DNA from: Thermoplasmatota archaeon
GTDB lineage: Archaea; Thermoplasmatota; E2; JACPAO01; JAHFTW01
NCBI GenBank assembly: GCA_041623215.1
Contig: JBFJXH010000003.1
Location: 1-39,481 of the forward strand
DNA: 39,481 nt
Direction of reading: 5' to 3'
Part shown: in pieces, positions 1 to 39,481 of the stretch
How positions within the stretch are numbered: the stretch's first letter is position 1
How the letters are laid out: each line of letters begins with the position of its first letter
Program-made: the position numbers and the translations under genes
Notes under the pieces: model-generated
Seen by the model: the letters and a program-made list of their open reading frames with translations, nothing else
Told to the model about the DNA's origin: nothing
Database searches by the model: none

Positions 1-1
1 C

Positions 2-715
2 AAGCCCCAGAAGCCCTGGACCATTCCGGTGGAGCAAGTCTATTTGCGCCATCTCAAGGAGCAGGACGAGCGGGCCTGGTATGTTGTCCGCCATCACTTG
101 ATGGTGGAAGAATATCGTTCGGCGATGGACTGGTACTACGCTTACAAGAAGGCCACAAAGGGCGAGCGGACGCAGGAGCGCGTGGTCCTACAACTCGAGG
201 ACAAGTACGAGCGGCGGGAATTGCGCTGGCAGCGGCGTCTCGATGCCCCCATGGTGGAGGTCGAGCGCTTCGCCGACAAGCTGCAGGCAAAGCTTGACCG
301 GAAGGACCGGCGCAAGCTGGCCAAGGCCCAACGCAAGCACACCGCCCAAGTTGGCAAGCTTGAGGAAGCGTACGCGAAGACGCAGGCACGGCAAGCCAAG
401 CGCCATCGCGTCGCCGTGGCGCGGGCGCGCAAGCGGGGCGAAGCTGAACCGGCTGAACCTGAAGTTGCGCCCTTCGAGGCTCCCCCCGAGCCGGAGCTCG
501 TTGCCACAGAACTTGCTTCGCATCGGTGGCAGCGACGGGTTGACCGGGCGACTGCTCGCGCCGAGCGCAAGGTTGCCCGCATCGAACGCAAGCATGAGCG
601 CGACGAGGGGCGCTTCCTGGCCAAGGCTCGCCGCAAGGTAGGCAAAGTTGCCAAGCGGCTACAGGATGAGGAGTTCATTCGGCAACACCCCTTGCTCTTT
701 ACCGATGGGCAGTAG
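2..715 (+). CDS. 5'-truncated hypothetical protein, basic coiled-coil C-terminus with an internal duplication
   Basis: The frame is open to the left window edge (AAG CCC CAG... into the 29..715 ORF). It is K/R/E/A-rich and helical-looking, with the stop TAG at 713-715. Confidence 0.7.
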   Translation, partial: KPQKPWTIPVEQVYLRHLKEQDERAWYVVRHHLMVEEYRSAMDWYYAYKKATKGERTQERVVLQLEDKYERRELRWQRRLDAPMVEVERFADKLQAKLDRKDRRKLAKAQRKHTAQVGKLEEAYAKTQARQAKRHRVAVARARKRGEAEPAEPEVAPFEAPPEPELVATELASHRWQRRVDRATARAERKVARIERKHERDEGRFLAKARRKVGKVAKRLQDEEFIRQHPLLFTDGQ

Positions 716-753
716 CGAGCGCAACGAAGCAAGCGATTGAGGCACCCGGGCCT

Positions 754-1194
754 CTAGGCGCGCAAGCGTAGCGCTACGGTTTCGAGGTCAAACCCTGCCG
801 GGCAAGGCAAGGTCCCGCGCTGTGCAATAACCTCATGGCTGGCATCTGGGCGGGCACCCGCCGGATGACACATGCTGTAGCTCGCACATTCTGGCATGCC
901 ACAAGGTATGGGCGTCCACTTGACGGCTGTCCCTCGCAACCGGCGCCGTTCGACGGTGGTCACAAGGTCCACCTCTTCGACCGTTACGACGCGAACGCGG
1001 TCGTCATCGTGCAGGCCGCATGGGTGCTGAACATCCCGAACTTCATGGACACGGTAGCGGCGTCCCGCTTGGATGTTGTCAAAGCAGAGGCGGCGGACGG
1101 GGCACGCGCGGCATGCCTCATCGTCAGTCGGCCCATTGAACGTGAACGCAGTTCCCGGCTTCGCAGCGTATTCGGGAACCAGAGTCAGCGCCAC
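754..1194 (-). CDS. UPF0179 family protein
   Basis: Cys pattern CxxC-x5-C...HPC...C-x4-C-x5-C and GRRYRVxEVR are typical of archaeal UPF0179; lies downstream of egsA. Confidence 0.85.
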   Translation of the reverse strand: MALTLVPEYAAKPGTAFTFNGPTDDEACRACPVRRLCFDNIQAGRRYRVHEVRDVQHPCGLHDDDRVRVVTVEEVDLVTTVERRRLRGTAVKWTPIPCGMPECASYSMCHPAGARPDASHEVIAQRGTLPCPAGFDLETVALRLRA

Positions 1195-1239
1195 GATGCG
1201 GCCAGCCTAGCCTGCTTCTTGATACTTGCCGGGATGGGC

Positions 1240-2304
1240 TCAAAACACGCCCGTTTCCTTGCATACGCCCATGGCTGCCTGCTTCGTGAGGCCGCTTTCG
1301 CCCAGAATTGTGTAGCGCTCCGGGCGCAGCGTGTGACACGTCGTGAGTGCCTCGATAATCTTCTTGGAAGGTATGCCCAACTCTTTGGCAGTCACCGGGC
1401 AGCCTAGGTCGCTCAGGGCTTGCCGGAGGCCCTGCCAGTCGCCGCCGTGCAAGTGCATCATGATGATGCTTCCTACACCCACTTGCTCGCCGTGCATCGC
1501 CTTGCCCGGTGCCAGTCGGTCAAGGCCGTGGCTAAAGAGGTGCTCAGCCCCGCTGGCAGGTCGGCTGTTGCCAGCGACCGCCATGCTGACGCCGCTTACA
1601 ACGAGGCTCTTTACGACGATCCAACTGGCCTCTTCGCGGCCTAGCCGAATCAGGTCACGATTATCGATAATCAGGTCGGCTGCCGATTTGGCGAGGGTTG
1701 CGGCGAAGCTGCTGTATTCTTCGGCCTTGAGGCGCTTGGCAAGGCGCCAGTCAAGAACGGCGGTGAGATTGGATAGCACATCCGCGCACCCGCTGGCTAA
1801 CATCCGATACGGTGCCTGGCTAATCACGGAGGTGTCTGCCACGATGCCAATGGGTGGCTTGGCTTCCATGCTGACGCTGCCCTGGGACTCTTTGATGCTG
1901 GCCCGGCCCGAGCAAATCCCGTCGTGGCTGGCGGCCGTTGGTACACTAATGAATCCTGGTCCATGGCGGAACGCGGCTAGTTTTGCGACGTCAATGACCG
2001 ACCCCCCGCCGGCGCCCACGTACAGCCCGGCGCCCACCTTCTTACCGAGACGCGTCGCCTCCTGGACCGATTGCATGGTAGGTCCTTTGGAAAGATACGT
2101 GTGGGTGGCGAAGCCTTCGCCGTCTAGGCTCGCTAGGACTTTGTCACCCACAAGCTGCTTGGTGGTCTCGTCCATCACAACAACGCAGTTGGCAAGGCCG
2201 TCCAATTCCCCGGCCACTTTGCCAAGGCGGTCAATTGCCCCCGAGCCAACCAGCACGTTGCGGGGGAACACCATTTGCTTGATGCCTGTGATGCGGTCGT
2301 CCAC
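1240..2304 (-). CDS. egsA: sn-glycerol-1-phosphate dehydrogenase
   Basis: Motifs GGGSVIDVAK, VPTAASHDG, SRPASGAEHLFSH, HGEQVG. Start moved to GTG 2304, which avoids overlap with the divergent gene and has a TATA box about 25 bp upstream. Confidence 0.95.
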   Translation of the reverse strand: MDDRITGIKQMVFPRNVLVGSGAIDRLGKVAGELDGLANCVVVMDETTKQLVGDKVLASLDGEGFATHTYLSKGPTMQSVQEATRLGKKVGAGLYVGAGGGSVIDVAKLAAFRHGPGFISVPTAASHDGICSGRASIKESQGSVSMEAKPPIGIVADTSVISQAPYRMLASGCADVLSNLTAVLDWRLAKRLKAEEYSSFAATLAKSAADLIIDNRDLIRLGREEASWIVVKSLVVSGVSMAVAGNSRPASGAEHLFSHGLDRLAPGKAMHGEQVGVGSIIMMHLHGGDWQGLRQALSDLGCPVTAKELGIPSKKIIEALTTCHTLRPERYTILGESGLTKQAAMGVCKETGVF

Positions 2305-2326
2305 GGCGCTTCCATCCACCGTGGCA

Positions 2327-2332
2327 TTATAA
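2327..2332. promoter_or_regulatory. Palindromic TATA box, probably bidirectional
   Basis: TTATAA centred about 26 bp from GTG 2304 (-) and about 27 bp from GTG 2357 (+). Confidence 0.65.
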
Positions 2333-2356
2333 GGGTCGAGCGCCACATACCGACCG

Positions 2357-2830
2357 GTGCCGTCAAGCGTCCATGACCTTGTTCGCCGCTTGCCGATGCA
2401 GGATCTTAGCGATGATGACGCCGCCATGGCGGCGGTCCTGCGCACGACGCGCACCATCGCCATGGTCGGCGCGAGCGCCAATGCGTCCCGCCCCAGCCAC
2501 GGCGTCATGCGCTATTTGCTCGATGTCGGCTACACCGTCATTCCGGTGACACCTAAGCCTGAGCCCATCCACGGGATCAATCCAGTGCCGTCGTTGGAGG
2601 CGGCGGCCAAACAGGCGGGTGGGTACCTGGACATGGTGGATGTATTTCGCGACCCATCGGCGCTGCCCCAGGTGGTGCATGACACGATTGCCACGGGGGC
2701 CGCCATCTTGTGGACCCAGCTCGGTGTCGTGGACGAGGGGGCCTTACACCGCGCCATTGCCAACGGCATCGGGGTAGTATCGGACCGGTGCATCAAAGTG
2801 GAGCATGCGCGACTCATCGGCGCGCCTTGA
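2357..2830 (+). CDS. CoA-binding protein (YccU-like)
   Basis: TIAMVGAS...RPSHGVMRYL...DMVDVFR...LWTQLGV...DRCIKVEH signature. Start could alternatively be ATG 2396. Confidence 0.9.
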   Translation: MPSSVHDLVRRLPMQDLSDDDAAMAAVLRTTRTIAMVGASANASRPSHGVMRYLLDVGYTVIPVTPKPEPIHGINPVPSLEAAAKQAGGYLDMVDVFRDPSALPQVVHDTIATGAAILWTQLGVVDEGALHRAIANGIGVVSDRCIKVEHARLIGAP

Positions 2831-2835
2831 GATGG

Positions 2836-4524
2836 CTAGGAGACGTAGCGGACGGGGATATTGATGGACGCTGCTACGCCGTGTCCGTCGGTGACGCGAA
2901 TCATGATGGTCGTGTCACCTTGCCCGCTTGGCAAGTCAAACGTCCGGGTAACCGACGTCGGCCCGTTACTAGCTTGGTAAATGATGTCGCCCGTACTAAG
3001 CGCGATAGAAATCCAAGCCACTCCGGCTGGGTCACTGGCACTCAGGGAAATGCACCCTCGATCGATGAAGGTGGGGTTGAACTGTGCCGGTGACGCAAAG
3101 GGAGTTACGCGGGAGCATCCGACGTAGATGTGGCCGTCGAGAGGAGACGCGATGACCACCTCCGGGGGTGTCCCGTCCGGCCGGACCTCTATGGTGTGAG
3201 TCGCCGCATCAGTGCCCGTGCTAGCATGGGCATCCAGTTGCAGACTCATGGACCCTGTTTGGCTGTACGTGTGAGTCACAGCGTGCGTCGATCCTGCCGA
3301 CCAAGTCCCACTTGCAGGAAGGCGTTGGACGCCTGTTCCGTCGCCCCAGTCCAAGAAGGCCCAAACCGGTTTGCCTGCCCCTTCGTCGATGCGAAGCGTG
3401 CATGTGGCCTCGTACTGGACATCCACCTGGGTGGGGCAAGAAAAGAGTGTGATGCCGGGTCCCGGGATGTGTTCCGGCTCGTTGAGCTTGATGAACCGGT
3501 TGCGTTGATGGGCGATATTCCAGTAATTGGCCAAGTAGGACCCGCGGGCGGGGTTGGCATGGAAGTAATCGTCGTGATTGCAATCAAACGGCTCGCCCGA
3601 GCAATAGTTTCCCGAATAGAGGTTGCCGCGGGGCCCGTCGTCATCATAGCACATGATGTCGCGGCCATCAAAGCAATGGCCTGCTCGGGTGCTGTGGGGT
3701 GCGGAATCCTGGACGGCGCCCATGTTATGCCCCAGCTCATGCAGGCCGACGGTCCAGTCATAGCCGAAGTTGACGCCAAAGAGGGCTCCGCCATTACCAT
3801 TGTTCCAGTTACTTGTGCTCGCCCGGTCGTCCACGTACATGCTGCCCTGGCCGGCGCAGCCGCAGGCGCCGGGGTCATCGTAGAAGACCCAGTGCTTGAC
3901 GCGTCCACTTGTGTAGCCTAGGTTGCGCAGGTCCTCGATGATCGAGCCAAAGTTTGCGGCGCCCTTGCTCGTGGGTAGCACTTCGTTCCGGATGTCTAGG
4001 AACCCATCAATGCAGCGGAATCGGAGGTCGACTCCGGCTCCTGTTTGAACGCCCTCGTCGTGCAGAAGCCCATTGGCTTCAAGCACCTGGTTGATGAGCG
4101 TTGAGCGAAGCGCGTCAAAGCGATCGGCATCATTGTAAGCTCGGGCATAGATGATTTGAATCGCGTATTGACTCCCGTAGGATGAGTTGGCACATTGGGG
4201 GTGCCGTGCTCGTTCGCTGACGGCAACGTCCTCGCCAGGAGCTTCGATGGGGGCCGCCCCTTCTGGCACGGGGTCGGGGCCGTGCAAGAACCCCAGGAAG
4301 TCACCGTCTGCGGTGTGCAGGGCCAACATGCCGTCGGCGGTATCGCAGACCCATCCAACGTCATCCATCCACCTTGCGTCGCAGGGAATGGCTGCCGGCG
4401 CTGCGGCGTCGCCGGGGCCGGCCCCCACAGATGGCAGTAGGCCTACCGCGAGCAGAAGAACGATGGCGCCGATGGCCCGATGCATGTGCGGCCAGACTCG
4501 CGCCAGGCCTTGAGAGTTACTCAT
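2836..4524 (-). CDS. Secreted zinc metallopeptidase with PKD and Ig-like domains
   Basis: N-terminal signal peptide; HELGHNMG zincin motif followed by DIMCY; LDWGDG...HTY PKD signature; C-terminal DGTPPEV...VTDGHG Ig-like module. Confidence 0.8.
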   Translation of the reverse strand: MSNSQGLARVWPHMHRAIGAIVLLLAVGLLPSVGAGPGDAAAPAAIPCDARWMDDVGWVCDTADGMLALHTADGDFLGFLHGPDPVPEGAAPIEAPGEDVAVSERARHPQCANSSYGSQYAIQIIYARAYNDADRFDALRSTLINQVLEANGLLHDEGVQTGAGVDLRFRCIDGFLDIRNEVLPTSKGAANFGSIIEDLRNLGYTSGRVKHWVFYDDPGACGCAGQGSMYVDDRASTSNWNNGNGGALFGVNFGYDWTVGLHELGHNMGAVQDSAPHSTRAGHCFDGRDIMCYDDDGPRGNLYSGNYCSGEPFDCNHDDYFHANPARGSYLANYWNIAHQRNRFIKLNEPEHIPGPGITLFSCPTQVDVQYEATCTLRIDEGAGKPVWAFLDWGDGTGVQRLPASGTWSAGSTHAVTHTYSQTGSMSLQLDAHASTGTDAATHTIEVRPDGTPPEVVIASPLDGHIYVGCSRVTPFASPAQFNPTFIDRGCISLSASDPAGVAWISIALSTGDIIYQASNGPTSVTRTFDLPSGQGDTTIMIRVTDGHGVAASINIPVRYVS

Positions 4525-4568
4525 CGAAGTGGCCGCCGAAGCACGCGTTGCTGGCCTTGAAGCGGAGC

Positions 4569-5597
4569 CTAGAACAGGTGGTCGGATACCAAATGCGCCG
4601 GGCCGGCAGGTCGAAGGCGAAGCACGTCCGCTACGCCATCAAGTCCGGCCATGGTTGCCGCGACGGCTTCGAGGCTGGTCGAGTCGGTGTTGAGATAGGC
4701 GGTGGCACCGGTATCAATGCTGAACCAGACGCGGTGCCCTTCGGCGCGAAGCCGCTTGACCGCCTGCATGACCGCCACGGTGGCGGGTTGCCAGGTTAGG
4801 TGGCCCGATTCGCCGGTCATGGTAATGGCGTGCAAGTTGAGCGTATCGGCCTCGGCGGTAGCGCCGATCGCTGCAAGGTCCCTGTCATGGCAGGCGTTTC
4901 GTAGGCGATCAAGCGCACCGGGGATGTAGGCTACGCGTGCATCAAACAGCGGGCTTGTGAGAACTTCTTGGTGGACGCCTTCCGTTGGTTCAAGGTGATT
5001 GACCAGCGGAACGACAATGTGCCAATCCAAGGCGTCATCACTCAGGATTTGACGGCTATAGCTTCGCTCGCCCTCAATGACCCATTCCGAGACGCCGCCA
5101 GTTACGGAGCGGCATGCGGAACCAGCGCCCAAGCGTGCAAACTCCGACAATTGCTCCAACGGCATGGCCAGCCCGTAGGCCTCGGCAGCGGCCATGGCCA
5201 AGGCCGCAAAACCGGATGACGACGAGCCGAGCCCGACGAATTGTGGAAATGAATTGCGACTCTCCATGTGGAAAGGCCGGTCGTCTTCCGCGTGTTCCTG
5301 CAGAGCCCGCACCACGCTACACACACGGTCCCATGCACGGCCTTCCACTGCTTGCCCGTCGATGGTGGCGGACGACCGGGCGTTGGCGTCGTCGAGAAGC
5401 GCAAACGTAGTGTGGGTGTGCGTGGGGCCGGTGCACACGCTGATGCTGCCATGAAAGGGAATGCGGCGAACCGGGTCGCGTAGGCCGTGGTATTTCACCA
5501 AGCCTTGGATTGGATGAGCAACCGCGCTTGCCTTCGACGATGCATCCGTCAAGGTGGCGCTCGAGGTAACCGTTGCCGCCACATCCGGGGGGGCCAT
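4569..5597 (-). CDS. mvaD: Phosphomevalonate decarboxylase, haloarchaeal type (GHMP family)
   Basis: AHPIQGLVKYHG, GLGSSSSGFAALA, ARLGAGSACRSVTGG and FSIDTGA motifs. Confidence 0.88.
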   Translation of the reverse strand: MAPPDVAATVTSSATLTDASSKASAVAHPIQGLVKYHGLRDPVRRIPFHGSISVCTGPTHTHTTFALLDDANARSSATIDGQAVEGRAWDRVCSVVRALQEHAEDDRPFHMESRNSFPQFVGLGSSSSGFAALAMAAAEAYGLAMPLEQLSEFARLGAGSACRSVTGGVSEWVIEGERSYSRQILSDDALDWHIVVPLVNHLEPTEGVHQEVLTSPLFDARVAYIPGALDRLRNACHDRDLAAIGATAEADTLNLHAITMTGESGHLTWQPATVAVMQAVKRLRAEGHRVWFSIDTGATAYLNTDSTSLEAVAATMAGLDGVADVLRLRPAGPAHLVSDHLF

Positions 5598-5681
5598 GAG
5601 CGTCGCAGGAGCTTGGCTTGAAAGAACCCAACGGCCTCGCCAAGCGCTGCCAGCTGCCTGCTGCGCGGGCCTTTTGCCGCG

Positions 5682-6587
5682 TCACCGAATGAAATCGATG
5701 CCGTCGGCCGCCGGTTCGGGCGGGCCGCTGCCGCCGCCCCTTGCTGGCCGCTTCTTGAAGCGGCCGCCTTCGCCAGCGTAGTCATCGCCTAGGTCCAAAC
5801 GGCGGCGAACTTCCCGTTTGAGTTGTTCGGACAAATCAAACAGGAGGCCTCCGAGGGTCTTTCGCACATCCAACGCGCCCTCGACGAGGGTGCCCGTGAC
5901 AATGACGTCTGCGCCTGCTTCAATGGCATCGTGAGCTGCATCCACACTGCGAATACCGCCGCCTACGATGATGGGGATGTTCACGGCCGTCTTTACCGCC
6001 CGAATCAGGGAGGGGGCGACGGGCGTCGCCGCGCCGCTTCCCGCTTCAAGGTAGATGAAGCGCATGCCGAAGTACTGCGCCGCAAGCGCATAGCGAATCG
6101 CCGAATCGTGGTCGGTAGGGTCGATGAGCTGCGCCTTGCCAACTTTCCCCACGGTGCCACCCGGCTTGATGACCAGGTAGCCCATGGGGATGGGTTCGAG
6201 TCCCATACGGTCCACAGCCAAGGCTCCGGCCACTTGCTCGCCAACGAGGAATCGTGGATCTTTGCTGTTGAGCAGACTCATCCAGAGAATAGCGTCGGCA
6301 TGGGCCGACACTTGGGTGGCTCCGCCGGGAAACAACACGACGGGCAGCCCGCTTGCTCGCTTCACCGCCTTGCAGGTTTTGTCCACCAGCTTGGTGGCAT
6401 CACTCGTGGAGCCGCCCACGAGGATGAGGTGGCTACCTGCGTCAGCTGCAGCTTTTGCAATGGCCGCCGCTTGGCGGGGCGTCTGGCGGTCCGGGTCAAT
6501 CAGGGTCCAGTGGAGAGGACCATGGCGCAGGTGTCGGTAGATGTAGTCCTCGACCCACTGGATGCGCGGCCGCCGGCGAAACCTCAC
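5682..6587 (-). CDS. Geranylgeranylglyceryl phosphate synthase (group II)
   Basis: TLIDPD, VGGS, LFPG, SLLNS, YLEAGSGA, VGGGIRS and VTGT motifs. GTG 6587 overlaps the upstream stop (GTGA). Confidence 0.93.
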   Translation of the reverse strand: MRFRRRPRIQWVEDYIYRHLRHGPLHWTLIDPDRQTPRQAAAIAKAAADAGSHLILVGGSTSDATKLVDKTCKAVKRASGLPVVLFPGGATQVSAHADAILWMSLLNSKDPRFLVGEQVAGALAVDRMGLEPIPMGYLVIKPGGTVGKVGKAQLIDPTDHDSAIRYALAAQYFGMRFIYLEAGSGAATPVAPSLIRAVKTAVNIPIIVGGGIRSVDAAHDAIEAGADVIVTGTLVEGALDVRKTLGGLLFDLSEQLKREVRRRLDLGDDYAGEGGRFKKRPARGGGSGPPEPAADGIDFIR

Positions 6588-7450
6588 AGCGCGGCCAAGA
6601 GTGGGGGGATGATGAAGGCAGCGAGTGCCAGCAGCATGGCCAACTTGGACCAGCGCTGGGCGGTCCCCACGTTGCGGAATGCCTGCCAAGAAGCGGCGAT
6701 AAACACGAGATTGGCAGCCGCCAAGGCCGCCAATGCGGCCGCGGGCACGCTTGGTGAATTTACAACATAGACGATGGACAAACCAACCGCCAAGAAGTAG
6801 GCGCCCACGGCGGCAGCTTTGGCCCGATTGGCTCCGACCTGCATCGCGAGTGTGCTACGAAAGCCGCGGTCGTGGTCCAGATCCTCGACGTCCTTCAAAA
6901 TCTCCCTTCCAAGAGTGGCTAAGGCTGCCATGGCTGCCAACGCGTTCACGGCCGGCGCCTGTAGCAGGGTTCCCTGGACGGCAAAGGCGCCAAACACGAA
7001 GGTGCTTCCGACCAGTAGGGCCACCGTGATATTACCAAGCAAGCCCCGTGCCTTCAACCACCATTCGTAAGCCCCCAACACGGCCGCGTTCGCGGCCGCG
7101 AAGGCCGCCAGCGGCCAGCCGCCTGCCAGCCGGGCTTCCCACAGGCCGAAAAACATCAGGAAGATTGCAAACATTGCAGCCTGGGGGACCTCAATCGCAC
7201 CAGATGGCAGTGGGCGGCTCGGGTGAGCCGTCGCGTCAAGCTGTCGGTCGCGAATGTCATTGGCGATATTGCCTGCGCCCGTAATCAAGAACGCCGCCAG
7301 CGGGGCACCCAGCCAGGTCCAGGTGGGAATGCCAAGGGCGAGGCCGTTGGCCATAAGCATCCCTGCCAGAACGCCGATGGCCGACATGGATGCATTTCCC
7401 GGACGCATGAGCACAAGACGTGCCCGCCAAAGGTCGCCATAGCCGCTCAC
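6584..7450 (-). CDS. Digeranylgeranylglyceryl phosphate synthase (UbiA family)
   Basis: NDIRDRQLD...HPSRPLPSG and REILKDVEDLDHD Asp-rich motifs; multiple TM helices; coupled to GGGP synthase. Confidence 0.9.
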   Translation of the reverse strand: MSGYGDLWRARLVLMRPGNASMSAIGVLAGMLMANGLALGIPTWTWLGAPLAAFLITGAGNIANDIRDRQLDATAHPSRPLPSGAIEVPQAAMFAIFLMFFGLWEARLAGGWPLAAFAAANAAVLGAYEWWLKARGLLGNITVALLVGSTFVFGAFAVQGTLLQAPAVNALAAMAALATLGREILKDVEDLDHDRGFRSTLAMQVGANRAKAAAVGAYFLAVGLSIVYVVNSPSVPAAALAALAAANLVFIAASWQAFRNVGTAQRWSKLAMLLALAAFIIPPLLAAL

Positions 7451-7471
7451 GAGCCGGCCAATCAGGCCGTC

Positions 7472-7477
7472 GTTAAG
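7472..7477 (-). promoter_or_regulatory. TATA-like box for the DGGGPS-GGGPS operon
   Basis: CTTAAC on the minus strand, about 25 bp upstream of GTG 7450. Confidence 0.5.
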
Positions 7478-7487
7478 ATGGCTGGCG

Positions 7488-8834
7488 TCAGGTGGTGGCG
7501 GGTGACGCTGGCGCCGTGCCGCGGGTTCTCAGAGCGAACGGCAATCCAGCGATGAGAATGGCTACGCCCCAGGTGGCCTTGAGGGACGCCCAAGCCCCTT
7601 CCAGCAGTAGATGTACTTCGTGAAGTGCGGCCAGAACTAGCACGGTGGCCGATGCGGCGGCAAAGGCTGCTGGTGCGAAGCGAGGTCCAACAGTGGGGAC
7701 GCGCAGGCGCAGGGCCGACACGGCGACTAGGAAGTGGAAGATCCAGATGGCGATGCTGATGCCGCCAATCAAAGCCACAAAGGCGTTTTCGGCCAGCAGC
7801 GAGAATGCCACAAGATAGCTGGCCCAAAGGGCTTGCAGCCATGTCCCCCGGCCAGGTGCTTGGCGATTGTTTAGTGAGCCAAAAGGCGCCCACCAATCTC
7901 GTTGCTTGGCTGCCGCTGCATACAAGCGCGGGCCGGTGAAGGTCATGGTGTGCAGGCCGCCCGCCGCGGCAATGGCAATGACTGCAGCGGCCGCCCGCCC
8001 GCCGGCGCTGCCCCAGGCTGCCGCAGCAGCTTCCGCCGCGATGACATCGCCGGGATTAGGGACGGCCAAAACGAACGTTGTGGCTGCTGCCGCGTACAGC
8101 AACGTAACGGCTACGATGGCAAGCGTCGGCCCAATGGTCAGGGCATGGCGGCGAGTTTGACCTGCCAAAAACGTCACTTGGCTCCAGCCGCCAAAGGCGA
8201 AGACGGCGAGTAAAATCCAGCTTCCAAAGCCGCCCGAAAGCGCGGAACTGTCCCCTCCCGCCCCGGAACCGTGGCTGGATGCAGCACCGTGGTGGCTGCC
8301 GGCGACCAGAATGCCGGCAGTCAATAGAATCAGGAGGCCAACCTTCAGCAGGGTCAGGACGGCCTGAACGCGCCGACCGAGTGCCAGGCCGCGTGCGCCG
8401 ATGGCCGCGGCTAATGCCAGTAACCCCAGTGCCGCCGCGGCCTCCCACAACCGGCTGCCGGTTCCTAATCTCAGAGCGACGGCGGTAAAGCGAACCGTGG
8501 TCAGGGACAGCACGGCCAAGGCGCCGCATTGCATCACGGAGAATCGGCCCCAAACATACAATCGCGCCGGCATGGGTCCAAGGCCCGCCGCCAGGTAGCG
8601 GTAAGGCCCTCCATCGCCGGGGTGCGCCCGTGCGAGGGCGGCCATGGTCCAGGCGCCCAGTAGAACGGCGGCGCCGGATAGCAGGAACAGTATCACGATG
8701 ATGCCCAGCGATGCGCCTTGGCGCACCATTAGTCCGGGCGTGATGAAGATGCCAGCCCCCACCATCGCGGAAATGACCGTTGCAGCCACGTCAGTGGCTG
8801 ACAAGGTGGTGCGACCAGGCGCGGACGCGGCCAT
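7488..8834 (-). CDS. APC-family amino acid permease
   Basis: MVGAGIF, GGPYRYL, FAFGGW and GPRLYAAA motifs; about 12 TM. ATG 8834 overlaps the upstream TAA (TAATG). Confidence 0.88.
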   Translation of the reverse strand: MAASAPGRTTLSATDVAATVISAMVGAGIFITPGLMVRQGASLGIIVILFLLSGAAVLLGAWTMAALARAHPGDGGPYRYLAAGLGPMPARLYVWGRFSVMQCGALAVLSLTTVRFTAVALRLGTGSRLWEAAAALGLLALAAAIGARGLALGRRVQAVLTLLKVGLLILLTAGILVAGSHHGAASSHGSGAGGDSSALSGGFGSWILLAVFAFGGWSQVTFLAGQTRRHALTIGPTLAIVAVTLLYAAAATTFVLAVPNPGDVIAAEAAAAAWGSAGGRAAAAVIAIAAAGGLHTMTFTGPRLYAAAAKQRDWWAPFGSLNNRQAPGRGTWLQALWASYLVAFSLLAENAFVALIGGISIAIWIFHFLVAVSALRLRVPTVGPRFAPAAFAAASATVLVLAALHEVHLLLEGAWASLKATWGVAILIAGLPFALRTRGTAPASPATT

Positions 8835-9928
8835 TAGCGAATCACGGCGTGGCCATGGTCGGCCCGACGGTCGCCGCTTGGCAGATGAATGTCGTATTGG
8901 AAGTAAGCGATTCCCATGTGGTAAGTGAAGCCGGCGCCGGCAACTGTGTCTTGCACAGTCCACTCACCATCTGGCCCATTGGTCTCGAAGAACTGCAGGG
9001 AGAATCCCGCTCCGGTGAGGCTGGTAATCCATTCTTCTTCGAGAGGGGTTACGTCGCGGGCTTGGACACTGCCGGGGGCGTCGCCAAGGGTGCCAACGAA
9101 GTGCATCATGGTCATTCGATTGAAGCCGCCGTCTACGGTGAGGGTGCGCTCAGCCGGAGAATGAGTCTCGCTGGCCGGGCCAAAGGTGCCGTAGTCGATG
9201 GCCGTGTCCTCGCCTCGTGGCACCGTGACCCACCCTTCGAAGCCGTAGCCATGTTCCACAACTTCCCATGACCCAATGCTGGATTCCATGCGAACAACCT
9301 CATGCTGCCGGGCGTCGTAGGTCAAGACCATGCCGGTATCCTCAGGGAAGCTTCCCGTGGCAATCATGACTTGGGTGATGGGATCGGGCTCGCCCGTAGG
9401 CATGAAGCGGATGGTTGCCGTGTAGTCGTCTGCGCTTTCGACCGTGGCCTCGTACGGGGTCGCTGCAAACGAGGTATCCCATGTTTTTCCTGCTTCGAGC
9501 GGGAACTGCACCGGGGAGAACAATTCATTGTGCGTGTTGTAGGAAAGGTCAAAGTTTACGTCGCCAAAGGCGGGCGAATGGAACGAAATCGCTTCCTTGA
9601 GCCAACCTTCGTGCGGCATGCCAATGATGTAGCCTGCGTCGTCTACCTCGGCGACCACGCGCACCACTTCCACCAATTCGTCACTAAAGGAGGTCTGATA
9701 GCGAATCCGCCACCATTCGCCGGGGATGAGCTCGGGCGCTGCCACTGTAGTGGCATTCAAGTCGGGTGCAACCGCAGGACCGGTTTGGATGTCTGTGAAC
9801 GTGGTGTCGGGGCGGTCGCCGAGCTGCAACACGGGTTGTTGTTGTGCTTCCGGGGGCGCTTCGCTTGGTGTAGTGCATCCTGCCAACAGGAGGGCCATGC
9901 ACGCCACCGCGGTGGTCCAGCGCTTCAT
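8834..9928 (-). CDS. Hypothetical lipoprotein
   Basis: MKRW...LLAGC lipobox and acidic beta-rich body. TTTTTTAAAG at 9949-9958 supports ATG 9928. Confidence 0.75.
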   Translation of the reverse strand: MKRWTTAVACMALLLAGCTTPSEAPPEAQQQPVLQLGDRPDTTFTDIQTGPAVAPDLNATTVAAPELIPGEWWRIRYQTSFSDELVEVVRVVAEVDDAGYIIGMPHEGWLKEAISFHSPAFGDVNFDLSYNTHNELFSPVQFPLEAGKTWDTSFAATPYEATVESADDYTATIRFMPTGEPDPITQVMIATGSFPEDTGMVLTYDARQHEVVRMESSIGSWEVVEHGYGFEGWVTVPRGEDTAIDYGTFGPASETHSPAERTLTVDGGFNRMTMMHFVGTLGDAPGSVQARDVTPLEEEWITSLTGAGFSLQFFETNGPDGEWTVQDTVAGAGFTYHMGIAYFQYDIHLPSGDRRADHGHAVIR

Positions 9929-9948
9929 GCAACCCACGCCTTGTCCAT

Positions 9949-9958
9949 CTTTAAAAAA
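9949..9958 (-). promoter_or_regulatory. TATA box
   Basis: TTTTTTAAAG about 25 bp upstream of ATG 9928, in otherwise GC-rich DNA. Confidence 0.6.
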
Positions 9959-10084
9959 CCAAAGGTGGGCTCGGGGTAGGTAATCCAGGCCGCTTGCTCC
10001 ACGCAGCCCGTGGGGTGGGGGCTGCGCAGTCTTCCTACCTAACTCCCACACCACGACGAAATAACCGCTAGTATCGGTTCTTGG

Positions 10085-10942
10085 CTACAGTTTGGACCAA
10101 GTAGCCAATGATACGGGTGCTCCCGACCAAGCCTCGTAGCTGGCCAAAGCCTTGGTCAAATCGACGGCGCCGTTGGATGCGGCGCCCAGCGTTTGAATGA
10201 CGGCCAGCGCACCTCCGTCTTCGGACAAAACGGGGCTTCCAGAGTCGGCGGGTAAACGAGGGGTCTCGAACTCAATGTCGATGGTCCACCCATCCACGCC
10301 AACGATGGTACCGATTTGCGCATCAAACGTCTCGCCGTCCGTGCCAGCATCTCGCAGGCCCGAATTGCCGTAAGTGGCAACGGGGTCACCGACAGACACA
10401 TCGCCGGCCAGACCCGTTGGGCCGCCCCACTTCCAGACGGCGGGGTGCACCAATTGGACCGCGTCCGGGGCGACTTCCAGAAGCGCAAAATCATCCTCGA
10501 ATCCGGGTCGGATTCCGCCGAGCCCTTGCAGTTCTCGCTTGTCGGTGCAAATCGTCGAATTGTCCGATGCACCCCAGCTACAGTAATGGATTGTCGCGGC
10601 GACCTGGCCAGCAATCATGAATGGGCTGCCAACCGACTGGCCCATGAGGCAATGGGATGCGGTTCCGACAAAAACCGCCCCCGTTTGATTGAGAAACACG
10701 AAATTGACGGTGCAGCCCAAGAACCGATTGCGCGGTTCCTCTGAATCATCCGGCGCGTACAATTTGCTGCCGGGTCGGACCAAAGCATTGGCCAACTCGG
10801 CAAAATGAATCTCGTCAGCGCCGCTCGCTTCGGGGCCGTTGGCTGACGATTCTGGGGCGTCGTTGTCACGGCCTGCTGGCTCTTCCTGCAGACAACCGGC
10901 ACCCAGCAGGACAAGAACAATCGCTGCCACCGCGATGCGCAT
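10085..10942 (-). CDS. Trypsin-like (S1) serine protease lipoprotein
   Basis: LGAGC lipobox; triad TASHC / DDFALL / ADSGSPV. CTTAAA at 10967-10972 supports ATG 10942. Confidence 0.8.
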   Translation of the reverse strand: MRIAVAAIVLVLLGAGCLQEEPAGRDNDAPESSANGPEASGADEIHFAELANALVRPGSKLYAPDDSEEPRNRFLGCTVNFVFLNQTGAVFVGTASHCLMGQSVGSPFMIAGQVAATIHYCSWGASDNSTICTDKRELQGLGGIRPGFEDDFALLEVAPDAVQLVHPAVWKWGGPTGLAGDVSVGDPVATYGNSGLRDAGTDGETFDAQIGTIVGVDGWTIDIEFETPRLPADSGSPVLSEDGGALAVIQTLGAASNGAVDLTKALASYEAWSGAPVSLATWSKL

Positions 10943-11071
10943 AGACCTCAAGGGTCTGGGCCCCAGTTTAAGGATTGTCGAGGCGGTATGGTCGGGACCC
11001 CAGCTCGGCGACGTCGCGCTTTCGCGCTGGCTGCTCACCGCCGGGCAGCCGGCCGGCCGCCTGGCCGGAGC

Positions 11072-12454
11072 CTACGCCGTCAATTGTGCTTCCGCTTGGG
11101 CCAGCAATTCGTCCACTTCGTCCCATTCGGCCAGCGCCTGTGCCTCCTCCATATCACGGACCGCCAGCATGTACTTGCGTACTAAGGGGGCCATTTTCGG
11201 GAAGTGACGCAGCATGAGCTTCACGAAGGTTGGGAACTTGGCATCGGTCAACTCTAGCACGACGTCGCCATCCAGAATGCTGGCAAGCCGCTCGAAGTCC
11301 TTGTCGCTGAGATTCTCCGAAAAGTAACGCAGGCGCAACAGTTTCTCAGTAACGGCTCCTTCTCCCGTGCTCCAATACTCCGTCACATAGGGCTGCAAAG
11401 CAGCCTTGGAAACGTCGTTGTTACGCAGAGCCGCGCCACCGACTCGGCTTGCAATTTGGGCGGCGGACATGGCAATGATGATGCCGCCTCCGTGAATCGG
11501 GTTGACTAGCTGTGCGGCGTCGCCCACCAGCATGAGGCCATCGGCGATGGGCTCGGGGACGCGGCTTGAAACTGGGATTCCACTGCCATTAATCTCAGTG
11601 ACCGAAGCCTTGGAAAACAAATCAGGCCGGGATTCAATCCAGCGGTCTAGATAGTCCTGCGCTCGCAGGCCCCAACTGGACTCCTTGGCCAGCACGCCGA
11701 TGCCTACGTTGGCCACATTGTCGCCTTTCGGGAAGATCCAAACGTACCCCTTGGGGGCGACATCTTCGCCAAAGTAGAGGTGGAGCCATTTCCACTCGTC
11801 AATCCCTGTGAGGCCAACCATCTCATATTGGAATCCCGAGTGGTAGTCGCGTACGCGGTTGAGGGTTCGAAGGCCTGCCCACTTGCCTACCATGGAATCG
11901 ATGCCGTCCGCGCCAATGGTCAGCTTGGCTCGAATGTCAAATTCCTTGCCCATGAAGCTCGCGCGAATGCCTGCGACTTGGCCGGACGGCGCGCGAAGGA
12001 GGCCCACCGCCTGTGTCTTGGGCATCAGCTTCGCACCCGCCAAGATGGCATCCCGGGCTAGGTGTTTCTCGAAAATCTTGCGCTCTATGACCCAGCCCAG
12101 GGTATCAGGCCCAGTCATTTCGACCCGTTTACCGCTTGGCGCGTAGAGGGCAGCTCCTTCGATGCGGCCGTAGGCCCAAGCCGGGTCGGGCTCAACGCCG
12201 CAATGTGCGAGGCCAACGTCGCTTACCCCTTCGGCGCAGCGCTTGGGGCTGCCAATGTCTTGCTTGCGATCGATGCCGAGAACCCGGAAACCTTGGCGGG
12301 CCAAGTCCCGTGCGGCAACTAGGCCGCCGGGACCCAGGCCTACCACGAGGGCGTCTACTTCCATGTCCACCGCTCGCGGGATGGTTCCTGGCGGAAGGTT
12401 CTGGAGTGGCTTGTCGGTCGTCGTGTCCGCCGGTGACCCGGCAAGCGAGGGCAT
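11072..12454 (-). CDS. Digeranylgeranylglycerophospholipid (geranylgeranyl) reductase
   Basis: FAD motif GLGPGG; KRCAEG; GADG; PKGYVWIFP (PxxYxWxFP); VGDAAQLVNPIHGGGI. Confidence 0.92.
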   Translation of the reverse strand: MPSLAGSPADTTTDKPLQNLPPGTIPRAVDMEVDALVVGLGPGGLVAARDLARQGFRVLGIDRKQDIGSPKRCAEGVSDVGLAHCGVEPDPAWAYGRIEGAALYAPSGKRVEMTGPDTLGWVIERKIFEKHLARDAILAGAKLMPKTQAVGLLRAPSGQVAGIRASFMGKEFDIRAKLTIGADGIDSMVGKWAGLRTLNRVRDYHSGFQYEMVGLTGIDEWKWLHLYFGEDVAPKGYVWIFPKGDNVANVGIGVLAKESSWGLRAQDYLDRWIESRPDLFSKASVTEINGSGIPVSSRVPEPIADGLMLVGDAAQLVNPIHGGGIIIAMSAAQIASRVGGAALRNNDVSKAALQPYVTEYWSTGEGAVTEKLLRLRYFSENLSDKDFERLASILDGDVVLELTDAKFPTFVKLMLRHFPKMAPLVRKYMLAVRDMEEAQALAEWDEVDELLAQAEAQLTA

Positions 12455-12457
12455 CTT

Positions 12458-12691
12458 TCAGGCCTCCACCAAGATGACGCGGTCTGGCTTTGGCTCGTGG
12501 CTGCTGCCGTAGAGGTCTCCTTCGGTGAGCGCTCCAACGGGGCAGAATTGAATGCAAAGACCGCAACTAATACAGGGGCTGTCGGCGATGGTCAGGTGGT
12601 CCCCCCACAGGGTAATCGTGTCCACGGGGCATACGCCGACGCACCCGGCACAACTGATGCAACGCCCGTGGTCAACGTCGACCTTGGCCAT
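12458..12691 (-). CDS. 2x[4Fe-4S] ferredoxin
   Basis: CISCAGCVGVCP and CISCGLCIQFCP; 3 bp upstream of the reductase; CTTATCA box at 12714-12720. Confidence 0.93.
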   Translation of the reverse strand: MAKVDVDHGRCISCAGCVGVCPVDTITLWGDHLTIADSPCISCGLCIQFCPVGALTEGDLYGSSHEPKPDRVILVEA

Positions 12692-12910
12692 GAGGCTGCG
12701 ACCTAGGGGCCGCTGATAAGGGCGCGGGACTGCCTCGGGGGGACACGTGGGCGGCGCGGGCCATCTCGTTTGCTGGCGTTCGATTGGCGAAGCTTGAAGA
12801 AGGGGTCTGGGGTCGCGGCGGCTACCCCTGGTGTGCCCGCATCTTCTGGTGTTGGCATGTCAACGTATCTCCTGGTGTCGGAGTAAGGCATACACCGAAG
12901 AGATACACTT

Positions 12911-12983
12911 GGGCCCGTAGGGTAGCTTGGTATCCTTGTACCTTGGGGTGGTATAGACTCCAGTTCAAATCTGGGCGGGCCCA
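12911..12983 (+). tRNA. tRNA-Pro(GGG)
   Basis: Acceptor stem GGGCCCG/CGGGCCC, anticodon arm GTACC-TTGGGGT-GGTAT, T-loop TTCAAAT. G1:C72 and A73 are archaeal Pro type. No intron and no encoded CCA. Confidence 0.95.
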
Positions 12984-13139
12984 CTCAATCAGTGGTTGTT
13001 GGGCGTCGTAGGTGACGCAAATCGTATCGCGCAGGGGGTGCGCAATCGCCGCCATTCCCGGGCGCGAGGTTGCAAAAGGCCGCCCCGCAAGGCGGTGAAC
13101 GAACCTTGCGAGGCAGCGTATGGGGTTGTCTTGAGTTGG

Positions 13140-14528
13140 CTAGTCGCGAATGCCGTCCTCGCAGATTTGTGAGACCGCTTCGCCTTCGGGCAAGTGCGGA
13201 CTGTCAATGAGTCGGCAGATGCGCTTGCCGCCCTTGGATTTACGTAGGTAGATGCGGAAGGTGCTGGTATGGCCCACGATGTGGCCGCCAATGGCGCGGG
13301 TGGGATCGCCGAAGAACGCGTCAGGCTTGGCGCTCACTTGATTGGTGACAATCACGGCGGCGTTATTGAGCCCGGCCAGTTTTTGCAAGTCATGCATGTG
13401 GCGATTCAGCTTCTGTTGCCGGTCGGCGAGCATGCCGCGGCCAACGAATTCGGCGCGGAAATGGGCGGTGAGGCTGTCCACCACGATAACCCGGATGGGA
13501 TGTTGGCGGCACACCTCGGCAGCGCGCTCTGCCAGCAACATTTGGTGGTTTGAGTTGAAGGCGCGGGCTACGTGAATGCGACCAAGCACCTCTTCTGGGT
13601 CTTGCCCATTGGCGCGAGCCATTTGTTCAATGCGTTCTGGTCGGAACGTGTTCTCGGTGTCGATGAAGAGCGCATGGCCATTGAGGCCGCCCTCCTCGAC
13701 GGGACGCTGCACGTTGACGCACAGTTGGTGGGCGAATTGGGTTTTGCAGCTGCCGAATTCTCCAAAGAATTCTGTGATGGATTGAGTCTCAATGCCGCCG
13801 CCCATCAATTCGTCGAAGGCTTTGGAGCCGGTGTGAATCTTGTTGACGGTCGTGCGGCGGTGGGCCACGTCGAGGCCGGTCTCGAAGCCACCCACGTCGG
13901 CTAGCTTGCGGGCGGCGTTGATGAGTTTCTGGGCTACGCCTTCACCCACGTCGCATTTCTCGGCCAATTCGCTGGGGCTGGCGACGGCGATGGTCATGAG
14001 TTCGTCGTAGCCGGCCTCCTTGAGCTTGTCGGCGGTGGCTGGCCCAACGCCTGGCAGGTCGTCCACGGTCATGGTCACTAACTCTTCTTGGGCCGCTTCC
14101 GGGGTTGTGCCGTCGCTGCCCGCGCTGGCCGGGTCGAATCCATCTTCGGGCAGTCCCATGAGCGCTCGCGCTTGTTCGATTGTCTTCTTGGCGACCGCGC
14201 GTGACAGGCCGCTGAAGGCCTTGACGTCGTCCGGCGTGGACTTGGCAATTGCCTCCACGGTCTCGAAGCCGCCGCCACGCAGCTTTGTCGCCTTGTCCGT
14301 GTTCATGCCATCGATGTCTTCGATGGCGATGCCGCCTGTGGCCGCAAGGAGCGTCTTGGCGCCATCGATGATGCCTGCAGCGACGGCATCGGTCATGCCG
14401 GCTTTGCTTGCTAATTCACTTGGGGGCAGGTCGAGAATGTCGGCAACCGTTTGGTAACCGGCTTCGTTGAGGCGTTGGGCCTTGGTTGCACCAACGCCGG
14501 GGATCTGAGTCAGAGGCAGTTTCGACAT
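13140..14528 (-). CDS. radA: DNA repair and recombination protein RadA with extra N-terminal HhH domains
   Basis: [34 protein letters not shown] and GGHIVGH motifs; three HhH units in aa 1-210. Confidence 0.95.
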
Positions 14529-14770
14529 GAGCCTTCAACGCAGCATGGATGAAGCCATGGTAAGGGGAGGGGGAGAGGGGCGAGTGAAAGCAATCCTCAG
14601 CGAGTGCCGCCGCGGCGGCGCGCGTGGGTTAGGGAGTGTTGTACGGCAGCCACAGCGTCCCGGTTCATTCGGTGAACTTCCCCACGGCGCATAGCGGCGT
14701 AGGGCCCGTCACGGGCTGAGGGCACGGCTGACGATGGAAGAGAGAAGGGAGCGTCCTAGAGATAGGCTTC

Positions 14771-17005
14771 TTGGCCGAGGCGGACGGTGTCTTGGGTTTC
14801 ATCGTCGGCCTCTGGCAGGCCAGGCTGTGGCATGTGCATCCACGCCAGCATCGCTCTTTGACACTTGGACCTGCTCTTTCGGCTTTGGAACATGGGCTAG
14901 AAAGCTTGACCTGTTCACCCGCAGCCAGGCTTCGCGTGGAGGCGTTTTGGGCGCCCATCCAGCGGGGATTACGGCACAAGTCGGCGCGGTGCGGTCGGCC
15001 GCGTCGCCTGGCCGCGTGGCAAGCGTCAAGTGGCCCAGACGGTGGCGGCGCCGTGGCCTGCCCGCGCTGCCAGCACCCGACGCAGACGGTGGCCGTCGGG
15101 CACCGCCGGGTAACAGCGTGCGCGTCATGTCATCACTTGGAATCCCTGCCCGTCGCGGCGGGCACCCCGCCCTCCTATCGCGACCATGTGCAATGTTTGC
15201 AGGACGAAATTCGGGAGGCGGAAAAGGAGGCCGACGAGGAGGCGGTGACGGTGTCGGTGCTGGAGGCAAGCCGAGGCGAAGGAGGCGTCGGCGTACGACT
15301 TCATGTGCAGGTCACTGAGGGAGATCCTCGCCGCCTGGCGCGTGGCAGCACGCTGGATGCGCGCCTGGCCCGGGCACCGGCCGGGGTCAAGGAAGAAGCC
15401 GAAGTCCGCGTCCACCGGCGAAGCAAGGATGCCGCCATTCTCGACGTTACGGCGGGCTCGTGGATTCGGCTCGGTCGTGGCGTGGAGATTACCATTGCTC
15501 CACGTACGTCTGCAACGCTCTATCGCACGCTTCTGCAGGCCTTTCTCCTGGTGTCTCGCTTGGACGCTCGCGTGAGCGATCTGGATGAGCCGAGTCGCGT
15601 ACCGCGCATTCCGCGCCGCGACCCCAACCCGCGGCCGGTCGATGTCTCGGGGCTCAGGCCCATGCAGGCACGGGCGGTCCAAGGAGCCTTGGCCATGGCT
15701 GAAGACGGGCTGATGCTGGTTCAGGGGCCGCCGGGGACGGGTAAGACCACCGTGATTGCCCGCATTATTCGGCATGCGGTTGCGCGCGGCCAGTCGGTGC
15801 TCGTCGCCAGCCACACCCACGTCGCCATTGACAATGCGCTTCGAAAGGCCATCAAGGACGACGGTCGTTTGGAGCCCAGAATCGTCCGCATTGGCGATGT
15901 CAACACGGTGGCCGGGGACACGGCTCACCTGGCCGCCCGCATTTCCGACTTCGTGGTGGACGAACCCCCAGAAGGCAGCGACCCGGCAACCGCGCCGCCG
16001 CTGGTCCCCTTGTGGGATGCCATCTCCAACGAGCGACCTGTGGTCGGCATGACGCTCGACGCACTGGCCAACGCCCTCGTGCACTATCGAGACATGAATT
16101 TCCGCCCCTTCGACCTCGTCATCGTGGATGAAGCTGGCATGAATCTCCAGCCGAAGCTTGCCCTGGCCCGAGCCGCCGGGCGCCGGCTCCTCTTGGTCGG
16201 CGACCACATGCAGTTGCCGCCCATTGTGCGTTCGCGCCGTTACCAAAACAAGCCCAGTTACACCATGAGTCCCTTCGAGCGGTTGCAGCAAGCGCGGGGT
16301 GACCTACTGGTGTTGCTCGACGAACAGTTTCGTTGCCGGCCCGACATTTACGAGTGGAGTCGAGACGCGGTCTATGGAGGGCTCGTCACCGACCAGCGTC
16401 CCGCTGGGCCGCCGCCCGCGCCGGAGCTATTCAGTCACCCGGTGACGCGCCCCGTCGCTTGGATTGACACCACCAATGTCCTTGGCGGCGAGCGCCGAGT
16501 AGGTACCAGTTGGACGCACCCGGGCAACGTAGCCGTGGCCCTGACCATTTTGCAAGAATTGGTCACCAAGCACGGACTGACGGCCGAGGACATCGGATAC
16601 ATCAGTCCCTTCCGGCGCCAGGCGCGGCTGTTTGAAGACGCATTGGCCGCGTTGCCGCTTCAGGGCATGGCCGGCGACATCACGGCCAGTACCGTGGACG
16701 CTTTCCAGGGGAGCGAACGGCGCGTCATCCTGTATGACCTCACGACGCAGGTGCCGCGCAAGCCGCACGAGGACCACAGGCGCCTTAATGTCAGCCTCAC
16801 CCGCGCGCAGGACCAACTGTTGATTCTGGCCCCTCGCGGGTTCGCCAAGACGCCAGCGGCCAACCCGTATTATTGGAGCCTGCAACAATGGAAGCGTCCG
16901 CAAGTGTTGCCGGTACCAGCAGGCGCCGTGACGCCGCAATTGGTCCAGGCGGTAGCCAGCCAATTGGACGTGCGTGGATCAAGACCTCGCGTAGTTCAGG
17001 CCTAA
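14771..17005 (+). CDS. Superfamily 1B (Upf1/DNA2/NAM7-like) helicase with N-terminal Zn ribbon
   Basis: QGPPGTGKT, VDEAG, GDHMQLPP, QFRC, ISPFRRQ, TVDAFQGSE and RLNVSLTRA motifs; CPRC...CASC. Start uncertain (TTG). Confidence 0.88.
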   Translation: MAEADGVLGFIVGLWQARLWHVHPRQHRSLTLGPALSALEHGLESLTCSPAARLRVEAFWAPIQRGLRHKSARCGRPRRLAAWQASSGPDGGGAVACPRCQHPTQTVAVGHRRVTACASCHHLESLPVAAGTPPSYRDHVQCLQDEIREAEKEADEEAVTVSVLEASRGEGGVGVRLHVQVTEGDPRRLARGSTLDARLARAPAGVKEEAEVRVHRRSKDAAILDVTAGSWIRLGRGVEITIAPRTSATLYRTLLQAFLLVSRLDARVSDLDEPSRVPRIPRRDPNPRPVDVSGLRPMQARAVQGALAMAEDGLMLVQGPPGTGKTTVIARIIRHAVARGQSVLVASHTHVAIDNALRKAIKDDGRLEPRIVRIGDVNTVAGDTAHLAARISDFVVDEPPEGSDPATAPPLVPLWDAISNERPVVGMTLDALANALVHYRDMNFRPFDLVIVDEAGMNLQPKLALARAAGRRLLLVGDHMQLPPIVRSRRYQNKPSYTMSPFERLQQARGDLLVLLDEQFRCRPDIYEWSRDAVYGGLVTDQRPAGPPPAPELFSHPVTRPVAWIDTTNVLGGERRVGTSWTHPGNVAVALTILQELVTKHGLTAEDIGYISPFRRQARLFEDALAALPLQGMAGDITASTVDAFQGSERRVILYDLTTQVPRKPHEDHRRLNVSLTRAQDQLLILAPRGFAKTPAANPYYWSLQQWKRPQVLPVPAGAVTPQLVQAVASQLDVRGSRPRVVQA

Positions 17006-17011
17006 GTCGCG

Positions 17012-17512
17012 TTACGCGTCCTCAGGCGCCGCCCCCTCGTCGCCCGCGTCATCTTCCATCGGATTTCGCACGACGAGGATGAGCAGGACGCCAAGGGCGG
17101 CCGCGCCAATTGCCAACAGGAGATTGCCAGCCGATGGTGCCACCTCGCGAAGGGCTGCGCCGGCCGCCGCAAATGCACCTGCAATGGCGGTGCGCCGGTC
17201 GGCAAAGCCGGCTACGATGCCGGTGCCTAGGTAGATCATGCTAGGGGCCACCGAGGGCGCAAACAAATCCACCACGTAATGGCCCAGCAGAGCCGTGGCG
17301 GTGCCGGACGCCACCCACAGGCGCTTGGCCTGTGATTTCCATGTCACCAGGACCAAGACGATGAGGCCCAGTAGGCTCAGGGTGCCCGCGACCGCCAGGG
17401 CCCCACCAATGGCTTGGACGCCCTCGACACCAAGCACGGCCAAAAGAGCCAGCAGTGCGAAGGCAAACTGCGTTGGAATGAGAAGCGTGAGGCCAAGACG
17501 GGTCCACTGCAC
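17012..17512 (-). CDS. Hypothetical integral membrane protein
   Basis: About 5-6 hydrophobic segments; GGAG just before GTG 17512; acidic C-tail. Confidence 0.65.
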   Translation of the reverse strand: MQWTRLGLTLLIPTQFAFALLALLAVLGVEGVQAIGGALAVAGTLSLLGLIVLVLVTWKSQAKRLWVASGTATALLGHYVVDLFAPSVAPSMIYLGTGIVAGFADRRTAIAGAFAAAGAALREVAPSAGNLLLAIGAAALGVLLILVVRNPMEDDAGDEGAAPEDA

Positions 17513-17638
17513 GCTCCGGCCACCCAGCGCGCCCTCTTGGCCTTGGCCCCCGACGCGGCCTGGCTGGCCGTGACATGCGCAACGTGCCTTTCCCGTGCGA
17601 CGGTCAACCCCTAAGGCCCCCGTGGGGCTCGCCACCGC

Positions 17639-19504
17639 GTGCATCCTCGCGCCCGTGCCAACTCTTGGCTGGTTGGAGTTGCCATTACCCTCCTGGTGGG
17701 TGGCCTGCCACTGAGTGCGGAAGCAGCGACCATTGAGCGCTCCGAACCCGTGACCGTTGCGGCGCTAGCCGTCGCCCAGTTGCAGGACGGCTCCCTGGTT
17801 GGCCACGCCGCCAGCGTCCAAGCCATGGTGCTGGCCGACGGCTCAGGAGATGTGTTCGTTGACACCAAGCCGCTGGCCCAAGCCGACATGCAAGGCAGTG
17901 CCCGGCTGGCCGCCCGCGTCGCCGCGGCTACACTGGGCGTCGATTGGCGCCAGTACGATTTTCTTGTCACGTTTCGAAGCGAATCGGCCGTCGTGGGCGG
18001 CCCCAGCGCGGGGGCGGTCATGGCACTCGCCATGACGGTCGCTTTGCACAATCTGGTCGAACCGGACGACTTGTGGCGCGTGGACGATCGGGTGGCAGCC
18101 ACGGGCACCATCAACCCCGATGGTACCATTGGCCCCGTGGGGGGCATTCCCCAGAAGGCACAAGGGGCGGCTGATGCCGGCATCTTACGCATATTCTACC
18201 CGGCTGGACAAGACCAATTTCGCGCCGCCGACAGCCGCGGGCGCGTTAGTACCTACACAATGGACACGCACTGCGACAACCTCGGCATCACCTGCGGTCC
18301 CGCAGCAACGCTGCACGATCTTCTGGAAGGCGCAACGGGCATCGCCCTGCAACGGCCGGATGCACCGGTCCCTGACACCAGTCGCTACGTTGACCTCCTG
18401 GTGCCATCCGTGCCTGACCAAGTGGCCGCCTTGCAGGCACGCATTGATGCTGCCACCGCGGCCACCGATGCCGTGGACCGTGGAAGCAGCGCCACGGCGC
18501 GCGAACGCCAAGTGGCACTCGAAACCGCTCACGATCGACTCCGGGCCGCCCGGGCCTTCGTGGAAAATGCCACGTATTACTCGGGGGCGACCATGGCGTT
18601 TCAGGGCGGCATTTGGATTGGCTACGTGGAACGACTTGATGCCATGCAGGATGCCGAGAACGCAGCCGCCACCATCGAAGCGTCCGTTGACGCCTGCTGG
18701 GACGCCGCCTCTGCAGCTGCGGCCTTTGCTGGCGGGCTCACCACGCGCAACCTTGGCGACCTGTACGCGCACGGGTCGGCGCAAGAACGGGCCCGCGGAG
18801 CGCTTGATTTGGCCGCGCAAGCGCAAGCAAGCTTGGATCGTGCCCGCAGCATCGAAGACTGGCACCAAGCTCTCTTTCAGGCTAGTTTCTGCCTCGAACG
18901 CGTTGACACCGTGACCTGGTGGGCAGGCCTTGCTTCGCCAGGCCCTGTCGTGGACGTGGGCGTGCTCGTCGCCGATGCTCTGGGCCAGGCAACCCAGCTT
19001 GTCGGCTATGCGCAAGCCGTGGTGGGAGCAGTTCCAGATGCCGCGGCCAGCCTGCAAGCGGCGCAGGCTGCTGCCGATGCTGACCGATTCCCCGAGGCCA
19101 TTTTTGCTGCCGTCGCAGCCCAAGCCCAGGCCAGCATTGCCGTACAAACTGCCAGCGCCGGCTTGGCGCCCAGCGTTCTTGATGCCTCGCGCCAAGGCGC
19201 CGCCGACGCGGTTGCACGAGCCCGTGCCCAAGGCGTCGAGCCGGTGCCCAGCGTGAGCATGATTGAATTGGCGGAAGGTCTGGAGCCTTTGGACGCGTTG
19301 GAGAATTATTGGACGGCAAGGGGACTCGCCCTCTTGGCCGACGGGGGAGTTAGCCCGGCGTCCGATTCGCCGACGGCTTGGGACCGGGTCTCGGCGACGC
19401 CCTCCGATGAAGTGGCGCGCCTGTACCTGATTGTCGGGGGACTTCTGGGCCTAGCGGCTGGCGTGGCGGTGGCCTCCCTAGGCCTACTGGCGCTGAGGCC
19501 TTGA
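17639..19504 (+). CDS. Secreted, membrane-anchored Lon-like S16 serine protease
   Basis: Signal peptide; GGPSAG (Ser) and TGTINPDGTIGPVGGIPQKA (Lys); Ala-rich helical region; C-terminal TM helix. Confidence 0.88.
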   Translation: MHPRARANSWLVGVAITLLVGGLPLSAEAATIERSEPVTVAALAVAQLQDGSLVGHAASVQAMVLADGSGDVFVDTKPLAQADMQGSARLAARVAAATLGVDWRQYDFLVTFRSESAVVGGPSAGAVMALAMTVALHNLVEPDDLWRVDDRVAATGTINPDGTIGPVGGIPQKAQGAADAGILRIFYPAGQDQFRAADSRGRVSTYTMDTHCDNLGITCGPAATLHDLLEGATGIALQRPDAPVPDTSRYVDLLVPSVPDQVAALQARIDAATAATDAVDRGSSATARERQVALETAHDRLRAARAFVENATYYSGATMAFQGGIWIGYVERLDAMQDAENAAATIEASVDACWDAASAAAAFAGGLTTRNLGDLYAHGSAQERARGALDLAAQAQASLDRARSIEDWHQALFQASFCLERVDTVTWWAGLASPGPVVDVGVLVADALGQATQLVGYAQAVVGAVPDAAASLQAAQAAADADRFPEAIFAAVAAQAQASIAVQTASAGLAPSVLDASRQGAADAVARARAQGVEPVPSVSMIELAEGLEPLDALENYWTARGLALLADGGVSPASDSPTAWDRVSATPSDEVARLYLIVGGLLGLAAGVAVASLGLLALRP

Positions 19505-19606
19505 GGCCAAGGGCCGGCGCGGCCAAATCCGATACGTCCGCCCCGACGCCCCTTCATAGCTAAACTCCAGAGTCACTAGTGTGCTGGCGGCACGCGGGGG
19601 GCTTCC

Positions 19607-21499
19607 TTGGCCCTGACATTGACGGGCCGAACGACGGCCATTCTGGCCGGGGCCTTGGCAGTCTCCCTATCCGTTTCACTCGCCAGCGCAGCCTTCCTGA
19701 TGGAGCAAAGCAACAATGACGCCGACCATCGCATCGCGGTGATTGACGCAGGAACGGTTGAGCAGGCCATTCAGGGTGACTTGGACGCGCTGGCTTGGAC
19801 GACCCGGGAAATGGCGTCAGTCTCGACGGTCCTGTTCGCTGGCACCGACCAAGCCCCCCAGGGTGGCGGCGCGGCCCAAGGCATGAGCCTCGTCGAACAG
19901 GTGGGGGCCTCTCTCACGTCAACCAATGGCGTCGAGAGCGTGTACTTTGTCTGGCCCGACGGAACGGTGATGGGGTGGCGACTGGATGACGAGACGGGCA
20001 GGTTCGTCAACGAAAGCTTGCTGCACCGCGCCGAAGTTGCCGCCATTGATTGGTCAGGTCTTGGCGCCTTCCAGCTAGGAAAACAAATCTTGGTTGGCCA
20101 GGAAGGACCCGTCATGCTGGGCGCCTATCGGCTCTCGTTCGGAAACGACGCGTCGGCGCCTGTGCTTGTTGCGGCCCGCCCCATGGGCACCGCCTACATT
20201 GAGGCCATGGAGGGTCATCTCGATCGCGAAATTCGGTTAGCGGCAGCGCCCGTCAACCGCGAACCGGGTCTGCAAGTGGCCCAGGTTGATGCACGGCAAG
20301 CTGCATCTTTCACCATGGCCGGCGCTCCGGGAACACCGGACTTGCTTGTCACGGTCCATGGCGAGCGAACCGCCTTCATCCAGGGCGAAGCCGCTATTCG
20401 CCTGCTTGTTACGCTCGGTTTGGTCACAACCATCACGGCCGTGGCAGTCGCCGCCTTTTGGGTCCGAGCCACCGTCACCGGCCGCGTGCGGCGCCTAGCG
20501 GAAACCGTCCAGACCGTCAGGCACCAAGACGACCTAACCACGCGCATCAACATGCGCGGAACGGACGAGGTTGCCGGCTTGGCTGGAGCGTTCGACGACC
20601 TCCTCGCGGAGCTGGAGACGGGTCGTCGTAGGCTCAAGGAACGCAATGCTGCCCTTGGTCGTTTTGCCGCCGTAGCGAGCCACGACCTTCGCAGCCCCTT
20701 GTCCACGCTTCGACTCAACTTAGACATCATGGCGAGAACCCTGCCGGATGACGTGCGACAACAGGAGCGAGTGGCGCGCATGGCCCGTAGCATCGACCGC
20801 ATGGACCAGCGCATCGGCGAACTGCTGAGCGATTCGGGCGAGAACCGTCCTGGTGGCGAGGCATGGCGCCAGCAAGTGGACCTCGACGAACTTGTCCAGG
20901 GCGTCTTGCAGGATATCCAGGGCCGGCTGCACGGCGCCAAGGGGAGGGTCCGTGTAGCGCATCTACCCACCATTCAAGGTCACCCTGGGCACTTGGAGCG
21001 ACTGTTCCAGAACCTGCTTGACAACGCCATCAAGTACGCGCGCCCTGGCATCTCACCTCGCATTCAAATCTGGGCCATTCGCCGGAACCAAACCTGGAGC
21101 TTAGCCATTGATGACAACGGCCGAGGCTTTGCCCAGGACGACGCGGCGGGCCTTTTCATCGAAGGCCACCGGCTTGATGATTCCGAGGATCAAGAAGGTC
21201 GCGGCATTGGCCTAGCGGCATGCAAGCGTATCGCCGAGCGGCACGGCGGATCCATTCGGGCCTTCGGCAAGCCCGGCGCCGGGGCCCGCTTTGTTGTCTC
21301 GCTTCCCGTTAGTTGCGAAGAGTCGGAGCCACCAGCAGTGGCTTGCAGCACGACGGCGGCTGCTGCTGTGGAGCCGCCACCTGCCAGGGCAAGGCGGTGG
21401 GGTGGCCGGGCGCGCCGCCGCGCACGGCGGCGCCCAAGCCGCATTGCCAAGGACGTAGCGGCAGCAGCCCTAGCGGACCCTCGGCGCCCCCAACCTTGA
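19607..21499 (+). CDS. Membrane sensor histidine kinase (extracellular sensor, HAMP, HisKA, HATPase)
   Basis: Two TM helices; HAMP (DEVAGLAGAFD); H-box SHDLRSPL; N-box NLLDNAIKY; DDNGRG; GRGIGLA. Confidence 0.92.
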   Translation: MALTLTGRTTAILAGALAVSLSVSLASAAFLMEQSNNDADHRIAVIDAGTVEQAIQGDLDALAWTTREMASVSTVLFAGTDQAPQGGGAAQGMSLVEQVGASLTSTNGVESVYFVWPDGTVMGWRLDDETGRFVNESLLHRAEVAAIDWSGLGAFQLGKQILVGQEGPVMLGAYRLSFGNDASAPVLVAARPMGTAYIEAMEGHLDREIRLAAAPVNREPGLQVAQVDARQAASFTMAGAPGTPDLLVTVHGERTAFIQGEAAIRLLVTLGLVTTITAVAVAAFWVRATVTGRVRRLAETVQTVRHQDDLTTRINMRGTDEVAGLAGAFDDLLAELETGRRRLKERNAALGRFAAVASHDLRSPLSTLRLNLDIMARTLPDDVRQQERVARMARSIDRMDQRIGELLSDSGENRPGGEAWRQQVDLDELVQGVLQDIQGRLHGAKGRVRVAHLPTIQGHPGHLERLFQNLLDNAIKYARPGISPRIQIWAIRRNQTWSLAIDDNGRGFAQDDAAGLFIEGHRLDDSEDQEGRGIGLAACKRIAERHGGSIRAFGKPGAGARFVVSLPVSCEESEPPAVACSTTAAAAVEPPPARARRWGGRARRRARRRPSRIAKDVAAAALADPRRPQP

Positions 21500-21524
21500 A
21501 GCCAGCCTGCCGAGTGGCCTCGCC

Positions 21525-22841
21525 ATGGCTCAGGCGGCAACGCGCCACCAAACCCACCTCCAGATTGCCCTCGATGAGGTGAATCTGGACCGCGCCCTTG
21601 GCTACGCCCGCGAAGCGGTGGCTGGTGGCGCCACCTGGCTGGAAGCCGGCACGCCGCTCATTAAAGCGGAAGGCCTTGACGCGGTTCGACGTCTCAAGCA
21701 GGAGTTTCCCGACTGCACGATTGTCGCCGACATGAAGACAATGGATACGGGGGCCTTCGAGACCGAGATTGCGGCCAAGGCGGGTGCCGACGTAGTAGGC
21801 ATCCTCGGCGCTGCCAGTGACGAAACATTTGAGGACGCGGTGAAGGCAGCCCGCAAGTACGGTGCCAAGGTCTACATGGACCTCATCAGCGTCGCCGACA
21901 AGGTGGCGCGCGCCAAGGACGCGGAACGGCTGGGCTGTGACTACGTCTGCCTCCACATGGGCATTGACGACCAAATGGTCGGGGCAAGTCCCTTGGACAT
22001 CCTCAAAGAAGTGGCTGACGCCGTCAACATCCCCATCATGGTTGCCGGCGGCCTCAATACCGAGACTGCGGGCCCCTGCATCTCGGCGGGTGCCAGCATC
22101 GTCATCGTGGGCGGGGCCCTGACCAAGGCTCCTGATCTGCAAGCGGAAGCGGCCAAGCTGGTCACAGCGATTCGCGACGAATCCGTCATCGCGGCCGAGC
22201 ACTTCAAACGCTACTCCAAAGACCACCTCAGGGAGGCGTTTGAACAATGCTCAACGAGTAACATCAGCGATGCCATGCACCGCAAAGGCGCCATGGATGC
22301 CGGCATTCTTGCCCGCCAAACGGGCGCCCGCATCGCAGGCCAAGCGGTTACTGTATTCACGGCCGACGGCGACTGGGCCAAGACCGTCGAAGCCATCGAT
22401 GTAGCCGAGGCAGGTCAGGTCATCGTCATCGACCAACGCGGCGGCAAGACGGCCATGTGGGGTGAATTAGCAAGCGAATCATGCAAGCTGAAGGGCATCG
22501 CGGGCATGGTCACCGATGGAGCCGTCCGCGACATTGACGACATCCGTGACATGGAATTTCCCCTGTGGAGTCGCTGGATTGTACCCAACGCCGGCGAACC
22601 CAAAGGCCACGGACAAATTGGCCTCGAAATCACGTGCGGTGGCCAAACGGTACGCTCGGGCGACTGGATTATCGCCGATGACATGGGCGTCGTCGTCGTG
22701 CCGCAGGAGGACGCACAAGAGGTGGCCAACCGAAGCCTCGAAGTGAAAGAGAAGGAGAATCGCCTGCGGGAAGAGATTCGCCGGGGCAAGACCTTGTCCA
22801 GCGTTCTGGAACTGAAGAAGTGGGAACAAGTCGTGGGATAG
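21525..22841 (+). CDS. hps: 3-hexulose-6-phosphate synthase fused to an RraA/MenG-like domain
   Basis: LQIALD, LEAGTPLIK and ADMKTMDTG; C-terminal NISDAM...WGEL...DGAVRD...GDWIIADDMGVVVVP. Confidence 0.9.
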   Translation: MAQAATRHQTHLQIALDEVNLDRALGYAREAVAGGATWLEAGTPLIKAEGLDAVRRLKQEFPDCTIVADMKTMDTGAFETEIAAKAGADVVGILGAASDETFEDAVKAARKYGAKVYMDLISVADKVARAKDAERLGCDYVCLHMGIDDQMVGASPLDILKEVADAVNIPIMVAGGLNTETAGPCISAGASIVIVGGALTKAPDLQAEAAKLVTAIRDESVIAAEHFKRYSKDHLREAFEQCSTSNISDAMHRKGAMDAGILARQTGARIAGQAVTVFTADGDWAKTVEAIDVAEAGQVIVIDQRGGKTAMWGELASESCKLKGIAGMVTDGAVRDIDDIRDMEFPLWSRWIVPNAGEPKGHGQIGLEITCGGQTVRSGDWIIADDMGVVVVPQEDAQEVANRSLEVKEKENRLREEIRRGKTLSSVLELKKWEQVVG

Positions 22842-22896
22842 GCCACGCAGATCTCGAGGTATTCCCGATGGCACCCGCCTGGGCGGCCTCAGCCGT

Positions 22897-23790
22897 CTAT
22901 TCCATCTTCACTTGGTAGCCGCCCGTCTCCGTTTGCTCGGTGGCAAAACCTAGGTCTTCAAGGACGCGGTGTAACGGGCGGGTCTTGGCAAAGCCGTGGT
23001 TTTCGCGGCGGACGCCCTCTTCGCCAAGAATACTGCCAACGCGGTTGGCGCTGACCCATCCGCGCTGGTGGTCACCTCGCTTCATCAACGCATCAATGGC
23101 CCGGCGTACATGCCGCCGGTACGCGTTTCGCAAATCCTCGATTTGCTTGTCCGACAGGCCAATTGGCGCTTGCGCGCCGCGGCGGCCCACTGCTACCCGG
23201 GCGGTCGTTGCGCCCTTGCTGGCGTCGCGCTTTTGGGCAGGCGTTTTCGCGGCGGACGAGGCGGGCTCCTTGGCGGCGTTGTCGGCGCCTCCGCGCTTGC
23301 GCCTGCCGCGGCCGACGCGCGGCTTGCTTGCTGCCGGTGCGGCGTCCGTGCTCGTCGCGGACCGGCTGGCCGGGCGACGGCTGCGCCGGGTCTTGCTGGC
23401 CGCGCCGTCCGCTGCCAGTTCCGTGGGCTGCACTTGCTCTACATGGCAATCGGCCCTCCGAAGGCGCTCAACCACGGGCGTGAAGTCGGAGTCCCCCGTG
23501 ACGAGGCAGAAGGCGCGGATGCCGCGTTCATGCAGCAAATCCATGGCGGTGACGGCGAGTTCGATGTCGGCGGCGTTCTTGCCAGTCGCGACGGGGTCAC
23601 GCTGGTACAATCGGAAACCATGGTCGGCGGCGAAGGCACGCCACTCCTTCTGATCCTTGGTGCTCCGCCAGTTGCGGACGATGACGCGCTCACTGACCTG
23701 CCACTTGCGCTGCAGGCGCTTGATGAGTGCTGGCAAGCCCCCCGGCGGCAATTGATCGCCGTCCACGAGGATTGCTAAGTCGTCCTTCAT
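22897..23790 (-). CDS. NYN (LabA/DUF88, PIN-like) domain protein with probable C-terminal OST-HTH/LOTUS
   Basis: LVDGDQ, KNAADIELA and VTGDSDFTP motifs; basic linker; GWVSANRVGSIL...HGF. ATG 23790 overlaps the panE stop (ATGA). Confidence 0.82.
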   Translation of the reverse strand: MKDDLAILVDGDQLPPGGLPALIKRLQRKWQVSERVIVRNWRSTKDQKEWRAFAADHGFRLYQRDPVATGKNAADIELAVTAMDLLHERGIRAFCLVTGDSDFTPVVERLRRADCHVEQVQPTELAADGAASKTRRSRRPASRSATSTDAAPAASKPRVGRGRRKRGGADNAAKEPASSAAKTPAQKRDASKGATTARVAVGRRGAQAPIGLSDKQIEDLRNAYRRHVRRAIDALMKRGDHQRGWVSANRVGSILGEEGVRRENHGFAKTRPLHRVLEDLGFATEQTETGGYQVKME

Positions 23791-24827
23791 GGCGTTGACA
23801 CTAAGAGGGGAGCTGAAGGCGTTGCCGACGCGCCAGCCAGCATGGATTCCACGGTTTGCGGACCTGGCGCGACCTCCATGCATTCGATAGCGTGCACCGT
23901 TGCAACGACCGCGCGGTTCACGGGCGTGGCAACGCCTTGCTCGCTGCCATAGCGCGCTATGACGCCGTTGAGGTAGTCCACTTCTGTGGATTCGCCGCGA
24001 GCCAGGGACTGGGCGCTGCTCGACTGGTAGTCGCCGTATTTCTTGGCCAAGGCCTGGAGGACCACCTGGGCCACGGGACCTGGGAGGCCCGCCAGCAGCT
24101 TGGGTTTGGCATTGCCGACCGTGACAGGCTCGATGCCAAGCGCCTTCATGACTTCGAGGCCTTCGCGGATGACGGCAAGAAACGCCTTGCGAGTGGGCCC
24201 GTGCGCCATCATGTCCCGCATGGTGCCGCCGTGCACGACGCCGAGGCTGGTCATGGCGCTGTTGAGGATGAGCTTGGTCCATTTGACGGCGCGCATGTCG
24301 TCATGGGTGTCGGTTGGAACCACGGCAGACAAAACGTGGGCAACATGTTTGTGATGGGGGCTTGGCGCGCCGCGCGGCCACGGGCCGAGCAGGTTGTGCC
24401 CGTCGGCGGTCATATGACTGTGGCCCGGTTCCAGCAACGTAGCAGGCCAGTAGACGCTGCACTCTACGAAGCGGTCGCCGGCCACTTGCCGAAGCGCGTC
24501 GCCCATCAAGCCGTTTTGGAAGGGAACCACGACGCCGTCGTGCGCCAGGGCGGGCATCCAGTGCTCCAACACGGCGGGCGCCACGCTGCACTTCGTGGTG
24601 TGGATGATGATGTCGAACGGGTCTAGGCCATCTGGCACATGGGCTGTGGGAATGCCCACGTGGCGGATGCTCCCGTCGGGGGCCGTGTAGCGGACGCGGT
24701 TGCGTTCCAGCCAGGCGGATTTTTTGGCATCGCGTACGCCCAGAACGACGTCGTGTTCTGCATCATGCAGGCGGATGGCGGTGGGGATGCCAAGGGCGCC
24801 GGGGCCAATCACCAGGATGCGGGCCAT
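23787..24827 (-). CDS. panE: 2-dehydropantoate 2-reductase family protein
   Basis: IGPGALG, FQNG, KWTKLILN and SSSAQSLARGESTEVDYLNG motifs. Confidence 0.88.
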   Translation of the reverse strand: MARILVIGPGALGIPTAIRLHDAEHDVVLGVRDAKKSAWLERNRVRYTAPDGSIRHVGIPTAHVPDGLDPFDIIIHTTKCSVAPAVLEHWMPALAHDGVVVPFQNGLMGDALRQVAGDRFVECSVYWPATLLEPGHSHMTADGHNLLGPWPRGAPSPHHKHVAHVLSAVVPTDTHDDMRAVKWTKLILNSAMTSLGVVHGGTMRDMMAHGPTRKAFLAVIREGLEVMKALGIEPVTVGNAKPKLLAGLPGPVAQVVLQALAKKYGDYQSSSAQSLARGESTEVDYLNGVIARYGSEQGVATPVNRAVVATVHAIECMEVAPGPQTVESMLAGASATPSAPLLVSTP

Positions 24828-24913
24828 GACATGGGACGCGCGGCCAAGCAGAAAAACGCCGCGCCGCCAGTAACCGTAGTCCCTATACGCGTCGGCCCGC
24901 GTGGCCGCTCCAG

Positions 24914-25591
24914 GTGGATTCGTTGAAGCACACCAAGATTACCCTAGTAGCAACCGGTCTCGTGGCAGCACTGCTTGTCGCGAACCTCCTTTTGGCCAGC
25001 CCGCTGGCGAACGCCGGCGGCGGCAACAACAACGCGGCCAACAAGACCCACATCGACGGCAGCACGGTTGAGTTCTTGCACGCTGATTTGATGGACGGTG
25101 GCGATGAAGGGGTCACGATTCTGTCCACCACCATGAAGCTCAGCGACCCCAAGGACCTCCTGCTGAGTGTCACCCTCGAATGTGCCTTGTGGACGATGGT
25201 CACCAGCAGCACCTACGACGAAGCCTTCCAACCCACCAGCGAGGCCCGGGCGGCCATCCACGTGTGGATTGAGATTGACGGTAAAGAAGTCGGCATTGGC
25301 GGCGACGATGGCCGCATCACGTTCTGCGACCGGGTGCACCGTCAAACCGTGTACGAGGACCCCGAGGACGACGAATACAACAACGTCACCATGGAGCAAT
25401 ACCTGGCCACCAAGAACGCCAACGCCTTCACCTGGCACAGCATCAGCCCCAGCGCCGGTGCCGGAGCACCCATCACCATCGAAGTGAAGGCCGACGTGGA
25501 AGCGTACGTGAGCCCCGAAGGCGGCGGCGGCATGATGGCCGAAGGCGCCGTTGGCAAGCGCACCTTGACAGTCGAAGTCGTCGACTTGTAA
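24914..25591 (+). CDS. Secreted hypothetical protein, acidic and beta-rich
   Basis: Signal peptide ending ANA; strongly C-ending codons; pyrimidine tract after the stop. Confidence 0.8.
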   Translation: MDSLKHTKITLVATGLVAALLVANLLLASPLANAGGGNNNAANKTHIDGSTVEFLHADLMDGGDEGVTILSTTMKLSDPKDLLLSVTLECALWTMVTSSTYDEAFQPTSEARAAIHVWIEIDGKEVGIGGDDGRITFCDRVHRQTVYEDPEDDEYNNVTMEQYLATKNANAFTWHSISPSAGAGAPITIEVKADVEAYVSPEGGGGMMAEGAVGKRTLTVEVVDL

Positions 25592-25603
25592 GCCGGCAAG
25601 GCA

Positions 25604-25621
25604 TCTCTTTCTCTTTTCCCT
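25604..25621 (+). terminator. Pyrimidine-tract terminator
   Basis: TCTCTTTCTCTTTTCCCT 13 bp after the stop at 25591. Confidence 0.5.
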
Positions 25622-25712
25622 ACCTTGAGGAACTGGCTTCTCAAGCCAGCCATGTCGAGCTGCCACGACGGCAGTTGCCCCTCCGGGCCGAAACGTTTTG
25701 GTTTCCCGCGTT

Positions 25713-25738
25713 GGAAGAAGGAGAGGAAGAGGAAGAGG
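25713..25738 (-). terminator. Pyrimidine-tract terminator of the pilin gene
   Basis: CCTCTTCCTCTTCCTCTCCTTCTTCC on the minus strand, about 28 bp after the pilin stop. Confidence 0.4.
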
Positions 25739-25765
25739 TCCGTAGGTGCGGGATCAGAGGACTGC

Positions 25766-26161
25766 TCAGATATCGTCGCGGTACAGCAGCGTGTCGGTTG
25801 CCGTGTGGACGATGCTCACGGAACCATCCGCTGCGCAGTCCCAGTAATCACCGGCTGCTAGGTTGCCGGTTGTCTTGTTGGTGCCACCTGCGTCTTTCAG
25901 TTGACAGGTGCCGCCGGTGGCGGTCACGTCACTGACCGCAATGGGTCCGTTGCTGATTTTGACGATACGGATATCGCCGCCAGCGCCGGATTTGTCGGTT
26001 TGGAAACTAGCCTTGGGTTGGTCTTGGGTGTCTCCACCCATATCGCTTACGAGCACGAAGACCACGGCTGCCAGCACCACGGTGATGGCGACCATCAGGA
26101 TCACCCCAATCACGGGGGATACAGCTTCTTCGTCCTTGCGGATGGTTCGTTGTTTTTGCAT
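25766..26161 (-). CDS. pilA: Archaeal type IV pilin, probable major pilin (Pilin_N/DUF1628)
   Basis: Class III signal RKDEEA|VSPVIGVILMVAITVVLAAVV; GGAGGT SD upstream of ATG 26161; two Cys. Confidence 0.92.
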   Translation of the reverse strand: MQKQRTIRKDEEAVSPVIGVILMVAITVVLAAVVFVLVSDMGGDTQDQPKASFQTDKSGAGGDIRIVKISNGPIAVSDVTATGGTCQLKDAGGTNKTTGNLAAGDYWDCAADGSVSIVHTATDTLLYRDDI

Positions 26162-26225
26162 CTTGGACCTCCTGGTCAACTATGGTTTGGCGGCCACCGG
26201 TATGGGCGTGTCGGCCGCGGAACTT

Positions 26226-26253
26226 GGGGAAAAGGGGACAAGGGGACACGGGG
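26226..26253 (+). repeat. 8-bp-period G4 repeat, candidate G-quadruplex or operator
   Basis: GGGGAAAA GGGGACAA GGGGACAC GGGG. Confidence 0.75.
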
Positions 26254-26533
26254 TTTGGTCCCATTGACGGGCATGGGGGAAGGGTCGGCTTGCGCGTGGC
26301 CTGGGTGGCCCGTGGGCTCGCCTTGTGCGACGGGGCACGGTAGCACGGTGCCATGCGCAGCCGCAAAGCGGTAGGCGGTAGGGCAGCGGTGCTTGGCGCG
26401 CCCAGGGGTGGCCTCCTCGGGTTTAGGGCCGAGAGACCGGTCGTCGGCGGGCTGGCCCATTGCTGCGGTTTGGCCTGCAACAGACACGTCCGGCTGGGCC
26501 TGGCGAAGGGCCTCAAGGGCCTCCGCTTGACTA

Positions 26534-28288
26534 TCACGCCAGGACAAGGAACACTCCCGCTGCAATGGCGACCATGGCGGTACTGTGGGGCAGGCCGAGG
26601 ACGACGCGCCCCGTACCCATCTTGCCGGCCACGATGCCGGTGCCGACGGCTTGGACGACCGCCGCTAGATAGTAGAATGTGCGATACTCCTCTTTGCTCG
26701 CTGCATCAATGTCGAGGCCCGGCGTGCCCGCCGTTGCCTCGGCGCTGGTGATAATCTGGGGAACGAATTGGCCGTACAGGATGGCTGTGACCACAAGAAA
26801 AACGCCGAACGTGATGTACAGAATCATGGTGTAAAGCGTCATGTTGACGCGCCGTTCATTCTCGAGGTTCTTGATTTCACGCGCGTCGCGCGCCGCCGCC
26901 AGAAGCACGTCGCTGGTGTTACCTCCGCTGCGGTCTGCTTCCAGAATCACGTGTACTGCGCGTCGAACGAGGGGCGTGGATACACGCGTCGCCAAGTCTG
27001 TGAGCGCATCACCGAAAGGAACGTCCCAACTCAGTTGCCGACTCATGTGGCGAATCTCGGGACTCAGGTCGCCGTAGTCACCTTGCGCGGCAACCTCGAC
27101 GGCATGGGGCAACGTCAGTCCACCTTGGTGGCTACTAGCCAAGTCACGAAGCAGGTCGGGGAAGCGCTCTTCCATGCGACGCACGCGGGCATATTCGCGG
27201 GCAGCGTAAGCGCCGTAGGGGCCGATGGCGACGATGAGGGCAAGGACGAAAAGATCCACGCTTGCCGTTGGGGCAAGCCAAGTGGGGCCCTTCTCGAGTC
27301 GAGCCAGCATGGCGAAAACGGCAATGGTGGTTGACAGCACCATGCTGACGGCAAGTAGGGTGGTGGCCGTCCGGTCCCTCGCCAAGCTCTGCGCCTGGTA
27401 CAACGGCATGTCGTCGTTGCGGCGCGCCAAGCGCCAAGCGGCAACCGACGCGCCCAGCATTGCCATCCCCGTCCCGATGGACAGCACCAGGAAAGCTGGG
27501 TCCGTGCTGCCGCGGAAGATTTGCAGGCGTTGGTTGCCGGCTACGAGAAACGCCAGGAAGCCGGCCAACAACAGGGCCAGGCCACCCAGGGTCGGCGCAA
27601 TCACTGACTTGCTGCGACTAAAGTAGGTCGCGCCGCCGTACACGTCGCGTTCGGCAGCCAGCAAAATGTAGAGGGTCGGAATGCTGCGGGCCAGAAACAG
27701 GTCCAAGGCCAGCAGCGTCACCGCGATGAGGATGAGTACGGGCGTATCCTTCATGCCGAGGCCTGTGCCGGGCACGCCCCGTCCCGTTGCCAACCAGGCA
27801 GCTAAGAATGCTAAGACGCCGACCAGCACCGCGAGAATCACGTGGCCGACTTGCGTGGCCGTGCTGCGGTGAACGGTCAGCGGCGCATGGAGGCTGTGCC
27901 AAAGCGCGTAGCCTCCGACCGCAACGAGAAGCAGACTTAGGACGTGGCTGAAGGCTGCGACTGTTTCCCTGCTGACCACGCGATCAATGGCGCCGGCCTC
28001 TAGCTCGATGGCTAGCACGATGGCCACGAGGCCCATGACCGTCAGGAAGTTGAGGACGACGCTGACGAGCTTGAGAACTTGCCAGCGATGGCGTTCCGCC
28101 TCACGGTCGGGGTCAGAAGGCACGCGGAGCTTTCGAGCGAGCATGGCGGCCAGGGCCACGAGGCCAATGCCCGCGGCTTGCAGAATCGGCGTCCAGCCCA
28201 GCCATTGCGTCCACGCCGCGCCCGTGCCCACCGCAAACATGAGTCCGCCGGAGAGCAAAACGAAGCTGGCTGCGCGCTGCCGGTTCAC
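26534..28288 (-). CDS. Type II secretion F / TadC-like pilus platform protein with large N-terminal multi-TM region
   Basis: EERFPDLLRDLA...GLTL...YGDLSPEI...SGG T2SSF signature in the C-terminal ~210 aa. Confidence 0.88.
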   Translation of the reverse strand: MNRQRAASFVLLSGGLMFAVGTGAAWTQWLGWTPILQAAGIGLVALAAMLARKLRVPSDPDREAERHRWQVLKLVSVVLNFLTVMGLVAIVLAIELEAGAIDRVVSRETVAAFSHVLSLLLVAVGGYALWHSLHAPLTVHRSTATQVGHVILAVLVGVLAFLAAWLATGRGVPGTGLGMKDTPVLILIAVTLLALDLFLARSIPTLYILLAAERDVYGGATYFSRSKSVIAPTLGGLALLLAGFLAFLVAGNQRLQIFRGSTDPAFLVLSIGTGMAMLGASVAAWRLARRNDDMPLYQAQSLARDRTATTLLAVSMVLSTTIAVFAMLARLEKGPTWLAPTASVDLFVLALIVAIGPYGAYAAREYARVRRMEERFPDLLRDLASSHQGGLTLPHAVEVAAQGDYGDLSPEIRHMSRQLSWDVPFGDALTDLATRVSTPLVRRAVHVILEADRSGGNTSDVLLAAARDAREIKNLENERRVNMTLYTMILYITFGVFLVVTAILYGQFVPQIITSAEATAGTPGLDIDAASKEEYRTFYYLAAVVQAVGTGIVAGKMGTGRVVLGLPHSTAMVAIAAGVFLVLA

Positions 28289-28289
28289 G

Positions 28290-29174
28290 TCAGGCCTCCG
28301 GAGTCATGACATGGATTGTGTAGGCAAAGCCGGCTTGTGCGGCGGGTAGCAGCAGCAAAATCATCATGTAGCCGATACGAAGGGCGTGGTCCGCGCTGCC
28401 TCCCAGCATGCCCATGACACTGAGGATGACGAGCAGGAATAGGGGGGCTGCGGCCACGACGACGACGAAGCTCTCGGCCAGAACGCCGAGGCTGTCCAGG
28501 AATTTTTTCTGGTCCTGGCGATTCTCGTACAGAAACTGGTCCGCCTTGCTGGCAAAGTATGCTTTCAGGTCGCCGCCACCGGTGAGCACGGTAACAACAC
28601 CTTGGAGCAGGTCTTGCCACTTGGCACTGGGGCTCCGGTCAATGCCCTTCCCCAGCGCCGTCAGCAAGTCGGCGCCCAGAAGGTCCATGTCGCGGACCAG
28701 CCAAGCAGCTTCCTGTGCGACTTCCCCGTAAATGTCCTGGCCTGACAAGCCACGTAGAATCGCATCGGGGCTGGCGCCGGCGGCCGCCATGGTGCTGACA
28801 TAGTTGAGCGCGTACGGTAGGCGCACGTCGATGTCACGCGCACGGCCACGGGCGCGAAGATCGGGCCAGAGGCGACCCAAGAAGTGGGCTGTGGTGGCCA
28901 TGACGAAAGGTAAGGGGACGAGAATAATCCAGGCGGCTGCTGGGCCTCCCAGGACGCCGGCTACCTGTAGGCCCACCAGCATGCCGAGCGCCAGAAGCCC
29001 CAGGCCGAGGGATATGAACACCAACAAGCGCAGCGTTGCCAGGTAAACTTCTGGGCGCAGCGTAATGTGGGCCCGTTCGAGGGCAATTCCTAGGTGGGGG
29101 TTGTCGGCGGCGGCGCGACGGCCGTGTCGCCCCAACACGCGGTAGGCGGTGCGGTGCAGGCCGTCCATGCTCAT
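28290..29174 (-). CDS. Type II secretion F / TadB-like pilus platform protein
   Basis: IDVRLPYALNYVSTMAAAG...YGEVAQE...SPS...GGDL signature. Confidence 0.9.
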   Translation of the reverse strand: MSMDGLHRTAYRVLGRHGRRAAADNPHLGIALERAHITLRPEVYLATLRLLVFISLGLGLLALGMLVGLQVAGVLGGPAAAWIILVPLPFVMATTAHFLGRLWPDLRARGRARDIDVRLPYALNYVSTMAAAGASPDAILRGLSGQDIYGEVAQEAAWLVRDMDLLGADLLTALGKGIDRSPSAKWQDLLQGVVTVLTGGGDLKAYFASKADQFLYENRQDQKKFLDSLGVLAESFVVVVAAAPLFLLVILSVMGMLGGSADHALRIGYMMILLLLPAAQAGFAYTIHVMTPEA

Positions 29175-31693
29175 GGGCCGCTTGCCTCCTCATCGTCGCC
29201 CGAGTCGCGTTTGCCTGTCTTCGCACCGCGTGCGAGCCGGTCGGCCAAGCCCTCCTGCGGCGTTTCGTCTTCGTCGGCGTCAGCGTCACTTGCGGCGCCC
29301 TGCCGGTCGGCGTCTGCTGGGTCTTCAACAGCCGTCCATTGGCTTGACGATTCGTCGCCCGGATTGATGACGGCATCAAGGCCTTCTAGCTCCGGCATAT
29401 CATCTCCGCCCCCGATTTCAATTTCGGATGATCGGGATGCCTGGTTGCTGCTGGCCGACTCGCCTCGGCCCCAAGGTTCGTCGCTTGCCAGCGGCGTTGC
29501 ATCGGGGTCTGCCGATTCCTCGGCACCAAGGATTTCCAGGACATCGGGCAAGGTTTCTTCCCCGTCGGCTTCGGGTGCCGGGCCGTCGGCTGCGCTCCAT
29601 GGCTTCTCCTCCGCATCGGGTACCGTAATCCACCCTCTGCGCACGTCGTCATCCGCCACAACTTCGTCCTCGCCGGTGGTTGCCTCGGACTCAGATTGCG
29701 GGGCGGCCGGCTTCTCCAATTGCGCCGGCGTCGCCGCCAGGCGGGCCGTCGAATCGAGTGGCGTTTCCAGGTCGCCGAGAGCCATTTGGAGCGCTTCGGA
29801 GGGGTCGTTGTAGTAGTGGTGCAGAACGGCAGCCACGTGGGGCAAGTCCGTGCGACCATTATTTCGGAGTGCTTCCAGCAGCTCGGCGCGCCGTTTCCAT
29901 TCGGCTTCCACTTCCGCCTCCGAATCGAGCGCGTGCTGGCGAACCCGGTCGAGCAAGTACGATTTGCCCATGAAGCGGTGCTCGTCGCCAGCAGGGTCCC
30001 ACTCAAAGACCGTGTTGGTCAGTAGGTCGCCCGTGTCCGGTTCGAAGCCAATGATTTCCGTCACCTCCGTGACGCGACGTTGAATGCGGCCACCAACACG
30101 CACTTGCCGCTGAATCGCCACCACGTCGAGGGTTTGCAACATCAGCCGAGGCACGTTGATGGGTTCGTTTTCCAAGCGGTAAACGGCGCTTGCCACGGAG
30201 TCGGCGTGCATGGTGCTGGCCACGGCGTGACCCGTTGCCATTGCCTGGAACAGTGTTTGGGCCTCGGCGCCACGAACCTCACCCACGAGCAGGTGCTCGG
30301 GACGCTGACGCAGAGCTGCTGCTAGCAAGTCGAACATGTCGACTGACCCGGCGCGCCGCCCGCGGGCATCGCGTGACCCAAACCCTGAGCGCGTGATGCC
30401 GGCAATCCAGTTTTCATGCCGGAGATTGATTTCCCTGGTGTCCTCAATGCTGATGACTTTGCGTTCGGGGGGAATGAACTGGCAGACCGCGTTTAGTGTG
30501 GTGGTCTTTCCACTAGCAGTGCCGCCCGCCATCAGCAGGCTGCCGCCTTGGTCCATGAGGAACCAAAACCACGCTGCCATTTTGTCCGTCCATGTCCCGA
30601 ACCGCATCAGATCGGGCGGCGTCATGGGTTCATCGCGGAAACGACGAATGGTGAAGCTACTGCCTCGACTCGTGACCTCTCGGCCTAGGGTGGCTTGCAA
30701 CCGCGACCCGTCCGGTAGGGTTGCATCCAACAGGGGGTCGGCAATACTGATGTGCTTGCCGCTGCGCTGGGCCATGCGAATCACGAACCGGTCGAGCCCG
30801 CGTTCTTCCTCGAAGATGACGTTGGTGGGAATGCTGGCATGCTTGCGGTGGTACAGGTACACAGGCACGCCGGGGCCATCGCAACTAATGTCCTCGATTT
30901 CGGGGTCCATCATCAACAAGTCAATGGGGCCGAAGCCGAGCAAATCACGCACGAGGTAGTAGCGAATGCGCTCTTCGGCAACGTCGTCCACGACGACGCT
31001 ATGATTGGTGATGGCCTGCGTGATTTCCTGGTGTAGCACTTCCTCGGCGTCCACATTGCTGGGGGGTTTGGCGGGCAAGGTGCGAACGAGTGTATCTCGC
31101 AGGAAGGCTAGCACTTCGCCTTCAAGAATCGTAAGTTGTGGCTCGTGGACCTCGTAGTGAAAACGGTCGCCCTGGGTGTCGCGCACGATGCGCACAGCGG
31201 CGTTGCCACCGCGCTCCATCCGCAGATGGTGTTCAACTTCGTGAACTTTCATCTCGGGGATGTCAAGCACGTTGCGGGTCGGGTCGAGGCCAAATTCATC
31301 AGCATGGTCCTGGACATGCTGGCGGTGTCGTTTGGCAGCGTCTTGGCGCCGGCGAACGGTCTTGGCCTCCCGCATCATGCGCTTGGCTTCACTTGCCATG
31401 CGCTTGGCTTCCCGCTCGGCTGACTCACGGCGGAGCTTGGCGATTTGGCGCGCCCATGCGGCGGTGCGCGCAGAACCCTCGCCGTCGTCTTCCATTGGTG
31501 GCAGGTCGTCTTCAATCGGCTCGGCATCGATGCTACTGCCGTTGGCCTTGCCGCCAGATCCGTTCGTCGTAGGGCCCCCAAGTCGCCGCGCCATGGGTCG
31601 CTTGTTGGCTGTGCCATCGCTCTTGCGTCGGCGCAGTTGCCGCGCGACAGCGCGCGTCGTCTGGCGTGATGGCTTAGCTCGGTCCGGCGTCAT
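29171..31693 (-). CDS. Type IV pilus assembly ATPase (PilB/TadA/VirB11 family)
   Basis: EDISCDG, GGTASGKTT, IEDTREI, LRQRPEHLLVGEVRG, TGH..TMHA. ATG 31693 lies 1 bp after the upstream stop. Confidence 0.95.
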   Translation of the reverse strand: MTPDRAKPSRQTTRAVARQLRRRKSDGTANKRPMARRLGGPTTNGSGGKANGSSIDAEPIEDDLPPMEDDGEGSARTAAWARQIAKLRRESAEREAKRMASEAKRMMREAKTVRRRQDAAKRHRQHVQDHADEFGLDPTRNVLDIPEMKVHEVEHHLRMERGGNAAVRIVRDTQGDRFHYEVHEPQLTILEGEVLAFLRDTLVRTLPAKPPSNVDAEEVLHQEITQAITNHSVVVDDVAEERIRYYLVRDLLGFGPIDLLMMDPEIEDISCDGPGVPVYLYHRKHASIPTNVIFEEERGLDRFVIRMAQRSGKHISIADPLLDATLPDGSRLQATLGREVTSRGSSFTIRRFRDEPMTPPDLMRFGTWTDKMAAWFWFLMDQGGSLLMAGGTASGKTTTLNAVCQFIPPERKVISIEDTREINLRHENWIAGITRSGFGSRDARGRRAGSVDMFDLLAAALRQRPEHLLVGEVRGAEAQTLFQAMATGHAVASTMHADSVASAVYRLENEPINVPRLMLQTLDVVAIQRQVRVGGRIQRRVTEVTEIIGFEPDTGDLLTNTVFEWDPAGDEHRFMGKSYLLDRVRQHALDSEAEVEAEWKRRAELLEALRNNGRTDLPHVAAVLHHYYNDPSEALQMALGDLETPLDSTARLAATPAQLEKPAAPQSESEATTGEDEVVADDDVRRGWITVPDAEEKPWSAADGPAPEADGEETLPDVLEILGAEESADPDATPLASDEPWGRGESASSNQASRSSEIEIGGGDDMPELEGLDAVINPGDESSSQWTAVEDPADADRQGAASDADADEDETPQEGLADRLARGAKTGKRDSGDDEEASGP

Positions 31694-31694
31694 G

Positions 31695-33080
31695 TTATGC
31701 CTCGAATCGAATCGCAACGTCGGTCGAAGCAATGGTCGCAGTCACGTCCAGCGCCGTCGAAGTGACCGCGGCGTCCGAACCGTAAATTGCGACCTTGCAC
31801 CAGCCGCTTCCCGTGGTCACAACGTACTCGCCAGATGTTGCGTCGAGGCCGCTGTTTCGTAGATGGTCGTTCCACCATGTGTTCCATGCCATGGGGTAGT
31901 TGGTGGTGAGGTTGATGATGAAGTGCGGGGCCAGGGCGCGTAGGGAGGTCCCTCCTTGACCTGAAAGTGTCGAGGTGACGACTCCCCCGCCGGACCTTGT
32001 CACCTCGTCACTGGCGATGCCAGGCATGTCGATGCGAAGCAGGGTGGTGGAGGGTCCCTTGCGAATGTCCACAGCTGGGCCCGACAACAAGACGGCACCA
32101 TCGTCCTGGACGGCTACGACGGCGCCGTGTTCAAGCATCAAATCTTGATCCGGCAACTGTTGGTGGTTGGCGTTCCAGATGACGCGGCCTGTTTGGGTTT
32201 CCAGCAGGAATGGAATGACGTCCTGGCCGCTCGAGCCCGACGGTGTCCCGGAACTGTGCTCAATGAAGGAAGCGGTGTAGGCACCGTTCCAACCACTCTG
32301 GGTGAATTGGAAGGACGCCGGTTTCTTCGCCGCCTGTACCACGGATTCAAACAGGGTTTCAGGGGACATGGCATTCACCCAGAACATACTCGGCATATCC
32401 TGCTGGAACCGGCTTTCCCCGTCGTCGTAGCGCACCACGCCATTGGCGTCAACGACGCGTGTCTTGAGCGCATAGCCCGAGGGGTAATCCTCCTTGTAAA
32501 CGGTGAGGCTGCCCGCGAAAGCGCCGGAAGAATCGATGACGGTCAGGGCGACATTGTCGCCGGCCGCGCCCGAGGCGGGGTCCGTTACGCGGATGCGCAG
32601 GTGCTGGAGTGTGCCGATGTTGCTAACATCGCTGGTGGTCGTAATGTTGGTCCAATTCTCCTCGATGCCTGCCAAATCTACACCGTCTCGCTGGATGACG
32701 AGCAAGCGGTCCGCCGACAACGCGGCGCCGCCTGTGCCAGGCACAATCTCCAATTCGGCCGACCGCACCTGGGCCTGGAACCAGCGGCCATCACTATCCA
32801 CGCCCAGTGCCACGGGCACGCTCACTGGCGCCGACCCGTTGTCGACCATCCGCACGAGAGCAGATGCCATGTCAATCATGTCGTCTTGGGCGATGTCGAG
32901 GCGGTCTGCTTCCTTGTCTTCGGTCCAATGAGGTACGAAGCGAATTTGCACCGTCACAATGGCCGTAATCATCAGGCCCACGAGCATGACGGCGCCAAGC
33001 ACAATGGTGACGCCTCGCTCATCGTCACGCAGATGGTGCGCCGACGTGGGTCGTCGGCGGCGTGAAACGGCACCCGTCAT
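31695..33080 (-). CDS. Large minor pilin / pilin-like protein
   Basis: Class III-like signal RDDERG|VTIVLGAVMLVGLMI, followed by VPHW...E; later LEHGAV and TNYPMAW motifs. Confidence 0.8.
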   Translation of the reverse strand: MTGAVSRRRRPTSAHHLRDDERGVTIVLGAVMLVGLMITAIVTVQIRFVPHWTEDKEADRLDIAQDDMIDMASALVRMVDNGSAPVSVPVALGVDSDGRWFQAQVRSAELEIVPGTGGAALSADRLLVIQRDGVDLAGIEENWTNITTTSDVSNIGTLQHLRIRVTDPASGAAGDNVALTVIDSSGAFAGSLTVYKEDYPSGYALKTRVVDANGVVRYDDGESRFQQDMPSMFWVNAMSPETLFESVVQAAKKPASFQFTQSGWNGAYTASFIEHSSGTPSGSSGQDVIPFLLETQTGRVIWNANHQQLPDQDLMLEHGAVVAVQDDGAVLLSGPAVDIRKGPSTTLLRIDMPGIASDEVTRSGGGVVTSTLSGQGGTSLRALAPHFIINLTTNYPMAWNTWWNDHLRNSGLDATSGEYVVTTGSGWCKVAIYGSDAAVTSTALDVTATIASTDVAIRFEA

Positions 33081-34684
33081 TCAATGCCTCCACTGGCCGG
33101 TGTGCCCACAACGGTAACGCCGGCGGGGAAGACCTTGGCCTTGCCATTGTTGTCGTCGAAGGTTGCGCCGTCCACGTAGATTGTATTGGTGGGAAGCGTT
33201 GCATGCAATTCCAGCTTCATGGCGGACGTGTAGACGCCGTTGCGGACATCCACGTCGCCGTTGGCGGTCAAGATGATGTCGCGCCCGCCGCTTGCAGTTG
33301 TTATGCTGGCGCCGCTGGCATCGATGCTGCTGGCCGAACTGGTGTAGAGAATGTCCGTCGTTCCCGCGCTGAGTGTGGCTGAGGTGGTACTGATGGTGCC
33401 AACTGCTGTCAGGCGCACACCTTGGCCAGCTTGCAGGGTCGCTTGATTGACGCTCATCGCGCCAAGCGTAGCATCCAGGTAGATGGTTCCCGTGACGGTC
33501 GTCATGGTTACACCGGGATCAACCGTGAGTTGACCCGTGGTGGCCGTGATGTCAATCTTGCTTGGATTGGTAGCGCCGACGATGAGGTCAGTCTGAACCG
33601 TCACGTTGGCGGCCGTTAGGGTTACGGATGCGCCGACGTTGACGGGACCGGACGACGGTGGTAACACCAAGCAGTTCGGTACAATCACGGTTGCTGCGGG
33701 GCCGGTCAGAAGCGCCTGGACGCTGACGTCGCCATCCACGACGTAGTACTTGCCGTCACAGTTGACGTCGTGGTAAGCGAAGCCAGGGTCAGCCTCGGGC
33801 ACGATGGCATCCACTAGTTCGTTACGGACCGTGGTCGTGCCGGGGTTGCCCATCAGGTCCTGGTGGCCAATCGCGTAGAATTGCAGGTTGCTGCCCGTGT
33901 GAAGGGCCCAAACGTGGACGGGGATGTTGGCCTTCCATGTGTTGCCGCCTTGGTTGACCATGCTCCCAAGGTCGGTCCAGGCAGGATTGCTGCCGTTGTT
34001 GATGCGGTACCAAAGGTGCGGGTCAACCGTTGTGTCCACGCCGCTGCAATCGTCAGCGAGCGTCAGCAGGACTTCGACGCCGCCCACCGTGAGCGTGGTT
34101 ACGTCCGTCGGATTTGTTTCCCACGAGCTGACCAGAGGTGGCGTGATGTCGCCCTTGCAGGCGGAGGATCCACTGAGGCCGGTGGAGGCCAAGAGCGCAC
34201 CGCCGGCATTGTTGCCTTGTAGCGTGAACGCTGTCGCCCTCACCTCACTATTGCTGCTAACAGAACGCGTGGTTTGCCACGATTCGCCAATACGCAATTG
34301 GCCGTCTGTAAATCCGTGATCGGCGGGTGTGTCGTGTTCCTCCGGCGCACCATCAACTTCAACCCGCAATCGAAGCCCTTCTGCGTCCACTGCTTCGCCG
34401 CCGAAGTGCCGCAGCGCAATGGACTCGTCACCGGTGCCCCAGGATCCGTCGTCGCCCGCCGACAGAAGCCAGCGAAGGTCGCTGTGCTGCGTGTCATCGG
34501 GTCCATCAAAGGAAAGCACCAGGAACCATAATCCAGCCATGGAAACGACCGTGATGGCAATGAGAAGTAGGTTGCCCACGATGTCGCTCGCCGCGGTTCG
34601 GTCGCGGCCCAGGCGTCGGCGGCGCGACGCGCGCGCGTTTCTGCGCGTGGTGGGCTTGCGGCTTGGCAGCGCAGCGAACTTCAT
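33077..34684 (-). CDS. Large pilin-like adhesin (Pilin_N, Ig-like domain, beta-solenoid repeats)
   Basis: RDRTA|ASDIVGNLLLIAITV; LRHFGGE...LRIGESW; Thr/Ser-rich beta repeats at the C-terminus. Confidence 0.82.
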   Translation of the reverse strand: MKFAALPSRKPTTRRNARASRRRRLGRDRTAASDIVGNLLLIAITVVSMAGLWFLVLSFDGPDDTQHSDLRWLLSAGDDGSWGTGDESIALRHFGGEAVDAEGLRLRVEVDGAPEEHDTPADHGFTDGQLRIGESWQTTRSVSSNSEVRATAFTLQGNNAGGALLASTGLSGSSACKGDITPPLVSSWETNPTDVTTLTVGGVEVLLTLADDCSGVDTTVDPHLWYRINNGSNPAWTDLGSMVNQGGNTWKANIPVHVWALHTGSNLQFYAIGHQDLMGNPGTTTVRNELVDAIVPEADPGFAYHDVNCDGKYYVVDGDVSVQALLTGPAATVIVPNCLVLPPSSGPVNVGASVTLTAANVTVQTDLIVGATNPSKIDITATTGQLTVDPGVTMTTVTGTIYLDATLGAMSVNQATLQAGQGVRLTAVGTISTTSATLSAGTTDILYTSSASSIDASGASITTASGGRDIILTANGDVDVRNGVYTSAMKLELHATLPTNTIYVDGATFDDNNGKAKVFPAGVTVVGTPASGGIE

Positions 34685-35418
34685 CGAATCCGCCCCGCTG
34701 CAAAGCTGCCGGTCACTTCAATGCCATTCGAGTGTAGCCTGTAGTCAACCCAACCGACCTGGAGCTTGAGCGCATGGCCCATGACGTGCACTTGCCGCTT
34801 GGTGTCCTGGTCGCGAAGCTCGATGCTGCCGTGCGCCAGGTGGCGAATGCCGGCTACGGCGGCGTCCCGGTGCATGCCCTTGTCTAACAGCAACACCGTC
34901 GCCGCTCCCGCGTGTCGGGCTCGGCCGAGAACGACGTGGAGGAATCGAAATAGGGCGTCGTCGCCAGCGTGGGCCGCCAGCGTGCTTACGGAGTCAAGGA
35001 TGAGAACGTGGTCGCGGAAATTGCCTTGCAACTCGCGTTGCACTTCGTTGATGGCCACCGCAATGCCGTTTAGGTCGCCCGCGCCATCAACGCTCTTGGT
35101 GCCCTCCTCGACGGGGGTTTCCAATGATGTGCTGACGGTATCAATATGCCACAGGAGGCCGGCCTGCATCCAGGCGGCCACAGCATCTTCGCCTACCAAT
35201 TCCCGCAACCGGTCGGTTGCCTCCACCGACGTTTCATGCGTGTGAAGCCAAACAACGGGCACCCCACGGCCAGCGGCGCCTGCCGCCGTCGTGCGAGCCA
35301 GCAGGCGTTTGCCAGCGAATCGGGGACCATAGAGCAGGGTGGTTCGCCGGACGGGCAGCCCGCCGCCGAGCAAGTCATCCAACCGGTCTGCCCCGGTCGG
35401 GTGCCGCTCGACGGTCAT
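34681..35418 (-). CDS. KaiC/RAD55-like RecA-fold ATPase, degenerate
   Basis: PTGADRLDDLLGGGLP; Walker A GPRFAGKR; LILDSVS; no KxR finger. Confidence 0.82.
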   Translation of the reverse strand: MTVERHPTGADRLDDLLGGGLPVRRTTLLYGPRFAGKRLLARTTAAGAAGRGVPVVWLHTHETSVEATDRLRELVGEDAVAAWMQAGLLWHIDTVSTSLETPVEEGTKSVDGAGDLNGIAVAINEVQRELQGNFRDHVLILDSVSTLAAHAGDDALFRFLHVVLGRARHAGAATVLLLDKGMHRDAAVAGIRHLAHGSIELRDQDTKRQVHVMGHALKLQVGWVDYRLHSNGIEVTGSFAAGRIR

Positions 35419-36575
35419 GCGGTTGGCCTCCGGGCAAGGATGCGGCCAAGCAGCCCCTGCAGTAGGGAACGGGCGCTATCGGCGTCGGTTGCGTCGAGAT
35501 GGACCACGGGCACATCGGCTCCCAGATCCAACGTCTGCGGCTCCGGAATCTTCGCCTTAGGGTCCTTCGTAATGCCAACCGTGCAGGAAAGACCGAGGTC
35601 CTTGATCCGACGGACATGGTCGCGTGCGTTTTCGATACCTTCCGGGTCAGCACCATCAATGAGAATTACGGCCGCCACCGCCTCGCGCAGGACCGGTTCC
35701 AACATGGGGGCAAAGCGCCGCTGGCCCGGGGCACCGTACAGGTCGGCGACAATGTCGTCCGTCGTGTAACGCCCGCGGTCAATGGCTACCGTGGTGCCGC
35801 CGCGCTCCGTGCCCACACTCTGCTGGCTGGCCGAGCGAACGAAGGTTGTTTTGCCGGCGTCGGGCGCGCCAACGACGACAATCTTGGGTACGTGAATCTG
35901 AACGCCGCCCGGCGGCCCCACGAGGATGGGATGCCAATGCGGTTGCGTGACGGGTTTGCCGTCTCGTCGTACGACGGCGGCCCTCAAACTGCGAAGGACG
36001 CCGCGCTCAATGCCCTCCATCGTGATGCCGGCGTCAAAGGTGACGTCCAGCATCGCCTCGTCCAATGGGTATGGCCAGGCGGTCCATGTGGCGCACGCGG
36101 CGGGATAGCGCGTGATTGCAGCCTGCAGGTCCGGCCACATGGCCGTGAAGGCGGTCGCGCCGGCACGGTCCACCAGCCCGCTGAGACTGTCCAGAAGCAA
36201 CATGGCGCCTGGATGCGCGTGCGCTACCTGCTGTAGCACAGCGGCAACAGCTGCGGGATTGCCGGGGTCGTGGACCAAGTGGTCGTTCTGTTCGAGTGCC
36301 GCGGGTCCGCTGCACGCATCAATGGTCACGATGCGGCCGCCGTCGAGGTGGATGCCTGTGCTTTCCGCGTGACGAAGGAAGCTCCGGGGAGCTGTGGTCG
36401 TGGTCATGAGAATGACGCGCTCACCCCGGTCCAGGGCGGCTCGCGCCATCCGGGCCAGCCAAACGCGGCCGTCCGTGCCGGGGTCATGGCGCACCAGGAC
36501 GCGCGCGGCGGCGGGGTCCCCGACGTCGAACGCCTGCGAGTTGGAAACGACCCGGTCAACACCCACTGTAATCAC
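35415..36575 (-). CDS. Fusion of an inactive KaiC-like domain and an MglA-like small GTPase
   Basis: N-part has LLLDSLS but no P-loop Lys. C-part has GAPDAGKTT, TTVAIDRG, LYGAPGQRRF and ITKD. Confidence 0.8.
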   Translation of the reverse strand: MITVGVDRVVSNSQAFDVGDPAAARVLVRHDPGTDGRVWLARMARAALDRGERVILMTTTTAPRSFLRHAESTGIHLDGGRIVTIDACSGPAALEQNDHLVHDPGNPAAVAAVLQQVAHAHPGAMLLLDSLSGLVDRAGATAFTAMWPDLQAAITRYPAACATWTAWPYPLDEAMLDVTFDAGITMEGIERGVLRSLRAAVVRRDGKPVTQPHWHPILVGPPGGVQIHVPKIVVVGAPDAGKTTFVRSASQQSVGTERGGTTVAIDRGRYTTDDIVADLYGAPGQRRFAPMLEPVLREAVAAVILIDGADPEGIENARDHVRRIKDLGLSCTVGITKDPKAKIPEPQTLDLGADVPVVHLDATDADSARSLLQGLLGRILARRPTA

Positions 36576-36937
36576 CGAGATGGATTTTCTACCATACTGC
36601 GCGCCTGCTTGGCGGCGGCGACGAGCGCCTCGGCGGAGGCGTCGGCATCACCCGTCACAATGACCAGCGAATCATCGTCAACGCCGGCCACCACGAGGCG
36701 GCCTTCGGGCGTGTTAATGGTCATGTGGTCCACCGTCGGGCGTCGCAATTCGCTGGCAGCTGTTTCCATGGCAGCTAGACTGGCCGCCCCCATGGCGGCT
36801 ACACTCCAATCATCTACGCCGCCAGCGAACTGGCACGCAGCGGGTCGGCCGTCGCGAAGAATGATTCCCGCGCCGGTTACGCCGTCGCAAGCCAAGACTC
36901 GTTGCAGCGCGTCTTTGCCAGAATCAGACGCGGCCAT
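36572..36937 (-). CDS. Roadblock/LC7 (MglB-like) protein
   Basis: GVTGAGIILRDG...VAAMGA...ETAASEL...INTPEGRLVV pattern; 121 aa from ATG 36937 with GGAGG upstream. Confidence 0.88.
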   Translation of the reverse strand: MAASDSGKDALQRVLACDGVTGAGIILRDGRPAACQFAGGVDDWSVAAMGAASLAAMETAASELRRPTVDHMTINTPEGRLVVAGVDDDSLVIVTGDADASAEALVAAAKQARSMVENPSR

Positions 36938-37466
36938 GGCGCGCCTCCGCAGAGGGTGAATCGCTGGCTTCGGGCTTTGCTTTGGGGTCGTCATCTGGCG
37001 GTCGATCGCTGCTGCCTCCGGGTCGCGTCGCATGTAGCGCACGGCTGAAGGCCAGTTCCTTCTGGCGCTGTCGGGAGCGACGCAGGAAGGCTTCGGTAAT
37101 GACCTGGAGCAGACGGTCAGGTTGGAGTGGCTTGGTGAAGAAATTGTCAATCCGCGCCTCGTTGATGGCATCGACAGCGAGCTGCAAGTCCGGGTAGGCG
37201 GTGGCCATGATGCGCGGCGTGCGCGGCGCCAAATCCTTGGCCCGGTTCAGGAATTCAAGCCCATCCATGCCGGGCATCTTGTAGTCGCTGATGATGAGGT
37301 CAAACGCTTGCTCATCCAACACCTTGAGGGCCTCTACGCCACTGCGGGCGGTCCACACGTCCATGTCGGGAAAAGTCGCTTCCAGCAGGTCGCGAAGCGA
37401 ATCAAGAATATCTGGTTCGTCATCCACGATGAGAATTCGGGACGGCGGTTCTGCTGATGGCGCCAT
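36924..37466 (-). CDS. Response regulator receiver protein with short C-terminal tail
   Basis: ILIVDDE, ISDYKMPGMDG, TAY and TKP all intact; CTTAAG at 37492-37497 supports ATG 37466. Confidence 0.92.
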   Translation of the reverse strand: MAPSAEPPSRILIVDDEPDILDSLRDLLEATFPDMDVWTARSGVEALKVLDEQAFDLIISDYKMPGMDGLEFLNRAKDLAPRTPRIMATAYPDLQLAVDAINEARIDNFFTKPLQPDRLLQVITEAFLRRSRQRQKELAFSRALHATRPGGSSDRPPDDDPKAKPEASDSPSAEARHGRV

Positions 37467-37491
37467 GTGCACAACTTTCCCGGATTGCCGA

Positions 37492-37497
37492 CTTAAG
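37492..37497 (-). promoter_or_regulatory. TATA-like box heading the regulator-pilus operon
   Basis: CTTAAG about 28 bp upstream of ATG 37466. Confidence 0.55.
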
Positions 37498-37837
37498 GGT
37501 GCCTTGCGGGGGCGTTGGCCGGTGGGACCTAGGGGCCTCGGGCCACCTGGCAATCGCGCCCCCCCCCGCCGCGTAGCGGCTCGGCAGCCCACCCACGCGC
37601 GAGGCGCGAGGCAGGCAAAGGCCGCAGCCGCGCTACGCATTGCATTGCCCGTGGCAGGCGGTTTGGGCCAGGTGGGCCAGGCGAGGCGGGTTGGGGGCAG
37701 GCGCGGGGATACCAATCAGGGGGGTTTGAGGTGGCCCGCGGAACCCCAGTTTCGAGCATGGATGCCGAGCCCCGAAGCCCCAAAAGGACCACTTCCCCTT
37801 CCAACAGTATCAACGAGGGGCGCGTTGAAGACCATGC

Positions 37838-38287
37838 ATGGCCGTGACGGAGCAGGAGCCCTCAGGTGAGGTAGGATTCCTGGCGAACCTGTTTGACCAC
37901 TTTCGGGACTTGGTAGGGGAAGCGGCAGCGTGCACGTCACTCCGGTATGCCGCGTACCAAGAGGGCAAGCGAATCGGTCAGGGCCACCGCTTGGAAGATT
38001 TGCCGGCGCTTGCTAGGCGCCTGGATGCCATTCTAGGACACAATAGTGACTTGCGCAGCGAAGGCAAGGTGATTTCATGCACCGTGGAGGGCGATGAACG
38101 ATTGTCGGCGGGCCACCCGCTGACGGAAGCGGTGACGCTGGGGCTTCTCGAGGGAGCCTTGCAAGTCGTTACCGGCCGGCCGCTGCGTGCGCGGCGCCTC
38201 AATGGGAAAACGCACGCTGATGCTGCTGCGCCAGTAACGGCTGCTCAGCAATCCGTCTCCATTCTTTTGGAGGTGCCGCATGGCTGA
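37838..38287 (+). CDS. V4R/H-NOX-fold-like small protein
   Basis: LRYAAYQEGKRIG and LGLLEGALQVVTGR helices resemble V4R domains; overlaps the next gene, which has a GGAGGTG SD. Confidence 0.6.
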   Translation: MAVTEQEPSGEVGFLANLFDHFRDLVGEAAACTSLRYAAYQEGKRIGQGHRLEDLPALARRLDAILGHNSDLRSEGKVISCTVEGDERLSAGHPLTEAVTLGLLEGALQVVTGRPLRARRLNGKTHADAAAPVTAAQQSVSILLEVPHG

Positions 38288-38591
38288 AGGTCGAGACGTT
38301 AAGGACTTGTTCGAGGCGTGGGTAAACACAGACTTGAAGGCTCAGATTATTGTGTTCTTCCATCAAAATCCCGGTGTCATAGAAACCTGGGAAGGATTGG
38401 CGCGACGTCTGGGTACGGACGTGAGTGCCCTGAAGAAGCAACTGGCTGACCATTTGAAATTGGGCATTTTCGAAGTGCGCGATTTAGGGGACAAGACGGT
38501 CATTGTGTATGATGCCGGACGCCGCAAGGCGGTCCAAGAGGAAATGGTGTCTAGCGTGGAACGACGCCTGCGCGAGGAGGAAGCCCGATGA
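38280..38591 (+). CDS. Small winged-helix protein
   Basis: FFHQNPG..ETWEGLARRLG...LKKQLADHLKLGIF...VIVY wHTH pattern. Confidence 0.7.
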   Translation: MAEGRDVKDLFEAWVNTDLKAQIIVFFHQNPGVIETWEGLARRLGTDVSALKKQLADHLKLGIFEVRDLGDKTVIVYDAGRRKAVQEEMVSSVERRLREEEAR

Positions 38592-39436
38592 GTCGGCCTG
38601 AGGGCCGACCGGCTGCCACGACGCAGAGCCGAGCAGAAGAGACACGCACCAATCCAGATCGTGGAGAGTTGTCCGTTCCGCAGCGCGTGGCCACGGGTGT
38701 GGTTGGACTAGACGCGATGCTTGGGGGCGGCCTCATGCCAGGTGATGCCACGCTGGTGGCAGGCAGTCCCGGTACAGGTAAGACAACGCTTGGCACACAT
38801 TTCTTGGTGCACGGCGCGCAAAACGGCGAGCCCGGAATCATGGTCACCTTCGAATATCTGCCCCAGCAAATTTACCGGGACGCAGCGGCGCGTGGATGGG
38901 ACCTGCCGGCGTTGGAAGACCAGGGCTTGCTGAAGGTCATTTGCTTGACGCCGGATATTCTACTGGCCCAGGCCCAACCGGGTGTGACGCTTCTGGACGA
39001 AGCAATTCGCGACATTGGGGCCAAGCGGTTGGTTCTCGACTCTATGAGTCATTTCAGCTTCTATGATGGCAGTCGCGAAGGGCTTCGCGACGACCTTGCA
39101 GGGCTCTTGAATCATCTGCGCTTCCAGGGTGTGACTAGCATCCTGACGCATGAGATTCCACAAATTGTTGGCCCGGCGGTCCACATCAGCGAGTATGGCC
39201 TGGAGTTTCTGGTCGATGCTGTGATTTTGCTCCGGTACGTGGAACTGGATGCCAGCCTGGAAAAGGCGGTCAACATCCTGAAGTTTCGTGGCGGTTCTCA
39301 CGACCGGTCGTACCGTCGTCTGACGCTAGATGAAGGGGGCTTCTCCGTTCACGGCACCTTCGAGGGCGTGGAGGGCATCAGTAGCGGCAGCGCGCGGCAT
39401 TCCAGCATCGAAAAACGTGCCCGGAGGCTCATCTGA
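38588..39436 (+). CDS. KaiC/RAD55 family ATPase, single domain, intact
   Basis: TGVVGLDAMLGGG, GSPGTGKT, TFE, LVLDSMS and ILKFRG (Arg finger). Confidence 0.92.
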   Translation: MSRPEGRPAATTQSRAEETRTNPDRGELSVPQRVATGVVGLDAMLGGGLMPGDATLVAGSPGTGKTTLGTHFLVHGAQNGEPGIMVTFEYLPQQIYRDAAARGWDLPALEDQGLLKVICLTPDILLAQAQPGVTLLDEAIRDIGAKRLVLDSMSHFSFYDGSREGLRDDLAGLLNHLRFQGVTSILTHEIPQIVGPAVHISEYGLEFLVDAVILLRYVELDASLEKAVNILKFRGGSHDRSYRRLTLDEGGFSVHGTFEGVEGISSGSARHSSIEKRARRLI

Positions 39437-39481
39437 TGAGCTCGGCGACCCTGGCCGCGTCCGCAGCCTTCGCGGTCGCCA
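39436..39481 (+). CDS. Start of next gene, 3'-truncated
   Basis: ATG overlaps the KaiC stop (TGATG); frame is open to the window edge. Confidence 0.45.
   Translation, partial: MSSATLAASAAFAVA

Follow-up and report, generated by a model that had tools for sequence, protein, structure and literature searches.

A Roadblock, small-GTPase and KaiC-like cassette at the head of a type IV pilus operon in a Thermoplasmatota archaeon

To our knowledge, little is known about the control of archaeal pili after transcription, and we know of no archaeal small GTPase with an assigned cellular target. The locus described here raises the question of whether such a GTPase acts on a pilus. In the window (the whole stretch of 39,481 nucleotides that was analysed), genes encoding a receiver, a Roadblock protein, a KaiC-like::GTPase fusion and a second KaiC-like protein run directly into the genes of a type IV pilus. 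The answer that we put forward, and to which we give an even chance of being correct, is an optional signalling cassette, inserted at the head of the pilus operon, that would serve as a post-translational switch on the pilus motor and would resemble ArlH plus MglA/MglB.

The first-pass annotation had described nine overlapping or abutting minus-strand genes between 37466 and 26534. This layout was reproduced from the ORF coordinates and HMM matches, and HMM annotation upheld the gene identities that had been claimed (receiver, Roadblock, KaiC-like::GTPase, degenerate KaiC, pilins, ATPase and platform proteins). The operon begins with REC (36924..37466; Response_reg, 8.9e-27), a stand-alone receiver with a low-complexity tail of ~50 aa, followed by a Roadblock/LC7 protein of the MglB-like fold family (36572..36937; Robl_LC7, 1.5e-9). 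The next gene encodes a 386-aa fusion (35415..36575) of an inactive KaiC/RecA-like domain (aa ~1-228) with a small Ras-superfamily GTPase (aa ~229-386), and precedes KaiC2 (34681..35418), a KaiC/ArlH-like protein of one domain whose Walker A, GPRFAGKR, is deviant (KaiC, 5.1e-14; DUF7504, 6.9e-14). Two large pilin-like proteins of 535 and 461 aa, pil535 (33077..34684; Pilin_N, 4.8e-8) and pil461 (31695..33080; DUF7289, 5.4e-8), are then followed by a pilus assembly ATPase of the T2SSE/VirB11 family (29171..31732; T2SSE, 4.4e-36) and by the N-terminal (28290..29174; T2SSF, 1.6e-12) and C-terminal (26534..28288; T2SSF, 3.8e-16) halves of a split TadC/ArlJ platform protein. Roadblock and fusion, fusion and KaiC2, KaiC2 and pil535, pil535 and pil461, and also the ATPase and the first TadC gene overlap by 4 nt according to the ORF coordinates; the REC/Roadblock overlap is 14 nt and a single nucleotide separates the TadC genes. 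For the ATPase two starts are possible: TTG 31732 gives a 38-nt overlap with pil461, and ATG 31693 a 1-nt gap. Given the latter, every junction from REC to the second TadC gene is overlapping or at most 1 nt wide.

The locus belongs with the type IV pilus operons of euryarchaeal type. Alongside a T2SSE ATPase and a TadC platform in two parts, it encodes a pair of large pilins, minor or tip, and, set apart from these, a small major pilin. The ATPase (PF00437, 124.8 bits; cut-off 24.9) is extended by a basic stretch at the N-terminus and ends in an acidic tail (~200 aa), and its orthologues in relatives are 56-63% identical. Each platform gene encodes one T2SSF domain (47.9 and 59.6 bits; cut-off 25.2), the first protein aligning to positions 32-249 and the second, which has an additional N-terminal membrane region, to positions 262-538 of the 555 in the ArlJ profile. 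The Pilin_N matches at the locus scored 56.5 and 34.2 bits (cut-off 25.2). A pilin after a gap downstream of the platform genes had been annotated and is present on the minus strand as a small PilA-type protein of 131 aa (25766..26161; Pilin_N, 5.3e-15; TIGR02537, 1.2e-13, 50.2 bits against a cut-off of 20). The ORF as listed starts at 26179, 354 nt from the platform gene; the start was revised to ATG 26161, most likely the true one because GGAGGT lies 7 nt 5' of it. pil535 has its Pilin_N match at the N-terminus, while its C-terminal part is Thr/Ser/Gly-rich and apparently repetitive, and its homologues in relatives are found directly 3' of KaiC2. pil461 is also kept in relatives, and its N-terminus, read from the translation as ...DERG/VTIVLGAVMLVGL, resembles a class III signal peptide. 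As to a prepilin peptidase, the genome contains one Peptidase_A24 match (contig C26, 41.4 bits; cut-off 26.5).

The Roadblock protein (37.9 bits; cut-off 23) is the sole Robl_LC7 match in the genome. Its gene adjoins the fusion in relatives, including G036 and G040 (58.5 and 63.6 bits). Searched singly, the N half of the fusion reached 21.9 bits with Pfam KaiC, below the cut-off of 26.6, and a 17-sequence profile searched against the PDB retrieved KaiC at 1.6e-22 and PH0284 at 7e-22. In the AF2 model (pLDDT 81.9), the N domain matched the folds of PH0284 (Z 20.7), KaiC (Z 19.7) and two FlaH structures (Z 19.0 and 17.9), and the GTPase domain that of Rab3C (Z 19.2). The P-loop of the N domain is absent in 17/17 aligned sequences. 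The C half belongs to the small GTPases (TIGR00231, 1.3e-7; Arl8, 3.5e-17 by profile) and keeps G1 GxxxxGK[ST], a near-invariant switch I Thr262 and the PGQ of G3, the last in 13 of the 17 aligned fusions, the window's included. The G3 consensus is F-G-T-P-G-Q, with Gly replacing Asp, and the window version reads Y-G-A-P-G-Q. G4 is NKxD in 15 of the 17 and TKDP in the window, where no alternative reading frame restoring the Asp was found; because this Asp is lost, the guanine specificity of the window's GTPase is uncertain.

Judged by profile and model, the fusion GTPase is probably Arf/Rab-like, with a G3 lacking Asp. A G3 without the canonical Asp is a criterion for MglA, the identity given to the GTPase in the first-pass annotation. 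This identity is at most a possibility: in NCBIfam no MglA model matched and only the generic small_GTP did, and the solved relatives, by sequence profile and by fold, are Arf/Arl/Rab/Ras proteins among the best 50-60 matches listed. Beyond a Ras-like G domain with G1, switch I Thr and the catalytic Gln of G3, the traits common to the fusion GTPase and MglA are only the partnership with Roadblock and the G3 motif without Asp.

KaiC2 scored 52.6 bits with PF06745 (cut-off 26.6), and 36.2 bits (4.3e-9) with FlaH PRK06067 and 25.9 bits (7e-6) with the ArlH model, far under their cut-offs of 194 and 215. In 21/21 aligned homologues no Ser/Thr follows the P-loop Lys, the motif being GK then E/R/D/A/N, or GR; a wider set contained one GKT exception (L122). 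The C-terminal tail G-[SA]-x-x-x-G-R-[IV] is conserved. KaiC2 ORFs match positions 2-185 of the fusion profile at ~1e-17, which marks KaiC2 and the fusion N domain as paralogues, and their genes are adjacent in nearly all loci examined. Both KaiC-like modules resemble ArlH/FlaH, the fusion N domain in modelled fold and KaiC2 in sequence.

REC matches PF00072 at 93.9 bits, and its translation retains the DD acidic pair together with the acceptor Asp (LIISD), the Thr of ATAY and the Lys of FTKP. Homologues of 49-73% identity are found at the same position in relatives. A PAS-HisKA-HATPase kinase adjoins REC in G001, G004, G009, G013, G017, G021 and G029, and also in G022 and G024, which lack the Roadblock-fusion-KaiC2 triad. 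No histidine kinase adjoins REC in the window, the best candidate in the same genome being on contig C45 (42% identity). REC is missing where the triad follows the platform genes (L017, L127, L128), yet is kept with the pilus operon in the triad-less G022; it is therefore peripheral, and the conserved unit consists of Roadblock, fusion and KaiC2.

Three plus-strand genes diverge from REC, across an intergenic region of 371 nt. The first (37838..38287, 149 aa) had been called V4R-like. PF02830, the V4R sequence family, gave no match at E up to 10 with the window protein and two homologues, and the window protein had no other Pfam match. The name is kept for a low-confidence fold match: a model of medium quality (pLDDT 71.7), for which three sequences were aligned, retrieved TRAPPC3/Bet3 (4e-5) and the V4R sensor domains of PoxR/MopR (1.2e-4) with Foldseek (range 4e-5 to 1e-3, TM 0.5-0.6), and an Atlas lead pointed to V4R clusters at 0.91. 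For the second gene (38280..38591, 103 aa), with homologues in G001 and G009, the proposed wHTH was not confirmed, the best Pfam match having an E of 0.07. The third (38588..39436) is, as annotated, a solid, canonical single-domain KaiC (8.5e-48, 163 bits; Walker A GSPGTGKT); its homologues are 60-62% identical in G001 and G009 and 31% identical in G128 and G143.

These genes bear on a first alternative, in which the cassette regulates transcription of the pilus operon and not the machine; a sensor/regulator unit would be made up of the receiver, the V4R-fold protein, the 103-aa protein and the canonical KaiC, with the GTPase triad as an extra input. REC and the V4R-fold gene form a divergent pair in the window, G009, G128, G143 and G056, as well as in G001 with the kinase between them; REC persists with the pilus operon in G022; and the KaiC-like CirA of Haloferax lowers arl transcription (PMC10983859). 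However, no DNA-binding domain was confirmed, the 103-aa protein being without a significant Pfam match, the triad is translationally coupled to the structural genes and not to the divergent operon, and the L127 and L128 triads have no REC or V4R neighbour. We consider transcriptional control unlikely, though by no means negligible.

The Roadblock-fusion-KaiC2 triad is a conserved archaeal module. The fusion was detected in 46 of 151 sampled genomes of the phylum. Among 26 relatives of the class that carry it, an orthologous ATPase lies on the same contig within ~6 kb of the triad in 12 (G003, G006, G007, G011, G013, G020, G021, G027, G029 (partial), G030, G032 and G033), and in 6 more a pil535 homologue directly follows KaiC2 before the contig ends. 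In the others, 5 contigs were too short to judge, 2 loci were unlinked, with triad and pilus genes on different contigs (G036 and G040), and 1 was aberrant (G025). At the level of the phylum, 20 loci were picked from long contigs of different families: ATPase and TadC genes were present within 9 kb of the triad in 8, and neither a pilus ATPase nor TadC was found within the examined flanks of the other 12. From ~3 T2SSE loci per 2-Mb genome, we estimate that a triad would fall at most 9 kb from one of them by chance in ~3% of cases. The triad occupies the operon head (L122, L129), the operon tail (L127, L128, L017) or a convergent position (L119, L120, L121, L135). The first-pass annotation had let its reading depend on co-conservation of the signalling and pilus genes, and this holds in many relatives, in three arrangements.

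The linkage also argues against a second alternative, in which the triad serves archaea as a GTPase/KaiC module for general purposes, for instance in cell polarity, division or membrane processes, with an incidental pilus neighbour and no dedicated pilus role. In other archaeal phyla, no pilus ATPase or TadC was found near the triad in 10/10 loci within the flanks examined, and in G036, G040 and a Methanocellales MAG the triad stands alone among housekeeping genes (GHMP kinase, radical SAM, SPFH/NfeD, CobS). Nevertheless, the same orthologous ATPase-TadC-TadC block is found nearby across three gene orders and several families, and the window triad sits inside an operon with 4-nt overlaps, which makes a merely incidental neighbourhood rather improbable.

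In a third alternative, KaiC2 and the fusion would be obligatory motor parts, true ArlH equivalents required for any assembly, and not regulators. Their ArlH-like fold and sequence similarity and the position of their genes immediately upstream of pilins and ATPase are compatible with this, as is complex prediction. A complex of ATPase residues 165-660 with KaiC2 scored 0.34, the best of 3 controls reaching 0.00, with contact agreement between runs of at least 90% and a partner pLDDT of 86. Of 80 solved complexes, 58 attained the benchmark mark for this score, as did 2 of 110 mismatched pairs; the passing scores of at most 0.60 came from just 7 of these solved complexes but included both passing mismatches. 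These counts hold only roughly for predictions from custom alignments such as ours. A score of 0.34 falls in a range that is oftener wrong than right, unless the pairing is likely beforehand. The KaiC-ATPase pairing proposed earlier stands out from its controls, and a contact of KaiC2 with the pilus ATPase is weakly suggested. Against an obligatory part, genus g5 retains pil535-pil461-ATPase-TadC-TadC without the triad in 4/4 loci examined, and the fusion was found in 0/6 of its genomes (89-94% completeness); moreover both P-loops are degenerate, unlike that of the ATP-binding ArlH (10.1101/2021.03.19.436134). As the operon of genus g5 persists, the triad is not needed to keep a pilus operon, and this, together with the triads of other phyla that have no pilus neighbours, indicates that the triad is an accessory to the pilus operon. 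We hold an obligatory role to be very unlikely. That the genes specify a rotary filament of an unusual, archaellum-like kind instead of an adhesive or twitching pilus is scarcely credible: FlaI is the top NCBIfam model of the ATPase (404.7 bits, well over the next, BasE, at 178.9) and an ArlH analogue is present, but FlaI scored under its cut-off of 550, ArlH (25.9 against 215) and ArlJ (55-56 against 400-550) far under theirs, the filament genes are of Pilin_N and DUF7289 types, and no archaellin (PF01917) was matched in this 88%-complete genome.

The post-translational switch that we favour starts from direct observations, namely the gene identities, the fold assignments, the loss of P-loops and the linkage in three gene orders; all protein contacts and the direction of control are what we infer. 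Through its dead KaiC domain, the fusion would co-assemble with KaiC2 into an ArlH-like ring or adaptor docking on the pilus ATPase, a contact for which the complex prediction gives a weak hint, and this docking would tether the fused GTPase to the pilus motor. Roadblock, by analogy with MglB, might set the GTP/GDP state of the GTPase as a GAP and/or GEF, and the nucleotide state could in turn gate ATPase activity or recruitment and hence pilus assembly. Environmental input would reach the switch, in this gene order, by way of a PAS histidine kinase and the receiver. A control of pilus position or reversal could be imagined by pure analogy. A fuller version, which we regard as doubtful, would join all parts: the type IV pilus motor of this phylum would be gated by a hard-wired Ras-superfamily GTPase, the dead KaiC domain and the paralogous KaiC2 would form an ArlH-like ring under the ATPase, Roadblock and the phosphorylated receiver would set the GTP state, and the V4R/TRAPPC3-fold neighbour would act on the same GTPase. 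If true, it would be the first case of an archaeal surface machine switched by a GTPase, and it would bring together, in a prokaryote, the GTPase, Roadblock and TRAPP-like components on which membrane traffic relies in eukaryotes.

Through fusion and operon structure, the locus ties a conserved GTPase/Roadblock pair to putative KaiC-like adaptors and to one defined machine. It gives archaeal Ras-superfamily GTPases a definite target that can be tested, and bears on the role proposed for KaiC-like ATPases as archaeal signalling hubs. The cassette-less genus g5, the triad-only lineages and the G4 variation (NKxD vs TKDP) provide natural controls, and the proteins, being soluble and of modest size, lend themselves to in vitro work although the host organisms are uncultured.

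How does this arrangement compare with known systems? Taken alone, the GTPase domain is 41-46% identical to Anaerolineae proteins and ~34% to Streptomyces proteins, which we take to be CvnD proteins. In Thermaceae, a locus runs in the order response regulator, unknown protein, GTPase (G3 FGTPGQ) and Roadblock, and Streptomyces conservons tie such GTPases to two-component-like sensors (PMC4316618). These bacterial sets (conservons; Chloroflexota and Thermaceae loci) share the Roadblock-GTPase pairing, but their GTPase is stand-alone, and no KaiC partners or pilus genes were found in the flanks screened. Among archaeal filaments, the locus is like the euryarchaeal clade-2 type IV pili in its ATPase, two tadC-like genes, minor pilins and PilA-type major pilin, and like the CdiP pilus of Cuniculiplasma (Thermoplasmatales) in its platform, split there into CdiPFa and CdiPFb (PMC12448462). 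The census of Makarova, Koonin and Albers (2016) noted that pilus loci often encode KaiC families and Roadblock (arCOG02603), treating both, in the accessible part of its text, in general terms only (PMC4858521). A KaiC::GTPase fusion or a REC-Roadblock-GTPase-KaiC cassette is not mentioned in the accessible texts of PMC4858521 and PMC12448462, supplementary neighbourhood tables aside, and the earlier statement that no characterised system has this layout agrees with the literature searched, where none was found.

CirA, a KaiC-like regulator encoded beside type-IV-filament genes in the arl cluster of Haloferax volcanii, shares this neighbourhood with our KaiC-like proteins, but no GTPase or Roadblock partner is described for it in the accessible part of PMC10983859. 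ArlH (FlaH) is likewise a single-domain KaiC/RecA-fold protein encoded beside an ArlI-like ATPase; its machine is the archaellum, whereas the partner here is a pilus, and here KaiC2 has a deviant Walker A, while the fusion has none and carries a GTPase. With regard to the polarity switch MglA/MglB of Myxococcus xanthus and Thermus thermophilus (PMC4316618, PMC10933270, PMC7668184), the fusion of the GTPase to a dead KaiC domain and the second KaiC-like partner have no bacterial counterpart, the pilus is of archaeal type, and the GTPase is nearest to Arf/Arl/Rab among the matches listed. The two systems are nevertheless alike in placing a small Ras-superfamily GTPase gene beside a Roadblock gene with a link to type IV pili, in having a receiver in the circuit, as RomR in Myxococcus, and in a G3 that lacks the usual Asp and retains PGQ, a theme of MglA-type GTPases (PMC4316618).

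Nine ORFs were found on the minus strand between positions 37466 and 26534 of the window (G+C content ~63%), with junctions consisting of 4-nt overlaps or 1-nt gaps. HMM searches identified a stand-alone receiver (Response_reg, 8.9e-27), a Roadblock protein (Robl_LC7, 37.9 bits against a cut-off of 23), a 386-aa fusion protein with a KaiC-like N-terminal half and a GTPase C-terminal half (35415-36575), a further KaiC-like protein, KaiC2 (34681-35418; KaiC 5e-14, DUF7504 7e-14), the large pilin-like proteins pil535 (33077-34684) and pil461 (31695-33080), with matches to Pilin_N (4.8e-8) and DUF7289 (5.4e-8), an ATPase (29171-31732; T2SSE 4.4e-36) and two platform genes (28290-29174 and 26534-28288), each with a T2SSF domain, the first matching the N-terminal and the second the C-terminal half of ArlJ/TadC. 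On the same strand, beyond a gap of ~354-370 nt, lies a PilA-type pilin (Pilin_N 5e-15), its likely start being the ATG at 26161, preceded by GGAGGT. ORF coordinates and HMM searches thus reproduced the genes listed in the first-pass annotation, whose layout was right. The pilus part of the locus is of an ordinary type. In the available part of the source (PMC4858521), euryarchaeal clade-2 systems combine an ATPase with minor pilins and a PilA pilin, and their tadC genes often number two; a split platform is mentioned for the Cuniculiplasma CdiP pilus in the available part of another (PMC12448462). No small pilin was detected 3' of the platform genes in eight relatives by a crude scan for hydrophobic N-termini, and the sole blastp match in relatives was weak (locus L111), so that a shared position of this gene is without support. 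The ATPase is extended at its N-terminus by a basic stretch of ~165 aa (31240-31732) and ends in an acidic tail of low complexity, ~200 aa long (29171-29800); tails are also long and variable in relatives, with stop-to-stop frames of up to ~1,500 aa.

As a single sequence, the N-terminal half of the fusion was sub-threshold for KaiC. With a profile of 17 homologues, this half matched KaiC (1.6e-22) and the archaeal single-domain KaiC-like protein PH0284 (7e-22), while the C-terminal half matched Arl8, an Asgard Arf and Rab proteins at ~1e-17. In an AlphaFold model (pLDDT 81.9, pTM 0.68), residues 1-230 aligned to PH0284 (Z 20.7), SSO2452 (20.2), KaiC (19.7) and two FlaH/ArlH structures (19.0 and 17.9), and residues 225-385 to Rab, Arf and Ras proteins (Z 17-19). 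None of the 17 aligned N domains contains a P-loop, and a Walker-B-like hhhhDS motif is kept. The G domain retains G1 and a nearly invariant switch I Thr in this alignment, and its G3 consensus is FGTPGQ, with Gly replacing the usual Asp. The G4 motif (35560-35575) is NKxD in 15/17 sequences and TKDP in the window protein, with a 4-aa deletion just after; a frameshift artefact was rejected, NKxD being present in no other frame. This TKDP-type G4 may confer an altered nucleotide specificity. Naming the GTPase MglA, as was first proposed, went beyond the evidence: MglA does not appear among the best 60 PDB rows of the profile search nor among the best 50 structure matches listed, which is an absence from these lists and not an exclusion, and no MglA-specific NCBIfam model was matched. 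A role in pilus polarity or reversal, which would be argued by analogy, likewise exceeds the data.

The Walker A motif of KaiC2 is deviant, its Lys being followed by E, R, D, A or N and by S/T in none of 21 aligned sequences; one GKT exception was seen in a wider set. KaiC2 ORFs align with the fusion profile over its positions 2-185 (~1e-17), from which we infer that KaiC2 and the N module of the fusion are paralogues. Within the phylum, the C-terminus of KaiC2 is a conserved tail, G-[SA]-x-x-x-G-R-[IV]-x (window 34681-34725), which is lacking in homologues of other phyla and in the f12 and f30 family variants; it is a candidate docking peptide. As a marker of pilus linkage the tail was rejected, because it is also carried by phylum loci where the genes are physically unlinked (L125, L126, L134 and L136-L138); it marks the clade. 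A 568-aa ORF joining fusion and KaiC2 in L028 was not retained as a gene fusion, since its X residues stem from N runs, i.e. a scaffold gap.

In the most economical model, whose contacts are inferred, an ArlH-like adaptor built from KaiC2 together with the dead KaiC domain would sit on the pilus ATPase. This adaptor would bring the fused GTPase to the ATPase, Roadblock would tune the GTPase, and the phosphorylated receiver would modulate the adaptor-GTPase-Roadblock set. Complex prediction with custom alignments gave, for residues 165-660 of the ATPase and KaiC2, a score of 0.34 versus 0.00 for the best of three controls, which is weak support; 0.34 was attained by 58/80 solved complexes and 2/110 mismatched pairs, and scores of 0.60 or under comprised just 7/80 solved complexes and both passing mismatches. 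At least 90% of contacts agreed between runs, and the pLDDT of the partner was 86.

The translated receiver has all its catalytic residues. A PAS-HisKA-HATPase kinase adjoins it, mostly divergently, in seven relatives, and also in two genomes devoid of Roadblock, fusion and KaiC2 (hereafter the triad); no kinase was present within 2-3 kb upstream of the receiver in G007 and G015. The best kinase candidate of the window's own genome is on contig C45 (42% identity). A HAMP-HisKA-HATPase_c histidine kinase is encoded at 19607-21499 (+), ~4 kb past the small pilin on the opposite strand, and is probably not cognate because its identity to the receiver-adjacent kinases of relatives is 24-34%. In the window, the kinase position is taken by a divergent three-gene operon on the plus strand, encoding a 149-aa protein (37838-38287), a 103-aa protein (38280-38591) and a canonical KaiC (38588-39436; 8.5e-48). 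It had been read as a V4R-like/wHTH/KaiC operon: the KaiC was recovered, the V4R-like assignment is tentative, coming from a medium-confidence fold match and an Atlas lead, and the wHTH label is at most putative. Neither small protein gave a usable Pfam match at E up to 10. A V4R-fold candidate gene diverges from the receiver in the window and four other genomes, as it does in G001, where the kinase separates the two; this pairing is a second conserved partnership. Control of the locus by transcription, exerted through this operon, would draw on that pairing; as the 103-aa protein gave no significant Pfam match, we regard it as unlikely and prefer the adaptor model.

The fusion was present in 26/40 class relatives, as full or contig-truncated copies. 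An orthologous ATPase (56-63% identity) lay within ~6 kb on the same contig in 12 of the 26, and in six more a pil535 homologue immediately followed KaiC2 ahead of the contig end; five contigs were too short to show linkage and G025 was aberrant. In G036 and G040, the triad is among housekeeping genes and the ATPase-TadC-TadC block is on a separate contig. Phylum-wide, the fusion was found in 46/151 sampled genomes; among 20 loci selected on long contigs of different families, the block was within 9 kb of the triad in eight. The triad occurs at the operon head as in the window (L122, L129), 3' of the platform genes in the same orientation (L017, L127, L128) or convergent with them (L119, L120, L121, L135), and a functional link is argued by this proximity surviving rearrangement into three gene orders. 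Chance proximity was roughly estimated at ~3% per genome (~3 T2SSE loci in 2 Mb), the relatives being non-independent and thus allowing no formal statistic. The predicted co-conservation of signalling and pilus genes was upheld in many relatives. That the triad is a general module and merely a neighbour of the pilus, as its housekeeping surroundings in two genomes might suggest, is rather doubtful given these three arrangements, and the adaptor model is again favoured. The window's own genome encodes a second pilus ATPase, 53% identical, with KaiC-like genes ~5 kb off (contig C40, 5029-6456 and 11481-12889), and a third on contig C46.

In g5, a genus of the same family, the fusion was absent from all six genomes (completeness 89-94%), and the order pil535-pil461-ATPase-TadC-TadC was present in the four loci examined, in one of which (G022) the pilins are immediately preceded by the receiver. 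No pilus ATPase or TadC was found in the flanks of ten triad loci from other phyla. Since g5 keeps the operon without the triad and the loci from other phyla have the triad without pilus ATPase or TadC in their flanks, the conserved core is Roadblock, fusion and KaiC2, to which particular lineages have added the receiver and the pilus linkage. The cassette, i.e. receiver plus triad, is optional and not integral to the pilus. An obligatory structural role for KaiC2 and the fusion, with which their ArlH-like similarity would agree, is improbable in view of the g5 operons, and a regulatory adaptor is preferred.

Searching 1.84 billion representative proteins with the fusion profile gave 181 matches at E up to 1e-30, and ~100 of the best 150 listed were full-length (roughly 380-400 aa). 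Atlas clusters automatically named 'Arf/KaiC/ATP_bind_1' were all archaeal, mostly Thermoplasmatota and Methanobacteriota, and full-length relatives came from MAGs labelled Methanosarcinales, Methanoperedens, Methanocellales, Woesearchaeota, Parvarchaeum and Methanobacteriaceae. Related loci were sought with a narrower 6-sequence alignment, the single fusion protein having given no relative among genome contigs; this list comprises listed matches outside the window's own lineage and is not a census. Among matches listed, the G domain alone showed 41-46% identity to stand-alone Anaerolineae GTPases and ~34% to Streptomyces proteins. A Nitrososphaeria MAG (L071, 3480-5311) encodes a stand-alone GTPase of the same family with a TadC-like gene directly after, possibly an independent GTPase-pilus link. 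A module variant at L130-L133 and L138 (families f12, f30, f18 and f29) has a canonical, KaiC282-like KaiC gene directly upstream of the fusion, standing in place of a detectable Roadblock in L130-L132; pilus genes were not found nearby.

Between RadA and the pilus locus are a superfamily-1 helicase (AAA_11/AAA_12; 14771-17005, +), a protein with a weak Lon_C protease domain (17639-19504, +), a NYN-domain protein (22897-24282, -) and a 438-aa fused OMPdecase/HUMPS-family and RraA-like protein (21525-22841, +). As homologues of the latter (72-77% identity) lie a few kb from the g5 operons in L111 and L114, that side of the neighbourhood is syntenic. An archaeal host is supported by RadA (13140-14528, -; Rad51 domain 1.3e-88, HhH domains), a geranylgeranyl reductase (11072-12454, -) and tRNA-Pro(GGG) (12911-12984, +).

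An archaellum-like filament is highly improbable, FlaI, ArlH and ArlJ scores being under cut-offs and archaellin not being found in the 88% complete genome, and the system is judged from its genes not to be an archaellum. In its available part, the 2016 census notes in generic terms that pilus loci often encode Roadblock proteins and members of KaiC families (PMC4858521). No literature combining KaiC-like proteins, GTPase/Roadblock and pilus was found for archaea; a KaiC-hub survey and the 2016 supplementary tables lay outside this coverage and may anticipate part of the finding. Our verdict is that the cassette is real and conserved, and that the locus is a known machine in a regulatory variant not yet characterised. 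A Thermaceae MAG (L078, 4299-6749) encodes in a row an OmpR-type response regulator, a 217-aa unknown protein, a 167-aa GTPase with FGTPGQ and a Roadblock; this resembles the archaeal cassette but lacks the KaiC parts, and its GTPase, tried as a bridge to Thermus MglA, gave no phmmer match to PDB sequences. In the part of the literature covered, the KaiC-like proteins that have been characterised at type IV filament machines are ArlH and CirA, and for pili the GTPase/Roadblock pair with a characterised action is the bacterial MglA/MglB.
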